Virus record (IMG/VR): IMGVR_UViG_3300049792_000048
Span: 32,001 to 96,000 of that record
DNA: 64,000 nucleotides
From: a virus
Lineage: Duplodnaviria > Caudoviricetes
Strand: one strand, 5' to 3'
In this document: piece by piece, positions 1-64,000 of the stretch
Numbering within the stretch: position 1 is the first letter of the stretch
How the letters are laid out: every line of letters begins with the position of its first letter
Program-made: the position numbers and the translations under genes
Notes under the pieces: model-generated
Databases searched by the model: none
Seen by the model: the letters and a program-made list of their open reading frames with translations, nothing else
Told to the model about the DNA's origin: nothing

Positions 1-2
1 TC

Positions 3-461
3 GCAGCTCCAGTGATCGACACTGCCGGCAAGTTCACCAAAGGTGTCGTGAACACCAAGGGTGGCATCGCTCCTCGAATCGCAGGAGGGATCAAGGAGGT
101 CGGCCAGCACACCGTTGGAGATCTCGCAGCGAAGGCAGTGACCTCCGGTCTTGGAGGTGGCGTTCTCGCCGCGGCGAAGGAGGGCATCGAGCTACATCAT
201 GCTCGCAAGGCCATCCACAGCTACTTGGCTGAGAACAAGCTGAGCAGCCTCTTCGGAGGACCCCCTTCGGGCCCCGGTACCCCGAAGGTCACGGTCCCTT
301 CAGCGCCCACGCTCGGCGTGCTACGTGGCAGCTCGAACAAGTCGCAGCGTGTCGGCAACACCCCGATCGCCGCGAAGTCTGGTGTGACACGATCGTCGAG
401 CGGTGATCCCATGAATCCACGCCGCAATCTCAGCGACGCAATGCAGGCGTATAAGGCCTGA
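3..461 (+). CDS. Gly/Ala/Lys-rich hypothetical protein, probably 5'-truncated by the window edge (possible internal virion protein)
   Basis: Frame is open from the window start; composition resembles the 42964 ORF. Confidence 0.6.
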   Translation, partial: AAPVIDTAGKFTKGVVNTKGGIAPRIAGGIKEVGQHTVGDLAAKAVTSGLGGGVLAAAKEGIELHHARKAIHSYLAENKLSSLFGGPPSGPGTPKVTVPSAPTLGVLRGSSNKSQRVGNTPIAAKSGVTRSSSGDPMNPRRNLSDAMQAYKA

Positions 462-488
462 ATCCCCTATCAGATCGATGAGGACAAC

Positions 489-821
489 ATGATCAGGAAG
501 CTCGCTCTCGAACTCGCAGGGGACCTCACCGCTCGTGGTGGTGACAGCCCGCTCATCTCCGGTCCGAACGACCTCCGTCCCGCGGACCCGACCTCCTTCC
601 CGCTCAGCTTGAAGGCCGACACGCAGGGTCCGCTGACCGACCTCACCGTCGAGCGCCATCGCGAGACGATGCAGGGCGAGCTCGCCCGTACATTCGACAA
701 CTATATCCCGAGCGTCAACGACTTCCGCTCCTCCATCGGAGGTCTCATGCACGCGAAGATCGACGAGATCTCTGGCTCGACTGCGGCGTCGCAGGCGCTG
801 ACGCGTCACCGCTCGGCATGA
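489..821 (+). CDS. Hypothetical protein
   Basis: GAGGA RBS upstream; ATGA overlap with the sigma gene; begins MIRKLA. Confidence 0.7.
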   Translation: MIRKLALELAGDLTARGGDSPLISGPNDLRPADPTSFPLSLKADTQGPLTDLTVERHRETMQGELARTFDNYIPSVNDFRSSIGGLMHAKIDEISGSTAASQALTRHRSA

Positions 822-1606
822 CGACGAAGCGAAGCCCGTTCGACAAGTTCAACCGGGACGCGCGACCAATCACTGGAGGAGGGAGTAACGACCCTCACCG
901 CGCGCTCTGGAAGACTTGGCACGACAGCGGGAAGAAGCCGGAACACCTCGAACCTCTTCTCGATGCTCTCGAACCGACCATCCAGTCGTTCGCAAAGCGC
1001 AAGCTGAATGGCCTCGGAGGCTCGATCCCCTATTCAGCGTTGGAGCAGCAGCTCCGTATCGCTGCGAAGAAGGGGTTGGAGTCCTACGATCCAACGAGGG
1101 GGACGAAGGTCCGTACGCACATCATCACGAACTTCCAACGCATCACCGACTTCGTCGGAGGCAACCGGAACTTCGCGTATGTGCCGAAGCCTCGTGTGGA
1201 GAAGTTCCAGCGCTTCATGAACGCCAGGCACGAGTTCATGGAGCAGCATGGACACGAGCCCATGTTCAACGACATGAAGAAGCTGCTTCCCGATATTCCG
1301 GCCAACGACCTTCGGCCGATGATGTCGGAGTTTCGTACCGAGCACTTCATCGGAGGCAACCCGAACCCAGACGCCGAAGATGGAAGTCTCGGGCATGCTC
1401 CCAGCCAAGTGCGGAGCATCATTTCGCTCATGCCGGCGTTGCTGACGAGTGAGGAGCAGAAGGTCTTCGATCAGCTCTTCCCGACGGTGGGGGATCCCCC
1501 GAGCATCGCGCAGATCGCGAAGAAGACGGGGATGAACCAGAACCAGGTCTACAGGCTCCGTGGAGCCATCTACAAGAAGGTGAAGCCACATCTCGGTGGC
1601 GTCTGA
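818..1606 (+). CDS. Sigma70-family RNA polymerase sigma factor (compact, regions 2-4)
   Basis: Region 2-like YDPTRGTKVRTHI (cf. FDPxRGxKFSTYA); region 3-like HGHEP; C-terminal HTH PSIAQIAKKTGMNQNQVYRLRGAIYKKVK. Confidence 0.85.
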   Translation: MTTKRSPFDKFNRDARPITGGGSNDPHRALWKTWHDSGKKPEHLEPLLDALEPTIQSFAKRKLNGLGGSIPYSALEQQLRIAAKKGLESYDPTRGTKVRTHIITNFQRITDFVGGNRNFAYVPKPRVEKFQRFMNARHEFMEQHGHEPMFNDMKKLLPDIPANDLRPMMSEFRTEHFIGGNPNPDAEDGSLGHAPSQVRSIISLMPALLTSEEQKVFDQLFPTVGDPPSIAQIAKKTGMNQNQVYRLRGAIYKKVKPHLGGV

Positions 1607-1609
1607 GGG

Positions 1610-1631
1610 AGGCGGCTACGGCCGCCTTTTT
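1610..1631 (+). terminator. Rho-independent terminator after the sigma gene
   Basis: AGGCGGC-TACG-GCCGCCT followed by a T run. Confidence 0.85.
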
Positions 1632-1646
1632 CCTTTGCCCGTCTCA

Positions 1647-1661
1647 GCGTAGACTTCAGCG
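1647..1661 (+). promoter_or_regulatory. Putative -10 element (TAGACT) of a leaderless transcript
   Basis: TAGACT at 1650-1655, 6 nt before GTG 1662; 16/18 identical to 50437-50454. Confidence 0.6.
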
Positions 1662-1883
1662 GTGTCCGACGACCGCACTGCCGACCGCAACGCGAAACTG
1701 GATCGCCTCCAGTCCGCGTTCAACGAGTACTACGACCACGAGCACTCACGGCTCACGGACGAGTCCACATACCTGAAGTCGGTCCTTCGCGGTCGTACCG
1801 GCTCCGAGCGGCTGTCCCGTCAGAACACGGCGGAGGCAGAGGTGCTCGTGACCAATGACATCGAGAGCTTCCTCGCGGGGTGA
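1662..1883 (+). CDS. Small hypothetical protein
   Basis: 73-aa ORF with typical codon bias, between the terminator and the next gene. Confidence 0.7.
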   Translation: MSDDRTADRNAKLDRLQSAFNEYYDHEHSRLTDESTYLKSVLRGRTGSERLSRQNTAEAEVLVTNDIESFLAG

Positions 1884-1884
1884 C

Positions 1885-2847
1885 ATGCCAATCACGAATA
1901 TGCTGTTGACGCTCTCTCAGGTGGTGGTCGACCCGGCCACCGCTGTCACGACGTACGACTCGATCCGGTGGTCTCGCTCGATCACTGGTGCAAACGGCGT
2001 GTACGAGGAGATCTCGGCGTACACCGCTCAGCCGGCAGTCCTGACCGGAATGTTCCGTGAGCCTCACGCCCTCAATGGCAAGACCATGCTGTTCAAAGTG
2101 AACGGGGCCACGGTCGTCTCTGTCACGTTCTCAGGTTCCGACCCCTACAGCACCGCATCCGTGATCACGGACATCAACGGGGCCACGGGACTGGTGGTCG
2201 CTTCCGCCGACAGTCTTTCACAGCTAGTGCTGACGACGGTGCTGACAGGAACGGCGGCGTCGATCGAGATCTTGGAGTCTGAGGGAGCCCTCGCTCTCGG
2301 CTTCCAGACCGGAGACTTCGCGATCGGCAAGGGCGTGGACAACACCCTTGGCAGCACGCAACACGAGTACTTCTTCACCGACAGCAATGCCTCGAAGGAG
2401 TACTGGTACAAGACGCAGCTCCGGCATCACACGACGATGGCAGTGGCCCCGCAGAGCGTTCCGATCCCGGGCTCTGAGGTTCCCGTCATCGCGTACGACC
2501 TCCTGATCTCCGCATACGTGAAAGTCATCGACATGCGTGGGCGTCCCATCGAGGGCCGCAACATCGTCATCGCGAACGTCTTTCTCCCCAACACCGTGGG
2601 GGCGTACAACATCTTCCGGCACTACGAGGATGTCGCAACTGACGAGACTGGCTATGCCGTGATCCGTCTGCTGCGTGGCGCCACCATCGACGTGCACGTC
2701 GAGGGAACGAACTTTACTCGCCGTGTGAAGCTCCCTCTAGCTGGGGACCCTGTCGACCTCATCAACCTGTTCGACCCGGTGCTCAGCGACGAGGACGAGT
2801 TCGGTATCCAGCAGCCCGACATCAACTTCGCTATCCGTTTGAGCTGA
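1885..2847 (+). CDS. Putative virion structural protein (beta-rich, Thr/Val/Gly-rich)
   Basis: Composition; sheath/baseplate-like segment LVLTTVLTGTAASIEI...ALALGF; start moved to ATG 1885. Confidence 0.6.
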   Translation: MPITNMLLTLSQVVVDPATAVTTYDSIRWSRSITGANGVYEEISAYTAQPAVLTGMFREPHALNGKTMLFKVNGATVVSVTFSGSDPYSTASVITDINGATGLVVASADSLSQLVLTTVLTGTAASIEILESEGALALGFQTGDFAIGKGVDNTLGSTQHEYFFTDSNASKEYWYKTQLRHHTTMAVAPQSVPIPGSEVPVIAYDLLISAYVKVIDMRGRPIEGRNIVIANVFLPNTVGAYNIFRHYEDVATDETGYAVIRLLRGATIDVHVEGTNFTRRVKLPLAGDPVDLINLFDPVLSDEDEFGIQQPDINFAIRLS

Positions 2848-4353
2848 GTGATGAAGAAGCTCTCGGAGATCATCACAGAGCTGAAGCCGCATCAGCAGCG
2901 GGTGGTCGACCGTATCCAAAAACAGCCAGGGCTGGTTGTCGCTCACGGTATGGGCTCGGGCAAGACCCTGACCTCGATCGCCGCCGCAGAGCGCCTTGGT
3001 GGCAACACGACCGCGGTCGTCCCGGCATCGCTTCAGAGCAACTACCAGAAGGAGCTCGACAAGCATCTCAAGGGGACGCCGAACTCCAGCTACGACATCC
3101 AGAGCCTCCAGCGACAGGCCCTCCAGGGCAGCATCGCGCCCACGGATAATCTGATTGTCGACGAGGCTCACCGGATTCGTGACCCCTCCTCGATGTCGAG
3201 GAAGGTGGTCCGTGGAGCCGAAGCGAAGAAGCGGATGCTGCTGACCGGTACCCCGCTCTACAATCGTCCCTACGACATCGCATCGCTGGTCAATGTCGCC
3301 GCCGGCGAGAACGTCCTTCCTCCAGCCCAAGCCGACTTCGAGAAGCGCTACATCGGAGAGCGGAAGGTCGATCCAGGCTGGATTGCGCGCACGTTCCGTG
3401 GCGTGAAGCCTGGCTCGGTGGCGGAGCTGAAGCGCAAGGACGAGCTCTCGAAGATCTTGGGGCAGTGGGTCGACTTCCACGAGAACACGACCGAGAACTT
3501 CCCGACACGTCACGATGAAGTCGTGAACACCCCGCTTGGGAAAGAGCAGCAGAACGTCTACAACGCGTTGATGGGCGAAGCCCCTTCATGGATCAAGTAC
3601 AAGGTCCAACATGGACTTCCTCCGAGCAAGCAAGAGTCGAAGGACCTCAACGCGTTCTCCAGTGGTGTTCGTCAGGTCTCCCTGAGTCCTGCTGGCTTCC
3701 AGGAAGGGGTTACGCCCGATCAAGCCGCGGCGATGAGTCCGAAGCTTCAGACGGCCTACCAGCGGCTCTCTGATCAGATCGAGAAGAACCCGCAGCATCG
3801 AGCACTCGTGTACTCGAACTTCCTGGAATCAGGTCTTCATCCGTACGAGACGATGCTCCAGCAGGGGAAGATCCCCTACGGCAAGTTCACGGGAGAGCTC
3901 TCGAAGAGTGAGCGCGACCAGATGGTCACCGACTACAACTCCGGCAAGCTGAGAGCTCTGATGCTGTCGAGCGCGGGAGGCGAAGGACTCGACTTGAAGG
4001 GGACTCGACAGATTCAGGTTCTGGAGCCCCACTTCAACAAGGAGAAGCTGGAGCAGGTGATCGCTCGTGGTATCCGTTATGGCAGCCACGCCCATCTCCC
4101 GGAAGACCAACGAAACGTCGCCGTCGAGCACTACGTCTCGCAGCTCCCGAAGCCAGGTATCATTCGCAGGGCGTTCGGCGCGAAGCGTCCTGGCAGTATC
4201 GATGAGTACCTGCGCACGCTCTCCTCGCAAAAGGATGAGCTCAACCAGCAGGTGCGAGACATCCTGAAGACGACGACCGAGCAGCACTCTAAGACTTCGG
4301 GTCTCATGGATGTGGTGGTGTCGTACAGCGACTTGATGACGACTGTGTGTTAG
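2848..4353 (+). CDS. SNF2/SF2-type helicase/ATPase
   Basis: HGMGSGKT, IVDEAH, LLTGTP, SAGGEGLDL, QVIARGIRYGSH motifs. Confidence 0.9.
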   Translation: MMKKLSEIITELKPHQQRVVDRIQKQPGLVVAHGMGSGKTLTSIAAAERLGGNTTAVVPASLQSNYQKELDKHLKGTPNSSYDIQSLQRQALQGSIAPTDNLIVDEAHRIRDPSSMSRKVVRGAEAKKRMLLTGTPLYNRPYDIASLVNVAAGENVLPPAQADFEKRYIGERKVDPGWIARTFRGVKPGSVAELKRKDELSKILGQWVDFHENTTENFPTRHDEVVNTPLGKEQQNVYNALMGEAPSWIKYKVQHGLPPSKQESKDLNAFSSGVRQVSLSPAGFQEGVTPDQAAAMSPKLQTAYQRLSDQIEKNPQHRALVYSNFLESGLHPYETMLQQGKIPYGKFTGELSKSERDQMVTDYNSGKLRALMLSSAGGEGLDLKGTRQIQVLEPHFNKEKLEQVIARGIRYGSHAHLPEDQRNVAVEHYVSQLPKPGIIRRAFGAKRPGSIDEYLRTLSSQKDELNQQVRDILKTTTEQHSKTSGLMDVVVSYSDLMTTVC

Positions 4354-4356
4354 CCT
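4348..4356 (+). promoter_or_regulatory. Putative extended -10 (TGtTAGCCT), leaderless
   Basis: 6 nt before ATG 4363; no SD. Confidence 0.5.
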
Positions 4357-4362
4357 CCGGCC

Positions 4363-5286
4363 ATGGCAGTCGAAGTCGTCGATGTCTTGGTGCGGAGCGT
4401 CGCCGTTCCGAACCCGCCCACATCTGGAGTGTTGGTACGGGTCTATGACGTCACGGGCACGACGCTGATCACGGCCGGCATTACCGACGTCGATGGTCAT
4501 GTATCGTTCATGCTGGATGGAGGCAGCAGCAGCCACATCCGATATCAGCTTCGGACGTTCAAGATCGGGATGGCGCTGCCGCAGCCCGTGTACATCGACG
4601 TCTACTCGCCACCTGCGAGCTCACCGACCGGGACGAACAACTTTCGCCTCGATGCCGAGGTCTTCACGCTCCCGCCCGCAGTCGACCCTGCCCTGTGTCG
4701 CCTCAGTGGCTTCGTCCGTGACCCCGCCGGCCGAGCTCGTCGCGGCCTCGACATCCACTTCATCCACCGCTTCAAGCCCCTGATCGTGGGCGAGGGCGAC
4801 GACTCTGTCGGGGTCTTGGGTGAACGTATCGCAATCCGGACCGACAAGGATGGCTTCCTCCAAGTCGATCTTTATCGGAAGGGCTGCTACCACGCGATCG
4901 TGCAGAGCCACGAGAACGTAGCTCGTGATGTCTTCGTCCCGGACCTTGGGGCTGCGAACATCAACCTCGTTCTCTTTCCGCGCGTCTATGGGGTCGTGTT
5001 CACCCCCTCTACTTTGACGGTGGACGTGGGCACAACCCTCACGGTCAACGTGCAGGTTCAGCTCACCTCGGGGTACGTCATCAACGGCACGGCCTCCGAC
5101 GACATCGACTACAGCCAGCCAGATGGAAACCCGTCCGTTGATCTCCAGGTACTCGATGATCGACTCCTTCTTCGTGGACTCACAACCGGCGCTTCTACCC
5201 TCTTCGTCAAACGGAAGGACACAAGCCTCGCGTATGAACCCGACTCCCCCATCGTCGGCGATGCTACGACAATCCTCGTCGTATGA
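4363..5286 (+). CDS. Putative virion structural protein with beta-sandwich/Ig-like domains
   Basis: GVLVRVYD...TDVDG and TDKDG prealbumin-like fold motifs; C-terminal Big-2-like segment. Confidence 0.6.
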   Translation: MAVEVVDVLVRSVAVPNPPTSGVLVRVYDVTGTTLITAGITDVDGHVSFMLDGGSSSHIRYQLRTFKIGMALPQPVYIDVYSPPASSPTGTNNFRLDAEVFTLPPAVDPALCRLSGFVRDPAGRARRGLDIHFIHRFKPLIVGEGDDSVGVLGERIAIRTDKDGFLQVDLYRKGCYHAIVQSHENVARDVFVPDLGAANINLVLFPRVYGVVFTPSTLTVDVGTTLTVNVQVQLTSGYVINGTASDDIDYSQPDGNPSVDLQVLDDRLLLRGLTTGASTLFVKRKDTSLAYEPDSPIVGDATTILVV

Positions 5287-5605
5287 AGTCGAGGCGGAAG
5301 AGCCACTTCCGCGTGATCCTGGGCAGCGGCTGCTGACCGCAATCCTGGTGCGTGCCATCAGGGACTTCGTCAACTACCGCGAGGCCAGCAAGGGCACCGA
5401 TTCGATTCGGATCGCCGAAGACGCCGCGGGTTGGATCTTCTGGGACGGCAAGGAGGACATGACCTTCCGGCACGTCTGCACCTCCCTCAACATGAACTAC
5501 AGGGACGTCCGCCGTCGCATCCTCACGCTGACGAAAGAGGACCTGGTTCGCATGACTCCTCCGGAGAACGACGAGGCAGTTGGCTCCGACGAAGATGAAG
5601 ACTGA
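5261..5605 (+). CDS. Hypothetical protein (possible small DNA-binding protein)
   Basis: QRLLTAILVRAIRD...AAGWIF...TFRHVCTSLNM pattern; start uncertain (5234 or 5261). Confidence 0.6.
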   Translation: MLRQSSSYEVEAEEPLPRDPGQRLLTAILVRAIRDFVNYREASKGTDSIRIAEDAAGWIFWDGKEDMTFRHVCTSLNMNYRDVRRRILTLTKEDLVRMTPPENDEAVGSDEDED

Positions 5606-8136
5606 TGGCGGGATACACCTCAGAAGAGCTCCAGGCGAGCATCGATCAGTTCCTCTTGAGCACGGTCACGACCCCCAAGACGAACCTTGGTGCACGCGAC
5701 GTGCTGGCTGCACGGTCGGACATCTATGCCCTTCTGACGACCACGCTTCTTCTTCGCCCTGACAGCTACTTCTACGTGATCTGGCTGGCGAAGAATCGGC
5801 TCGAAGCTCTTCGTCGACAGCAGGCCGCAGCCCTCGCTGTCATCCTGGATCCCGCAACCACAGCGTCCCTTCGTCGACGAGGAAAGCCGGTGACCTCCAC
5901 CGCTGAGCTGACGAATGCTCAGGCGGCGCTGGTGAATGTCACTGCGGGCATCAATCAGGGTCAGGGTGTTCAGACCCGGGATCTCGGTCCCGAAGTGACT
6001 CGCTTCCGAAACAGCGTCGAGCGTTTCATCAACACGCAGATCAAGAGCAACGTCGTCAGCAACGGCGTGCCCACGGAGACCGCCGGCGAGACACGAGCTC
6101 GCATCGCGTCCTCGTGGGCGACCGTGAAGACGACACACGAACAGATGCTGGTGCTCTGCACGGCAATCATCGATGCCGTCAGCAACTTGAACTCGGTGAA
6201 GTTGCCGGAGCAGGCGGTCACGGGAGTCGTCTCGAAGCTTCAGGCCCGACTCACCGAGCTCACGGCTCAGCTTCAGGCGGACAAGGATGTCTCCACGCAC
6301 CGCGAGGCCATGCTCGACCTCTTGACGATGCGCACTCTGTTGGCCCGCGTGTCGTCCTTCCGTACGCCCCAACAGCTCCTGGCCCCTCTTGTCGGAGACT
6401 CCTCGCAGCTCACAGGCACTGGAGGAGTGAGTCCTGCGGCAATCGTTGGGACGAACAGTGGTCCCTTCAACGTGGCTCCGGCAGCCACGCTCGACTTCGA
6501 GTCAGGTAGTCCGATCGTCCCGTCGAGCATCACAATCGGGGCCTATAGCAACGCAGAAGCCCCCTCCCGTCAGTTCACCACCCTTCCCATCGTCTTCCCT
6601 GCGGGCGCGGCGCTCCGTCTCCGTGTCGATGGGGTCCTGTACCCGTCGGACGGGTCCTTCAGTAGCGCTTCTTACGCGTCGGTCGCGCTGTTCCTCACCG
6701 CCATTCAGAGCTACCTGACGGCGAACGTGGTGCCGGCAACGGCCTTCAGCGTCGGTACCCAGGTCTTCATCCGCAGCAACAGCTCTGCGGATGTCAGCAG
6801 CATCGAGGTGGTATCGGCAACGCTGGGACAGGCCGCGTTCCTCGTGGTCTCCGGCTTTGCTCCATACTCGGTGTGCCGTGGTGTCGAAGCGAAGACGATC
6901 ATCTCCGCAGCCACGTCTTCGCCAGGGGTACGGCTGTCTGAGATCAGGACCGAGTACTTCACGGGAAACGGAGTGACCCAGGCATCGTCGGTCATTCGCG
7001 TCGCAACCGTCCTCGGAACTGTGGATACGGCTGGCGGAGGGAGTTCGTTCTCTGCGGCTGAGAACATCGAGAATGCAGGAGTGAAGGTCAACGACTTCAT
7101 CATCATCGATCCGACGGGCACCGCACAGGTCGGAAAGATCACGCGGGTCTCGGGGGCCAGTTTTGATGTTGATGTTGATGTCTCCGACGTCGGGATCGTG
7201 GCCTACCGGGTCGGTCCGGATTTTCGCGGAGTTCCGGCTGGAGCTCGGGTGTTGGTCGGGTCGCCCACCGTCCCACTCAACCGAGGCCCCTATCGTGTCA
7301 TGTCGGGGACGATTGGTCAGATCACTGTCAACAGGACCTTCTTCACCACAAGCGACCCGATCTCCCTGACCGTCTTCACGTCGTACTTGCAGGCCACTGC
7401 CCCAGCTGCGACATCAGCCGATGGCATCACGGCTAACCCGTCCAGCGGAGGAGCGACGGCGGTCGGCTACACGGTCACGCCCACACAGACGAAGCCTGGG
7501 CTCACAGACTTCGTCTCGGGCGGGACGATCGACTTCTTCTCCCGAGGTGTCGGGGTTGGCGACTTCCTCACCCTGCTGACGGCTCCTTCGGCTGCGGTGA
7601 CCACCATCACCGAGGTCTTCATGGACGAGCTCATCGTCGAGCCGACCCCGTTCTTCGCAGGGTCGATTGGCTTCACCGTACAGAGCGCTCGCTACGCGTC
7701 GTGGACTATCTTGGTCAACGCCATCACGTCGTTCGTGAACGGCGCCGACTTCGGGGCAGCCGACTTCGCCATTACGCGCATTCTCAGTGGAGCAGACCCA
7801 CAGGTCCTGCTTTCGTCTTTTGGTCCGGTGGGCTTGTTTTCGACACAGGTCACATCTCTGGCGAGCATTCAGAACTACGTCGTTCCATTCGAGCGTACCG
7901 TCGACAACATCTTGAGGATGTTGGTCGAGCAGGGGTTCGATCGTGCCGCCGACCTCTTCACCACGCTTCAGGTGGTCGAGTTCTTCAGCATGCATCCTGA
8001 TGGCTCGTCCTATTCGACGAACCTGATCCGCGTCGCTGCGGATGTCACCAGGCAGGTCGCCCCGGTGTCCCGTTTCGCGAAGTCTGTGATCAACAGCCCA
8101 GAAGTGCGCCTACGCTCTCGTCGGATGACGACCTGA
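5605..8136 (+). CDS. Large virion structural protein (baseplate/tail associated)
   Basis: 843 aa; helical N-terminus, beta-rich body with GVxxGD modules; lies next to baseplate genes. Confidence 0.65.
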   Translation: MAGYTSEELQASIDQFLLSTVTTPKTNLGARDVLAARSDIYALLTTTLLLRPDSYFYVIWLAKNRLEALRRQQAAALAVILDPATTASLRRRGKPVTSTAELTNAQAALVNVTAGINQGQGVQTRDLGPEVTRFRNSVERFINTQIKSNVVSNGVPTETAGETRARIASSWATVKTTHEQMLVLCTAIIDAVSNLNSVKLPEQAVTGVVSKLQARLTELTAQLQADKDVSTHREAMLDLLTMRTLLARVSSFRTPQQLLAPLVGDSSQLTGTGGVSPAAIVGTNSGPFNVAPAATLDFESGSPIVPSSITIGAYSNAEAPSRQFTTLPIVFPAGAALRLRVDGVLYPSDGSFSSASYASVALFLTAIQSYLTANVVPATAFSVGTQVFIRSNSSADVSSIEVVSATLGQAAFLVVSGFAPYSVCRGVEAKTIISAATSSPGVRLSEIRTEYFTGNGVTQASSVIRVATVLGTVDTAGGGSSFSAAENIENAGVKVNDFIIIDPTGTAQVGKITRVSGASFDVDVDVSDVGIVAYRVGPDFRGVPAGARVLVGSPTVPLNRGPYRVMSGTIGQITVNRTFFTTSDPISLTVFTSYLQATAPAATSADGITANPSSGGATAVGYTVTPTQTKPGLTDFVSGGTIDFFSRGVGVGDFLTLLTAPSAAVTTITEVFMDELIVEPTPFFAGSIGFTVQSARYASWTILVNAITSFVNGADFGAADFAITRILSGADPQVLLSSFGPVGLFSTQVTSLASIQNYVVPFERTVDNILRMLVEQGFDRAADLFTTLQVVEFFSMHPDGSSYSTNLIRVAADVTRQVAPVSRFAKSVINSPEVRLRSRRMTT

Positions 8137-8162
8137 CGCGAGGGCCCAGGGAGTGATAGATT
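8133..8162 (+). promoter_or_regulatory. Putative promoter CTGACG-N18-TAGATT (extended TG), leaderless
   Basis: -10 at 8157-8162, 6 nt before ATG 8169. Confidence 0.55.
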
Positions 8163-8168
8163 CTCGTC

Positions 8169-8495
8169 ATGCCCGAGCAGACCTCTGCTGAAGCGTCACG
8201 AGAGACCATGCAGCACTACCGTGAGGTAGTGGCGGACGTGGTTGGCGTTCTTCGGTCGCAAGAGGTCACGCGGAGCTTCACCAGCATCAGCCTCGAAGAA
8301 CTGATCGATCGGCGTATCGATCGCATCGAGGCCCCGGCGAGCGGAGAGAGACCAGGGCTCATCGCCCGCCTCGACAAGATCAAGAACGACTTCACGGCTG
8401 CAATCGACGGTATTCGGGAGACCCCCGCAGACGCCTTCCGTCAGCCGGACCCGGACACAGACGCCAACACCCCTGACACGGGAACGACCACGTGA
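8169..8495 (+). CDS. Hypothetical protein
   Basis: 108-aa ORF with GTGA overlap into the next gene. Confidence 0.7.
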   Translation: MPEQTSAEASRETMQHYREVVADVVGVLRSQEVTRSFTSISLEELIDRRIDRIEAPASGERPGLIARLDKIKNDFTAAIDGIRETPADAFRQPDPDTDANTPDTGTTT

Positions 8496-9145
8496 TCGAC
8501 ATCCAGGTCGTGCGTCTGAGCGATGTGCTCCCCATCACAGGCATCACTGCTGTGCCTGGGGTTCGTCCGCGTACAGTGCGGCTCACGGGACGTGACTTCA
8601 AGAACGTCGAGTCCGTCTACATCAATGGCTCGCCATCTCCCGAGTTCGTCATCCTGTCGGACTCGGAGATCTTGGCTCAGGTCCCGGCCGATCGAGTCCA
8701 GCAGTCCATCACCGAGGCCTACGTCCTCTCGACCCGCATCAGCTTCACAAGCCGCAGTTTGGTGGAGCTGAGCGTGGGGACCCGCCCACAGACGGTGGAG
8801 GGGACGCTCTCACTCGTACAGTCGTTCACCCGCATGCTGCTGCGAACCCCGGGCTCGAACATCTTTCATCGACAGAGTGGTGGTGGGCTCTTCAAGAACA
8901 TCGGTAAGGTCATCGGCACCAACGCCCGTGATCGTGTCGGTGCTGAAGCCGTCGTCGCTGTTGCGCGGACCCGGCAGTTGATGATTGCGTCGCAGACGCC
9001 TGACCGTAGGATCCCTCCCGAGGAGCGCCTTCTCACAGCAGAGATCATCGGTCTCGGGATCCAGCCCCGCGAGGGAACAGTGACTCTGTCTGTCAAAATC
9101 GACTCCGCCGCGGGCACAGCAGCTGCGGCAACGATCATCAGGTGA
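8492..9145 (+). CDS. Baseplate protein: N-terminal IPT/TIG-like domain plus gp25/W-like domain
   Basis: VRLTGRDFKNVESVYING (TIG-like); VEG...LVQ...MLLRTPGSNIFH..GGGL (gp25-like). Confidence 0.7.
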   Translation: MIDIQVVRLSDVLPITGITAVPGVRPRTVRLTGRDFKNVESVYINGSPSPEFVILSDSEILAQVPADRVQQSITEAYVLSTRISFTSRSLVELSVGTRPQTVEGTLSLVQSFTRMLLRTPGSNIFHRQSGGGLFKNIGKVIGTNARDRVGAEAVVAVARTRQLMIASQTPDRRIPPEERLLTAEIIGLGIQPREGTVTLSVKIDSAAGTAAAATIIR

Positions 9146-9148
9146 ACC

Positions 9149-12100
9149 ATGGCCCAGACTGACATCAAGACCTTCTTGCAGGACCTGCTGGTTCGCTTCG
9201 ACCCGTCGATCGACTTGTCGGACGGCAGTCGTGCGCAGACCGAGATCATCGAGCCGATCCTGGGCCGCATCGGTACCGATCCGTTCGACACCGACATCGA
9301 GACCTTCGTCCGTGAGCGAATCACGCAGGCGTTCCCCAAGCTCAACATCACGCAGACCGCGGCCCTCGAAGACACTCTCATCAGTCCGATGCGAGTGCTG
9401 CTGGAGCCGATCGTTCGTGAGGTGAAGCTGGTCAAACTTCGACAGTCCGCAATCGCGAATGCGGAACGTGTCGGGGATGATGAAGTTGATGCTGTCATCG
9501 CGAACTTCTTCGAGGGCCGCAAGACCGGCGGCTACGCTCGTGGTGTCGTGCGGGTGAACTTCCAGGCCCCCACGACGGTCTCCTTCACACTGATCCAGGT
9601 CGCTTCCACCCGAAGCGGGCTTCGCTTCCTGCCATCGCCGGCGCAGACGATCACTGCCGACCAGATGCTCCTGAACCGTGATGGTCAGGAGTTCTACTGC
9701 GACATCAGCTACGTCGCAGAGAAGCGTGGTGACGAGTACAACGTCGACCGCGGAGAGATCATCACGATTGCGAACCTGTCATCGGCGTCGAGGGTTCGGA
9801 ACCTCAATCGGTTCGACAGTGGTGTTCCCCGCGAGAACAGTATCGACCTCGTTGCTCGCGTCGAGTCGAAGCAGGGCGATCGGACCCTCACCACCTCGCG
9901 CGGCATCATCTCCGAGCTCACGGACAACTTCCCTGCGGTCCGCAGGATTCAGGTGATTGGGTTCAAGGACCCCGAGATGCTTCGCGACATCGTGAAGGGT
10001 GGCGGTCTCGGTCCGGCTCTCCCTCCTGACACCTTCGGTCCCGTCTACGGTGCAGCTCAGGCTGTCGATGATGGTGATGGTAACGTCACCACCAAGCGCC
10101 TCTCGGCGTCGACGGGTCACTTCGTGTCGCGCATCGGCTCGGCGGGCTCGGATCCCTCCGCATTCTTCCTCACTCTCGTCTACGAAGACTCGGGACCCGT
10201 GTTGGTGGATGCGCGGGTGTTGGAGGTCATCTCCGACACCGACGTGCTGGTCGACTACGAGTTCCCATCGTTCCCGCTCAACGTGAGCTGGATGCTTCGC
10301 AAGCGCGAGCTGACGATCTCCGACATCCCCGGAGGCATCACCTTGCCGGACACGCCTGATGGACAGCTCATCATCAGGTCCGACGAAGTGCACATCGGTG
10401 GCAAGACCGATCTCTACATCGCGGGTGCTGTGGTTGCACAGACCGTGGCCATCGAGGGCATCTCGGACGAGCAGCCCATCGCTCGCGGCTCGAACGCACA
10501 GACCGGTGTCGCCCTCGGCTCTCCTCCTGCGCTTGACTGGATCATCATCAACGATCCTCCGGGAGGCGCCGCAGCACTCCAGGCCCTCATCTCGGACGGC
10601 AGCTTCAGCATCGTGCTCGATGAAGGAGTCGACGTCGGAAGCTATGACGTCCGCGACAGTGTGGTCTCGGGCTCCACGCTCCAGGTTCGGGTTCCAGTCG
10701 CACTCACGGGTGTCGTGGCAAACCTGCTCTGGAAGATCGTCGATGAAATCAACATCGAGCTGACCGAGACGAAGGACATCAAGGTCGAGGGTGCAGACCT
10801 AGTGATGGTGGCCGGCAACGCTCTGATCACCACTCTCTCTTCAACAAACTTCATCGATGCAAACGTGCAGCAGAACGACATCGTTCGTGTCGATGCGGAT
10901 GAGGCTGGTGGCGACTTCACCGTGCAGGTCGTCGGTGCCGTGTCTCTTCAGGTGTCGCCGGTGCCCATCCGCACTCTGTCGAATCTGAGCTACACGATCT
11001 TTCGTCCGAGTGGCAACGTGCTCACGCCCGTGGTCCGCATCACCGCTCTCGATCTCCTCGACAGCGGTGGCGCTCCGAACGGTGTGAAGATCCCGTACCG
11101 TGACCCGGTCGCGATCATCACCCGCGGCTTCCAGAACGAGGGCTCTGGAGTCGAGTTCGAGGGTTTCCCGCGCTCGATCGGACTCGTTACGGGGGCGATC
11201 GTCACGAGTGTCAACTTCGGCGGAGGGGCCACACTCCTCTTCAACTTCCGCAAGCCGTTGAAGGTCTTCGCTGGTCTGTCGGTGAAGCCTCTGACTCCCG
11301 GCGGCACGTACACCCTGAACCTCGTGGGTATCCTGACTCCGTCTGCGATCGCCACCATCATCAACACCACGGCTGAGCTCGTGGAGCGTCAGGTTCGCGC
11401 TTCCGTGCTGACCTACAACGGAAGCACGTACGTCGGCATCTACTGTCCCGAGTTCGTGGTGATGGGCATCGGTGGCACCGCCAACGCACTGTTGGGCCTC
11501 CCGACGAGTGGGAGGGGTGCAACGAACGCCGACATCGGGCTCCCCACGTTCAATCCACGTCAGGGCGACCTCATCGAGTTCGTCGACGGCAACAACCGCG
11601 GGACGACCCGAGTCTTGCGGGGACACGAGACGTCGTATCTCGCAGCTCTCGTGGGCCTCGGTCCCACGGACGAGGCCTATTCGCTGCCCCTGCATCAGGT
11701 GCAGGTTCTTCTTCCCGAGGTGGGTGTGCGCATCCGTATCGGGCGCCCCTCCGTCGGCTCGGCCCGGGTCTACTTCCTCGCTCCGACATCGGCGGAGTTC
11801 CGCTACCTCACGGCGCAGTTCTCGGTGCTGGTCGGCACGGACACGCTGCTCTATCGCCCTGACCCTGAGAACGATCGCGTCATCCAGCCGCCCCCGCCAC
11901 TCACCGCCCTCCCCGACAATGGGACGACCTCCCTGGGCGCCGTCACGACTGCATTCGAGGATACGACGGTGAACTTCCAGGCTCTCGGGGTACAGGAAGG
12001 GGACTACCTCGACGTCCTCTACCGCCCCATCAAGTCGACTTCTCCTCTCCCGTCTCCAGGAACAATCTCGGCGATCGTGGGCAAGAACTTGATCCTGCGG

Positions 12101-13180
12101 CTCGACGAGAACCCGTGGATCACCGTCGCCTTCCCGATCGCGCTCACACGCAGCGACCTGGTCGACTACATCAACACGCAGGTCGGTACCGACATCGCAA
12201 CGATTGATGGCTCGGGCTATCTGGTCTTCCAGAGCTCCTCGCTCATCACCTTCCGTGAAGACAGCACGATCTTCTCCCCGGACACGCTGTTCCTCAACGG
12301 TGCCCCGAGGAGCTCTGCCCACCCGCGTGCTGGGACATACATCATCAACGCGGTCGAGCCCACCGTGCTGACACTCTCGGTCGACACCCCCTTCGGGAGC
12401 TCAAGTGCCGTCGCTGACACCAGCTACCGGATCCGGCGAGCGTTGCAGCGCATCAGCTCGACGGAGATGAACAACAACCAAGACGAGACCGGCCTCTACT
12501 ACGTGGATGTCGAGCTCCTCTCGTTGGCCCCCGGCGATCGAAACAACGCCCCGTCCATGCTCGTCATGGATGCCGTCGGTGTGGTGTCGGATGGCTACCG
12601 GCTCTATGCAAACAACAACACGCTTTCGTACAGTCGCGCGGAGCGTTTGTTCGCTGGGATCAGCAGGACCATCCTCCTCGTCGGCTCGTCCGACAGCCCC
12701 TCGGAGTATGTCCAGCTCAGTCGTCAGAACGTGCAGGTCAGCTACGACCAAAGTCAACTCGTCGATGACGTGCAGAGCTTCTGCGACTCCGACTTCCATC
12801 GCGTCGTGAACGAGGAGATCTTGGTCCGGCATCTCCTGCCGCACTATGTGAACGTCTCCTGGCGCTACGCCGGCGGCGACACCGAGACGACGATGCGGGC
12901 CGCCCTCAACACGGCGCTGGAGACCGTCGAGGCGAACGAGCAGCTCGAAGTCATCGACGTGACGCGAGTCATGACGGCCCGTGGTGCGACCAGCATCTAC
13001 AGCCTCGATCCCGAGTCCCCGACGGGACGTAACGCTCCGGTGATGATCGTCATCTATCACGACGTCGATCGGAACGTGCGGGTCGCGATCGTTCGCGACT
13101 ACGTGCAGACCAGCCGTACACAGCGCTTCATCGGTGACAACCTCGCCATCGTCCGCATCGCTCCTGGAGGTCTGCGTTGA
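9149..13180 (+). CDS. Baseplate wedge protein (baseplate J/gp6-like) with large insertions
   Basis: N-terminal RKTGGYARGVVRV...VAEKRGDEYNV...NLNRFDSGVPRE typical of baseplate J; follows the gp25-like gene. Confidence 0.75.
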   Translation: MAQTDIKTFLQDLLVRFDPSIDLSDGSRAQTEIIEPILGRIGTDPFDTDIETFVRERITQAFPKLNITQTAALEDTLISPMRVLLEPIVREVKLVKLRQSAIANAERVGDDEVDAVIANFFEGRKTGGYARGVVRVNFQAPTTVSFTLIQVASTRSGLRFLPSPAQTITADQMLLNRDGQEFYCDISYVAEKRGDEYNVDRGEIITIANLSSASRVRNLNRFDSGVPRENSIDLVARVESKQGDRTLTTSRGIISELTDNFPAVRRIQVIGFKDPEMLRDIVKGGGLGPALPPDTFGPVYGAAQAVDDGDGNVTTKRLSASTGHFVSRIGSAGSDPSAFFLTLVYEDSGPVLVDARVLEVISDTDVLVDYEFPSFPLNVSWMLRKRELTISDIPGGITLPDTPDGQLIIRSDEVHIGGKTDLYIAGAVVAQTVAIEGISDEQPIARGSNAQTGVALGSPPALDWIIINDPPGGAAALQALISDGSFSIVLDEGVDVGSYDVRDSVVSGSTLQVRVPVALTGVVANLLWKIVDEINIELTETKDIKVEGADLVMVAGNALITTLSSTNFIDANVQQNDIVRVDADEAGGDFTVQVVGAVSLQVSPVPIRTLSNLSYTIFRPSGNVLTPVVRITALDLLDSGGAPNGVKIPYRDPVAIITRGFQNEGSGVEFEGFPRSIGLVTGAIVTSVNFGGGATLLFNFRKPLKVFAGLSVKPLTPGGTYTLNLVGILTPSAIATIINTTAELVERQVRASVLTYNGSTYVGIYCPEFVVMGIGGTANALLGLPTSGRGATNADIGLPTFNPRQGDLIEFVDGNNRGTTRVLRGHETSYLAALVGLGPTDEAYSLPLHQVQVLLPEVGVRIRIGRPSVGSARVYFLAPTSAEFRYLTAQFSVLVGTDTLLYRPDPENDRVIQPPPPLTALPDNGTTSLGAVTTAFEDTTVNFQALGVQEGDYLDVLYRPIKSTSPLPSPGTISAIVGKNLILRLDENPWITVAFPIALTRSDLVDYINTQVGTDIATIDGSGYLVFQSSSLITFREDSTIFSPDTLFLNGAPRSSAHPRAGTYIINAVEPTVLTLSVDTPFGSSSAVADTSYRIRRALQRISSTEMNNNQDETGLYYVDVELLSLAPGDRNNAPSMLVMDAVGVVSDGYRLYANNNTLSYSRAERLFAGISRTILLVGSSDSPSEYVQLSRQNVQVSYDQSQLVDDVQSFCDSDFHRVVNEEILVRHLLPHYVNVSWRYAGGDTETTMRAALNTALETVEANEQLEVIDVTRVMTARGATSIYSLDPESPTGRNAPVMIVIYHDVDRNVRVAIVRDYVQTSRTQRFIGDNLAIVRIAPGGLR

Positions 13181-13530
13181 TCGCGAACTATCCCAATCGC
13201 ACTTCGTCCAGCACGGGTTGGTACGTCACGGTCTACAGCAACGGGACGTACGGCACTGGAGATGGCTATGGCTACGCGTCCAACCTGCCGTACCCGCCGC
13301 TGCCCACGACGCGTCGTGAACGGAAACTGGCGGCTTTGCTGAGGGAGTTCGACGGAGCGGTGAAGCAGGTCGAGCATCGACTTCAGGTCGAGGCGGCTTT
13401 CCAGAAGGTCCTCTCCGACACGAGGTCGCGGGAGCGTCGACCACACCCGTCAGTGCGTAGGGGCAAGGAGCGCCGGATGCAGACGTACACTGCTGCACTC
13501 GCAGCACGGATGGCGTCGCGGCGGCCCTAG
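13177..13530 (+). CDS. Hypothetical protein
   Basis: TTG start overlapping the upstream stop; fills the gap; basic C-terminus. Confidence 0.45.
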   Translation: MIANYPNRTSSSTGWYVTVYSNGTYGTGDGYGYASNLPYPPLPTTRRERKLAALLREFDGAVKQVEHRLQVEAAFQKVLSDTRSRERRPHPSVRRGKERRMQTYTAALAARMASRRP

Positions 13531-13832
13531 TCCTTCTTCTGCCCAACGAGCGGGAGAGCTTCCTCGACCTTCGCCGGGTTACCAGTGTTGATCACGATTC
13601 CGGACTGCGTGTCGATCTCGTAGGAGCAGTCGACGCAGCGGGCCACCGTACGAGGAAGCACGCTCTCCGCCGTGAACGTGCGGGCGGCCAGGTGCTGGTG
13701 CATCGCTCCGCCGCAGCGCGGACAGGGGGTCGAATACTTCGCAGCCCTCGCTGTCGCCAGAGGCGTCAGGATGTCGGGCTGTTTCTCGATCAGCTTTCGG
13801 CGGACGCTGAGCGGTAGCGTGCGGAGTCTCAT
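13527..13832 (-). CDS. Small zinc-ribbon protein
   Basis: CPRC...CVDC. Confidence 0.7.
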   Translation of the reverse strand: MRLRTLPLSVRRKLIEKQPDILTPLATARAAKYSTPCPRCGGAMHQHLAARTFTAESVLPRTVARCVDCSYEIDTQSGIVINTGNPAKVEEALPLVGQKKD

Positions 13833-13834
13833 TT

Positions 13835-13843
13835 TGTTAGCAT
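13835..13843 (+). promoter_or_regulatory. Putative extended -10 (TGtTAGCAT), leaderless
   Basis: 7 nt before ATG 13851. Confidence 0.5.
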
Positions 13844-13850
13844 GCCATGT

Positions 13851-14402
13851 ATGAAGAAGGTCTGCACCGGATGTCTACGTCTTCTTCCACGAAAAGACTT
13901 CTGGGCTAACAAGACTCGTCCTGATGGCCTCCAGTTTCGATGCAAGCGCTGTCACACAGCGAGGATGCTCGCTCTGAGGGAGAAGTGGAGGAAGGGCTCC
14001 GGAACTGTATTCCCGACGAGCAAGACATGCCGGCGATGTACTCAACTGAAGAGCCCCGAGCATTTCCATAAGAATCAGTTTTCTCCGGATGGGCTGTGCA
14101 CGTACTGCAAGTTGTGCATCAAGGAAATGCATACGAAGAAAAACTATCGGGCCGCGAACCGTTTGTCGCAGTACGGGCTCACAGAAATCGCTTATGAGAA
14201 GATGAAGAAGCGAGCAAAGGGCAAGTGCGAGATCTGCCAGGAGCCCTTCAAGAAAAGCCCTTCGATCGATCATTGTCACAAGAGTCAGAAGGTGCGTGGG
14301 CTGCTTTGTCGACGCTGCAACCTCGGACTTGGTCAGTTTCAGGACAACTTGACTACTCTTCGTCGTGCTCTCGTGTATCTGCATAAAAATACGGTAGGCT
14401 AG
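13851..14402 (+). CDS. Endonuclease VII-family free-standing (homing-type) endonuclease
   Basis: CEIC...IDHCHKSQKVRGLLCRRCNLGLG; two N-terminal CxxC...F...DGL..CKxC repeats; visibly more AT-rich than its flanks. Confidence 0.9.
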   Translation: MKKVCTGCLRLLPRKDFWANKTRPDGLQFRCKRCHTARMLALREKWRKGSGTVFPTSKTCRRCTQLKSPEHFHKNQFSPDGLCTYCKLCIKEMHTKKNYRAANRLSQYGLTEIAYEKMKKRAKGKCEICQEPFKKSPSIDHCHKSQKVRGLLCRRCNLGLGQFQDNLTTLRRALVYLHKNTVG

Positions 14403-14410
14403 CGACGTCC

Positions 14411-17400
14411 ATGGCGATTCCGACATCAGCTACTTGGAACATCGCAGACTTCAACGTCTCCACGATGCCTCTCCTGCTCGGGCTTGGTCCGTCGGACCTT
14501 TCGCTTGTGCCTGGAGCCGCTCCGTACTTCACGTACGACGCAGATCGCCAGGTCCTCGTCGTTGCGAGTGATGATGGCACCGCCGCCTATGCCGACTTCA
14601 ACGTCGCGATGCCGGCCGAGTACACGATCGACTTCGTGGTTCGCTTCCCGTCGTTGCCTCAGGATGTAGCCGACCTCTCGGACCACCACGCCGGCATCCA
14701 GCTCGCAGATGATGCTGGTCGCGGCGTCGCCATCTACTTCTCTCAGACCGGAATCGCGATTGCTCGCATCGACGACTTCGGCAGCGTCGCTCCTCTACCG
14801 GACAGCACTACCTACACGGAAGAGATCGCAACGTTCTTCCATCGAGTTCGTGTTGCAGTGAACTCGGGAGCAGGGCGTGCCTATGTCTTCATCGGCAGGG
14901 AGAGCGACCCGTTCCCTCCTCTCCGCTTCATTCTGCCTGTGGAGGCAACTCCTCCGGGCGTGAACGATCGCTTCCGCATCGTTGCGAAAGGAACCCCTTC
15001 GCAGCCGGTGTCGATCGAGTACCGCATCATCGAGGTCGCGGGAGCTCTGCTTCTGCCGAATCTTCCGCCAGTCGCGAACCCGGGGGCAGACCGCGTCATC
15101 GCGGCAGGCAACTCAGCCCGTCTGGATGCACGTGCCAGCTTCGACCCCGAAGGCGCCCCGCTCTCCTACCGGTGGCTCGCGATCGATGCTCCGTACCGAT
15201 CACAGTTCGCATACGACGCTTCCTCGGGCTCGACCGTGGATGATGGCGACACGGATGGGGTGACCCACCTGCTGTCCTTCCCACCGTCATCGCTCCCGGC
15301 GTGGGTGGCTCACGGAGACGTTCTGATCATCGCGGGGACGAGGCACGTCATCGACACCGTGAACAACGGTGCAGGGACGCTTCTGGTCGAGACCGACACG
15401 ATTCCCGACAACCTCACCGGCACTCCGTTCCGCATCATCCGACAGAGCGTGCTCATCGGAGAGACCACGGAGACCCCGATTGTTGTCCCCGACATCCCTG
15501 GCATCTATCGATTCACTCTCGTCGTGAACGATGGTGAAGTCGACTCCGAGGAGGCTGAGGTGCTGGTGAACGTCGTCGGAGCGCGAGCTCCGCTTGGCGT
15601 AGAGCCTTCGGTGGAGTTCCTCTGGGATGTGCTCGGCGACGAGTGGCGCCTGGTCGAGAACAAGGAGATCTTCACAGAGTTCTGGCGGGGCACGACTCAG
15701 ATCTTGGGAGCTCGCCTTCTGGAGGTCTGGCAGCACCACTACAACATGAGTCTCCGTGATGCCCAGCGAGTCTTCCAGAGGAAGTGGATGGCTTTCCGGA
15801 CGATGATTGCGGAGACGCTGCCCGACTTCGCCACCATCAGCCCGCGCTACGGCAAGCTCGAAGGTACCCACGACTTCAACACGGGGCCGGTGTCTGTCTC
15901 GGGCTCGACGATCGTGATCGAGACTCCGAATGTCGATGATACCTTCACTCAGCGGGAGATAACCCTCGGCTCTGGAACGCTGTCGGCTGTACTCGCGAGC
16001 TTGACCGCAGGCCTCGCCGGTCTCGACATTCAGGCCTACAGCGTGGTGGATGGTCCGAAGCTGCTCTTGCTGCTGAGCTCGGAGACGCTCGCCTTCAGGC
16101 TGGGTCTGACCTCTTCGGCTGCGGCAGTGTTGGGAATCCCGACGGGGGTCTACAACTACTTGAGTGGCGTTCGTGGTGCGAAGGTCACTGACAACACCTA
16201 CCGCGTCGACAACGGAGTCGACTTGATCGCCCAGGGTGTGAAGCATGGCGACCTGTTGGTGTTGAACAACGGTCAGTCCTTTCGGATCGACCGTGTGCTG
16301 AACGACCCGCGTGATACTGGCATCAATCAGCGACTACTGCTGGTCGATCCACTTCCTTTCGATGCAACGAACGTCTGGGAGATCCCGAGCGTTCTCACAA
16401 GCGTGGAGATCGACTACGAGGTGGGGGGCTCCTATCCGGGCGACTTGATCAAGGTGGAGTCGTTCGACCCGCGAACAAATACCTTCATCGACCACAAGGG
16501 CTACGTCGTCGCTCAAAAGGGAACCGTCGTCGCTGGGAACTTGGACGGCCTCTTCGCTGTGTTGCAGGACCCTCTGTTCGAGCTTCGCTGGCTAGGCGTG
16601 AAGCGTCGCAAGGGCGTCGAGCTGCCTGTCGATGTGGTGGGCATCCCACGTCTTCAGGACATCATCCCGAAGAGCCAGAACCCGACGATGTGGCTGGAGA
16701 ACATCGACTACGTCTTGGAGCCCTTCTACCGGGCCGACCTGGAGCAGCCAATCCCCCAGCTTCAGTTCCGGGATGAGGTCTTCATCATCCCGGACATCGA
16801 GCCTCCAGACATCCTCTGGGCCGAGCTCGTCAACTTCAGCAACGACCAGAACATCGAGGACCTCTTCGGTCGTCTGGTGGGCTTCCTGCGCGAGGATGCT
16901 GCTCCTCTTGGGGAGAACTTCTCGTATCTGAGCGGTACTGCGGGATTGATGTACGCGATGCAGCGTGGCCCGACCCCCTATGCGATGCGGGTCGGCGCTC
17001 AGATCCTCTTCGGTCAGCCCTTCGCTGAGGTCGCTGGCTTCGTCACAGAAGTTCGAGACGACTACAGTCCCGAGTTCTCGCGCATCCTCATCCAAGATGA
17101 TGATGGCAACGTACCATCGCGGTCTGAGATCATCCGCAGCTATGTCTATCGCAAGGACCCTCTCGACCCGTCAGAGACTTCCGGGCTCGAAGTGAATCCG
17201 GTGACCGGGGTCCCGTACGTCGTGGGTGACCGCATCGAGCAGTTTGCCCCCATCGGAACCGGCATCCGGATCGAGGACTACAAGAACAACCCGAAGTGGT
17301 TCATCCCGTTCGTGAGCTCGGGTCTGCTTACGGAACTGGAGAAGTTCTTCTACTTCCTGGTCACGTTCAACCTGGACCTCGTGTCCTTGGCGAACATCGC

Positions 17401-17863
17401 TCTGATCTCTCAGCTCATCTTGCGCATCAAGCCGACGTACACGCACCCGATCCTTTTGGGGGCAAAGGATGTCGTGGATGATGTCGACGTTGTCGATGTC
17501 CTGAACATGGGCGTCACCCTCCACCTCTACGACAGCGCATGTGGCTCGGGTCGGGCGTTCATGTACGACGACTATCGGGGCGACGGTACGATCTGGTCGA
17601 GCTTCGATGATGGCGTCACTTGGTACGACGGCTACGTCGACTGCCCCCAGGACTGGATTCAGTTCTGCCTCGTCATGGCGTGGCCGGGTGGCCCCATCAC
17701 CTACGACTCGGTTTTCTTCCTCGATATTGACGTCACCGACATCGATGGAGCATTCACTGGGATCCCCGGGGACACATTCACCCCGACCTATGATATGACT
17801 CTCCCAGCAGGGACGTATGAGGTCTGCCCCGTGATCGACCCCGGAAACCAGGTACTGCCGTGA
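14411..17863 (+). CDS. Large baseplate/tail structural protein with a PKD-like domain
   Basis: PVANPGADR...LDARASFDPEGAPLSYRW and PGIYRFTLVVNDG; C-terminal RIKPTYTHP as in wedge proteins. Confidence 0.7.
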   Translation: MAIPTSATWNIADFNVSTMPLLLGLGPSDLSLVPGAAPYFTYDADRQVLVVASDDGTAAYADFNVAMPAEYTIDFVVRFPSLPQDVADLSDHHAGIQLADDAGRGVAIYFSQTGIAIARIDDFGSVAPLPDSTTYTEEIATFFHRVRVAVNSGAGRAYVFIGRESDPFPPLRFILPVEATPPGVNDRFRIVAKGTPSQPVSIEYRIIEVAGALLLPNLPPVANPGADRVIAAGNSARLDARASFDPEGAPLSYRWLAIDAPYRSQFAYDASSGSTVDDGDTDGVTHLLSFPPSSLPAWVAHGDVLIIAGTRHVIDTVNNGAGTLLVETDTIPDNLTGTPFRIIRQSVLIGETTETPIVVPDIPGIYRFTLVVNDGEVDSEEAEVLVNVVGARAPLGVEPSVEFLWDVLGDEWRLVENKEIFTEFWRGTTQILGARLLEVWQHHYNMSLRDAQRVFQRKWMAFRTMIAETLPDFATISPRYGKLEGTHDFNTGPVSVSGSTIVIETPNVDDTFTQREITLGSGTLSAVLASLTAGLAGLDIQAYSVVDGPKLLLLLSSETLAFRLGLTSSAAAVLGIPTGVYNYLSGVRGAKVTDNTYRVDNGVDLIAQGVKHGDLLVLNNGQSFRIDRVLNDPRDTGINQRLLLVDPLPFDATNVWEIPSVLTSVEIDYEVGGSYPGDLIKVESFDPRTNTFIDHKGYVVAQKGTVVAGNLDGLFAVLQDPLFELRWLGVKRRKGVELPVDVVGIPRLQDIIPKSQNPTMWLENIDYVLEPFYRADLEQPIPQLQFRDEVFIIPDIEPPDILWAELVNFSNDQNIEDLFGRLVGFLREDAAPLGENFSYLSGTAGLMYAMQRGPTPYAMRVGAQILFGQPFAEVAGFVTEVRDDYSPEFSRILIQDDDGNVPSRSEIIRSYVYRKDPLDPSETSGLEVNPVTGVPYVVGDRIEQFAPIGTGIRIEDYKNNPKWFIPFVSSGLLTELEKFFYFLVTFNLDLVSLANIALISQLILRIKPTYTHPILLGAKDVVDDVDVVDVLNMGVTLHLYDSACGSGRAFMYDDYRGDGTIWSSFDDGVTWYDGYVDCPQDWIQFCLVMAWPGGPITYDSVFFLDIDVTDIDGAFTGIPGDTFTPTYDMTLPAGTYEVCPVIDPGNQVLP

Positions 17864-18510
17864 GCAAAGCTGCGAAGAAGTTCCTGATGCTCCCGCCCGA
17901 TGCCATCATCGGACTGGTCAACATTGAGTTGGATGTCCGTGAACGCGGCAAGATCGTGCAGCGTTCACGCTCACACAACATCGTCACGAACATCGGTCGG
18001 CAGATGCTGGCCGAGGTCATCGTCTCGGACACTCCGGCTCCGGTCATCACGCGGCACCAGAACACGGTCATCCGCTACATCGGCTTCGGTATCGGCGGCA
18101 GTCGACAGAACTCGTCGATTGCGAACTCGCCGCCCTTCAGCACCGACTACCCGGGTGTCAACACCCAGACCGACACCAACCTTGCCGTCACCGGACTCCA
18201 GCGTCCGGTGAAGGTCACGAGCGCTCCGTTGTGGGTACGTGAGATCACAGCCCCTTCGAGCTTCCCCACCGCCACCTCGGTGCGCTTCACCGCAATCTTC
18301 TCGGAGACCGACATCAACTTCGGATCGTATGCCAGCGTCCCGCTCTCCGAGATCGGCCTCTTCACGAGTGCCGCAAACCCGGCCCTGCCGAACGGTGCGA
18401 GCGGTTCGTACCCCGGTGCCGGTGGCCTCATGGCCGCCTACGACACCTTCAACACGATCCACAAGTCCGGCCTCTTCAGTATCGAAGTGCGCTGGGAGTA
18501 CCGTTTCTGA
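17860..18510 (+). CDS. Tail collar/fibre-attachment-like protein
   Basis: HNIVTNIGR...YIGFGIG...SEIGLF...AYDTF..IHK...EVRWEYRF pattern. Confidence 0.7.
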   Translation: MSKAAKKFLMLPPDAIIGLVNIELDVRERGKIVQRSRSHNIVTNIGRQMLAEVIVSDTPAPVITRHQNTVIRYIGFGIGGSRQNSSIANSPPFSTDYPGVNTQTDTNLAVTGLQRPVKVTSAPLWVREITAPSSFPTATSVRFTAIFSETDINFGSYASVPLSEIGLFTSAANPALPNGASGSYPGAGGLMAAYDTFNTIHKSGLFSIEVRWEYRF

Positions 18511-18519
18511 GGAGCGCAC

Positions 18520-20796
18520 ATGTCCTTCTTCACCTCCGCACAGCTCTTCGGTGACAACGCGGGCTACGGCACGCAGGTGCCGATCAGCATGTCCAACCCC
18601 GCCGGCTACGGTGCAGCGAACCGTGGCATCGGCTTCGGGGAGCAGCTCTCGTCAGCGATCGCGAACCGCTCCCACTACGCTCTCGGACTGAACACCGACG
18701 ACTTGAACACACGTCTTGCGTTGTTCGAGACTGGTGGCCTCGATGCGGCGTACGACCAGGGTGTCGTCGCTGTCGCCGGCGGCGGTCGTGTCATCACCAA
18801 GGATGGCGGAGCTGTCGAGACACAATCCTCTCTCGCTGCGATGTTCGCCGACGACATCGCCAACGCTCACTTCCGAGCCAACGCGATGGGGGATGTCGTT
18901 CCTGGTGGAGGCTTCGACTTCAAGGGGACGAGGGAGACCGTCGATCCGGCGTACGGATTCCTGGCGCGGGTGAACTCCGTCGCCGCGCTCGTCAACAGCA
19001 ACATCAGCTACCTCGAAGCTGCGACGCTCAATCCGGGAGGCCTCGGCACCGATCTTCTGCGTTTCACTTCCGCCACTGCATACACGAGCACGGACACCGA
19101 CGTTCAGCTCGACTTCGACATGGTGGAGATCAGTGGAGCCTCCGTGGGGGTCAACGGCCTCTACTACATCCACACATTCGGTCCGGCGGCATCGGACTTC
19201 CATCTCCGTAAGATCGACGGGTCTTCCCCCACGTTCGGGTCCGGGGTCGCAGTCTCGGTGCGTCTCTTCCGCGCATCGTTCATGTCGCCGGCGAACATGC
19301 CTTCGGGAGGTTTCGGCGCCATGGTCGCCGCCGTCGAGGGCAACCAGGCCGCTCTCGCGATCTTCACCCACGACTACAACGGCTACCTCGGTACCGGCAC
19401 CGACAAGGCCATCGAGTTCCACGCTCGCACCAAGACGGGTGCCAACCTCACCGCAGGCTCGATCACGGGCTTGGCTCAGCTTCGCTCGTCGCTGAGTTCG
19501 GCGTATCTCGACGTCAATGCTGATGTGGAGATGCGGCTCCTCGGTGGCATCGCGAACATGATCTTCGACCACTCTGGTGCAGCTGCGGGCTCGCACGAGG
19601 CTGGTCTGATCTTCAAGGACTCCCTCAATGCTGTCACCTCTCGCGCCGCAGCCGAGAACTGGCAGCGCATCACCGAGACCACGGTTCTCGGCATCAACCC
19701 ATCGATCAACGGCACGTTCGCTTCTCCAGCGGGACGCATTCTCCTGCCGGACTCGGACGGCACTCCGGCGGCCCCGACGGGCCAGCTGAAGTGGGTATGG
19801 CCTCTCGTGCTGGTCCCTGGAGTGACCGTCGTCGAGATGCTCACCGGCTCGAATGCGGGTCAGTTCTACTTGCTGAACCGCTGCACGCTGACGGGCGCAA
19901 GTAGTGTGGATCCCGTCGCCGACGAGTTCCGTGTCACCGATCTCGATGGCGGTACTCCCATCCTGCCGACGTCGGGTGCCTTCACGTTCCGCTTCCTGGG
20001 CCGCGACATGTTCGGCTTCAAGATGCCGGCATCGCAGCTCAAGAGCAGCCCGGATCCCGTCGTCGTGGCGAACGACCCGGTGTCGTACGGTCACGTGTTC
20101 GGTCAGAGCACCACCACGGCTACGAGGAAGCGTGGTGCCGGCTTCACGGGAGCTCTCGCCGGCTTCAGTGTCGATCAGACCGCCGCCGCCGGCGATCTCT
20201 ATCTCCAGGAGAACTGGTTCCTCGACATCGATGGCGAGTTCCGCACGAAGGGCCGCATCCACACCGCCGGCCTGACGCTGACGACGGATCCCGTCATCAC
20301 GATCCCGGAGACTGACACCGATATCCACCTCGACCTCAGCCTCGGGCAGTCCGAGGAAGATGCTGCTGGTGCACCGTACTGGCGTTGGGATCGTACGAAC
20401 CAGCGCTGGGAACTCATCACGCTCGGTGGTGGCGGTGATTCGGCGCTGTACATCCCGATCACCTTCAGCGGTGTCCTTCGGTTCACCACGGTGCAGGCCT
20501 TCGCAAGCTCCGGCAGTTCGCACAGCGTACTCGCCGCGCTGCGCATCACGGCCCCGGCTTGGGGTACCCCCGGTACTCCGCCGACGGTCACGAACGCAAA
20601 CGAAGCCACCATCGTTCTCGGCAACGGGGTATGGGGCGAGAACTTCATCACCCACGGTGGTGGTGGGACCACGGTTTCGCATGAGACTGCCGGATACGCG
20701 ATCCGCATCCGTGGTCAGCGGGTCGGTGACCGGCTACAGGCAGTGAAGTGCCAAGTGCGCTACGGCGAAATCGGGCCGGGCGGGATGGGAACTTGA
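18520..20796 (+). CDS. Putative tail fibre/receptor-binding protein
   Basis: GGAG RBS; Gly/Thr/Ala-rich; N-terminal ANRSHYALGLNTDDL anchor-like motif; last gene of the tail block. Confidence 0.6.
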   Translation: MSFFTSAQLFGDNAGYGTQVPISMSNPAGYGAANRGIGFGEQLSSAIANRSHYALGLNTDDLNTRLALFETGGLDAAYDQGVVAVAGGGRVITKDGGAVETQSSLAAMFADDIANAHFRANAMGDVVPGGGFDFKGTRETVDPAYGFLARVNSVAALVNSNISYLEAATLNPGGLGTDLLRFTSATAYTSTDTDVQLDFDMVEISGASVGVNGLYYIHTFGPAASDFHLRKIDGSSPTFGSGVAVSVRLFRASFMSPANMPSGGFGAMVAAVEGNQAALAIFTHDYNGYLGTGTDKAIEFHARTKTGANLTAGSITGLAQLRSSLSSAYLDVNADVEMRLLGGIANMIFDHSGAAAGSHEAGLIFKDSLNAVTSRAAAENWQRITETTVLGINPSINGTFASPAGRILLPDSDGTPAAPTGQLKWVWPLVLVPGVTVVEMLTGSNAGQFYLLNRCTLTGASSVDPVADEFRVTDLDGGTPILPTSGAFTFRFLGRDMFGFKMPASQLKSSPDPVVVANDPVSYGHVFGQSTTTATRKRGAGFTGALAGFSVDQTAAAGDLYLQENWFLDIDGEFRTKGRIHTAGLTLTTDPVITIPETDTDIHLDLSLGQSEEDAAGAPYWRWDRTNQRWELITLGGGGDSALYIPITFSGVLRFTTVQAFASSGSSHSVLAALRITAPAWGTPGTPPTVTNANEATIVLGNGVWGENFITHGGGGTTVSHETAGYAIRIRGQRVGDRLQAVKCQVRYGEIGPGGMGT

Positions 20797-20798
20797 AC

Positions 20799-20996
20799 AT
20801 GAAGCTCGTCGTCGTCCAGTGCAGCACCCCGGACTGCACCAACACCTTCGATCACTCCGACTCGCTTTCGGAGGACGAGCTCGTCGAGCACGTCTTCCAG
20901 AACGGCTGGACCAAGAACGCCGATGGCACCTGGAGCGGCTGCTCCAAGGCCGAGGCATGTCCCTGTGTCGTGAAGTCGAAGAAGGAGAAGTCATGA
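20799..20996 (+). CDS. Small Cys-rich protein
   Basis: ATG 20799; CSTPDC...GW...CSKAEACPC. Confidence 0.6.
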   Translation: MKLVVVQCSTPDCTNTFDHSDSLSEDELVEHVFQNGWTKNADGTWSGCSKAEACPCVVKSKKEKS

Positions 20997-21505
20997 ATCC
21001 CTTGGACATCCTCTACTGCTGGCAGGCCGTTCTCGTCGCATGCTCAGCCACGGGCTTGACTCAGCTCGTCAAGGTCACCCTCGATGTCCTGCTCGGCCAC
21101 ACCGACGTGATCCCGACGCCCACGCTCAAGGACATGACGGCCGTGGGTAAGGATGTCCGCAAGCGCAACATGATCCTGAACAAGATCGTATTCCCGGGAC
21201 TGCCCATCGTGTTCGGTGTGCTTTGCGCGATCATCGTGCCGGCTCGTCCAGACTCCATCACGGCCTTCGTCACCGAGAAGGGCATCGTCGGCTGGGGAGC
21301 CACTCTCATCTACGCAAGCTGGGGTGGCGCCTGTGGCCAGTTCGCGGACTACATTTTCAGCAAGGTGAAGGGCGTCATGGAAGCCCTTGCTCCGAAGACG
21401 ACGACAAAGACGGAGACGGCAGTCGTTGCTGTCGCTGAGGTCGTCGCCACCGTCGAACCACAAGATGTGGTCCCGCCCGAAGAGGGCGCGGGCTCGGGGA
21501 ACTGA
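20993..21505 (+). CDS. Putative holin
   Basis: AGGAG RBS, ATG 20993; 2-3 hydrophobic segments; position after the tail genes. Confidence 0.55.
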   Translation: MNPLDILYCWQAVLVACSATGLTQLVKVTLDVLLGHTDVIPTPTLKDMTAVGKDVRKRNMILNKIVFPGLPIVFGVLCAIIVPARPDSITAFVTEKGIVGWGATLIYASWGGACGQFADYIFSKVKGVMEALAPKTTTKTETAVVAVAEVVATVEPQDVVPPEEGAGSGN

Positions 21506-21507
21506 AC

Positions 21508-21846
21508 ATGGAGTCGCTCAAAAAGGCCTGGGAGTGGGTGAAGCTGCACTGGCAGTGGATCCTGTTCCCCGTCGGTATCGTCCTCTTCGTCATCGGGCGC
21601 ATCAGCACCCAGCGTGACGTCATCACGGTCGACCCGACGGCCAAGGCCGACGACCGTGCCAAGGTGGAAGAGGAGACCCGCCGTCAGCAGCAGGCGGCAG
21701 CTGATGCCCAACTCCGAGCTCAGCTCGATGCTGTACGTGCCGAGCACGCTCAGAAGCTCCAGCAGCTCACAAGCGAGCAGCTCGACCACGCTGCGACGCT
21801 CGAAGAGGATCCCGAGGCCCTGAACAGCTGGCTGAAGTCGCTGTGA
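21508..21846 (+). CDS. Membrane-anchored coiled-coil protein (i-spanin/Rz-like candidate)
   Basis: N-terminal TM WQWILFPVGIVLFVIG followed by a coiled coil. Confidence 0.55.
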   Translation: MESLKKAWEWVKLHWQWILFPVGIVLFVIGRISTQRDVITVDPTAKADDRAKVEEETRRQQQAAADAQLRAQLDAVRAEHAQKLQQLTSEQLDHAATLEEDPEALNSWLKSL

Positions 21847-22331
21847 GGGCCCTATCGGTCCTTCTGGTGGTTCTGCTGATTGCGGCCCCTGTACAGGCCC
21901 AGGAGGGCGCTCCGGTGCCCGAGGGGGACGTGGATGTCCCGACAGGCCCCGATGTCATCGTGGTGGCACGGGAGGGCGTGGCTGCTCCCTTCACGGGGCA
22001 GCTCTTCGACCAAGCCACGGCCCTGCGCTGGGGAAATCGGCTCGTCCGCTACCGGATGCGCATCCATCTCCTCGAAGAGGAGCTGAACATGACCAGGGCG
22101 GCGTATGACGCCTCGATCGCTCAGCGTCTCGATCTCCAAGCTCAGTCCTATGGCCGGGAGATCGACGGGCTGAGGACCGACCTTCGAGATCAGGCGACGA
22201 GGTACGAGAGCGAGCTGGCGCGGTACAGGAACCAGCCGTTCTGGGAGTCCTGGGGCTTCGCGTTCGGCATGGGCGCTCTCGTCGTCGCGATCGTCGTTGC
22301 GGTCGTTGGGGCTGCCATCTTCGCGCACTAG
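21843..22331 (+). CDS. Signal-peptide protein with coiled coil and C-terminal TM (spanin-like candidate)
   Basis: MRALSVLLVVLLIAAPVQA signal peptide, no lipobox Cys; C-terminal TM. Confidence 0.55.
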   Translation: MRALSVLLVVLLIAAPVQAQEGAPVPEGDVDVPTGPDVIVVAREGVAAPFTGQLFDQATALRWGNRLVRYRMRIHLLEEELNMTRAAYDASIAQRLDLQAQSYGREIDGLRTDLRDQATRYESELARYRNQPFWESWGFAFGMGALVVAIVVAVVGAAIFAH

Positions 22332-23008
22332 CTCTTGTAGATGTTGTAGACCTTGCGATAGAGCGGGTCCTGCAACACTGCATGCGTGCGGATGTCGATG
22401 GCCTTCATCTTCAGCCGATTCATGATGTCGTCACGGAACGGCCACATGAAGTAGTACGCCGAGCCCGTGAACTCGTTGGCGTAGAAGGTGTAGTCCGCCT
22501 CCACGAACTCGCCGCCTGTCCAGTAGCGGATGGCCATCATCATGGCGTAGCCGCGTAGCTCGACATCACGCCGGCTCGGAGACGGCAGAGGCAGAAGGGC
22601 GAGCAAGAAGATCAGCGCGAGGAGGAACCAGGGGCTCCAGAGCGCAATCAATGCGAAGAGGGCGAGCGCCGCCAAAATCTGCGGAAACGCGTTGCGCAGA
22701 AACATGAGCACTACACCATCTTTCTGCGCCTCCTTCATGTGGACGAGCTCGTGGGCGAGGACCCCGGCGACTGCCTCCTGATTGTCGAGGAGGTACTGGC
22801 GAGAGGGGATGTACACCGTGGCTCCTGCGGTCGTCGTGAACCGCGTCATGAAGCCCTTGTTGAAGAGCTGGGCGAAGAGGTTGAGGAACTTCATCCAGTC
22901 CGATTCGTTCTTGAACGTGAGCTCGAACCCGGGGATCTCCTCGTCGCAGAGGTCGATCATGCCGAGGAGTCTCTTGTTCGTGATGCCATCGATCATGGGC
23001 TTCATCAT
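22328..23008 (-). CDS. Membrane-associated HExxH zinc metallopeptidase-like protein
   Basis: LAHELVH, TM hairpin, downstream ELRGY; AGGAG RBS before ATG 23008. Confidence 0.75.
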   Translation of the reverse strand: MMKPMIDGITNKRLLGMIDLCDEEIPGFELTFKNESDWMKFLNLFAQLFNKGFMTRFTTTAGATVYIPSRQYLLDNQEAVAGVLAHELVHMKEAQKDGVVLMFLRNAFPQILAALALFALIALWSPWFLLALIFLLALLPLPSPSRRDVELRGYAMMMAIRYWTGGEFVEADYTFYANEFTGSAYYFMWPFRDDIMNRLKMKAIDIRTHAVLQDPLYRKVYNIYKS

Positions 23009-23023
23009 GTCTCCTGAGAGGGG

Positions 23024-23062
23024 CAAAAGAAACGGGGCACTACGACGAATCGTAGCACCCCA
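23024..23062 (-). terminator. Rho-independent terminator ending the replication operon
   Basis: Minus strand GGGGTGCTACGA-TTCG-TCGTAGTGCCCC-GTTTCTTTT. Confidence 0.85.
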
Positions 23063-23072
23063 TTTCCCCCCA

Positions 23073-23300
23073 TCACGTCTCGTGGACGTGCTGCATGATC
23101 TCGGTGAGGAGCTTGCCGCGCTCCGCTTGCACTTTTTGGACGTTGATGCCGACCTGGTAGGCGAGACCTACCAGGTCCTGCATCGACATCTCACGCAGCT
23201 CCTCAACCGAGAAACTGATGAGCTGGTCGGCGTCGAGTGGTGTCAGCCCTTCAATGGCTGCTGCAACATCGACTTGCGGAGCCGACGGCTCGCTCAGCCG
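23073..23300 (-). CDS. -1 frame extension of the 23836 ORF (75 aa, Rho-N/HeH-like helical domain)
   Basis: Open frame RLSEPSAPQ...SVEELREMSMQDLVGLAYQVGINVQKVQAERGKLLTEIMQHVHET*; no RBS plus start at its 5' end; entered at the slippery site GGGAAAC. Confidence 0.65.
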   Translation of the reverse strand, partial: RLSEPSAPQVDVAAAIEGLTPLDADQLISFSVEELREMSMQDLVGLAYQVGINVQKVQAERGKLLTEIMQHVHET

Positions 23301-23836
23301 TTTCCCGAGGCGAGCTCACCGATGCTCTTCCCCGCGAACTCGGCGAGGACGTCGGCGTCCGCCGCGAGCTGGAGGCTGTCCGCCATGCTCGGGTTCAGGA
23401 GGATGAGCTTCAGGAGCGTCTCGACGTTCGTGGACGTGACCGCGAGGCTGTCGAGCTTCGCGTCCATCTCCGCGAGCTTGGCGATGACGGGACCGAGGTC
23501 GACGCTGCCACCTCCTCCGCCCGTGCTCGCCGTCGTGGTGGTCTTGGCGCCCGCAGCAGCGGCCGGTGCCGCCGCCTTCTTCGCCCCCGCGGGAGCCGCA
23601 GCCGTCTTCTTCGCCCCCGTCGTCGAACCCGGGACGCGCTCCTCCTGGATCTGCGCGATCCGCTGCGCCCGCTCCGTCGGCTGCATGCGGGCGTACTCCG
23701 TCGCCGGCACCTTCAGCTCCTTCAGCGCGGCCACGATCGCCTCGCGGGAGTCCTTCTCGGTCCAGGTGGCACCGAGCTGCTCCCACTCGGTCGCCGTGCG
23801 CATCGGGATGTTCTCCGGCCATTTCGCGTTGCTCAT
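23294..23836 (-). CDS. Hypothetical protein with an Ala/Lys-rich (histone H1-like) linker; probable nucleic-acid binder
   Basis: GAGGA RBS; AKKTAAAPAGAKKAAAPAAA; strong codon bias; ends ...GGA AAC GGC TGA. Confidence 0.8.
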   Translation of the reverse strand: MSNAKWPENIPMRTATEWEQLGATWTEKDSREAIVAALKELKVPATEYARMQPTERAQRIAQIQEERVPGSTTGAKKTAAAPAGAKKAAAPAAAAGAKTTTTASTGGGGGSVDLGPVIAKLAEMDAKLDSLAVTSTNVETLLKLILLNPSMADSLQLAADADVLAEFAGKSIGELASGNG

Positions 23837-24186
23837 GTCGTCGATCCTCTCTTCTTTGTGTCCAGAACCAGATTACGGTGATTGTCCAACGTGCACTCCG
23901 CGACCTGAACATCAGGACACGAAAAGCACGCATGGGGCTTGCGCGACTTCATGGGGCACGAGATCAGGGGAGACACCTGATCCCAGTGCGAGTCGCAGTA
24001 CTTGAAGATGGTCGCCCTCCAGATGTCAATGTGACGTTCCGGAAGTTCGACTTCCTCGCCTCGGATGATGGCGTAGAGCACTTCACGCGGAAGTCCGCGA
24101 TGGGCTCCCGGGTTCATGTACCAGGCCATCATCCCGAGCTCCGACGCATTGAGCTCGTCGAGGAAACTCCAACTTGCGTCAGCCAC
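23833..24186 (-). CDS. Cys-containing hypothetical protein
   Basis: Overlapping operon gene; C...CFSC...C. Confidence 0.7.
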   Translation of the reverse strand: MADASWSFLDELNASELGMMAWYMNPGAHRGLPREVLYAIIRGEEVELPERHIDIWRATIFKYCDSHWDQVSPLISCPMKSRKPHACFSCPDVQVAECTLDNHRNLVLDTKKRGSTT

Positions 24187-24430
24187 CGGCCGCTCCAGTT
24201 GCGACGAGCGTGAGCTCGCCTTGGCTGAACGGACAGTGCTGGCACCGCGACTTGAAGTACTGCGTCACGCACAGCGTGCGACTGACGAGGCGCCTCTTGC
24301 CGCTTTCCACGACGAATGTCGTGGCTCCTTTGCCCGTTGGCTTGAACGTGGACCCACTTGCGTAACAGACGCCGTACTTGGGCGAGGTCTGCTCCGCAGC
24401 CAGGTCAACGATCTCGGTGGTCTTGCTCAT
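24179..24430 (-). CDS. Small Cys-containing hypothetical protein
   Basis: C...C...CQHC; coupled to its neighbours. Confidence 0.65.
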   Translation of the reverse strand: MSKTTEIVDLAAEQTSPKYGVCYASGSTFKPTGKGATTFVVESGKRRLVSRTLCVTQYFKSRCQHCPFSQGELTLVATGAAGG

Positions 24431-24973
24431 TCAGGGGTGCACGATGTAGATCAACTCGGTCCTCGGCCTCTTGGGGTCTTCGCCCTTGTGGATAAGGTGG
24501 TTGATGTTGTTGCAGTCGTCGATTCCACAGCCTCTGGCCACGGCGTCCTCGGCGAGCTTGATGTAGTTGGACGAGTCTTGCTTCTTGTGGGGCTGCGCGA
24601 GCCCACCTTTCTCAGTCTTTGCGTTCGGCTTCCAGGACTTGTTCTTCATCTGCTCGAAGTACAGTGCGAGGAGCAAGGTGGCCCCTCCACCTTCCTGATA
24701 GACCAGCCGGTGTGCCGATTTCCAATCGTGCGTGGATCGCGCCACAGCAGAGGCCAAAGCGTCTCTATAGGCCTTCCCGGCGTTGGTCAAGGCCTTCTTG
24801 CCGTGGAAGGTGGAGTACAGCAGGTTGATGCTGACTGGCTGGGGGTCTTCGATGACAGCGCCCACGAAAACAGCGTTCCCGTAGGCCAACATGAAGTGGT
24901 TCAGGAGGGCATCCAGAACCGGGTTCGGCGTGATCATGTTGAGGTCGCCGTGACCTTGAACTACGAGACTCAC
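24431..24973 (-). CDS. rusA: RusA-like Holliday junction resolvase
   Basis: PVSIN; DSSNYIKLAEDAVA..CGIDD matches the DxDNxxKxxxD...DD motif; PRTEL. Confidence 0.75.
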   Translation of the reverse strand: MSLVVQGHGDLNMITPNPVLDALLNHFMLAYGNAVFVGAVIEDPQPVSINLLYSTFHGKKALTNAGKAYRDALASAVARSTHDWKSAHRLVYQEGGGATLLLALYFEQMKNKSWKPNAKTEKGGLAQPHKKQDSSNYIKLAEDAVARGCGIDDCNNINHLIHKGEDPKRPRTELIYIVHP

Positions 24974-25617
24974 CGCTTCTTCCCGGCGCCGAAGCCTCCG
25001 GGGGTGGCCGGCCGCTTCCCCCCGAACCCGATGTTGCCATCCCGACGAACCTGCTCGAAGTCGAGCTTGCGGAGCTCGATGGTTCGGGACAGGGCGGCCG
25101 CCTTCGAGACGTAGCCCCGGTAGCGCCTCTTCATGATGGCCTTCATGAAGAAGAGCCGCATGTGCTCCAGGTCGAGGGCTCGGTAGAGCTCGTCGCTGAT
25201 CGCCGCGGAAGTGGCCTCGGGACCCTTCAGGCCGCGGACGAATGCAGCCTCCTTCAGCTCGGCGAGGGTGTCCCTCAACAGCTTCTTGGCGGACTCCTCC
25301 ATGCCCTCGATCTTGGCGAGCTCGTCCCCGATGTACGAGGCATAGGCCACGTACTGCGTGTAGAGCGAACCGAGGTCGGCGTTCGTGAGTAGAGCGGTGT
25401 CCATGTCCGCGAGCTCGGCAGGATGGTTCTTCGGCCGAGGAGGTTCAGGGATGCCACGGCGAAGCAAATCGGCTTCGACGTCACGCAGGATGTTGTCGAT
25501 CTTCTCCTTGGCGTGGCGCACCTTCCCCTCGTCGATGATGGGGGTGCGGCCCAGGTTGAGGCCACCCGGCTGGGCTTCCTCTTCCTCCTCGTTCTCCAAC
25601 TCGTCTTCGTCGCTCAT
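24970..25617 (-). CDS. Helical hypothetical protein (possible recombination mediator)
   Basis: Coiled-coil character; lies in the recombination cluster. Confidence 0.65.
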   Translation of the reverse strand: MSDEDELENEEEEEAQPGGLNLGRTPIIDEGKVRHAKEKIDNILRDVEADLLRRGIPEPPRPKNHPAELADMDTALLTNADLGSLYTQYVAYASYIGDELAKIEGMEESAKKLLRDTLAELKEAAFVRGLKGPEATSAAISDELYRALDLEHMRLFFMKAIMKRRYRGYVSKAAALSRTIELRKLDFEQVRRDGNIGFGGKRPATPGGFGAGKKR

Positions 25618-26429
25618 TTACGACCGAACCCTTTCCTGCGAACCTGCGCGAGTTTCTGTTGGTTGCGTACCTTCTCCAAGGTGTCGGGCTTGCAGGTGTG
25701 TCCGTACTCGCAACGAGGACACATGTAGAAGCTCTCCTCGCGGTCGGGGAGCGTCCCGGCATCAGCATGCCCACGCTGATTGATGAACCTGTCGATGGCC
25801 GCGTTGAGACTGTCGTCGCTGGCGGCGCTGCGGAACACCTTACGGCGGCTGTTGTTCTTGTTGTAGTACCAGAACCACAGGATGGGCATGTCGTAGCGGA
25901 AGGCGTAGAGATTCGCCTGCATGAGGTGGTCCGGCTTCGGCTTCCTCAACGCATTGAAGTGCTCGTCCTTGATTGTCTTGATCTCGACGATTCCACGCTG
26001 CGTCCAGCCCTCGATGGTGTGGTGGAGCTCCAGGATGCCGTCTGTCGTCCCGCCAATCCCGAGGTCTTGGTACAGTGTGTCGGTGTCGTGGTCGAAGGGG
26101 ACTTCCGGCCTGAAGGTGTACTCGATGCCTTGCGGCGTGAGCACACGGTCCAGGTCCCCGAGGATGGTCTGGACAAGATGATGTACGGCGTGCCCGATTC
26201 GGAAGATCTCCATGTCCTCGGCCTTGGCGGCTTGGACGCGGGGTGTCCCGATGTACTCGTAGACGTTCCGACGAGGGCACATTCCCACCGCGGAGGGATG
26301 GAAGTGCCCACGACGATCATCTTGGGGCTGGCTCTCCACCCAGTCGACGTACGACTTCTCCAAGTCGAAGACCTGGGTCTCGGTGTCCGTGATGGAGAAG
26401 CGATCTGCTCGCGTGATGGCGTTCAGCAT
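25614..26429 (-). CDS. Cas4-like PD-(D/E)xK exonuclease
   Basis: HPSAVGMCPR, GHAVH, GTTDG, VEIKT, QANLY, CPRCEYGHTC (four-Cys Fe-S pattern). Confidence 0.85.
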   Translation of the reverse strand: MLNAITRADRFSITDTETQVFDLEKSYVDWVESQPQDDRRGHFHPSAVGMCPRRNVYEYIGTPRVQAAKAEDMEIFRIGHAVHHLVQTILGDLDRVLTPQGIEYTFRPEVPFDHDTDTLYQDLGIGGTTDGILELHHTIEGWTQRGIVEIKTIKDEHFNALRKPKPDHLMQANLYAFRYDMPILWFWYYNKNNSRRKVFRSAASDDSLNAAIDRFINQRGHADAGTLPDREESFYMCPRCEYGHTCKPDTLEKVRNQQKLAQVRRKGFGRK

Positions 26430-26935
26430 GCGTCCTCCGAGAGGCTGATGAATGTGGTGGCGGGCATGGCGACGAAGTGGTGCAGGATCCTATGGGTATC
26501 CTGGATGGCGAAGTGGAGACGGTCCGCCTCGGTCAGGACTGACAGCCACCCCTCCTTCGAGAAGGTGCGGCCCTTCTTCACCCCCAGCTCGATCTTCATC
26601 GTCGCCAGGCTGTTGGGCCAGAGCCCGATGTAGTCCTCCATCCGCAGCACGACGAACTCGGCGCCATGCAACTTCATGTGGAAGACTGCGATCTCGTTCG
26701 CCGAGATAGCGGCATTGCGGAGCTTCTCCCATTCCACGTACATGAACCTGTACTTACCCGTGGGAGGGCACTTCGTCTCGATCCGGAACCTGCCAGGGAC
26801 TCGTCCATCGGCTTTCTCCAGACCTGACCCCGACGCGGCCGTGGGCCTCCCTCCGAGCTGTGACACGAACTTCTTCGTGGCTCGGAGGGACCCGCGGACG
26901 GTCTGTTTCGCCGTCTTCTTCACACGAACCTGCAC
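26423..26935 (-). CDS. PD-(D/E)xK nuclease (Holliday junction resolvase-like)
   Basis: GGRPTAASGSG..KADG....IETK. Confidence 0.7.
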   Translation of the reverse strand: MQVRVKKTAKQTVRGSLRATKKFVSQLGGRPTAASGSGLEKADGRVPGRFRIETKCPPTGKYRFMYVEWEKLRNAAISANEIAVFHMKLHGAEFVVLRMEDYIGLWPNSLATMKIELGVKKGRTFSKEGWLSVLTEADRLHFAIQDTHRILHHFVAMPATTFISLSEDAC

Positions 26936-28245
26936 GAGATCTTCGCGGCAGCGATGACCTTCTGATAGATCGCCGCCGACACGTCGGGCTTCGTGAGAGG
27001 GGTGCGGGCGGCATTGGCGCCCTGGACGTGGAAGGAGAGCTCGGCGTTCTCGTCTTCGTACGAGTACCAGGCGCCAGCTTGCTCGATGATCCCGAAGCGG
27101 ACGCCAGCCGAGAGGAGGCTGGAGGGGATGTCCGCACCGAAGTCGTAGTAGAACTCGTACGACCCTTTCAGGCCGTCGTGAGTCCCGAGCTTGCCCTTGG
27201 TGAGCTCCCAGTTGATGGTGCGGCCGATCTGCGTAGGCGGATCATCGGCCTTGTCGACGATGGTGGGGCCCTTGTGCAGCATCAAGTCGATGGCCTTGCC
27301 ATGGGCGAGAGCACGCGACCCGCTGCCGGGCTGATACTTCATGTGCTGCGGGACCGGGACACCCGGCTTCATCCGCACTTGATCACGATTCGCACGAACC
27401 TGGTTCGTCGCGATGAGAGTGGTCTCGTTCCTGCCGCCGAGCTCGGTGGTCCGATTCAGCAACATGAACATCTTCGGGATGAAGCGGGAGAGGAGCTGAG
27501 CCTCGCTGCTCTGGATGGCGTGCTCGGACACACTCTCAGTGTCCTCCTTCGCCTGCGTCTCGAAGACGCCGAGGGAGTTGATGGCGATCATCTGGAACAT
27601 GCCTGTGGAGAGGCACTCCAAGACCAAGTCGAGACCGTGGTCCACGATGAGACCCTGAATGAGGTAGATGTTGCCTACCTGCGTCTGGAGCTCGGTGATC
27701 TCCTCGTCCGTGAGAGGAGGCTGCCCGCGTTGCAGGCGGGAGAGCTGCTTCTCTGCGATCTCCTCGTCGGTGTCCGCAACCCTGACTCCGCACTTCTCAC
27801 GTGCGAAGTCCTTGTCATACGGAAACTCGGTCGAGAAGATCGCGACCTGCATGTTCTCGCCGTAGTTCTTCTGGAGCTCGCGGATCAGGCAGTTCAGGAT
27901 GTAGTCCTTGCCGGCACCATCTGGACCCGTGATGACGCTGAGAGCCCCTTCCGGGAAACCGCCGGCGAGGGCGATGTCCAAGTCGGGGATCCCAGTGGGA
28001 CGACGCAGCGAGTGGGAGGTCATGGCCTCCGACGCCCGTCGAATGACGACTGACTCGTGCTTGGCGTTCGTCGCCGCGATGATCTGGTTGATGCGTTCGC
28101 TTGGAGTGACCTGAGCCTTCTTGTCGGCCGCCTTCTTCTTGGGGACCGCCGGCTTCTTGCCCGCGTTCACCATCTCGGCAACCTTCGCCTTGGCCTTCTC
28201 ATTGTCCCTCTTCGCTTGCTTCCTCTGCTGTGTTTTCGACGCCAT
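26920..28245 (-). CDS. recA: RecA/UvsX-like recombinase
   Basis: PTGIPDLDIALAGGFPEG, GPDGAGKD, TNQVR, GSRALAH, GIIEQAGAWYSY. Confidence 0.9.
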   Translation of the reverse strand: MASKTQQRKQAKRDNEKAKAKVAEMVNAGKKPAVPKKKAADKKAQVTPSERINQIIAATNAKHESVVIRRASEAMTSHSLRRPTGIPDLDIALAGGFPEGALSVITGPDGAGKDYILNCLIRELQKNYGENMQVAIFSTEFPYDKDFAREKCGVRVADTDEEIAEKQLSRLQRGQPPLTDEEITELQTQVGNIYLIQGLIVDHGLDLVLECLSTGMFQMIAINSLGVFETQAKEDTESVSEHAIQSSEAQLLSRFIPKMFMLLNRTTELGGRNETTLIATNQVRANRDQVRMKPGVPVPQHMKYQPGSGSRALAHGKAIDLMLHKGPTIVDKADDPPTQIGRTINWELTKGKLGTHDGLKGSYEFYYDFGADIPSSLLSAGVRFGIIEQAGAWYSYEDENAELSFHVQGANAARTPLTKPDVSAAIYQKVIAAAKISCRFV

Positions 28246-28251
28246 CTTTCC

Positions 28252-30252
28252 TCACTTTGCTTCGTTCCAACGATGTGCCCGACCGATGTCGGGCGTGATG
28301 GGCACGGGGTACTCCATCTGGAGAGGCCCCCACTGAATCGGCTTGCCCATCAACTGCGCCATCACCTCAGCGCAATCCTTGGACGTGTCCTTCGGTGCTT
28401 CGCCTACCAACTCATCGTGAACGGTGAGCAGGAGCTCTCCACCGAGGCTCTTGAAGTTGGGGTCGTTGTCGACGAGCAGCATGGCGAGCTTCATCAGCTC
28501 AGCGGCGCTGCCCTGCACGTGCATGTTGTACGCCTGACGTTGTTCCTGAGCGATGATGCGGCCGTTGCTCAGGGGGCTTCCAATACGATGCAGTCGGCGC
28601 ATACGGCCGAACATCGTGAAGGAGTGCCCATTCTCCATGGCGTACCCATGGCAGAACATGATGTTGTCGTAGATCTTGGGGTAGGCGGAGAAGAAAGCAC
28701 TCTTCAGCTCGCCAGCGCGTTCCTTCGAGATGTTGAGTTGCAAGGCCATCTTGGTCTCTCCCTCTCCGAAGAGGGTGCCGAGACCGACGGTCTTTGACTC
28801 ATTTCGACGTGCGAGAACTTCCAGGTCGTACTTGGTCAGCTCTGACTTGGACTTCTTCTTGGCCGCAGCGACATCCTCATACGGGATGCCGAACATGTTC
28901 GTCGTGTTCGCATTGTGGATGTCCCAACCCCGATGGACTGCTTCCATCATCGACTCTTCTTGGGCTTGGACAGCAGCAACACGGAACTCGATCTGCGGAT
29001 AGTCACCGTCCAGGAGATCCTTGCCAGGAGACGACACGAACATCCCACGGATACCGTAGGGGTCGCTCTTCGGGTCGGGCCGCGGCAGGTTCTGCATGTT
29101 CGGGTCGGACGAGCTCAGACGTGATGTCCGAGCGCCGGCCTGGTTGTACCGGGTGTGAATACGTCCATCAGGACCGAGGTGGTCACCGATGTTCTTGACA
29201 TAGGTGCCGTGTAGCTTGACCAGCTTCTTCAGCTCCAGGAGCTTGAAGATGAACTTGCCGGCCATGCTATTGGAGCTTCGCTCCATGAGGATCTTGAGGG
29301 ACTTTTCGTCGGTACCCTCGACAGCTGCCTTCTTGCCGCCCTTCGTGTACTTCACGGGCTTCAAGTTGAACGTGCTGTTCCCTCCGTAGAGGATTTCTCG
29401 GAGCTGGTCCGAGGACTTCGGGTTGAACTGTCTCCCGATCATGTCGTGCAGCTCACGTGTCGCGGCAGCGATGCCGTTGCGCATGGGCTCATCGATCTTC
29501 TTCACGTAGTCGAGGTCGACGAGGATACCGCGGCGCTCCAAGTTCCAGAGCGTGCGGGTCATCGGGACTTCTAAAACCCGGAAGTAGTCGTACAGAGTCT
29601 CGAAGCCAGGAGCGATGTCCACGGGGAGCATCTCGCTCGCAAGCTGGTTCGCAAGGTCCTGATGCAAGAGGAACGTGAAGTAGGCGTCGCAGCTCGCGTA
29701 GTCGATGAGCAACTGCGGAGCCTGGTTGTAGACGTACAGGAGCTTGTCGCCCCCGGTCATCTTCTTGAAGTCGCGGAACGCGTTCTTGTCGAGCCCGAGC
29801 TTCTGACTCACCACGAGCGGGTCGAGGAAGAGCTCCTTGAACTCACCCCACTTCGCTTCGTAGGACAGCCATGCCTGGTCCTTGAGACCGTGCGGGCGTG
29901 TGTCGTCCATCATCGCGTCCATGACGATGATGTCGAAGACCTCTCCGGCGATGACGATGCCGGCATTGCGAAGCAGATGCAGGTCGTACTTCGCATTCGC
30001 CATGCACCAACTGACGTCGGTACGGGCGAACAGAGGCTCGAATGCGTAGATGAACTCCGCGGGGAAGCACCACCGATTGTCCTCGGTAGCCATCGACCAG
30101 AAGAGGATTCGATCCTCCATGATCTTCAGACCGGTCGTCTCGGTGTCGATGGCGATGGTACCCCCGCGCTGCATCAGGAGACGCAACACGGGGATACATC
30201 CCTCCCACGACCGGACTTCCTCTACCGGGGGCAGCAGACGAAGCCTGGGCAT
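28252..30252 (-). CDS. polA: Family A DNA polymerase (3'-5' exonuclease plus polymerase)
   Basis: IDTETTG, NAKYD, YASCDA, RLSSSDPNMQNLP, DYPQIEFR, QGSAAE, TVHDEL. Confidence 0.95.
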   Translation of the reverse strand: MPRLRLLPPVEEVRSWEGCIPVLRLLMQRGGTIAIDTETTGLKIMEDRILFWSMATEDNRWCFPAEFIYAFEPLFARTDVSWCMANAKYDLHLLRNAGIVIAGEVFDIIVMDAMMDDTRPHGLKDQAWLSYEAKWGEFKELFLDPLVVSQKLGLDKNAFRDFKKMTGGDKLLYVYNQAPQLLIDYASCDAYFTFLLHQDLANQLASEMLPVDIAPGFETLYDYFRVLEVPMTRTLWNLERRGILVDLDYVKKIDEPMRNGIAAATRELHDMIGRQFNPKSSDQLREILYGGNSTFNLKPVKYTKGGKKAAVEGTDEKSLKILMERSSNSMAGKFIFKLLELKKLVKLHGTYVKNIGDHLGPDGRIHTRYNQAGARTSRLSSSDPNMQNLPRPDPKSDPYGIRGMFVSSPGKDLLDGDYPQIEFRVAAVQAQEESMMEAVHRGWDIHNANTTNMFGIPYEDVAAAKKKSKSELTKYDLEVLARRNESKTVGLGTLFGEGETKMALQLNISKERAGELKSAFFSAYPKIYDNIMFCHGYAMENGHSFTMFGRMRRLHRIGSPLSNGRIIAQEQRQAYNMHVQGSAAELMKLAMLLVDNDPNFKSLGGELLLTVHDELVGEAPKDTSKDCAEVMAQLMGKPIQWGPLQMEYPVPITPDIGRAHRWNEAK

Positions 30253-30263
30253 GCCCCTTCAGC

Positions 30264-31517
30264 TCAGCTCGACGCGTCGTCGCTGAAGGACATCTGATCG
30301 GCGTCGCCCTCTTCCTGGCCGTAGGGCTGGCTCTCCTTCTTCTGGAGGTGGTAGCCCGCATCGACGGCCTTGAGATCGTCCGGCAGCGTCCAGGCCTGCT
30401 GGTCGATGTTGTCCGGGGCCAGGATCGTCACGATGTCGAGAGGGCTCATGACGAGCTCCGAGATGCGCTCCGCCCAGGTCGGGTTCTTCTCGAAGATCTG
30501 GACGTAGTTCGGAACGCGGAAGCCTTCCAGCTTCAGGTCCGACTTCTTGTCGTCGATCGGCACCGTCTTCAGGCGCAGGTCGAACTTGAGGATCGACCCT
30601 TCCTCCGGAGCATCGCAGCCGGTGCACAGGATGACCGGCAGGCAGCACTCCTCGGTGCCGCATGCGTTGCACTTGATCTTCTGTTCGCGAAGAGCACGAA
30701 GATCCGAGCCCGTGACGCCCTCTGGGATCTCGAAGGTGACGGCGTCGCACTCCGAGCAGTGCATCTCCGTGGTCATGAGGTCGCTTGCGCAGTTCGCGCA
30801 GGAGTTCCAGAGGTCCATGTCCATCTCCGCGAGCTGCGCGAGGTGGACGGGGCCGAAGCTCCAGTGGAAGTTGCGCCCGAACTCGTAGGGCATCGTTGCG
30901 TGCTTCGTGATGGGGACACCACTGAGCGGGGCCGGCAGGAACGTGGTGAGGTCCTGGCCGTTCTTGCTCTTGCGGGGCTTGCCATCCTTCATGAGCGGCA
31001 TCTCGAAGATCTTCTCGACGCACGTCGTCGCCATGCCGTAGCGCGTGCTGGCCTGGACCGGCGGGGACTTCCGCTTCTCCTCATCTTTCACGGACGTCGC
31101 CTTCTCCTGTTCACGCAGGATGTCGTAGAACTTCGCGCGGATCGCACAGCCGCGGCATGGCATGTCACGGCCGGGGCCGGACGAGCAGATGAACGGACGC
31201 TTGCGCGCCACGACGTAGTGCCCGGTGTACTCGAACCAGGGACGAGCCGGGTAGTCCGGCGTCGGGTTCTCCTGCGTCGGAGCCTTCGTCTCGATGAGCG
31301 TCTTGTCCTCACGGCTGTAGAGGAGCTGCTCGTAGAGCTGGTCGGGGTTGAGCCGCACCCAGATCGGCGAGGTGCCGAGCACGAGACGGTCGAATGCCCC
31401 ATCGGGGCGCTTGAACTGCGTACGGGCCGAGGCCGCCTTCGCCGCCTTCGCCGAGTTGGCGAACCGGGCCTGGGGGACGTGACCGCGCATGCGGGGCTGG
31501 AAGCTGTTGTTGCTCAT
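30264..31517 (-). CDS. Putative single-stranded DNA-binding protein with multiple zinc fingers
   Basis: H...FICS...CRGC (gp32-like); four further CxxC pairs; acidic C-terminal tail; lies between primase and polA. Confidence 0.55.
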   Translation of the reverse strand: MSNNSFQPRMRGHVPQARFANSAKAAKAASARTQFKRPDGAFDRLVLGTSPIWVRLNPDQLYEQLLYSREDKTLIETKAPTQENPTPDYPARPWFEYTGHYVVARKRPFICSSGPGRDMPCRGCAIRAKFYDILREQEKATSVKDEEKRKSPPVQASTRYGMATTCVEKIFEMPLMKDGKPRKSKNGQDLTTFLPAPLSGVPITKHATMPYEFGRNFHWSFGPVHLAQLAEMDMDLWNSCANCASDLMTTEMHCSECDAVTFEIPEGVTGSDLRALREQKIKCNACGTEECCLPVILCTGCDAPEEGSILKFDLRLKTVPIDDKKSDLKLEGFRVPNYVQIFEKNPTWAERISELVMSPLDIVTILAPDNIDQQAWTLPDDLKAVDAGYHLQKKESQPYGQEEGDADQMSFSDDASS

Positions 31518-32527
31518 GATGTTCTCTTTTCTCTGTTCTCTGATTTCCACTGCACGTAGTACGAGGCACTGCTTATCGAGGACTGAATCTCTGCTTCTTG
31601 AAGTTGATCTGCTTGTTGTCTTAGGTCTGGGTACTTAGCGACTTTTACGATGTTCTTGCTTACGAGTAGTTTCCCTGCGGCGTGCGTTCCTTTGTGTCCT
31701 GCTTCGTTGTTGTCGAGGAAGAGCGTGACTTCACTCGCAGTGCGGGCGAGGAGCTCTGCCTGGAGTTTGGTTAGGTGTGCTCCGATGAGAGCGACGACGT
31801 TGTGGTAGCCCATCTGCCAGATCCACATCGCGGCCTTGAAGCCCTCGCACACGATGATGGGAGAGCGGTCCCGAAAGCAGATCGGGAAGATGAGGTGGGC
31901 ATGCCAGAGGAGCGCACCCTTGATAGACGCCATCGAGTACTTCGGACTGACACCGAACCGGGCCAGGTCCTTCTCGGAGTAAATCTTGTACCGAGGTTCG
32001 AGCCCCTGGACCATCGTGCGGCCGGATACACCAACGAGCTCACCGTACAGGTTGCGAAGGGGGAAGGTCACACGAGCCATCGTGTGGTCGACCCCGACCT
32101 CGAAGTGCCGGAGCGTACGCTCCTTGAAGCCGGCTCGGTAGAGGGTTTCAGGCCTCAGACGCCACCCATCCAGAATCTCGTCGTCCAGGACGAACTTGCC
32201 TCGAAACGGGTTCGCTCCTGTGAAGATGGAGTGGGCGCTCTTGCCATCTCCGTACTCGCTGTAGTCGTAGCTGATCTTCTCCACCACCGACTTCGCGATG
32301 TCGGTGGGAGCTCCTACCTGACGTAGGAACTTGCTGATGTGCCCGGCGACGCTGCAACCGTGGCAGAAGAATACCGGCTTCACCCGGGACACAGAGCACG
32401 ACGGAGTACGCTCAAGACCGCCGCCGTGGAACGGGCAGCGGACCATCACGTAGTTGGTCGAGAGGACTGCACCTGCGAGAGACTGCGGAGCTAGCTCCCG
32501 CAGGACGTCTTCAATGCTCTGCGGCAT
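31514..32527 (-). CDS. dnaG: DnaG-type primase
   Basis: CPFH...ERTPS...FFCHGC (CHC2 finger); VGVSGR; VCEG; LFLDNNEAG (TOPRIM). Confidence 0.92.
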   Translation of the reverse strand: MPQSIEDVLRELAPQSLAGAVLSTNYVMVRCPFHGGGLERTPSCSVSRVKPVFFCHGCSVAGHISKFLRQVGAPTDIAKSVVEKISYDYSEYGDGKSAHSIFTGANPFRGKFVLDDEILDGWRLRPETLYRAGFKERTLRHFEVGVDHTMARVTFPLRNLYGELVGVSGRTMVQGLEPRYKIYSEKDLARFGVSPKYSMASIKGALLWHAHLIFPICFRDRSPIIVCEGFKAAMWIWQMGYHNVVALIGAHLTKLQAELLARTASEVTLFLDNNEAGHKGTHAAGKLLVSKNIVKVAKYPDLRQQADQLQEAEIQSSISSASYYVQWKSENREKRTS

Positions 32528-34058
32528 CTACTTCCTCTTCCTCACCATTGCCTCCCAGCGCTTCGGGACGGATGAGCTTGACTGACGGGAGGCCTGGGTT
32601 CGCATCGGCCAACTTCTTCTTCATCCCGCTGTTCGCACGGTTCCCGAAGTTCTTCGGCTGTCCCCGCTTCGCTGCTTCAGCATCGGAGGCCTCTTTCTCG
32701 GCCGTTGCTTCTGCATCCTCTTCCGAAGCGAGCATCGACAACAACTTCTTCTTGGTTCCTGGGAGGATCGGCTCGATCTCCCCGAAGTTGTTGCAGGGCT
32801 CGTTGTGGATGATGACGCCCTCACATTCGGTCTCACGACCGCCGAGGACGTACAGAGCGGAGCGATCTCCACTCTTTCGCTTCGCTGTGATGACGCGGAG
32901 AGCCATGTCGCAGTCCTGCGCGATGGCATCCGAGTATCCGAGGTTGGCCAGCGTTCCGACCTTCTCTTCCGCGTCACGGTTGAGCTGGTGCGTTCCGATG
33001 AGCGCAACTTCATGCTCCATCGCCATGTCCTTCAACAGTCGGCTGACGGAGGTCAACGCTTTCCAGTCCGAGTCGTACTTTTGCCCGCCCGTCACACCGA
33101 GGCGGTAGAACGAGTCGACAATGACGACGTGAGGGCGGTGCTCCTTGATCTTCGCCTCGATGAACGTCACCGGTTGTCCGGTGGCCTTCGTGACGATGAA
33201 CGCGCCCTGGCTGCCCGGTGCCTGGATCGCAGAAGCTTCATCCGTGTAGGACGTGAAGTCGGGATCGAGCGAGCCCTGAAGCTCGTCGAGGAACATGCCG
33301 ATGATGTCGAAGAGCTGCTGCTCCTCGAACTCGTCGAGCTCGCCCTTCTTGAACTGGCTGTAGTGGACCTCCGCGAGGAAGGCCATGAACCGCAACATGA
33401 TCTGTCGCGGAGGCATCTCAGGCGAGATGAACAGGATGCGCAGCTTGTGGTAACGCATCATGTACGCTGCGATGTAGAGGGCGACGAAGGTCTTCCTCGA
33501 CTTCGGGCGTCCCGAGATGATGTAGAACTCTCCGGCGTGCAGGCCTTGGGTGGAGTCGTTCAACCCCTTCCATGGCCATGGGAGGCCTTGCTTGAGGATC
33601 GTCTTGTTGCTGTAGTCCTCCAAGATCTCGAAAGCGGACTCGTGGAAGTCCATGTCGCGGCTCGACCCCGCGTCCTTCATGATCTCGTCGAACTCGGCTC
33701 GGACGATGCGGAGTTCACCAATGGGGTCGATGGCATCCATGGCCGCGACCATCTTCTCGGTGAGGGCTTGGATGCTCAGCTTTGTCCGGTACGACCTGGC
33801 CTCGTACACGAGAGCAGGTAGGTCGATGGTTTCTGCGGTCTCCGGCAGGTTGATGTGCTGGAAACGTTCCTTGATGACGGACATCGCCGGAACGTGTCCC
33901 TGGCCATCGGTGATCTGTCGGTAATGCGAGAGGAAGTCGAACAGCGACTCCGAGCCCGCGTCTGTGCAGTGCTCCTTGCGGAACTCTCCGCGGTGAATCG
34001 GACCGATGTCACCGACCTTGATCATGGCGGCGATGAGCTCAAGAGCGATCGTTGACAC
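32511..34058 (-). CDS. dnaB: DnaB-like replicative helicase
   Basis: GLHAGE, GRPKSRKT, SPEM, VIVDS, HQLNR, SDAIAQDCD. Confidence 0.9.
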   Translation of the reverse strand: MSTIALELIAAMIKVGDIGPIHRGEFRKEHCTDAGSESLFDFLSHYRQITDGQGHVPAMSVIKERFQHINLPETAETIDLPALVYEARSYRTKLSIQALTEKMVAAMDAIDPIGELRIVRAEFDEIMKDAGSSRDMDFHESAFEILEDYSNKTILKQGLPWPWKGLNDSTQGLHAGEFYIISGRPKSRKTFVALYIAAYMMRYHKLRILFISPEMPPRQIMLRFMAFLAEVHYSQFKKGELDEFEEQQLFDIIGMFLDELQGSLDPDFTSYTDEASAIQAPGSQGAFIVTKATGQPVTFIEAKIKEHRPHVVIVDSFYRLGVTGGQKYDSDWKALTSVSRLLKDMAMEHEVALIGTHQLNRDAEEKVGTLANLGYSDAIAQDCDMALRVITAKRKSGDRSALYVLGGRETECEGVIIHNEPCNNFGEIEPILPGTKKKLLSMLASEEDAEATAEKEASDAEAAKRGQPKNFGNRANSGMKKKLADANPGLPSVKLIRPEALGGNGEEEEVDAAEH

Positions 34059-34178
34059 TCACGGGCCTCCGTTTTTGGGGAAGGGCATCTTGTTGATCGT
34101 CCCCGCCAACCGCAAGGCCTTCGTGAGCACCACCACCCGTAGTGATGGTCACGTCACGCATGGCACAGGCGGCAGCGG

Positions 34179-35216
34179 CTAGAAGACGAGGCGGTAGAGG
34201 ACGGCGCCGGCGATGGCTCCGACCTCATAACTCTCGTCTCGGTTGGTATACGAGGCGCAGGCCTCGGTGATTGTCTCGAAGATGTCGAGCGCGGTGTGTG
34301 ACCGGTTTTGGGACCGGTAGGTGTCTCGGCACAGGTCGATGAAGTCCTTCCTGGACAGACACGACGCGAGGAGGCGCTCCATGGAGGCCACAGCATCGTC
34401 ATCATTCAAGTAGGACTTCGAGGCGAGCATCGGGATCTTCGTTGCCATATCGGTCCAGGAGGCAGCGCACTTCTCGAACGCTTCCTTGAACTTGGCAGGG
34501 AGGTCGACCTTGCCACGGTGGATTCTCCGCAGCACGGCTTGGCTCTCGATGACGACGGGCACCCCGTACGCTCGAACGATGAGCGAGGGGATCACCCACA
34601 ACGAGGTGTACCCGACCTCACTGTTCTTCACGACAGCACCCGGGTACGCGAAGAACTTCGTGTTGGGGATCGTGATTGGGGTCGGGGAAACGATGTATGC
34701 ATAGAACGCCCGGTCGGTGATGCCACTGGCATACCGCAGAGCCATCGAGGTGTCGGGGATGGTTTCGACCACCGCCTTCATGATCTCGGTGTTGGGGATG
34801 TCTGCATACTCTCGGCTCACCAAGCCACGGATGAGCTTCGCAGGGAAGACATCGTCAGCCGCGCTTTGGGTGCGGAAGTTGTAGTTGCTCAGCCCATGGA
34901 GACGAGCGTTGAGCTCATCGGCTTGGCGTTCGAGCCCGACGAGACTGAACCACTTCTCTTTCGTTCCCAATAGGGAAAGAAGTTGCGAGCGGCTCCAGCG
35001 CGTGAAGATGTACTTGTCCTCCCGCTTGGTGTCGGTATCCCGATCGCGCTCGATTGCAGCCCCGACCACGTCCTGCTCTTCCTCGCCAAGAAGCGTGGAG
35101 AGCAGGATCGGCTCGAAGCGCAGGCTGTGACTTTCACTGCTGACGTCGTAGATGAGGTCGGGAAGATGAAGAGCAGCGTCGGCGTCGACGTTACCCTTGA
35201 GTTCCGTCAGGCTCAT
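34179..35216 (-). CDS. DUF932-like phage protein
   Basis: IRGLVSREY..IPN, VKNSEVGYTSL, RRIHRG; start moved to ATG 35216. Confidence 0.6.
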   Translation of the reverse strand: MSLTELKGNVDADAALHLPDLIYDVSSESHSLRFEPILLSTLLGEEEQDVVGAAIERDRDTDTKREDKYIFTRWSRSQLLSLLGTKEKWFSLVGLERQADELNARLHGLSNYNFRTQSAADDVFPAKLIRGLVSREYADIPNTEIMKAVVETIPDTSMALRYASGITDRAFYAYIVSPTPITIPNTKFFAYPGAVVKNSEVGYTSLWVIPSLIVRAYGVPVVIESQAVLRRIHRGKVDLPAKFKEAFEKCAASWTDMATKIPMLASKSYLNDDDAVASMERLLASCLSRKDFIDLCRDTYRSQNRSHTALDIFETITEACASYTNRDESYEVGAIAGAVLYRLVF

Positions 35217-35517
35217 CAGACGTCTGGCCGGTATTTCCCAGGGACTCGCCGATTCCACGCGGTCCTCCGATCGCTGAGGGTAGAGCGCCGTCCGTGGGCG
35301 ACGCGAAGTGCATACCCTCCGCACGCTTGCGGAGGATATCCAAGAGCTCGTTGGCCTTGAGGCTGATCTCGGATTCGTTGTCGAGCGGAACGCCGTGCCG
35401 CATGATGCCGTGCACAACTCCATCTTCGTCGACGAACTGAATCTCGTAGGTCAGTGAGGTGTTCTCGATGGTGGCCTTCGTGACTCCGACGCGAGACCCT
35501 TTGTATCCGGAGTTCAT
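35191..35517 (-). CDS. Hypothetical protein
   Basis: GAGG RBS; ATG 35517 overlaps the upstream stop. Confidence 0.65.
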   Translation of the reverse strand: MNSGYKGSRVGVTKATIENTSLTYEIQFVDEDGVVHGIMRHGVPLDNESEISLKANELLDILRKRAEGMHFASPTDGALPSAIGGPRGIGESLGNTGQTSDEPDGTQG

Positions 35518-35885
35518 TCCTCTCGAAGCCCCAAGGTCTTGCGGTGCGCCTTCAGGCCCTCGAAAGCTTTCAGGATCGCTTCCTCGTTGAGGATGGTACA
35601 CTCGGCCATCGTCGCGTCGGCGGCGGACTTGATGGAGAGCTCGTGCTGGTCGCAGGCAACTTCGATGCTGGTCGAGACCTGGATCGAGCTGTAGCCGGGA
35701 CCCCCGATCTTCTCGGAGATCTCACGACGAACACGAGCGAGCTTGTTGCCTGCGGTCAGCGAGGCGAACTTGTCGGTGGACATGTACAGGTCTTTCTCGG
35801 TCAAGTAGGACTTCGAGCAGAGCTCCTCGATGGGCTCTCCCTCGACATCCCACACTTCGACCAACTGGATGATCTCGTAGCTCAC
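35514..35885 (-). CDS. Hypothetical protein
   Basis: Coupled ORF within the operon. Confidence 0.7.
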   Translation of the reverse strand: MSYEIIQLVEVWDVEGEPIEELCSKSYLTEKDLYMSTDKFASLTAGNKLARVRREISEKIGGPGYSSIQVSTSIEVACDQHELSIKSAADATMAECTILNEEAILKAFEGLKAHRKTLGLREE

Positions 35886-36301
35886 CGCTGGAAGATCGAC
35901 GGCGGCTTCGGGCCACCGGAAATGCGGGGAGTGCCAGAACCGACGACGGCCTCTTCGACCGAGCGATCGATCAGGCCCTTCTCGACGGCTTCCTCGAACC
36001 TCTTGCTGTCGACGCTCTCGACGGTCTTCACGAACGGGTCGGCCTTCTTGCCGAGGCTCTTGCGAAGGGCTTCCACGTCGTAGATGCGTGGCACCGAGAT
36101 CGTGAACGAGCTGAACTTCTTGCCGACCGTGGCGGCGTTGTCACGCAGCTCGTTCTTCAGAACTTCGAGTGACTCGGACAGGCTGACGGCGAGATGGTCG
36201 TGCTCGTCGAGGACGTCCGTGTGCTGCAAGCGGAACGCCTCGTACGTGGCGAGTGAGCTTTCGTATGCCGCCTGAGCGGCGTACAGGGACTGTCGGGACA
36301 T
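35882..36301 (-). CDS. Hypothetical protein
   Basis: ATG 36301 (MSRQSLY...) coupled TGATG to the upstream gene; the longer ORF call overlaps the UDG gene. Confidence 0.7.
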   Translation of the reverse strand: MSRQSLYAAQAAYESSLATYEAFRLQHTDVLDEHDHLAVSLSESLEVLKNELRDNAATVGKKFSSFTISVPRIYDVEALRKSLGKKADPFVKTVESVDSKRFEEAVEKGLIDRSVEEAVVGSGTPRISGGPKPPSIFQR

Positions 36302-37026
36302 CAGGAACCTCTCATCGTGGCGTGCTCGTTCTGCAAGACGAACTCCGCGGTGTCGTGAGCACGGCGCAGGGTTCGGATCGCAACGTTGTGCGGACCGTGT
36401 GCAGCTGTGCTCGGGTTGTTGATGATGGCGAACATGTCGGGGATCGCGAACACCGGGTACGTCAGGTCGTGGTAACGACCCTTTCCCCGAATGTTCCCGT
36501 CGGTGTGGTCTTCCGCAGTGGCTGCCGGAAGCATCGACATGAACTGCTTGCCGACGACCTCCGAGAACTTGGGGAGTCGACCGCGGACCATGGACTTCGT
36601 GGCAACCTCTCCGAGAGTGATGATTGCGCGTGGGTCGACCTGGTAGAGGATTTCGTAGAGCCGGGGACGGCATGCCACGACTTCATCTTTGCCAGGAGCT
36701 CGACCCTCGACACGTTCATCTTCGGTATCCGTCGCCGGGATGAAGACCTTCGGACGACACGCCACGGTGTACGTGAAGTGGCAATCCGCCAAGGAGATGC
36801 CGACCTCCTTCATCAACGCGAAGAGGAGGTCACCTTCATCACCAGAAAAGAGACCGTTGAAGATCTCGTCGCTGTCCGTCGGCACTGAGCCGACGATGAG
36901 GTACTTCGCGGGAGTCGTTCCGTGGCTGAAGAAGATGCCGGGCCCGTTGCGCGTTGTATGGAGCCCGCAGCGAGTGCACCCGTGCCACTCTGCTGCGAGC
37001 ACCTTCAGGCGATGACTCGGAGTCAT
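36301..37026 (-). CDS. Family 4 uracil-DNA glycosylase-like protein (Fe-S), divergent active site
   Basis: CTRCGLH.TR, VACRP twice, IITLGEVA. Confidence 0.8.
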   Translation of the reverse strand: MTPSHRLKVLAAEWHGCTRCGLHTTRNGPGIFFSHGTTPAKYLIVGSVPTDSDEIFNGLFSGDEGDLLFALMKEVGISLADCHFTYTVACRPKVFIPATDTEDERVEGRAPGKDEVVACRPRLYEILYQVDPRAIITLGEVATKSMVRGRLPKFSEVVGKQFMSMLPAATAEDHTDGNIRGKGRYHDLTYPVFAIPDMFAIINNPSTAAHGPHNVAIRTLRRAHDTAEFVLQNEHATMRGS

Positions 37027-37487
37027 CCGGGAATCACGAGCTGCGGCGTCGCGACCTTCACCTTCGGCGGCGCGATGATCTGCATGAGGAGGGCCGCCAT
37101 CAGCTTCTGGAACGGCTCGGCCTGCTCACGCACGAAGATCCACGAAGGACACTGCGCACCGACATGGATGTCGAGCGGCGTGATCATGTCGTAGGGGAGC
37201 ACGAGCTTCGGCCCCTGGAGAACACGGGTCTGACCAGAAGCATCCGGCTTGTCGAAGCCGACGGACCCGATGTAGCTGAACGTCCCGAAGAGCATGAACG
37301 GCTTGACGTTGATGTCCTTCTCCGCATCGGGATGGATGAACCCGATCATGCGTGATGGCGTTGTCCAGGGGAGAAAGAGAAGGTGTTTCATCCAGCTCAG
37401 CTCACGGTCGAGCGGGTCGAACTTGAGGACGATCTCGGTGGATTCGGGGTGGGTGAGCGTGACTGAGGGGGAATCGTCGTTGTCCAT
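37023..37487 (-). CDS. Hypothetical protein
   Basis: ATG 37487 (MDNDDS...) after AAGGA. Confidence 0.65.
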   Translation of the reverse strand: MDNDDSPSVTLTHPESTEIVLKFDPLDRELSWMKHLLFLPWTTPSRMIGFIHPDAEKDINVKPFMLFGTFSYIGSVGFDKPDASGQTRVLQGPKLVLPYDMITPLDIHVGAQCPSWIFVREQAEPFQKLMAALLMQIIAPPKVKVATPQLVIPG

Positions 37488-37489
37488 GT

Positions 37490-38884
37490 TCACTTGTCCT
37501 TGAAACGTATGCGCCCGCCTTTGTGGGCGGGCCAGTTGCTCAAGCGGCGGCGGATGGCCCGACACAACTTGAACATCGCCTCGATGAGCGAGTCCTCGTA
37601 GAACACCACGACTGGCTCCTTCTTGCCAACGTAGATGCGCAAGATGCGCCCCATCGTCTGCTGAAGGATTGCGTCCTTGCGGAAGGGCTCGCAGACGTAG
37701 AGCGTATCGAGGCTCGGTTTGTTCAGCGCCTGCTTTCCGAGGCGCATGATCGCAATCACAGGATTCATTGTCTTGATACGGCGAAGGCGTTCCTTTTCCC
37801 CAACGCCTCCATGACACACGCCAGCCGTAGGGAGTTTCGCGTGTAGGGCGTCGCACATCGCACGGCTGTGCGTGAGGATGAGGATCTGTCGACCCTCCTT
37901 CATCGCTGCCTTCACGTCCTCTGCGATCTTGCTGACACGCGCATCGATCGTCGAGAAGTAGTCGTAGAGCCGACCGAAGTGCAGAGCTCGCGTCGAGTCG
38001 TGCGTCTTCTGAACGATATCTTCGTCGCTGAGGTCGAGCGTTGTCGGCAACTTCCTGAAGTACACGAAGGGCATGAGAGCCGGCTTCAGGTACCGGTACA
38101 CGACGTTGCCGAATGTGTAGCTGAGCAGAGAGTCGAACCCGTCCTCGCGGGAAGGAGTCGCGCTCAAGCCGATGCGACGGCCATGAAACGGAGGGACCGC
38201 CAAGTTGAAGAAGGGGGCGGCCATGAGGTGCGCTTCATCGCAGATGATTGTCCCGAAGTAGTGCGTCATCTCAGGAGGAAGCGTTCCGTCCTGCACCCGT
38301 AGAGCGATCGTGTTCACGATTGCGATCGTGATCTTCGTGTTCTTCCACACGAATGGGGAACGGTCACCGCCGATGCGTCCGATCTCCTTCTCCGGGATGC
38401 CGAGGAACTGTTCGATCTCGTCCACCCACTGCTTGGCGAGACCCTTGTCCTGCACGATGACGAGGATGGGGTGCTGGAAGGCCGCAGCAACATGAAGTGC
38501 CACGACAGTCTTACCTGCCCCACACCGCAGCGTGAGGATGCCATCGTAGGTCTGGAAGAGAGCAGCCGCAGCTTCGCGCTGGAAGGTCTGCGTGGAATCT
38601 TGGAAGTCGAGCACGACGTTGCTGTTGAACGTGACACGCGGGAAGTTGGTGAAGCGCGCGTCGTACACCTTGTATGGGAGCTTGGTGAACGCTCCCCAGG
38701 ACAAAAAGTTACGAGGCACCTTGAAGTGGCTCGGCATCTCGACGTACGTCTCGATCAACTCACCAGTCCTGGGGATGAAGTACTGGAGCGCCGCCTTGAG
38801 TTGGGCGTCGCTCCAGTACTTCTTCGGGAGCCAGAGGTGCGTGTCGAGGTACGCGGCCTCGGGGTCGCGAAGAAGAAACTCCAT
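37490..38884 (-). CDS. SF2 helicase (XPB/UvsW-like)
   Basis: FQREA, CGAGKT, DEAH, GLSATP.REDG, QTMGRILR. Confidence 0.9.
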   Translation of the reverse strand: MEFLLRDPEAAYLDTHLWLPKKYWSDAQLKAALQYFIPRTGELIETYVEMPSHFKVPRNFLSWGAFTKLPYKVYDARFTNFPRVTFNSNVVLDFQDSTQTFQREAAAALFQTYDGILTLRCGAGKTVVALHVAAAFQHPILVIVQDKGLAKQWVDEIEQFLGIPEKEIGRIGGDRSPFVWKNTKITIAIVNTIALRVQDGTLPPEMTHYFGTIICDEAHLMAAPFFNLAVPPFHGRRIGLSATPSREDGFDSLLSYTFGNVVYRYLKPALMPFVYFRKLPTTLDLSDEDIVQKTHDSTRALHFGRLYDYFSTIDARVSKIAEDVKAAMKEGRQILILTHSRAMCDALHAKLPTAGVCHGGVGEKERLRRIKTMNPVIAIMRLGKQALNKPSLDTLYVCEPFRKDAILQQTMGRILRIYVGKKEPVVVFYEDSLIEAMFKLCRAIRRRLSNWPAHKGGRIRFKDK

Positions 38885-39471
38885 CAGTCCTCGTCATCCT
38901 TGTGAGGGAAGATATCCACGTGCTGCGTGAAGTCGTGGGTGTGCCATCCGAATGCGTTCAACGCACCCTGGAGCACGTTCTTGCCGAGACGCAGAAGCCA
39001 GTTCTCGTTCTTCTTCGGCAGGAATGTCGGTGAGTGCATGCCAGGACGCGTCGGTGTCAGGACTCGCGGCGTGTTGAGGTGCGGGTTCGTGCTCTCGGGC
39101 GTGATGATTGTCGCAGGTCCGCCCAGAGGCTTCTGCGGCAAGCTGGTCGGAGCTCCGAGAGAGGTCATCGGGCGAGGTCCGCCGACGAAGTTGACGCTCG
39201 ACCGCGGCATCATCGGGAGATGCGTCGTCTGCGTTGCTCGCTGGCGAGCATCACTGAGGACGCGTTCGTTCTTCGCCTTTCGACACTCCTCTTTCGATGG
39301 GCACGGTGCCCACAGTCGGCCTTCGCCATCGTCTCCTGTGACGATGCCTCCGCTGCACAGTGCTGCGGTCTCGGAAGTGCCGGGCGCCTCGTAGGTGCCC
39401 CAGCTATTGCAGTTCATCGGCTTGCCTGCCGGACTCTCGTCTCCACCTACCAGACCTTCTACGTTCGACAT
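38884..39471 (-). CDS. Hypothetical protein, first gene of the minus-strand replication operon
   Basis: Strong AAGGAGG RBS; N-terminal Cys cluster. Confidence 0.75.
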   Translation of the reverse strand: MSNVEGLVGGDESPAGKPMNCNSWGTYEAPGTSETAALCSGGIVTGDDGEGRLWAPCPSKEECRKAKNERVLSDARQRATQTTHLPMMPRSSVNFVGGPRPMTSLGAPTSLPQKPLGGPATIITPESTNPHLNTPRVLTPTRPGMHSPTFLPKKNENWLLRLGKNVLQGALNAFGWHTHDFTQHVDIFPHKDDED

Positions 39472-39505
39472 AAACCTCCTTCTTCTTCATCTTCCTGATA
39501 GCGGA

Positions 39506-39535
39506 TTGACCGCCCCACCTTTGCCGCCGTACTCT
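39506..39535 (+). promoter_or_regulatory. Sigma70-like promoter TTGACC-N18-TACTCT, leaderless
   Basis: -10 ends 7 nt before ATG 39543; no SD. Confidence 0.65.
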
Positions 39536-39542
39536 TGACCCC

Positions 39543-40847
39543 ATGCACCTGTCTGATGTGGTCCTCGACATCTACGATGATCCGACGGCAATGGTCCTGC
39601 GGGCCAAGCTCGCCGGGCAGGAGCTCCCTCCGGTGCTCAGCGACTCGACGCTGCTCGATCCGGCCGATCTCGCCGTGCTTCCGGACCGTCTCTTCGCCCT
39701 CGTCGCCACGAACGGCGACGGAGTCGTTCGCAAGTACGCGATGCACGATGGCGCTCACGTCACGACGTCGATCGTCTACTTCCTGGAGAAGGGTCACCTC
39801 CTCCCCGAGACGATGCAGAAGAGTGCCGCCCGCAATCTCATCGCGGCGTGTCAGTGGTACGACCTCCAACCGCCCGACGAGCTCGTGAAGCGTGCCAGCG
39901 TGATCGATGCCGCCTTCGGAGCTCTCGACGTGAAGAGTCGCATGGAGGGCGCGCACGCCCAATCGAAGGCGAACATGGACGGCTTCCGGGCGGCGCAGGC
40001 TGGGATGTCCTCAGACATGCAGAAGCGTGCAGACCTGAACGGCACCGAGATGATGCCGATGTCAGGTTCGATCTCGACACTGCCAGCTCCTCGAAGTACG
40101 GCGAAGGGGAGCTCCAGCTCTTCGAGCTCGAAGCAGGGAGCCTGGGAGCACGCCGGGGACCTCACCTCGCATCGCCCGGTCGACAAGACCGCACAGCCCG
40201 TGTCGAAGTACGCGATGCCGTCCACGCATCGCTACCCCATCGACTCGTATGGAGATGTGAAGACCGCGGCGGCATACTTCGATGAGAACTGGGAGAAGTT
40301 CGAGCTCGACGACCGTCGCGAGTTCGCCGTCCACGTCTCGAATCGCCTGGAGGAGCTCGGTCTTCCGGTCGACGGCTTCATCGCGAAGTACGCCGGCCAC
40401 GAGTACGGCCCGAACATCGACGTCGAGCTCATGGCCCGCGTCCACAACTTCGAGGGTACCGGCCACGAGGCCGTCTACCAGGTCATGCTGGAGAAGCGGG
40501 CTTCCACGCCTGCCCACGTGATGGTCGAGATGCTGTACGAAGCAGACCTCGCCACCGGGGCCTCGGCGAAGTACGATGCCTCCCTCGGATTCCGTGATCC
40601 TTTCCAAGCCGTCTTCGGAAAGGTCGCGGAGAACAAGACGATGTGGTCCTGGTCGGAGGGCAACGAGTACGTCAACGACACGATGTTGACGGACCTCGCG
40701 GTCAACCGGTACCAGAGCCTCGATCGAGCTTTCGGAATGGACGTCCGGAAGAGCTTCCAAAAAGACCCCATCGGGACCTTCGTCTCGATGCCGGACCCGC
40801 AGAAAATCGTCATCGCGCGTCTCGCCGCGGACGATTCCAAGAGCTGA
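39543..40847 (+). CDS. Putative head morphogenesis/internal protein rich in K-x-A motifs
   Basis: Same strand and block as the portal; about 11 of 23 Lys are followed by Ala at +2. Confidence 0.6.
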   Translation: MHLSDVVLDIYDDPTAMVLRAKLAGQELPPVLSDSTLLDPADLAVLPDRLFALVATNGDGVVRKYAMHDGAHVTTSIVYFLEKGHLLPETMQKSAARNLIAACQWYDLQPPDELVKRASVIDAAFGALDVKSRMEGAHAQSKANMDGFRAAQAGMSSDMQKRADLNGTEMMPMSGSISTLPAPRSTAKGSSSSSSSKQGAWEHAGDLTSHRPVDKTAQPVSKYAMPSTHRYPIDSYGDVKTAAAYFDENWEKFELDDRREFAVHVSNRLEELGLPVDGFIAKYAGHEYGPNIDVELMARVHNFEGTGHEAVYQVMLEKRASTPAHVMVEMLYEADLATGASAKYDASLGFRDPFQAVFGKVAENKTMWSWSEGNEYVNDTMLTDLAVNRYQSLDRAFGMDVRKSFQKDPIGTFVSMPDPQKIVIARLAADDSKS

Positions 40848-40868
40848 GCGAGTCGAGGAGAGAGCACC

Positions 40869-41951
40869 ATGAGTTTGGCATTCAGCAGGGGTCCGCGGGT
40901 CGAGCACATCGTTCGCGGTCAGAGTGGCGTTTCTGGCGAGGTCTCCAAGCTTCGCAAGGACGTTTCGGACGCCTTCGACGTCATCGAAGTCGGCAGCATC
41001 CACATGATGAAGTTCACGGGGCCCTCGTCTGGCCTCGCGCTCACGGCCGGCATCAAGGCGGCGTTCGCTTCGGCGGCGACCCCGGTCACCCTCACGGGTA
41101 CCGACTTCGATGGTGTCCTCGCGCCCGGCACCGGCGCGGCCATCATCAACACCCCGAAGAAGGTGACGCTCATCGTCGCCGGCTCGGGTACGCCGGCCGA
41201 CTGGCTCGGTGGCACGGTCGAGTTCACCGGCACAGACTCGGACGGCAACGTCCTGGTCGAGGACGTCGTGTCGGCTGCGGGTGCGGGCACCACGACGACC
41301 ACGCACTACTTCGCGTCCATCACGCAGGTCGCTCTGCCGGTCGCGACGTCGACGGGCGCGTCGCTCACGCTCGGCGTGGCGGCGGACACGGCCTCGATCG
41401 CGACGTTCACTTCGGACACGGTGGCTCAAGTCATCGATGGCACCGACAACACGAAGTTCAACCGGACCCGCAAGGGCAACCGTGCGCTTCGCTACGCGCG
41501 TCGCATCTCGTTCATCTTCAACAGCCACGCGGACTGGGATGCGACCACGATCGTGGTTCGTGGACGCGATGTCCGTGGCAACCAGATCAGCTCGAACATT
41601 CTCGTCGCGAATGGCGGCGGGACGACGGTGACGACCGACAAGTTCTTCAAGTCGATCGAGCGCGTCACGATCCCGGCTCAGTCGGGCACGAACGGCACGG
41701 TCGCAGTCGCTCCGTTCGAGACCTCGCTCGGACTCGACCTCGACGCGATCAGCGACGTCGAGGCGGTGGCGGTGGTCCGTGAGGCGAGCCGGGCGGACAG
41801 CGCGAGTGCGTGGTCGGTCCCGACGGCCGGTGCGGTCGATGACTCGTCGGTCGCGAACGCGCTCCCGTACGGCGCGTACACGCCGCACAGCTCGGTCCCG
41901 ATGAACGGCGTGCGCGAGTACGTGCTCACGTACATCCCCAAGGCGGCGTGA
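40869..41951 (+). CDS. Abundant virion structural protein (decoration-like, internally duplicated beta domain)
   Basis: GAGGAG RBS; extreme codon bias; two copies of DW...T....G.D..GN........FxSI..V.xP. Confidence 0.65.
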   Translation: MSLAFSRGPRVEHIVRGQSGVSGEVSKLRKDVSDAFDVIEVGSIHMMKFTGPSSGLALTAGIKAAFASAATPVTLTGTDFDGVLAPGTGAAIINTPKKVTLIVAGSGTPADWLGGTVEFTGTDSDGNVLVEDVVSAAGAGTTTTTHYFASITQVALPVATSTGASLTLGVAADTASIATFTSDTVAQVIDGTDNTKFNRTRKGNRALRYARRISFIFNSHADWDATTIVVRGRDVRGNQISSNILVANGGGTTVTTDKFFKSIERVTIPAQSGTNGTVAVAPFETSLGLDLDAISDVEAVAVVREASRADSASAWSVPTAGAVDDSSVANALPYGAYTPHSSVPMNGVREYVLTYIPKAA

Positions 41952-41957
41952 TCGTAG

Positions 41958-42923
41958 ATGTCCCTGGAGCACACGAGCATGATGCGATGGCCGCATCCGA
42001 CGGCCGTCGCTGACCCGCAGCTCGGGGACATCGAGAAGCGCGCGGAGATCAGCTACGAGGACCACACCCCGGAGGAACTCCTTCAGGGTGTGGTCGCGGA
42101 GCTTCCCGAGATGCAGGCTGACCTCCCGCCAGGCATCTCGAAGTTCGCCGCTGCTCGGCTAGGAACGGAAGAAGCCCTCCCATCGGTGACGGAGAAGAAC
42201 ATCTGGCGCCATCCCAATGCGCACCCGATGATCCTCACGCTCATGCTCGTGGACCGGTATGGCACCGAGTACGCGACGTGGGAGCCCGAGACTCTGCGCG
42301 GCATGCTGAAGCGCGACAACATCCTCATCTCGGACTCGGTCTGGACGAAGGTGCTTGCCTCTCGCGTCGTGCTGATGAGTCCAGCTCCGTGGCGTCAGTG
42401 GGAACAGTTTCACTGGGTGGTGACTGGCCTGGCAGGTCGTCCTCCGAGCTTCGTGTACATGGAACGCCCCGAGATCGGATTCATCATGTCCGGGGTCGAC
42501 ACCATGAAGATGATGGACCGCAAGCGTCCATTCGCCGAAGACATCGACAAGTTCACTGCGGCCGTGCTGCGGGACCGTGGCATCGCGTACGCCCCTCCGC
42601 CGATCCAGTTCGCCCAGGAGGAGCTCGACGACCGGCACATTCTCTGTGGCAACTGCGGCACGAGAGACAAGGACGACCACGACATCAAGTGCATCGCTTG
42701 CGGGTCGAAGGACTTGAAGCGTCTGCCAGGGGTGTTTGAGTCGTTGAGGGACCAAACCTCGAAGCTCTTCAACGAGCGCCGTCGACTTCCGCTCGAACAA
42801 GCAGTGGATGGTCTCAGCACTGACGCCTCTGGTGAGGCCGCTTACAAGCTCCTCACGCACAACGAGTATCGCAACCAGGTGCGGGCTCAGCTTCTCGAAC
42901 AGCTCCACATGCTGAAGGGCTGA
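41958..42923 (+). CDS. Hypothetical protein with a C-terminal zinc ribbon
   Basis: CGNC...CIAC. Confidence 0.7.
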   Translation: MSLEHTSMMRWPHPTAVADPQLGDIEKRAEISYEDHTPEELLQGVVAELPEMQADLPPGISKFAAARLGTEEALPSVTEKNIWRHPNAHPMILTLMLVDRYGTEYATWEPETLRGMLKRDNILISDSVWTKVLASRVVLMSPAPWRQWEQFHWVVTGLAGRPPSFVYMERPEIGFIMSGVDTMKMMDRKRPFAEDIDKFTAAVLRDRGIAYAPPPIQFAQEELDDRHILCGNCGTRDKDDHDIKCIACGSKDLKRLPGVFESLRDQTSKLFNERRRLPLEQAVDGLSTDASGEAAYKLLTHNEYRNQVRAQLLEQLHMLKG

Positions 42924-42963
42924 TCCTCACGGATGGGCCGTGGCGTGGTACAAGAGGCACACG

Positions 42964-43917
42964 ATGCTGAAGGTTTCCATGCCCAGTCTGGCGAGCGTCG
43001 GTCGTCTCATCGCCAAGAATCCCGGTGCAACCGCCGGCGTTGGTGCAGGCATCGGAGCCGCAGTCGGTGCCGGACGTGAAGCGCTGAAGGGCGAAGGTGA
43101 TCGCGACTACCTCGGGGGAGCTCTTCGTGGAGCTGCTGTTGGTGGTGCAGTCGGTGGTGTCGGTGGCGGTATCGCACACGCAGCACGAGATACGATGCTT
43201 CTGCATCCCCGGCTCCAGGGGATGGATGTTGCGAAGAAGACCGTCTCCCGTGCCGGTGAAGGTCTGTCGAACTTCGCGGAGCGTCAGGTTCATGGTCTGA
43301 CGGGGCGTGGTGCCGATGACTCGGCGTACCTCGACCGCATCGGCATCGCCGGCTCTGGCCCCTCTTCACGTCAAGCCCGTCTGCTGAATCTGCGAGCTCA
43401 GGACGACCTCCAGCATCTTCCACAGGGTGCATCGATGAAGGACTTCGTTGCTCGGCAGAAGGGCACCGAAGCCATCCACAACGAGCTCCATCAGCAGGTG
43501 CGCGGTCTGGCTGCGGAGGGTGCCGTCGGTGACCGCTTCCGAGAGCTCGGGATGACGCACGCTCCTGGTGCCGTGAAGGCGATGGTCACGAACCCGCGTG
43601 AAGCCTCGAAGGCGATCTGGAACCAGGTTCGTGCAGGAGGACGCACAAGCGTCGCTCTCGGTCTCGGTGTTCCCGTAGCTGCCACAGCAGCTTCTCTCGC
43701 CAAGGGTGACGAGCGTGCGACCGGTGGTGCCTCGATGCAGGAGAAAGCAGTCCGTGGAGCCGCGAACATCGGCAGCGGTCTCGTCTTCGGTGGGCTCCCC
43801 ATCGCTGCCGGCAATGTTGTCGGTGGCTTGACGGACTTCGCTGCAAGTCGTCTTGGCCGCATCGGTCAGAAGCCGATCGCAAACGCAACAGCGGGATCGG
43901 GTAGGATCGTGCCATGA
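42964..43917 (+). CDS. Gly/Ala-rich protein with glycine-zipper-like hydrophobic segments (possible ejected/membrane-interacting protein)
   Basis: GATAGVGAGIGAAVGAG, GAAVGGAVGGVGGG; AAGAGG RBS before ATG 42964. Confidence 0.6.
   Translation: MLKVSMPSLASVGRLIAKNPGATAGVGAGIGAAVGAGREALKGEGDRDYLGGALRGAAVGGAVGGVGGGIAHAARDTMLLHPRLQGMDVAKKTVSRAGEGLSNFAERQVHGLTGRGADDSAYLDRIGIAGSGPSSRQARLLNLRAQDDLQHLPQGASMKDFVARQKGTEAIHNELHQQVRGLAAEGAVGDRFRELGMTHAPGAVKAMVTNPREASKAIWNQVRAGGRTSVALGLGVPVAATAASLAKGDERATGGASMQEKAVRGAANIGSGLVFGGLPIAAGNVVGGLTDFAASRLGRIGQKPIANATAGSGRIVP
43902..43907 (+). promoter_or_regulatory. Putative -10 (TAGGAT), leaderless, for the portal gene
   Basis: 6 nt before ATG 43914. Confidence 0.45.
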
Positions 43918-45872
43918 CGTTCTTCGGCGGACCCATGGGGATGGCGGAGAATCGCGGAGCCTCCCTCGGCGGTTCCTTCAACCGCACCAACATCCTCGGG
44001 CGGCAGTACCAGTCGTTTGCAAACCCGTTCTTCGATCAGGCGTCGACATACACGCCGCAGACGGTTCGCAGTCTCTTCGGCTTCTGCCGGTACTACTTCC
44101 TCACGCACGGTGTCATCAACGCCATCTGCACGAAGGCAGCCGAGTACCCGATCACCGACATCATCTTCACGCACAAGGACCGCGGTGTCGTCGATCGCTG
44201 GCGGAACCTGATGCTGGGCGACCTCAACTACCGCATGCACCAGTTTGAGGTGAACCTCGACTACTACGTGTACGGCAATGCGCTGGTCTCGCCCTCGTTC
44301 CCGTTCCGCAAGATGATCATCTGCGGGCCCTGTAACGCCCGCATCGATGCGATCAACTTCCGCCGGCACTGGCGGTACACCGATCACCGCTTCTACTTGA
44401 CGTGTCCGAAGTGCGGTCAGAGCGACTTCGCACAGGCCACTGACGACTATCAGCCGAAGCCCAGCGAGATCAACATGGTCCGCTGGAACCCGGAGAACGT
44501 CTCCATCTTCCACAATGAGACGACTGGGCGGATGGATTACGCCCTCGACCTCTCGGGGAAGTTCCGCAGCCTCGTGGCCATGGGTCGCAAGGACATCATT
44601 GCCACGACCCCGCAGCTCTTTCTCCAAGCCGTCAAGGAGAAGCGCTCGCTCGTGTTCGACAAGCGCGAGGTGTTCCACATGCGCCGTCCGGCCCTGTCCA
44701 GCATGGACCAGGGCTGGGGTGTTCCGCTCCTCATGCCGGTCATGAAGGACGCCTTCTACATGCAGTTGATGAAGAAGTCTCAGGAGACCGTGCTGCTCAC
44801 GCACATGGTCCCGCAGATCTTCTTGTACCCGCAACCAGCAACCAGTGGCGCCGACCCGTTCAGCACGATCAACCTTGCTGATTGGCGTGGGCACATCCAG
44901 CGCGAGCTCGCTCGTCAGCGCGTCGACCCGAGCTACTACGGCATCCTGCCGTTCCCGCTTGGTCACCAGATCATCGGAGAGAACGGCAAGGCTCTTTTGC
45001 TGATGCAGGAGATCCGCATGATTGCGGAGCTCATTGCGATCGGCATGGGGTTCCCGTCTGACCTCGTCTTCGGCCAGGGCACGTACGCCGGTACGTCGGT
45101 CTCGATGCGCATGGTCGAGAACTTCTTCTTGTCGAACGTCCAGAACCACTACCGGCTCATCCACTGGTTCATGGGCCGCACCAGCCACTACTTGAACTGG
45201 AGCGTCCCGACGGCACGCTTCAAGCCGTTCAAGATGGCCGATGACCTTCAGCGTATGGCCCTCGCAGCTTCGCTGAACCAGCAGTCGAAGATCAGCGACA
45301 CGTCGTTGCTCGCGATGATGGACTTCAACGTCGAGGACGAGTCCAGTCTCCAGGTGAAGGAGACGCAGATCCGTGCCGAGGCTCTGAAGAAGCAGCAGCT
45401 CATCCAGGCGGAGATCCAGGGCGAGGCGATGGTTGTGCAGGCGCGCTACCAGGCTCAGGCCCAGGAGATCATGGCGGAAGCTCAGTTGAAGTTGCAGCAG
45501 AAGGGCTTGCTGCCTCTGCCCATGGACCCGAACAACCCAGGCGCAGCAGCCGGTGCAGCCGGCGGTGGGATGGGCACGGCACCCTCGACCCCGTTCACGG
45601 ACGAGATGGGCTCTGGTCTCGCTGCGGCTCCTACAGGCATCCCACTCGACCAGGTCGCAGCCGGGCTGGCGAATCAGATCTCGGCCCAACCTCGCGAGAT
45701 GCAGTCGCAGTCGATCGATCACCTTGCACAGACTCAGCCCGAGCTCGCCGAGCTCGTGAAGCAGCATATCGTCGGTCAGTCTGCGGCCCCCGATACCGGT
45801 GGTGTCGACATGCGGCCGATGCCGAACCAGAAGCCGCCCCGTCGTCTCTCGCTCGGCGGAGCGGGTGGGTAA
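43914..45872 (+). CDS. Portal protein
   Basis: DYYVYGNA, VFHMR...GWGVPLL, IAIGMGFP..LV.G.GTYAG, SDTSLL; Gln-rich tail. Confidence 0.8.
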   Translation: MTFFGGPMGMAENRGASLGGSFNRTNILGRQYQSFANPFFDQASTYTPQTVRSLFGFCRYYFLTHGVINAICTKAAEYPITDIIFTHKDRGVVDRWRNLMLGDLNYRMHQFEVNLDYYVYGNALVSPSFPFRKMIICGPCNARIDAINFRRHWRYTDHRFYLTCPKCGQSDFAQATDDYQPKPSEINMVRWNPENVSIFHNETTGRMDYALDLSGKFRSLVAMGRKDIIATTPQLFLQAVKEKRSLVFDKREVFHMRRPALSSMDQGWGVPLLMPVMKDAFYMQLMKKSQETVLLTHMVPQIFLYPQPATSGADPFSTINLADWRGHIQRELARQRVDPSYYGILPFPLGHQIIGENGKALLLMQEIRMIAELIAIGMGFPSDLVFGQGTYAGTSVSMRMVENFFLSNVQNHYRLIHWFMGRTSHYLNWSVPTARFKPFKMADDLQRMALAASLNQQSKISDTSLLAMMDFNVEDESSLQVKETQIRAEALKKQQLIQAEIQGEAMVVQARYQAQAQEIMAEAQLKLQQKGLLPLPMDPNNPGAAAGAAGGGMGTAPSTPFTDEMGSGLAAAPTGIPLDQVAAGLANQISAQPREMQSQSIDHLAQTQPELAELVKQHIVGQSAAPDTGGVDMRPMPNQKPPRRLSLGGAGG

Positions 45873-45899
45873 AAGAAGAGGGGGTTCACCCCTCTTCTC
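45871..45899. terminator. Hairpin terminator between the convergent portal and MoxR operons
   Basis: AGAAGAGGGG-GTTCA-CCCCTCTTCT; U tract on the minus strand. Confidence 0.75.
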
Positions 45900-47349
45900 A
45901 AAGAGTCCCCTCGTTCTTGTAGAACTCGGGCATCTTCTGGAATGCCTCTTCGATGAGGCTGATGCTGTGGTGGGATCGCAGCACGCTGGTGATCGCTGGT
46001 CGTGGTACCGGATCTGTTGGCTGTGAGGCCCACAACATCAACGCGAGGAAGATGACCGCGGGCTCTCCGAGTTCGATGATGTGGTGTCTCCAGTCCCGGG
46101 CCCGGATGTAGTCCTCGATCAAGGGCTTCATCTGTGCATCCCAGGTCTCACGAGGCGTCTTGCTGGAAGAGTCGAAGGCTTCCACGTTCCCTTCTGGAGT
46201 GTCGGGATGCCATGCCTTCGCACGCCCGGCATGCGGCGACATCGAGTTCATCACCATCGGCAAGTCATTCTTGCCAGTGAGGGTGAAGAACAACGCACCC
46301 AGCTCTTCGCTGTGATGCTCGATGAGCGACCGAACGACCTCGTAGTTCACCGAATAGAGAGTCAGCAATGCAGTCTTCGGGGTGAGGGCACGGAAGTCCT
46401 CGATCGTCAGAGCCCGCCCGATGAGTGTGTAGTAGTCGTCGTTCCTGGCTGACCCCACGATTGCCTTGAGTCCCGAAGCCATCGTTTCGACCGAAGCATC
46501 GTGACGAACGATGCGAAGCCCCTCTCGGACTCCGGTGAGCCTGCGGAAGTAGTCCTCCGCATTACCTGCCGGCAAGTTTCGTATGTACCTCGCTGCACCG
46601 CTCGCTCGGTCGTGCTTCGTTGGGCCATACAACATCTTGTATGAAGCACTGCCCACCATGTCCGTCCACTGTCCGAACTGTGTGTTGAGACGGCAGAGGT
46701 GTCCGTACCACAGCGGAACTTCAACTTGGTGAAGCATCTTCTTCAAGTACTCCTTGGGGAACCAGGCAGCACTTCCCAGCGAGTCGAGCGGGATCGGCCG
46801 CTGCTCGTGATCCAGTAGAAGCTCGATCGGATACGGCTGAAGCCCGAAGCGGGTTGGAGCGTAGGGGTTGCTGGTCACAGCGCTGACGAACTGCTGTGCG
46901 CTGTGGTTCTTGTAGAACTTTCGCAAGAACTCGAACTGTAGGATCTCCTCTGCCTCTAGCTCTTCGATCACGGTGCCATGCTCCATGAGTCCCGTGGCTA
47001 TCTGGATCGGCGTGTGCAGGGAGGTGTAGCCGCGAACGGCTTCGATCTGCATCACCTCCTTCAACGGGATGCCAAGGCGCAGAGTCCTGTCGATCGTGTA
47101 TGTCGGGAAGTTATACGGGGCTGGCCTGTTCGGTACAGCAGGCAACCCCATCTGAGCTGGCAGCTCGCTGAGCTTCTCGCCGTACGCAGCCAGCAGCCAC
47201 CTCCACATCTTCGTGCTGAAGCCGTAGAGGGTGTTGCTGAAGCTTGTGCCCGTGAAGAGTCCTCGACCGTGCTCGTTGAGAAGGGCGTGGGCGAGGGACT
47301 CGTAGACTGTCATCACCAGGGATGCTCCATGACGTATGTCGTCCCCCAT
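45898..47349 (-). CDS. Hypothetical protein in the MoxR operon
   Basis: 483-aa ORF; start uncertain (47349 or about 47313). Confidence 0.7.
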   Translation of the reverse strand: MGDDIRHGASLVMTVYESLAHALLNEHGRGLFTGTSFSNTLYGFSTKMWRWLLAAYGEKLSELPAQMGLPAVPNRPAPYNFPTYTIDRTLRLGIPLKEVMQIEAVRGYTSLHTPIQIATGLMEHGTVIEELEAEEILQFEFLRKFYKNHSAQQFVSAVTSNPYAPTRFGLQPYPIELLLDHEQRPIPLDSLGSAAWFPKEYLKKMLHQVEVPLWYGHLCRLNTQFGQWTDMVGSASYKMLYGPTKHDRASGAARYIRNLPAGNAEDYFRRLTGVREGLRIVRHDASVETMASGLKAIVGSARNDDYYTLIGRALTIEDFRALTPKTALLTLYSVNYEVVRSLIEHHSEELGALFFTLTGKNDLPMVMNSMSPHAGRAKAWHPDTPEGNVEAFDSSSKTPRETWDAQMKPLIEDYIRARDWRHHIIELGEPAVIFLALMLWASQPTDPVPRPAITSVLRSHHSISLIEEAFQKMPEFYKNEGTL

Positions 47350-48554
47350 GGAGGCTTCAGGCCTCCGGTTGGGATCACGAACGTCGTCTTCTTGACCGGC
47401 TTATCCGGCAACTTGATGTGGCCATCAGTCAGGATGCAGATCGCGCTCGGCTTTTCCTTTGCTGCGATCTCGAACAACTCGATGGCTGATGTGTACGAGT
47501 GTTCTCCGCTCTTAAACTTGACGTGGTCGAAGATGTGGCGAGGCTGGGTGGTCGTGTACTGCTCGCGAACCACAGCATCGAAGGTGACAACGATTACCTT
47601 CGTGGCTCGATGCGCTGCCGCCTGTACGTTCGTGATGAAGATGCGGATGAGGGCATCGGTGACGCTTGTGCTGACGTCAATGCCGAGGAGGAGGATGCGC
47701 TCCTTCACAACTCGCGTCTGCGGCAAGATGATCGGGTAGTACTTCATCTTGGGTGGCGCATACGTAGCTTCATCCCACCCGAGGTCTGAGCTGAGCCCGC
47801 CCCGAATGAGGGAGCCCCACGGAAGAGTCGGTCGCAAAACCTTCTCCATCCGCTCTCGTACGACGTTGGGGAGCGCCTTGTGCATCGAACTCGTCTCCGA
47901 CAACGCCTTGGCGTGCGCGATATCTTGACGAAAGGCTTCTTGGAAGTCCTTGTTGGCTTGTTGCGGTCCGGTGTCTACGCCGTCCTCTACCTTTCCCGGG
48001 GCGGCGGGGGGTTCTCGCATGTCAGTACCATTGCCGACCTCGTCGTCTTGTCCCTTCTCCGGGAGGTACTTGCTGGTCGATCCAGCCTTGGCCTCTTCCT
48101 CCTTCTTCAAGATGACGTAGATCTCCTCGACCGTCTTTCCATCAGCCCACGACTGGTATTGAATGAAACGTGGAGGAACCGGCCAGCGGATGAGCTGGGA
48201 CCTCGAATCGAGGGTACCGAGCAGTTCTCCGCACTGCCCGTTGACGAAGATGTCGGCCGCGATGTTCCACAGCTTCGGGTCGCGGGTCTCTCGACGCCCA
48301 TGGTGGTTGAAGTAGATGTGGAGCAGCTCATGAAGTAGCCCAAACATCACGATCTCGAAGTCTTCGGCGATCACGAACTTCCTGCCGCAGAAAATCCCGA
48401 CACCATCAGTCTCCATCGTATTGCAGCTGTCGGCGTGCACCTTCACGGAGCTGCCGAACAGCAGATACCCGAAAAAAGGAAACCGGATGACTAGTGACGT
48501 AACCGCCTTCGTCATCCGTTTGTTGTACGTGGGATCTGCGTCGCTGAAGATCAC
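47313..48554 (-). CDS. DUF2201-type metallopeptidase plus VWA domain protein
   Basis: TMETDG, LHELLH, WNIAADIFVN; MIDAS-like IDVSTS, FDAVV, LTDG. Confidence 0.88.
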   Translation of the reverse strand: MIFSDADPTYNKRMTKAVTSLVIRFPFFGYLLFGSSVKVHADSCNTMETDGVGIFCGRKFVIAEDFEIVMFGLLHELLHIYFNHHGRRETRDPKLWNIAADIFVNGQCGELLGTLDSRSQLIRWPVPPRFIQYQSWADGKTVEEIYVILKKEEEAKAGSTSKYLPEKGQDDEVGNGTDMREPPAAPGKVEDGVDTGPQQANKDFQEAFRQDIAHAKALSETSSMHKALPNVVRERMEKVLRPTLPWGSLIRGGLSSDLGWDEATYAPPKMKYYPIILPQTRVVKERILLLGIDVSTSVTDALIRIFITNVQAAAHRATKVIVVTFDAVVREQYTTTQPRHIFDHVKFKSGEHSYTSAIELFEIAAKEKPSAICILTDGHIKLPDKPVKKTTFVIPTGGLKPPWGTTYVMEHPW

Positions 48555-49675
48555 GACGAAGAATCCTTGATGATGGTGCCCATGATCTTGCCCGAGGACT
48601 TCGGATAGAAGTTCTTGAACTCGCGCTTCACAGTCTCGCGAAGCTGAAGAAGGAAGGCGACACGAAGTTCGGGAGACAAGCTCTCGATGAAGAGGTCCAG
48701 CCCCTTGTGCTTCGACGACATCTTCTTGTTGAGGCGATCCGTGACCGCGAAGACTCCCGCGAACTCCGCCATTTTCTGCACGACCTCCACGGGTACCTTC
48801 GGGTCGGTGCTCTTGATGGGCTCCTTGAAGGTTCCGTGTTCGAGGATGTGATCGACATCAACCTTCGAGAGGATGCTGTACCAAGCCCAGAAGTCATTTG
48901 CTGCCCCCTGGCCGATTTTGCGCGTCAGGGTACGAAGCCACAGCTTTGGGTCTGTGAACTCCTGCATGTGCAGCGATGCCTCCCGATAGCCACGTGGTGT
49001 CGGGAAGCGGATGACGTTCTCCTCGTGTTTGTGTAGGAGCTCGGGCTTGCTGTTGAGGAACCCGAGGATGACGGGCACGATGCGCGAGGGCTTCCCGTCC
49101 TCCACGTTGTTCGCCCATTCGACGAAGTCGTTGAAGTCAGCGTCCACTTCGATGGCTGTGACACGGGTCTTGAGGGACTCCGACATCGCGTTGGCGTGGA
49201 TGTCGTCGGTGGTGCGGTTGCCGGCACACATCATCAAGGACTTCGGGTGCAGAGCGAAGTCCTTGAACCGGCGATGCACGAAGAGGTGCAGCAGCGAGTT
49301 CGTGACGATTGGAGTGGCTTTGTCGATGTCGTCGAAGAGCAGCATCGTCGGGCGATGGCAGGCGTCGAACGCCGCACGATTCAACGCCCACAGGACTCGG
49401 AAGTCTTTCTTGGAGAGGTCCGAGGTCTCGACCGGAATGACCCATGGGATGCCCGCAGTGTCGGTCGGATCGGAGGCCTCACCCGTGGGGATGGCCTCGA
49501 AGACGAGAGCGTCCTCGATGACCTTCTCGCCCATCTCGATTGCGAGCTCGGCGGCCATCTCGGTTTTCCCGATGCCCACACCTCCGAGCAGACAGGGGAT
49601 GCTGAGGTATCGGTGCTTGTACTGGACGGTCAGCTCCTGAAGAGCTTCCTGTCGAGCTTCTGAGAACTTCGGCAT
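48551..49675 (-). CDS. MoxR-like AAA+ ATPase
   Basis: GGVGIGKT, DTAGIP, LLFDDIDKA, CAGN, FPTPR. Confidence 0.88.
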   Translation of the reverse strand: MPKFSEARQEALQELTVQYKHRYLSIPCLLGGVGIGKTEMAAELAIEMGEKVIEDALVFEAIPTGEASDPTDTAGIPWVIPVETSDLSKKDFRVLWALNRAAFDACHRPTMLLFDDIDKATPIVTNSLLHLFVHRRFKDFALHPKSLMMCAGNRTTDDIHANAMSESLKTRVTAIEVDADFNDFVEWANNVEDGKPSRIVPVILGFLNSKPELLHKHEENVIRFPTPRGYREASLHMQEFTDPKLWLRTLTRKIGQGAANDFWAWYSILSKVDVDHILEHGTFKEPIKSTDPKVPVEVVQKMAEFAGVFAVTDRLNKKMSSKHKGLDLFIESLSPELRVAFLLQLRETVKREFKNFYPKSSGKIMGTIIKDSSS

Positions 49676-50154
49676 CAGTCTCTCCTCACGATCATGTTGT
49701 CATCCTTGTCCCACTCGACACCTTCGAGGTCGCGATCGAAATCGCGCTCCATGGCATCGTGCATCTCCTGGCTCATCTCATCGAGATGGTCGTCCGGAGG
49801 GAGCACCTCTTCGTCGTCATCGTCATCGATTGAGAGCTCGTCGGTGACACATTCGGCGTGCGCTGGCACGATGGGCTCAGGGGACGGTGTGTTGATCACC
49901 AGGGCGTACTGAGGCTGGCCGGGCCCAAGGGCGTCAGGCAGCTCGATGAACTGGAGCTTCGTGTCCGGATCGAGCACGAACATGGAGTAGCCCTCGTTCT
50001 TCATGTAGAAGAACTGACCACGAAGCATGAGCATCGCATCGGTGTGCTCTCCGACGTGCTCGCTACAGATCGCACAAAGCGGCGTCTCGCCGTCGTTCTC
50101 ACTCACATAGGCCTCCACGATCGTTCTGGAGTGGTAGATGGGCTTGTTCCTCAT
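49675..50154 (-). CDS. Acidic hypothetical protein with a CxxC...HxxC zinc motif
   Basis: CAIC, HAEC; Asp-rich tail. Confidence 0.7.
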   Translation of the reverse strand: MRNKPIYHSRTIVEAYVSENDGETPLCAICSEHVGEHTDAMLMLRGQFFYMKNEGYSMFVLDPDTKLQFIELPDALGPGQPQYALVINTPSPEPIVPAHAECVTDELSIDDDDDEEVLPPDDHLDEMSQEMHDAMERDFDRDLEGVEWDKDDNMIVRRD

Positions 50155-50261
50155 GCGGGCACCGCTGCCTGGGCTTGCGCTCGCATGAGAAGTATCGTCA
50201 GGTAGGCGTTGAGGCCGAGAACAAGACCAGTCGCCACGCTAAGCAGCAGCAGGCTCCACAT
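50151..50261 (-). CDS. 36-aa single-TM microprotein (not in the ORF track)
   Basis: MWSLLLLSVATGLVLGLNAYLTILLMRAQAQAAVPA; GAGGAG upstream; ATGA overlap with the next gene. Confidence 0.55.
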   Translation of the reverse strand: MWSLLLLSVATGLVLGLNAYLTILLMRAQAQAAVPA

Positions 50262-50361
50262 TCTTGTCGGTCTCCTCGATGGATTCTGTGATGGCGCCCT
50301 GAACGAACTCTTCGTACTGCGTCAGGGTGTCCCTCAGATCGTCGTCTTCTTCGTTGGGCAT
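50239..50361 (-). CDS. 40-aa acidic microprotein (not in the ORF track)
   Basis: MPNEEDDDLRDTLTQYEEFVQGAITESIEETDKNVEPAAA; GGAG RBS. Confidence 0.55.
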   Translation of the reverse strand: MPNEEDDDLRDTLTQYEEFVQGAITESIEETDKNVEPAAA

Positions 50362-50415
50362 GGGCTTCTCCATCATGTTGATAGGTCTGTGTAGAGGCTA
50401 TTTCCGTGGGGTTCG

Positions 50416-50445
50416 TTGACCCACCGTGATGCGTGCGCGTAGACT
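50416..50445 (+). promoter_or_regulatory. Sigma70-like promoter TTGACC-N18-TAGACT, leaderless, for the RNAP gene
   Basis: -10 ends 6 nt before GTG 50452; same architecture as 39506-39535. Confidence 0.65.
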
Positions 50446-50451
50446 TCGACG

Positions 50452-53400
50452 GTGCTGAACACCGATCCGAACCGGCAGTACGAGGACCTGAAGCATCGGT
50501 TCCTCGCGGAAATCCAGGCCACGTTCCCGGTCTCGGACCCGAAAACGGGGATCGAAGTCCGGGTGAAGAACTTGGAGGTGTCGGACTCCACGCTCGGGAC
50601 AGACGACATCAAGGGCCAGATGCAGGCCCGGCTCACCGGACGTTCATACACGGCACCTGTCATCGCTGATGTCGAAGTCGTTGATCGTGCCGGCAAGCCG
50701 TTGGTCGGTCGTCGGATGAAGATCGCGGACATCCCGAAGCTGACGCGGCACTACACCTTCATCCACGGCGGGCAAGAGAAGTCGGTCACGAACCAGTGGC
50801 GTCTTCGTCCTGGCGCCTACGTGAAGGCGACCGAGAAGGCTGGCGAGTTCGAGGCACAGTTCCAGCTTGCGAAGGGGCGCCCCTTCGATGTGCAGATGGA
50901 ACCGGGCAGCGGCTACCTCTTCGTGAAGACTGGAGCTCGGAAGATCCCGCTCTACTCAGTCCTCAAGGCCACCGGCGTCACCGATGACGAGATGAAGAAG
51001 GCCTGGGGCGACAAGAACTTCGATGCGAACTTGAAAAAGGCCCGCTACGCACAGGACCTCAACTCGTTCTACACAGCGATGAAGGATGCGAACGTTCCGA
51101 CGGGTACCGACCTTCCGGCAGCGATCGTGAAGTACTTCAGCGAGACGAAAATGGACCCGGCCGTTACGAAGACGACGCTGGGAAAGGGCTTCGATCAGGT
51201 CTCGGGAGAAGCTCTCCTTCGAGCCAGTGGCAAGCTCATCGACGTCAGCGCGGAACGGGTTCGTCCTGATCCCATCGACTCGCTGGAGTTCAAGGAACTG
51301 TGGACTCCGGCCGATCACTTCATCGAACGTCTGCGTGCCTCGAAGAATGACATCCACGGGCGAGTGCTGAAGTCCCTCGGCAAGAAGTCGACACAGGAAG
51401 CGTTGTCGACTGGCTCGACGTCGATCCTCCGTGACATCGTCATGCCCGATTTGATCCAGAAGCCGATCAATCACGTCTTCGGCATCACGGGTCTGACCTC
51501 GACCCCCAAGCAGACGAACCCCGTGTCGATGTTGGCGGACCGTAGCCAGACAACGATCATGGGTCCTGGAGGCATCAAATCGGAGCACCAGGTCACGCTG
51601 TCGAATACAAGCGTCGATCCCTCGCAGCTCGGCTTCGTCGATCCTGTCTTCACTCCCGAAGGTTCTCCGGGAACGACCACCCACCTCACGTCCGGAATCG
51701 TGGTGCGTGACCGCAAGCCGTACACGAAGCTGTACAACTTGAAGACCGGGAAGATCGAGGAGCTCACGCCGGCGGAAGCGGCAAAGGCGATTGTAGTCCT
51801 CCCCGATCAGATCACGTGGCATGGGGGTGTGCCTCGTGCGATCAACGAGAAGGTTCGTGTCTCGAATCAGCATGGCGATATCGAGGAGCGCCCGCTGAAG
51901 GATGCTCACTACGCCCTCATCTCTTCGACACAGGTGTTCTCCACGGAGACCAACCTCGTCCCGTTCATGCAGAACGATGCTGCCGGCCGCACGACCATGT
52001 CGGCGCGACACATGGCACAGGCTCTTTCGCTGACGGGCCGGGAAGCTCCGCTTGTTCAGGTGCAGGCTGCTCCTGGCGCATCGTTTGAGAAGCGGATCGG
52101 TGAGACCTTCCTCTCGCACAAGGCTCCAGCAGCCGGCTTCGTGACGAAGGTATTGGCGGACGAGATCGTGGTGAAGGATCCGGCAGGGCGTGAGCACTCC
52201 GTCCACATCTACGATCACTACCCGCTCAACGAAAAGAAGACGATGTTGCACTCGACGCCCCTCGTGAAGGTGGGTGATCGGGTGCACACCGGGCAGGTCT
52301 TGGCCGATCATTCCTTCACGAAGAACGGGACACTTGCTCTCGGAACAAACGTCCGCGTCGCGTACCTGGCGAACGGTGCGAACCACGAGGATGGCATCGC
52401 CCTCTCCGAGTCGGCGGCGAAGAAGATGGGGACCGAGCATCTCCTGAAGCCGTCATTCTACGTCACCGACGACCATGTTATCGACAAGGGCCGCTTCGTC
52501 GCTCACAAGGGCACGGCCTTCCAACCCACGCAGTACAACCACATCGGCGATGATGGTGTCGTGAAGGAGGGGGCCACGGTCCATCCTGGTGACCCGCTCG
52601 TTCTGGCTCTTCGTGAAGAGAAGAACCCCGACACGATCGACGCGAAGATGCTCGACCGGCTCACCAAGAAGGGCCGCCTCGACTACACGAACGCGGCTCT
52701 GACGTGGGACCACGAACATACCGGAGAGGTTGTTCGTGTGGTCCGCTCCGGCAAGAACATCACTGTTCACGTCAAGACGAAGGAGCCGATGATCGTCGGG
52801 TCCAAGGTCTCGACGCGTCACAGTGCGAAGGGCATCGTCACGCAGATCCTGCCCGACAACGAGATGCCGTACTACATGAAGAATGGCAAGCACGAGCACG
52901 TCGAGATGCTGATCAACCCGGTCTCCGTGCCGGGACGCATGAATCCGGGTCAGATCTTGGAGACTGCCGCAGGCAAGATCGCCGAGAAGACTGGGCAGCC
53001 CTACATCGTCAAGAACTTCGACGGACAGACCGACTACCTGAAAAAGATCCAGAACGAGCTGAAGCATCACGGCCTCAAGGAGACCGAGCTCCTCGTCGAC
53101 CCCAAGACCGATCGCAAGCTCGGCGAGGTGACAGTCGGTCCGCACTACGTGTTCCAGCTCGAACATCAGATCGACAAGAAGACGCACGTCCGACACGGCG
53201 GCGCCTACATCAAGTCGACTGGGATGCCGCACATCCAGTACGACACCAATCTCGTTCCTCGGGGTGGTGGTGAGAGCGGAGCTCAGAGCTTGGGCTCTCT
53301 CGGCATCTACGGCGCTCTTGCTGCTGGTCTCCGTCAGAACCTCGGTGAGATGCAGACCCTCAAGTCCGATCGTCCGCAGGCCGAAGCTCTGTGGGCTGCT

Positions 53401-56400
53401 CTCGCGAACGGCCGGATGATCCCGCCTCCGCAGGTCCCCTACGTCTACAGCAAGTTCGGAGCTCTGCTTCAGGCCACGGGCTTGAACCTGGAGAAGAAGG
53501 GCAGCCTGCTCAGCCTCGTTCCGCAGACCGATGCAGAGACGCTGAAGTGGGCCGGAGGCAAGAGCGGCAAGGTCACCGAGCCATCCCTCACCGTGGCAGC
53601 CAAGAACATGAAGCCGAAGAGCGGAGGCATCTTCGACCCGCACATCTTCGGCCCGGACAAGCAGCGTTGGGGCTACATCGAGCTCGCAGCGCCGATGCCG
53701 AACCCGATCTTCGCTGACTCGATTTCCTCGCTGCTGGGCATCCAGAAGCAGGACATCCAGAAGATTATCTCTGGTGAGATGAAGTTGAACGGCAAGATCG
53801 GGGGCGAGGCGATCCGCGAGGGTCTCGCCAAGATCAACGTCGATCAGAAGCTGAAGCACTACAAGGCGATGATCGACGATCCGAAGGTGAAGAGCAGCGA
53901 GCTCAACAACGCCATCTTCGCGTACAAGTCGCTGCGTGCGCTGAAGGAGCACGGCAAGACGCCTTCCGAGGCGTACACGATGAAGTTGCTCCCGGTGCTT
54001 CCTCCGATCTACCGTCCCTTCCAGGAGAGTGCGGAGGGCACCGACCGCATCGATCCGCTGAACCAGCTTTACCGCCGACTCGGTATGGTGAACTCGTCGT
54101 TGGAGGCCTCGAAGAAGGAAGGCATCCCCGACCGCCGTCTCCTTCAGGCGCAGGGTGATCTCTACCAGGAGATGCAGAACCTTTTTGGCACGACCCCGAA
54201 GGGGAAGAAGGCGCTCGACATCGACTTCCAGGGCAACCCTGTGCGAGGTCGTTTCCTGCCCGGCATCTTGCACACCATCGCGGGTGACTCGCCGAAGGAT
54301 GGCTTCTTCCAGGACAAGGTCATCGGCAAGAAGCAGGACTACACAGCACGAGCCACGATCGTCGCTGACCCAGGTCTCGGTGCCGATGAGATTGGCGTGC
54401 CGAAGAAGATCGCCTTCGAGCTCTTCCGGCCTGTGGTGGGGCATCGCCTCGTGCAGATGGGCTACAACCCGATCCAGGCGCAGCAGGAGATCTCGAAGCG
54501 CTCCGCGGTGGCCGAGGCTGCTCTCCAGCGAGAGATCGAAGAGCGTCCGGTCTTGATGAAGCGTGACCCCGTGCTCCACCAGTACGGCATCATCGGTCAG
54601 AAGGTGAAGCTGACGGATTCGCGAGCCATCAAGGTGAGCCCGCTCGTTCTCCCTCCGATCGGTGGAGACATCGATGGCGATACGGTGGCGCTGTTGCTCC
54701 CCATCCAACACGCCGCAGTCCAGGAAGCGTACAAGCTCCTCCCGTCGAACCGGTCCATCTCGGCAAGTACGGGAGAGGTCCTGTTCACTCCGACGAACGA
54801 GGCGATGCTGGCCCTCTACCGCATGTCCCTCAAGAAGCGGGAGACGAACCAGACGTTCGCATCGTCGAAGGAGGCAGAGGCCGCCTTCGTCAACAACAAG
54901 GTGAACCTCGACGACGTCATCACAGTCGGTGGGCACCGCACCACGCTCGGTCGTGTGCGTATCTCCCACGTCGTACCCGAGCAGTACAAGACGAAGGTCC
55001 TCACTGACATCGACACCCCCATCTCGAAGAAGTTCGTCACGGACATGCTGCGTCAGACGGCGCAGCACTCGCCGGCGACCTTCGAGCCGTTCACGCGCAA
55101 CCTCACCCAGCTCGGCTTCAAGATGGCGTTCGAGAGCGGGCACACTGTGCGGCTGTCGGACTTGGAGCCGATGCGGGTCGAGCGCGCAAAGATCATCGCA
55201 GCTGCGAAGGGACGTGCCGAAGGCAAGCCCGACGCAGAGCGGACGCAGATCTGGATCGACGCCACCAAGAAGCTGCACGAGACGTACGACGAGCACTTCA
55301 AGAAGCACCCCACCAACATCTCGGACATGCGGGCCTCGGGCATCAAGGCCAAGAAGGAGCAGTTCCAGGGCTTGGTGATTGCTCCGATGCTTGTGGAGAA
55401 CCACCTCGGGCATGCCTCGAAGGTGCCGATCACTCGCTCGTTCTCAGAAGGCATCGACGTCGGCGGCTACTTCCTCCAGGCAGCAGGAGCTCGGAAGGGC
55501 ACCATTCAGAAGGTCGACGCTGTCCGTGATCCCGGCGTGCTGACGAAGGAGCTCATCCAGTCCAACATCGACTCGCCCATCACGGCGATGGACTGCGGAA
55601 CCCACTCGGGCATCAGCCTCGGCGTCAACGACCGCGACCTCGTCGACCGCTACCTCGCTTCTCCCGTCACAGCCGGTGGCAAGACGATCCCTGCTGGCAC
55701 CGTCATCACCCCCGGGCTTCAGCAGACCTTCTCGAAGTCGGGTGTCACGAACCTGTTCGTGCGGTCTCCGCTGAAGTGCCGCATGCCGCACGGTATTTGT
55801 TCGACCTGCATGGGCAAGCACCCCTCCGGAGTCAACTACGACTTGGGTGACAACGTCGGCATCATGGCGGCTCAGGCCATCGGTGAGCGTGCTGCACAGC
55901 TCATGCTGAAGCAGACGCACAACCAGGGCATCGTCCCGACGCAGCGTGGTGCCGTCGACGAGTTCAGCACAGTCGAGCGGGTGTTCGGGGTGGCGAAGCG
56001 CTCGCCAGTTGATGCGATCATCGCTCCGCGTGCAGGCCTCATCACCCGTGTCGAGGCTCAGCCGCAGGGTGGCCACAAGATTCGCTTCGCGGAGAGCAAG
56101 GTCGATCTCTACTCTCGGCAGCCGCTTCTTCCGCACGTGAAGGCCGGCTACAGGTTCCAGCGCGGTGAGCAGCTCTCAGAGGGCGACCCGAACCTCAACA
56201 TGCTGCTCAAGACCCGTGGTCTCGAAGCGACACAGGACCACATGGTCGATCGCATCGGGAAGATCTACGAGAAGGAGGACGTCCTTCGTCGTCACGTCGA
56301 GCTTACGGTCCGCAATGCAACCAGCACGGTTGAGGTGTCGGACCCGGGCGACCACCCGACCATCCTCCGTGGGGACCATATGCAGTTCCCCATGATCGAG

Positions 56401-56649
56401 GAAATCAATCGAACCGTGCTCAAGGGCCGGAAGCCGATCGAAGTGCGCCCGGTACTGAAGGCCACGGAGACCACGACCGCGCTGAAGCAGCACGACTGGA
56501 TGGCACGACTTCAGTCGAATCGCCTCCAGGAGCACATCATGACGGCGGCGGCTCTCAACGAGAAGTCCGACGTCCACGGCTTGCACCCAATCCCGGGCTT
56601 GGCGATGGGCAGCGAGTTCGGTAAAGGTCGTGGTGTAGCCAAGTACTGA
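50452..56649 (+). CDS. rpoBC: Two-barrel DNA-directed RNA polymerase, beta-beta' fusion in one polypeptide
   Basis: Beta motifs TPEG, NHED, GSKVSTRHSAKG, NPVSVPGRMNPGQILE; beta' motifs PVLPP.YRP, GKKQDY, RDPVLH, GGDIDGD, GARKG, RSPLKC..C..C, QAIGE. Confidence 0.95.
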   Translation: MLNTDPNRQYEDLKHRFLAEIQATFPVSDPKTGIEVRVKNLEVSDSTLGTDDIKGQMQARLTGRSYTAPVIADVEVVDRAGKPLVGRRMKIADIPKLTRHYTFIHGGQEKSVTNQWRLRPGAYVKATEKAGEFEAQFQLAKGRPFDVQMEPGSGYLFVKTGARKIPLYSVLKATGVTDDEMKKAWGDKNFDANLKKARYAQDLNSFYTAMKDANVPTGTDLPAAIVKYFSETKMDPAVTKTTLGKGFDQVSGEALLRASGKLIDVSAERVRPDPIDSLEFKELWTPADHFIERLRASKNDIHGRVLKSLGKKSTQEALSTGSTSILRDIVMPDLIQKPINHVFGITGLTSTPKQTNPVSMLADRSQTTIMGPGGIKSEHQVTLSNTSVDPSQLGFVDPVFTPEGSPGTTTHLTSGIVVRDRKPYTKLYNLKTGKIEELTPAEAAKAIVVLPDQITWHGGVPRAINEKVRVSNQHGDIEERPLKDAHYALISSTQVFSTETNLVPFMQNDAAGRTTMSARHMAQALSLTGREAPLVQVQAAPGASFEKRIGETFLSHKAPAAGFVTKVLADEIVVKDPAGREHSVHIYDHYPLNEKKTMLHSTPLVKVGDRVHTGQVLADHSFTKNGTLALGTNVRVAYLANGANHEDGIALSESAAKKMGTEHLLKPSFYVTDDHVIDKGRFVAHKGTAFQPTQYNHIGDDGVVKEGATVHPGDPLVLALREEKNPDTIDAKMLDRLTKKGRLDYTNAALTWDHEHTGEVVRVVRSGKNITVHVKTKEPMIVGSKVSTRHSAKGIVTQILPDNEMPYYMKNGKHEHVEMLINPVSVPGRMNPGQILETAAGKIAEKTGQPYIVKNFDGQTDYLKKIQNELKHHGLKETELLVDPKTDRKLGEVTVGPHYVFQLEHQIDKKTHVRHGGAYIKSTGMPHIQYDTNLVPRGGGESGAQSLGSLGIYGALAAGLRQNLGEMQTLKSDRPQAEALWAALANGRMIPPPQVPYVYSKFGALLQATGLNLEKKGSLLSLVPQTDAETLKWAGGKSGKVTEPSLTVAAKNMKPKSGGIFDPHIFGPDKQRWGYIELAAPMPNPIFADSISSLLGIQKQDIQKIISGEMKLNGKIGGEAIREGLAKINVDQKLKHYKAMIDDPKVKSSELNNAIFAYKSLRALKEHGKTPSEAYTMKLLPVLPPIYRPFQESAEGTDRIDPLNQLYRRLGMVNSSLEASKKEGIPDRRLLQAQGDLYQEMQNLFGTTPKGKKALDIDFQGNPVRGRFLPGILHTIAGDSPKDGFFQDKVIGKKQDYTARATIVADPGLGADEIGVPKKIAFELFRPVVGHRLVQMGYNPIQAQQEISKRSAVAEAALQREIEERPVLMKRDPVLHQYGIIGQKVKLTDSRAIKVSPLVLPPIGGDIDGDTVALLLPIQHAAVQEAYKLLPSNRSISASTGEVLFTPTNEAMLALYRMSLKKRETNQTFASSKEAEAAFVNNKVNLDDVITVGGHRTTLGRVRISHVVPEQYKTKVLTDIDTPISKKFVTDMLRQTAQHSPATFEPFTRNLTQLGFKMAFESGHTVRLSDLEPMRVERAKIIAAAKGRAEGKPDAERTQIWIDATKKLHETYDEHFKKHPTNISDMRASGIKAKKEQFQGLVIAPMLVENHLGHASKVPITRSFSEGIDVGGYFLQAAGARKGTIQKVDAVRDPGVLTKELIQSNIDSPITAMDCGTHSGISLGVNDRDLVDRYLASPVTAGGKTIPAGTVITPGLQQTFSKSGVTNLFVRSPLKCRMPHGICSTCMGKHPSGVNYDLGDNVGIMAAQAIGERAAQLMLKQTHNQGIVPTQRGAVDEFSTVERVFGVAKRSPVDAIIAPRAGLITRVEAQPQGGHKIRFAESKVDLYSRQPLLPHVKAGYRFQRGEQLSEGDPNLNMLLKTRGLEATQDHMVDRIGKIYEKEDVLRRHVELTVRNATSTVEVSDPGDHPTILRGDHMQFPMIEEINRTVLKGRKPIEVRPVLKATETTTALKQHDWMARLQSNRLQEHIMTAAALNEKSDVHGLHPIPGLAMGSEFGKGRGVAKY

Positions 56650-57215
56650 TGGCGAATCACCGTCGAGATGTTACTGGCCAGGAACTTGGCCACCTCACGG
56701 CGTTACACCCGACGGGGAAGACCACGCGCTACGGGGTGGTGTGGCTGATTCAGTGTCGATGCGGCAAGAAGATCAAGATGTCGTTGTCGGAGTTCGTACG
56801 GGGACACAACAAACACTACCCGCGAACCTGCGGGTGCGTGCGCAAGAGGATGCGTAGCTCGAAATACAAGGGCATCGGAGACCTCTCACACACACGTTGG
56901 AGGAACATCACGAAGACTGCTGACCGACGTGGGTATGAGATCGGCATCACGATATCTGGTGCCTGGAAGCTTTTCGAGAAGCAAAAAGGTCTATGTGCTC
57001 TGACCGGTCTTCCGATTCAGCTTGCACCGACCACGATGAAGGCCGGAACCTCTACTGCATCGCTAGATCGCATCGACAGCAAGAAGGGCTATATCAAGGG
57101 CAACGTGCAGTGGGTTCACCGCGACATCAACTTCATGAAGCAGGCATTCCCGCAAGATGTCTTCGTGGAGTGGTGCGTCCGTGTCGCTCGACATAGCCAT
57201 AGGGGACGTCGATGA
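56649..57215 (+). CDS. HNH-type free-standing (homing-type) endonuclease
   Basis: WLIQCRCG...TCGC; CALTG...SLDRIDSKKGYIKGNVQWV...NFMK. Confidence 0.8.
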   Translation: MANHRRDVTGQELGHLTALHPTGKTTRYGVVWLIQCRCGKKIKMSLSEFVRGHNKHYPRTCGCVRKRMRSSKYKGIGDLSHTRWRNITKTADRRGYEIGITISGAWKLFEKQKGLCALTGLPIQLAPTTMKAGTSTASLDRIDSKKGYIKGNVQWVHRDINFMKQAFPQDVFVEWCVRVARHSHRGRR

Positions 57216-58312
57216 GCGACGGGCACTACAGCGCTAGCGGTCCCTCGACGGACGCCTTCTTCCCCGCCGTCATCGAGGAAGCGATGGTGACGAACGTCAA
57301 CAAGGCGAACTTCACTGTCAGCGTCGTCACACGTCACACCCAGAAGCCGTTTCAAGACCTTCAGTGCGCTCTGCCATACTTCCACAACGAGAACGGTGAG
57401 GGCATCTACTTCCTCCCCGAGGTTGGGGCTCGCTGCCAGATCTTCCGAGGCAACGACACTACGCCGCCGTTCATCCTCGGCTTCATCGCAATCCCGTCGG
57501 TCATCGAGAGCGACGACGGTACCCCTACCCGAAGCACGTCCGCGGGTGGGAGCACGACCGATGTCTCGTTCCGTGGGCGGCGGCTCGACATCCAGCCCGG
57601 AGACATCTTCATGACGACGCGAGATGAGAACTTCATCTTGCTTCGTCGTGGTGGTGTTCTTCAGCTCGGCTCTACGGAGCTTGCGCAGCGCATCTACATC
57701 CCGATCAACAACTACGTCCGCGACTTCGCGGAGAACTACACGATGGACACCTTTGGCGGGAACATCCGCTGGACGGTGGAACGCCAAGAGAACGATCCGG
57801 GAGGTGATGCTCCCGCGTCGTATGTCTTCCACATGAACGAACATGCGCAGGACGAGAAGGCCTCGTTCCGCATCCGACACTTCCCGCTCCGAGGTCCCGC
57901 AGGAGGCGATGCCCAGGTCTGGGAGATCATGGTTGCATCGCAGGGCATCAATACGGAGACGGGCGAGGTCACGAGCGCCACGTACAGCATGCTCTTGAAA
58001 ATGGACGGCACGAAGACCGAGATGATTGGGGCGAACTACTCGCTTCGTGTGAAGGGCAACTACGACGTTCAAGTAGATGGTGATCTCACCATGAAGGCCA
58101 ACGGCAAGGCACGTGTCGAAGGCGGCTCCGAGGCTCGGGTGAAGGCCACTCAGGTCATCCTCGACGGTGATGTCGTCGCTGGCGGAGCTGGGGCCACTGA
58201 ACCGGGCGTGCTGGGCACCCAGCTCATGACGTACCTGACCACTCTCGGTAGTGCCGCAGGCGTGGGACCGCCCCCTCCCACGATCTTGGCGCAGAAGTTC
58301 AAGCTTCTCTGA
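57212..58312 (+). CDS. Baseplate spike/hub protein (gp5/gpV-like)
   Basis: OB-fold-like YFLPEVGARC...ILGF; beta-helix-like VKGNYDVQVDGDLTMKANG; C-terminal VLG..L...L. Confidence 0.7.
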   Translation: MSDGHYSASGPSTDAFFPAVIEEAMVTNVNKANFTVSVVTRHTQKPFQDLQCALPYFHNENGEGIYFLPEVGARCQIFRGNDTTPPFILGFIAIPSVIESDDGTPTRSTSAGGSTTDVSFRGRRLDIQPGDIFMTTRDENFILLRRGGVLQLGSTELAQRIYIPINNYVRDFAENYTMDTFGGNIRWTVERQENDPGGDAPASYVFHMNEHAQDEKASFRIRHFPLRGPAGGDAQVWEIMVASQGINTETGEVTSATYSMLLKMDGTKTEMIGANYSLRVKGNYDVQVDGDLTMKANGKARVEGGSEARVKATQVILDGDVVAGGAGATEPGVLGTQLMTYLTTLGSAAGVGPPPPTILAQKFKLL

Positions 58313-58342
58313 AGGCAGCTCTCCTCCTGAACACGTTTTCGA

Positions 58343-58351
58343 TGTTAGGAT
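58343..58351 (+). promoter_or_regulatory. Putative extended -10 (TGtTAGGAT), leaderless
   Basis: 7 nt before ATG 58359. Confidence 0.5.
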
Positions 58352-58358
58352 GCACACC

Positions 58359-60437
58359 ATGGACCTCTTCACGAACGTCGCCCCCATCTTCCAGGACAAG
58401 GTCGCTGCCGTCCCGCTCGACGAGGATGCGGCGAAGTGGGGGCCGCAGATCCTCCAGGAGCTCTTCCGCCAGGTCCCCGAGGCCTCGGAGTACAACCCGC
58501 AGGTCGTGATGCTCCGGCAGGACGATGAGCAGGGCTTCGCTCTCGGAGTCATCGTCATCTCGGGACAGACGGACTCCGCCCTCTCGATGGCCGGCAACGA
58601 GCAGCCGACGTCGAAGAAGGCGTTGATTCCCGTGATCATCAAGAATACCGAGCTGTGTCCGCTCGATATCGTGATGACGCAGGACAAGCGCGTGTACCCG
58701 CTCAACGGCATCCGTCTCCGCGAAGCGTTGTTCCGCCCGAACACCTTCGACATGATGACGGACGACTCGGGCGACCAGAGTCTCTACTCGATGTTCTATC
58801 CGCCGGGACGCTCCTCGAACTCCCCCGGCTCGGGCTTCAGTGGCGGCGCAGGTGACAGCGTCAACTACGTCATGGGTCCGGGCATGAAGTCAGCCTCGAA
58901 GGTCGCCGCGGCCGTCGAGGAGTCGCTGCTGCATCGCATCGCGCCGACGCTGTCACAGGCCGACCTCGACATGCTCGGTGAGAAGATCTCGTCGCTGGGT
59001 CTGGAATCGCAGCTCAAGGAGAACCCGGCCTTCCTCGCGGTCGTGTCGCACCTGGCCAACTTCGATGGCCGTCTCCTCACGGAGGGGGATGCCGATCTTC
59101 TCATCGACAAGGCCGCCAGCTACGCCCCGATCGAGGTCGCTCAGTTCGGCTGGGACGAGGCACGCAGCACGTACTGGATGAAGACGGCGTCGCGCTCGAT
59201 CTTCGGCCTCAGCCGCGACGACATCGATCGTGGGCAGATGCTGAAGTTCGCGGGCCCCGAGCTCACGAAGAAGGTCGACACCGAAGGCACCGTCACCGTC
59301 TCCGAGCCGGCGAAGGACACTGCTCCTCTCGACACGACGAACGACCGCTGGGAGGTCATCGAGAAGCCGGGCGTCTATCGCGTCCGCGACATCAACGGGC
59401 AGGAGATGATGGGTTGGGTTCTCCCCTCGCTCGTCGACTTCGATGGCACCCGCGTTCCGATGGCCGTGTTCACGAACGGTGCGACGGCTGCGGTCCAGGG
59501 CTCGATCATCGGCGCGAAGATCTCGGACGCCTCGATGGGCCTTCCCGAGGACAAGCCGACGGGTTCGGGTCTCTTCTACGTGGTGACCCCCAGTGGCATC
59601 GAGGCGACCGTGCCGTTCAAGATCGAGGGCCGTGAGGCTTCGATGGATGGTGGCGACCTCGTCCACGTCACCACGCTCACCGGGCAGCCTCACACGGTCC
59701 GTCTCGTCCCGGGGCTTCAGCACATGATGCCCGGGGAGCAGGAGTGCTCGCTGCCTGCCTCGGCACGCTTCCTCGCACTGAACAAGGAGACGGCGGTGCC
59801 CCTCGTCGATGACCTCGAAGCGGCCAAGACCTCGGCTCTCAGCCAGCCGTTCATCGCCCTTCGTCACGGTGGCGACGTCATCGACCTCACCTTTCACAAG
59901 CTGCCGGGGTTCGAGGCTACGGTCCCGAAGCTCGCCTCGATCGAGGACACCATCTTCGTGCTCTGTGCTGCTGGCATGACTCCGCTGAAGGCGCACGAGA
60001 TCATCAAGCATGCCTCGCACACGATGCGCACCGAGCACGTGATCGGCGTGCACGACGTCCGCACGGTCGAGACGTTCATGCAGGACATCGAGAAGACGGC
60101 GTCCGAGAAGGTCGCGCAGGTCCGTGCTCTCCGGCAGGACCTCATCAAGGAAGCTTCGGTGCTGCCCGACATCCAGACCGTCGACAGCGTCCTCTCGCTC
60201 AACTTCCTGAATCCCGAGAATCTGCGGGTGTACGTCGGCAAGCTGCCGTACCTCGATCGAGCGCTCAACACCGTCTGCGAGCTCACGCTGTTCTCTCGCC
60301 TCGGTATGACCGAGGTTCCGGAGACGGCTGCGGCTCGTGCGGCTCGTGCGCTCGACGAGGTCATCCAGGGCCTCAAGGGCCTCGCGATGCGCACCGCAGA
60401 TGCCGACGGGACGCCGTCGGCTGCTGCCGCATCGTGA
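58359..60437 (+). CDS. Putative head-associated protein rich in K-x-A motifs
   Basis: Start moved to ATG 58359; about 12 of 31 Lys are in K-x-A; strong codon bias. Confidence 0.65.
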   Translation: MDLFTNVAPIFQDKVAAVPLDEDAAKWGPQILQELFRQVPEASEYNPQVVMLRQDDEQGFALGVIVISGQTDSALSMAGNEQPTSKKALIPVIIKNTELCPLDIVMTQDKRVYPLNGIRLREALFRPNTFDMMTDDSGDQSLYSMFYPPGRSSNSPGSGFSGGAGDSVNYVMGPGMKSASKVAAAVEESLLHRIAPTLSQADLDMLGEKISSLGLESQLKENPAFLAVVSHLANFDGRLLTEGDADLLIDKAASYAPIEVAQFGWDEARSTYWMKTASRSIFGLSRDDIDRGQMLKFAGPELTKKVDTEGTVTVSEPAKDTAPLDTTNDRWEVIEKPGVYRVRDINGQEMMGWVLPSLVDFDGTRVPMAVFTNGATAAVQGSIIGAKISDASMGLPEDKPTGSGLFYVVTPSGIEATVPFKIEGREASMDGGDLVHVTTLTGQPHTVRLVPGLQHMMPGEQECSLPASARFLALNKETAVPLVDDLEAAKTSALSQPFIALRHGGDVIDLTFHKLPGFEATVPKLASIEDTIFVLCAAGMTPLKAHEIIKHASHTMRTEHVIGVHDVRTVETFMQDIEKTASEKVAQVRALRQDLIKEASVLPDIQTVDSVLSLNFLNPENLRVYVGKLPYLDRALNTVCELTLFSRLGMTEVPETAAARAARALDEVIQGLKGLAMRTADADGTPSAAAAS

Positions 60438-60440
60438 AAC

Positions 60441-61340
60441 ATGAACATCAACATCGAACACCCAGCCCGCAACTACATCGCCTTCCTCCTCTCGCAACGC
60501 CGCTTCAAGGTCAATGAGCTGGTCGCCCAGCTCATGCGCCAGAACATGCCGGTGCCACGGGAGGAGAAGGTGCTCAGCGCCTTCATGGAGATCCTCCAGC
60601 TTGCGCAGCGTGGTCTTCAGTTCCCGGCGGGCTACGACCCCACCAACCTGAAGCACCAGCCGACGTCGCTGTTCCTGCACGCCCACCGCATCTATGACCT
60701 GTGGGCACGGGAACCCCACGTCATGTTTGCAATCGACATCCTGGACCAGCCTTCAGTTCGTCGAGAGCTGGAGATCATGCTGCTCGGTCCGCTCAACTAC
60801 CGCGACATCGCCAAGCGCCTCGCGATCGGACATGGTCTCGACCCCGAGGTGATGAACATCTCGACCGTCCGCTACTACGCTCACTACTTCTGGAACATCG
60901 AAGCAGTGCCGATGACGAAGTGGCCGATCCTGTTGGAGGGCATGCCCAACTCCATCGACTACTCGACGGTGTTCCTCGCTCCCCGCAGCCAGGTCGGTGC
61001 TGCGCTGAGTGTGTTCATCGCGTCACGTGGTGCCGGTGGCGTCCCCAAGGAATCGATCATGTTCCGGTACGTCCGGGACACCTCCTTCATGGAGTTCATC
61101 AAGCTGACGGCCACCCGCTATCCCGGCATGCAGAAGGCGACTGCGATGCAGGCGCTGGTGAACAGCCTCATCGCTGCTCAAGAGCAGGTCGACATGCGTC
61201 GTGGTGGTAGCGCCGAGCTCCTCGATGAGCTCCGGAAGATGGACACCAAGTTCGATCCCAAGCGCCTGACAAGCGTCGAGGAACTGCCCCTCTACAACAT
61301 GTTGGAGGCGCAAAACACAGAAAAGGGAAATGCGTCATGA
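60441..61340 (+). CDS. Hypothetical protein
   Basis: 299-aa helical ORF upstream of the terminase. Confidence 0.7.
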   Translation: MNINIEHPARNYIAFLLSQRRFKVNELVAQLMRQNMPVPREEKVLSAFMEILQLAQRGLQFPAGYDPTNLKHQPTSLFLHAHRIYDLWAREPHVMFAIDILDQPSVRRELEIMLLGPLNYRDIAKRLAIGHGLDPEVMNISTVRYYAHYFWNIEAVPMTKWPILLEGMPNSIDYSTVFLAPRSQVGAALSVFIASRGAGGVPKESIMFRYVRDTSFMEFIKLTATRYPGMQKATAMQALVNSLIAAQEQVDMRRGGSAELLDELRKMDTKFDPKRLTSVEELPLYNMLEAQNTEKGNAS

Positions 61341-61729
61341 CGAACCCCGCAACCGACGAGATCAAGAATATCGCGCAGCTCAGCGAGGAGGAGCGCATCC
61401 GCCCCGACCTCCCGGAGATGCAGGCGATCGCCCGGCCCCGCTACACCATGGAGTGGGGCGTCCGGGAGCGTGACAACGCGTTGGTCATCCACATCTTCCC
61501 GCAGATCGAAGGCGACAACGTCGCCGACAAGTGGGACGAGACGTACGCGATGGACAAGCGGCTCGACTACGCCATCCCGCAGATGTTCGAGGTCCCCAAC
61601 GTCCACGCCGGGTTCGAGGCCGAGTTCAACTCGTTCTTCATCATCGTCCAGGGCGTGATCGCGCCGGACCTGCGTCTGCTCGTCCAGCGGTTCCTGGAGC
61701 AGATCGAGGGGGCTCCGGTCTCTCACTGA
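61337..61729 (+). CDS. Hypothetical protein
   Basis: AAGGGA RBS; ATGA overlap. Confidence 0.7.
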   Translation: MTNPATDEIKNIAQLSEEERIRPDLPEMQAIARPRYTMEWGVRERDNALVIHIFPQIEGDNVADKWDETYAMDKRLDYAIPQMFEVPNVHAGFEAEFNSFFIIVQGVIAPDLRLLVQRFLEQIEGAPVSH

Positions 61730-61911
61730 GTCGAAGCACGAACGGCTTCGGGAAATGAATCTCGAAGCGGGTGTGGTGGTACTTGTTGTTCTGCTTTACG
61801 TAGTTCCGGAGAGCATCCTTGAGCTCCGGAGAATGTGAGCGGGACGTACGGTGCCACACACCTTCTGTAGTCGTGGCAGACTGAACGACGAGGGCATCGA
61901 GTGCCTTCAGG

Positions 61912-63756
61912 ATGGTTCCAGAGATGGCGGTCAGGGTTGGCTTCGACGAAGATGAAGATCGTGACATGGCCGTTGAGTACGGTGTACGTGTTAGCGACCT
62001 GGAGTACAAGCTGGCCCAGGCGAAACAGGCCAAGACCGGGAGGATCCAGCTCCTGACATCCGAGTGGGTCACCGCCTTCATCCGCATCAAGGATGGCGAC
62101 ACCGGCGCCGCAGTCCCTCTCGTGTTTGACGAGCGCAAGTACCTCAAGCGCATCTACGACACTCCCGCCCGCAAGGTGCTGCTCTTCACGAGCCGTCAGA
62201 CCGAGAAGTCGACGACGATCGGCAACCGCATCTTCGGCCGTGCCGGCATGCGCCCCGGGCACACGTCGCTGTTCGTGTCTCCCTCGGCGATGCAGACGGC
62301 CGTCTTCTCGAAGACACGCCTGAACGAGATCATCGACATCAGCCCGCTCATCAAGGCGCAGACCCACGAGGCGCTCACGAACAACCTGTTCGAGAAGCAC
62401 TTCGCGAATGGCTCGAAGATCTACCTCCGGTACGCCTTCCTCACTGCCGACCGTATCCGTGGTCTGTCCGTGAACGATCTCTTCCTCGACGAGATTCAGG
62501 ACTTGGTCTCGACGACCATGCCCGTCATTGAAGAGACGACGTCCCACCACCAGGACACCTTGTTCGTGTACTCGGGAACTCCCAAGAGCATGGACAACAA
62601 CATCCACCACTACTGGGCGGACAACTCGACCGCCAGTGAGTGGTGCATTCCGTGTGAGCACCATGGTCTGCCGAACATGCCGGCGACCTGGCACTGGAAC
62701 ATCCTCAGTGAGAAGAACCTGGGCAAGGATGGCCCCATCTGTGACCGCTGCGGGCACGCCATCAATCCCGAGCACCCGTACGCTCGCTGGGTGGAGATGC
62801 AGAAGCTCGACAACGAGCGCATCACCTTCGAGGGCTACCGCGTCTGTCGTCTGATGGTGCCCTGGTTCTGGAAGTCGCCCAAGAAGTGGAAGGAGATCCT
62901 CGCCGCCCGAGAGCGCTACCCCACGGCGCAGTTCATGAACGAGGTCCTTGCGATCTCCTACGACTCCGCCTCGAAGCCGATCTCCAAGCTGGAGCTCATC
63001 CAGACCTGCGAGCCGAAGATCGAGAACAATCTGGAGACGGCGTACAAAATCGCCCAGAACAACACCACGTTCTTCGGCATCGATTGGGGCAGTGGCGAGC
63101 GAGCCTTCACCGTGCTCACGATGGGTGCCTACTGTCGGGACGACGCCGCTTTCCAGATCTTCTTCATGATGCGTTTCGTCGGCCCGCTGACGGACCCGAT
63201 CGCACAGATGGATGAGATAGAGTCCCTCGTCACACGCTTCCGTCCAAAGTATGTAGGCACCGACTTCGGCTTCGGCTTCTACCAGAACAAGCGTCTGCTC
63301 TCGAAGTTCGGCATGCAGCGGATCTTCCCGTTCGAGTATGCGGCCCGCTTGAACATGAAGCTGAAGTATGTCCCGAAGCTTCACCGCACCGTTGCGTTCC
63401 GTACCCCACTCATGTCGGACATGTTCGTGGCGCTGAAGCGTCGTAAGGTGCGTCTACCGAAGTGGTCCACGATCGAGCGGCCGTACGGTGACGACTTCTT
63501 GAACATCCATGCCGAGGACTCCGACAACCTTCGGATGATCAAGTACGACAAGCCGAAGGGGAAGACTGACGACTCCTTTCACGCCTCCCTGTACTGTTTG
63601 CTCGCGTCCATGTTGGAGCACAAGCGTCCCGACATCATCGCTCCCTTCAAGGAAGAGGAAGAGTCGCGGCTCGCTGGCTATGTCAGTGACGATGCTTACG
63701 ACGGGGAGATCCCCTACTCGTACGGCGACCCAGGCGACGGCTTCAACAACACCTAG
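61912..63756 (+). CDS. terL: Terminase large subunit
   Basis: SRQTEKST (Walker A), RIRG, LFLDEIQD, SGTPK, GIDWG, DDSFHA; start uncertain (61912, 61924 or 61966). Confidence 0.9.
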   Translation: MVPEMAVRVGFDEDEDRDMAVEYGVRVSDLEYKLAQAKQAKTGRIQLLTSEWVTAFIRIKDGDTGAAVPLVFDERKYLKRIYDTPARKVLLFTSRQTEKSTTIGNRIFGRAGMRPGHTSLFVSPSAMQTAVFSKTRLNEIIDISPLIKAQTHEALTNNLFEKHFANGSKIYLRYAFLTADRIRGLSVNDLFLDEIQDLVSTTMPVIEETTSHHQDTLFVYSGTPKSMDNNIHHYWADNSTASEWCIPCEHHGLPNMPATWHWNILSEKNLGKDGPICDRCGHAINPEHPYARWVEMQKLDNERITFEGYRVCRLMVPWFWKSPKKWKEILAARERYPTAQFMNEVLAISYDSASKPISKLELIQTCEPKIENNLETAYKIAQNNTTFFGIDWGSGERAFTVLTMGAYCRDDAAFQIFFMMRFVGPLTDPIAQMDEIESLVTRFRPKYVGTDFGFGFYQNKRLLSKFGMQRIFPFEYAARLNMKLKYVPKLHRTVAFRTPLMSDMFVALKRRKVRLPKWSTIERPYGDDFLNIHAEDSDNLRMIKYDKPKGKTDDSFHASLYCLLASMLEHKRPDIIAPFKEEEESRLAGYVSDDAYDGEIPYSYGDPGDGFNNT

Positions 63757-63758
63757 GC

Positions 63759-63797
63759 AAAAGAAAAGGGACAGTGCTTTCGCACCATCCCTCTTCA
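63759..63797. terminator. Imperfect hairpin terminator between convergent genes
   Basis: GGGA.AGTGC-TTTC-GCAC..TCCC preceded by an A run (U tract on the minus strand). Confidence 0.55.
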
Positions 63798-63800
63798 GAC

Positions 63801-63998
63801 CTACTGCGGGCTCTTCCGCGTCGGGTGCGCCGCCGCGTTCATCGCCGCCTCGCGCCGCGCGAGGTAGCCACGCACGCTCTGCACGCCCTGGTAGCCACCG
63901 TAGCCGACCGCCACGAGGGCGCCCGTCACGCGCACGGCCGGGAGCGCACGCTTCAGCAGGGTGTCCGCCTGCACGATGAGCTTGCCGAACGTCGACAC
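63801..63998 (-). CDS. Small hypothetical protein, possibly truncated by the window edge
   Basis: ORF ends just before the terminator; hydrophobic VTGALVAVGYGG. Confidence 0.55.
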   Translation of the reverse strand: MSTFGKLIVQADTLLKRALPAVRVTGALVAVGYGGYQGVQSVRGYLARREAAMNAAAHPTRKSPQ

Positions 63999-64000
63999 CG

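Follow-up and report, generated by a model that had tools for sequence, protein, structure and literature searches.

The window analysed here, a stretch of 64,000 nucleotides, belongs to the genome of an uncultured phage available as a complete virus record (195,774 bp, with terminal repeats). A single ORF on the + strand, with a GTG start and no internal stop, codes for a protein of 2065 aa, P0001; it is the only beta/beta'-type polymerase locus in the complete genome. Its main parts are the following.

50452-56649, + strand: whole fused beta-beta' RNA polymerase, P0001 (ORF, Pfam, PDB matches, more than 100 full-length homologues of 2040-2150 aa)
50452-53493, + strand: beta module, residues 1-1014 (Pfam Rpb2_3, Rpb2_6; family profile aligned to Salmonella RpoB 52-1338; AF2)
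53494-56646, + strand: beta' module, residues 1015-2065 (Pfam Rpb1_1, Rpb1_2, Rpb1_3, Rpb1_5; PDB phmmer; AF2)
53491-53520, + strand: direct head-to-tail beta-to-beta' junction, residues about 1014-1023 (profile alignment)

The Pfam domains of beta come first (Rpb2_3, residues 353-414; Rpb2_6, 559-921, E 3e-49) and are followed by those of beta' (Rpb1_1, 1173-1244; Rpb1_2, 1353-1430; Rpb1_3, 1436-1571; Rpb1_5, 1667-1830). This domain order bears out a previous sequence-only reading of the same DNA, which had described one ORF with beta and then beta' motifs and had proposed a search with Rpb1/Rpb2 profiles; the families of both subunits are indeed matched in one chain, and the coordinates given there for the GGDIDGD motif, the junction and the zinc-domain gap are all correct. 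Sequence matches in the PDB are bacterial beta' (phmmer, E 2e-84) and beta (E 6e-63). The AF2 models of the beta and beta' halves have a pLDDT of 85.7 and 86, respectively, and are matched by Foldseek to solved bacterial beta (TM 0.70-0.75, E 6e-72) and beta' (TM 0.78-0.81, E 1e-63); both halves are thus modelled with the bacterial folds. At the junction, profile position 1010 corresponds to RpoB 1338 and position 1023 to RpoC 27; the linker is about 12 residues long in the phage family, versus about 30 terminal residues in Salmonella. These data support P0001 as a genuine single-chain, bacterial-type beta-beta' RNA polymerase of a phage.

Active-site residues and missing segments

The phage family profile was aligned to Salmonella RpoB/RpoC and the residues were mapped with E. 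coli numbering; conservation (invariant or at least 90%) was computed over 35 family members. The elements located are listed below.

51499-51555, + strand: rifampicin-binding pocket equivalent, residues 350-368, key residues replaced (residue map)
52387-52392, + strand: active-site acidic pair of beta, E646-D647 (E. coli E813-D814; invariant in the family alignment)
52636-52677, + strand: flap-tip helix equivalent, residues about 729-742 (E. coli beta 900/905 = residues 732/737)
52804-52830, + strand: catalytic lysines of beta, K785 and K793 (E. coli K1065 and K1073; invariant in the family)
53623-53685, + strand: deletion site of the N-terminal beta' zinc-binding domain, residues 1058-1078 (alignment to cyanobacterial gamma and E. 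coli beta')
54661-54681, + strand: catalytic loop GGDIDGD, residues 1404-1410 (Asp triad and G1409 invariant in the family alignment)
55486-55500, + strand: start of the bridge helix, GARKG, residues 1679-1683 (G1679 = beta' G778; G1679 and R1681 invariant in the family)
55594-55809, + strand: second zinc site, C1715 (55594-55596) with C1776, C1783 and C1786 (55777-55809) (C814/C888/C895/C898; at least 90% conserved)
55897-55920, + strand: trigger-loop segment ending in H1823 (beta' H936; at least 90% conserved in the family)

The catalytic loop was found as described from the sequence alone, with its three Asp: beta' D460, D462 and D464 correspond to D1406, D1408 and D1410, while N458 and A459 are replaced by G1404 and G1405, so that the universal NADFDGD motif reads GGDIDGD. 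Further beta residues with an equivalent in P0001 are H1237 (H905), R678 (R513) and R1106 (R829). The AF2 model has a long helix, the bridge helix, at residues 1670-1705, and a flap-tip helix at 729-737, whose low pLDDT fits a mobile tip; in bacteria, this helix is the docking site of sigma region 4. According to the residue map, none of the catalytic elements of beta or beta' is lacking, and they are conserved throughout a large family. The rifampicin pocket is different: Q513 is replaced by S350, D516 by K353, H526 by D363, R529 by Q366 and S531 by T368, and because of these replacements the enzyme is probably insensitive to the drug.

The residue map also agrees with the proposed loss of the N-terminal beta' zinc-binding domain and retention of the second zinc site, bridge helix and trigger-loop His. 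The domain (about beta' 66-100) has shrunk to about 3 residues, the alignment jumping from about 66 to about 100, and C70, C72, C85 and C88 have no aligned residue in P0001. Among 268 relatives, no Cys is found in this segment except in four longer segments, three of which (453-476 aa) are read as inteins. With respect to E. coli, beta 222-420 is shortened, and beta 932-1049, beta 1122-1207, beta' 945-1139 and the C-terminal tail are absent, as is the zinc-binding domain. Apart from this domain and the tail, the missing segments are lineage-specific inserts of E. coli, and nothing else of the conserved core is lacking. The description of the enzyme as minimal or streamlined is therefore overstated. 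Similarly, the bacterial total of about 2700 aa given for comparison is right for E. coli and Salmonella (1342 + 1407 aa) but not for other bacteria, whose subunits can be much smaller (beta' of 1161 aa and beta of 1100 aa among solved structures), so that the shrinkage relative to the smallest enzymes is about 10%, not 25%.

Sigma factor, gene expression and the question of alpha

Several further features bear on the way in which the enzyme could work.

818-1606, + strand: sigma70-family factor, probable initiation partner (family profile against PDB SigA/RpoD regions 2-4, E 6e-10)
2848-4353, + strand: SNF2/SF2 helicase, possible accessory ATPase of the polymerase (PHROG helicase, E 3e-46)
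50416-50445, + strand: promoter-like element TTGACC-18 nt-TAGACT (ends 6 nt before the GTG start; hexamers conserved in relatives)
54037-54171, + strand: clamp helices, residues 1196-1240, predicted sigma docking site (complex prediction; E. coli beta' about 258-302)
56649-57215, + strand: HNH/endonuclease VII-type homing endonuclease, not a part of the enzyme (PHROG endonuclease, E 4e-23)
61912-63756: large terminase gene, about 5 kb downstream of the polymerase gene

Among 19 homologues of the sigma factor, Sigma70_r3 is found in 13 and Sigma70_r4 in 8, and the sigma gene shares a phage contig with the fused polymerase even in relatives with polymerases only 33-37% identical. Structure prediction with this sigma, suggested in the sequence-only reading, docks it on the clamp helices: the complex with P0001 residues 1015-1450 has an ipSAE of 0.78, versus 0.01 for the best of three controls, and passes a mark that 58 of 80 solved complexes attain, as do 2 of 110 mismatched pairs. 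At least 72% of contacts are shared between runs, partner pLDDT is 68 or higher, and the predicted interface pairs the clamp helices with sigma residues 68-85. Sigma and beta' are, in any case, a textbook pair, so the passing score may reflect likeness to solved holoenzymes. In the clamp helices, the sigma70-contact residues are replaced (R275V, R278S, L282S, E295A, Q300Y, A302E).

Among known systems, the closest are those of Salmonella phage Arash (OQ632216, PMC10585845) and Vibrio phages D69, D181 and D148; Arash and D69 are the closest cultured relatives. Their genomes are about 180-190 kb, and their polymerase is 29-31% identical to P0001 over the full length, with the same beta-to-beta' junction and the same loss of the zinc-binding domain. 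However, beta' is cut at about P0001 residue 1490, where the chain of P0001 is continuous, giving a 1525-aa beta plus beta'-N and an approximately 607-aa beta'-C with other genes between them, a homing endonuclease included in D181 and D148. In our phage, the start of the homing endonuclease ORF overlaps the polymerase stop codon; this gene is absent from the polymerase flanks in all nine relatives tested, even the one with 96% identity. Both the sigma factor and the helicase of the window have orthologues in Arash, Gp10 and Gp217 (the latter with 42% identity, E 7e-100); the Gp217 gene follows the beta'-C gene, and in another relative (G001:C1) the helicase lies about 2 kb from the sigma gene. 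The Arash paper labels the proteins beta and beta' and does not mention a fusion (PMC10585845).

In Arash particle preparations, Gp206 (beta plus beta'-N) gave the most spectra, 3516 at a coverage of 100%, while the major capsid protein gave 1333; Gp216 (beta'-C), Gp10 and Gp217 were also detected (PMC10585845). By analogy, we infer that the polymerase may be packaged in the virion of the present phage. Alternatively, and this is possible although unlikely, it could act in an intracellular takeover only, being made by the host polymerase and then reading later phage genes, with no injection. T7 RNA polymerase works as such an enzyme. The element directly upstream of the gene is in line with this, since it looks like an ordinary sigma70 promoter, through which the enzyme may be produced by the host polymerase once infection has begun. 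The two hexamers are kept, as is the GTG, in relatives with a polymerase 96% and 72% identical, while the spacer differs. The Arash list of 116 proteins also includes clearly non-structural enzymes such as ribonucleotide reductases, so that detection of the polymerase may be carry-over, which its authors allow for abundant proteins (PMC10585845); furthermore, a single polymerase set is present here, whereas phiKZ-type phages have separate virion and non-virion enzymes. Against a takeover role alone speak the Gp206 spectra, in excess of those of the capsid protein, the position of the large terminase gene, and the location of the Arash sigma and helicase orthologues among structural genes. So does the sharing of the upstream element: its leaderless TAnnnT, at the exact polymerase offset, precedes nine genes, the polymerase and eight others, versus 0-4 at other offsets. 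The element comes with no Shine-Dalgarno sequence.

As had been noted, the window has neither an alpha nor an omega gene; in the whole, 100% complete genome, PF01000, PF01193, PF01192 and PF03118 have no match, while 13-14 of 14 control genomes are matched by these profiles. Among the many genes without a family match there could be a divergent alpha- or omega-like protein. From the gene absence we infer that the enzyme may be independent of alpha, for which alpha-less phage multisubunit polymerases provide a precedent (PMC7598289). It is doubtful that the fused chain is instead the catalytic part of a hybrid enzyme assembled on a host alpha dimer, perhaps with omega, to which the phage would contribute the beta-beta' chain and sigma only. 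The absence of an alpha gene is nonetheless compatible with the use of host alpha, and, the modules being complete save for lineage-specific inserts and the zinc domain, alpha-facing surfaces may persist. The Arash data are blind to host proteins, since the spectra were searched against a phage protein database only and host alpha could not appear. The fused enzyme of Helicobacter still uses alpha; like that of Wolinella, it is a typical bacterial polymerase that has alpha, omega and the zinc-binding domain, and it is much longer than the phage protein. In these two bacteria, beta' directly follows the C-terminus of beta in one polypeptide, as in P0001 (Zakharova et al. 1998 and 1999, as cited in PMC9696931). 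Conversely, with 26-27% identity to bacteria, the interfaces for host alpha would have to persist across a very diverse family, phiKZ/AR9-type polymerases work without alpha (PMC7598289), and an injected polymerase would have to find host alpha after entry.

Family breadth and known phage polymerases

The homologues number 391; more than 100 clusters have a length of 2040-2150 aa and stem from independent assemblies, and the best 150 representatives at 50% clustering are mostly fused. Of 268 relatives retrieved, 235 have both modules on one chain, at identities as low as about 30%, and the phage contigs that carry fused relatives are up to about 200 kb long. Thus, hundreds of related phages share the single-chain layout; both the fusion and the missing N-terminal zinc-binding domain characterise the family as a whole, while GGDIDGD is a derived feature of one subclade, the more distant fused relatives keeping NADFDGD.

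P0001 is 26-27% identical to seven bacteria of several phyla, none of them Helicobacter, whereas these share 55-58% with each other over the same columns. In the tree, the phage sequences are all in one clade (support 1.0), separated from bacteria by a stem of 0.7 substitutions per site; the family thus lies far outside bacterial diversity, unlike the Helicobacter enzyme, although the bacteria compared included no Helicobacter. A recent capture of host rpoB-rpoC as an auxiliary gene nested within bacteria, which the bacterial best matches among solved structures might suggest, is highly improbable given these distances and the scan of 185,579 species genomes: the gene was found only on five large contigs of metagenome-assembled genomes, three of which also carry the phage sigma (they are binned with Desulfobacterota, Myxococcales, Anaerolineales and Bacteroidales, although binning is not host evidence). 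Even less credible is a pseudogene or relic that no longer polymerises RNA, despite the Gly-Gly in place of the universal Asn-Ala, considering the conserved catalytic residues and the high-confidence models of both halves; an assembly artefact is ruled out by hundreds of independent assemblies with the same fusion (96% to about 30% identity) and by the same junction in cultured Arash and D69.

The Arash/D69-type enzymes group with the fused family (support 0.95), and the sister of this clade is mReC, the multisubunit-polymerase-encoding Caudovirales (Weinheimer & Aylward 2020, PMC7481178), which is likewise phage-borne, deep-branching and bacterial-like in beta and beta'. Cobetia phage Carin-5 and Rhizobium phage RHph_TM30 are cultured examples of the mReC layout; in Carin-5 a sigma gene is adjacent to the polymerase, a likeness to this phage. 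Differently from P0001, beta (900-1560 aa) and beta' (900-1390 aa) are separate in all 47 entries of one part of the mReC supplement; the filter of that study demanded NADxDGD, which P0001 does not have, and fusion is mentioned there only for crAss-like phages, with no fused architecture described (PMC7481178). The phiKZ/AR9-type enzymes also lack alpha, one set is virion-packaged and an SF2 helicase correlates with the polymerase genes (PMC7598289, PMC7824862), but they consist of 4-5 polypeptides, with two sets per genome and no sigma70-family factor; the single chain and single set seen here, together with a sigma, set P0001 apart from them, as previously proposed. In the crAss-like RNAP, the P23-45 tape-measure-fused RNAP (bioRxiv 10.1101/2022.12.01.518664) and the N4 vRNAP, a very long single chain likewise comprises the complete catalytic unit, which the particle delivers, a likeness that holds only if packaging is true for P0001. 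However, the crAss-like enzyme is missed by cellular beta/beta' profiles (PMC7481178) and the N4 vRNAP is of the T7 type, whereas P0001 strongly matches Rpb1/Rpb2 and solved bacterial chains. In the literature searched, no description was found of a single-chain phage layout with fused beta-beta', its own sigma and no alpha or omega.

Proposed mechanism

Overall, P0001 is probably best explained as the catalytic core of a phage-encoded, bacterial-type two-barrel polymerase with beta and beta' on one polypeptide. Four points are proposed, in decreasing order of confidence. The enzyme would start transcription with the phage sigma70-family protein (818-1606) docked on its clamp helices; it would be insensitive to rifampicin; the covalent beta-beta' linkage would replace the alpha-dimer assembly platform, the core thus being a single chain; finally, polymerase, sigma and SNF2 helicase might be packed into the particle, as Arash suggests. 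Delivered together with the DNA, the polymerase would make the phage genes readable without the host polymerase.

A single chain with the bacterial polymerase core

The polymerase gene (window 50452-56649, + strand) is one open frame of 2065 codons with a GTG start, whose product, P0001, gives the residue numbers used here where no organism is named. Pfam models place Rpb2 domains 3 and 6 in its first half, domain 6 (PF00562, the beta double-psi barrel) with an E value of 3e-49, and Rpb1 domains 1, 2, 3 and 5 in its second; two PHROG families, each about 1200 positions long, cover one the beta half and the other the beta' half, and among solved structures the top sequence matches are to bacterial beta' (E 2e-84) and to bacterial beta (E 6e-63). 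The Rpb1/Rpb2 domain search thus bears out the sequence-only reading, which had noticed beta motifs followed by beta' motifs in one frame.

E. coli numbering was taken from Salmonella RpoB and RpoC aligned to a profile of the phage family. In this alignment the Asp triad D460/462/464 corresponds to D1406/1408/1410, invariant in a 35-member family alignment, and lies in a catalytic loop that reads GGDIDGD (nt 54661-54681), N458 and A459 both being replaced by Gly and the full NADFDGD signature being absent. The bridge helix (G1679-G1683), the trigger-loop His (H1823) and the second zinc site (C1715/C1776/C1783/C1786) are kept; equivalents of beta K1065, K1073, H1237, E813, D814, R678 and R1106 are all present, and K785, K793, E646 and D647 (E. 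coli K1065, K1073, E813 and D814) are aligned and invariant. Each catalytic residue is either invariant across the 35 members or conserved in at least 90% of them, as would be expected if the enzyme is active. In the alignment P0001 lacks the four-Cys zinc-binding domain of beta' (E. coli residues 66-100 or so), and the corresponding gap (residues 1058-1078) holds no Cys in the 268 relatives retrieved, four with longer segments apart; three of these segments (453-476 aa) are read as inteins. The motif coordinates first proposed were correct, and so was the description that went with them, namely three retained Asp residues in GGDIDGD, a deleted N-terminal beta' zinc domain, and a remaining second zinc site, bridge helix and trigger-loop His. 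Since distant fused members of the family keep NADFDGD, and GGD(I/V/L)DGD is found only in the subclade with P0001, the GGDIDGD form is derived within the family; loss of the Asn in this GGD subclade might alter sugar or substrate selection.

With respect to E. coli, beta 222-420 is shortened to about 67 residues and beta 932-1049, beta 1122-1207 and beta' 945-1139 are absent, as are the beta' zinc-binding domain and about 60 residues at the C-terminal end of beta'. The first four segments correspond to E. coli lineage-specific inserts, named SI1, SI2 and i11 in beta and SI3 in beta'; such inserts are lacking in many bacteria. Because the missing parts are of this kind and short bacterial chains exist (the shortest solved ones noted are 1161 aa for beta' and 1100 aa for beta), P0001 is not radically reduced: it keeps the conserved core of the bacterial enzymes except for the zinc-binding domain, with a connector of about 12 residues between beta and beta'. 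The initial description of the enzyme as minimal or streamlined is overstated, the losses other than the zinc-binding domain being mainly inserts.

AlphaFold2 models of both halves were built with 39-row alignments. Residues 1000-2065 (pLDDT 86.0, pTM 0.75) match solved bacterial beta' over the full length (Foldseek; TM 0.78-0.81, E 1e-63), and residues 1-1100 (pLDDT 85.7, pTM 0.75) likewise match solved bacterial beta (TM 0.70-0.75, E 6e-72). The low-confidence stretches of the beta model are the flap tip and the C-terminal segment 907-959, which is taken to correspond to the part packing against beta' in bacterial enzymes.

The fused family and other phage polymerases

The source record, an IMG/VR virus of 195,774 bp, has terminal repeats of 127 bp and is estimated to be 100% complete. 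Among 5.8 billion proteins searched, 391 homologues of P0001 were found; more than 100 homologue clusters have a length of 2040-2150 aa, with identities of 37-96% and contigs reaching about 200 kb, and the best 150 cluster representatives (50% identity) are mostly fused, all with E below 1e-134. With the beta' half as query, an exhaustive profile-free search found mostly chains of about 2050 aa, the match starting near residue 1000, and in many longer chains the match is broken into 2-4 pieces. Both modules lie in one chain in 235 of the 268 relatives retrieved, and the fusion recurs in many independent assemblies, which contradicts an assembly artefact, an explanation considered at the outset; judging by these homologues, the fused polymerase is a trait of the family.

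In relatives of 2400-4700 aa, insertions split the polymerase at two places, the catalytic Asp loop and the trigger-loop His. These longer relatives carry intein, homing-endonuclease and LAGLIDADG Pfam domains in the insertions, so that inteins lie where the enzyme is most conserved.

Intein-interrupted relatives
L013 (metagenome-derived contig), 8001-16535
L011 (metagenome-derived contig), 8001-15350
Many further proteins among the homologues

No DNA near-identical to the source was found in the phage collection searched, and among 185,579 species genomes the fused gene was found in five metagenome-assembled contigs only, in no isolate and in no prophage. Three of these contigs (L009-L013, 32-204 kb) also carry the phage sigma gene. 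The metagenome-assembled genomes to which the five were assigned bear the labels Desulfatibacillum, Myxococcales, Anaerolineales, Deltaproteobacteria and Bacteroidales, but the contigs are probably phage genomes placed in the wrong bins and not evidence of a host.

A FastTree phylogeny on 1968 profile-anchored columns and 67 taxa, with thin bacterial sampling (seven bacteria) and without a placed root, puts all phage sequences in one clade apart from the bacteria (support 1.0, stem 0.7); P0001 shares 26-27% identity with bacterial enzymes, whereas bacteria across phyla share 55-58%. The nesting within a bacterial clade that had been envisaged is therefore not seen, and a recent capture from a host is ruled out by the tree. 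The GGD subclade has a support of 1.0. Two phage enzymes with separate subunits, RHph_TM30 and Carin-5, are sister to the group that holds P0001, formed by Arash, D69 and the fused family (support 0.95); the placement of Arash and D69 beside or inside the fully fused group has a support of 0.16, too low to put the fusion and splitting events in order.

Among cultured phages the nearest, with 29-31% identity, are Salmonella phage Arash and the Vibrio phages D69, D181 and D148. In these phages a protein of about 1525 aa comprises beta and beta' up to about residue 1490 of P0001, and the remainder of beta' is a separate protein of about 607 aa; the two genes lie apart with other genes between them, in D181 and D148 including a homing endonuclease. 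The beta/beta' junction is common to both types, whereas beta' is continuous in P0001. In Rhizobium phage RHph_TM30 beta' is separate (1127 aa), and in Cobetia phage Carin-5 a sigma gene is followed by two separate large-subunit genes. Both of these (2758-8981 of the Carin-5 sequence L007) are annotated as beta; the first, of 1083 aa, matches beta' and the second, of 927 aa, beta, giving by profile match the order sigma, beta', beta.

The phiKZ/AR9-type polymerases consist of 4-5 polypeptides, with two sets per genome and no sigma70-family factor (PMC7598289, PMC7824862), whereas P0001 is one chain from one locus in a genome with a sigma70-family gene; the enzymes covered by reviews of jumbo-phage polymerases are split and sigma-less (PMC7598289, PMC7824862). 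In the closest study, on multisubunit-polymerase-encoding Caudovirales (mReC), phage beta and beta' are separate proteins, fusion is mentioned for crAss-like phages only, and genomes were filtered for NADxDGD and for two proteins of 800 aa or more (PMC7481178). P0001 differs in being a single protein without the Asn-Ala of NADxDGD, and these filters would have excluded such an enzyme. In Helicobacter and Wolinella beta and beta' are likewise fused (PMC9696931), and the fusion in the Arash polymerase is not remarked in the Arash paper (PMC10585845); no description of a fused phage beta-beta' was found in the literature searched. The enzyme family and the fusion type are known; the subunit composition and the phage context are not described in the papers searched.

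Sigma factor, helicase and expression signals

The alpha and omega models PF01000, PF01193, PF03118 and PF01192, positive in 13-14 of 14 control genomes, have no match anywhere in the complete genome, which extends to the whole phage the earlier remark that no alpha or omega gene is visible in the window. The genome has a single beta/beta' locus, and its genes do not make up the canonical alpha2-beta-beta'-omega set; a search for T7-type polymerases gave no match in this genome and likewise none in the control genomes, so that this negative carries no weight.

Window features discussed with the polymerase gene
818-1606, +, predicted sigma70-family gene
2848-4353, +, SNF2-type helicase gene
47313-48554, -, DUF2201 metallopeptidase/VWA protein, paired with the following
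48551-49675, -, MoxR-like AAA ATPase
50416-50445, promoter-like element upstream of the polymerase: TTGACC, 18-nt spacer, TAGACT, then 6 nt and GTG
56649-57215, +, HNH/endonuclease VII-type ORF starting on the polymerase stop codon
1662, 4363, 8169 and 43914, starts of other TAnnnT genes (four more outside the window)
467, 24701 and 39501, CTATCAG sites, leader with a Shine-Dalgarno sequence (about 17 further in the whole genome)

The 818-1606 ORF alone has no significant Pfam match. Combined in a profile, 19 homologues match regions 2-4 of SigA/RpoD over positions 84-255 (E 6e-10). Of the 19, 13 contain Sigma70_r3 and 8 contain r4, whereas the signal for region 2 is weak (E 0.004 when the genome was searched, 0.099 with the single protein). 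By these matches the product can be classed as a predicted sigma70-family protein with regions 2, 3 and 4, and in relatives only 33-37% identical an orthologue of it shares a phage contig with the fused polymerase. The structure prediction with sigma, envisaged in the sequence-only reading, was passed: sigma and residues 1015-1450 gave an ipSAE of 0.78 (best of three controls 0.01), a value attained in 58 of 80 solved complexes and in 2 of 110 mismatched pairs, with runs agreeing in at least 72% of contacts and a partner pLDDT of at least 68. The predicted interface, between clamp helices 1196-1240 and sigma residues 68-85, is in the model the canonical contact of region 2 with the clamp helices; since sigma with beta' is a textbook pair, the result denotes likeness to solved holoenzymes and not proof of binding. 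The clamp helices of P0001 carry the replacements R275V, R278S, L282S, E295A, Q300Y and A302E, at positions that we take to be sigma70-binding residues in E. coli, a pattern that would fit a private sigma.

Both the sigma and the helicase have orthologues in Arash, Gp10 (E 1e-25) and Gp217 (42% identity, E 7e-100), respectively. The helicase shares 42-47% identity with Gp217 and the counterpart of a distant relative; it is better conserved than the polymerase and stays near sigma or polymerase genes. In the distant relative G001:C1 its gene lies about 2 kb from the sigma gene, and it is a candidate RapA-like partner.

No Shine-Dalgarno sequence precedes the polymerase GTG; both hexamers and the start are kept in relatives with polymerases 96% and 72% identical, in which the spacer has diverged. 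In 9 genes exactly 6 nt separate the end of TAnnnT from the start codon, against 0-4 genes at other offsets, and all 9 are without a Shine-Dalgarno sequence, which suggests a class of leaderless transcripts including that of the polymerase. Plain 7-mer enrichment for promoter discovery was weak. CTATCAG has 25 copies in the genome; after about 20 of them comes a purine-rich leader, with the start codon 5-24 nt further on, and often a T-rich tract or hairpin lies before the motif, which may mark another class of promoters or of processing sites. The operon with the sigma gene has one copy in front of it. In a relative with a 36% identical polymerase CTATCAG occurs 49 times versus 21 expected, with flanks that look random; the context not being conserved there, the motif, which had been considered as the cognate promoter of the phage sigma, is not claimed as such, and neither promoter class is assigned to the phage enzyme.

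The HNH/endonuclease VII-type ORF is absent from the polymerase flanks in each of the nine relatives examined, including the 96% identical one, and is probably a recently inserted homing endonuclease. The MoxR-like ATPase and DUF2201 pair (47313-49675) is transcribed divergently from the polymerase gene.

Possible virion association and implications

A large terminase gene lies 5 kb downstream of the polymerase; most neighbouring genes have no Pfam or PHROG match, and the structural context is therefore argued mainly from Arash. In Arash particle preparations Gp206 (beta plus the N-terminal part of beta') ranks first by spectra, with 3516 versus 1333 for the major capsid protein, and Gp216 (the C-terminal part of beta'), the sigma Gp10 and the helicase Gp217 were also detected (PMC10585845). 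Because the mass spectrometry used a phage-only database and listed 116 proteins, ribonucleotide reductases among them, and the authors allow carry-over (PMC10585845), packaging of the polymerase in the particle is by analogy plausible at most. It is rather unlikely, and is put forward tentatively, that the beta-beta' chain, a dedicated sigma and the SNF2 ATPase would form a self-sufficient machine, free of alpha and omega, packed, injected and independent of the host RNA polymerase from the first minute; if true, this would be the first polymerase of bacterial type to work with a sigma and without alpha.

At the positions of E. coli Q513, D516, H526, R529 and S531, P0001 has S, K, D, Q and T. 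D516, H526 and S531 are classical positions of rifampicin resistance when substituted, and P0001 is therefore predicted to be insensitive to rifampicin, which bears on the behaviour of such phages under antibiotic treatment. A one-gene polymerase of about 230 kDa with its own 262-aa sigma could also be turned into a compact orthogonal system for transcription.

In bacterial RNA polymerase the alpha dimer is regarded as necessary for joining beta and beta'. An enzyme with a bacterial core, predicted sigma-dependent initiation, linked beta and beta' and no encoded alpha or omega raises the question of whether tethering replaces the assembly platform, and the family also allows a test of the true need for the N-terminal zinc-binding domain; it is large and widespread, and its cultured members, Arash and Vibrio phage D69, are open to experiment.
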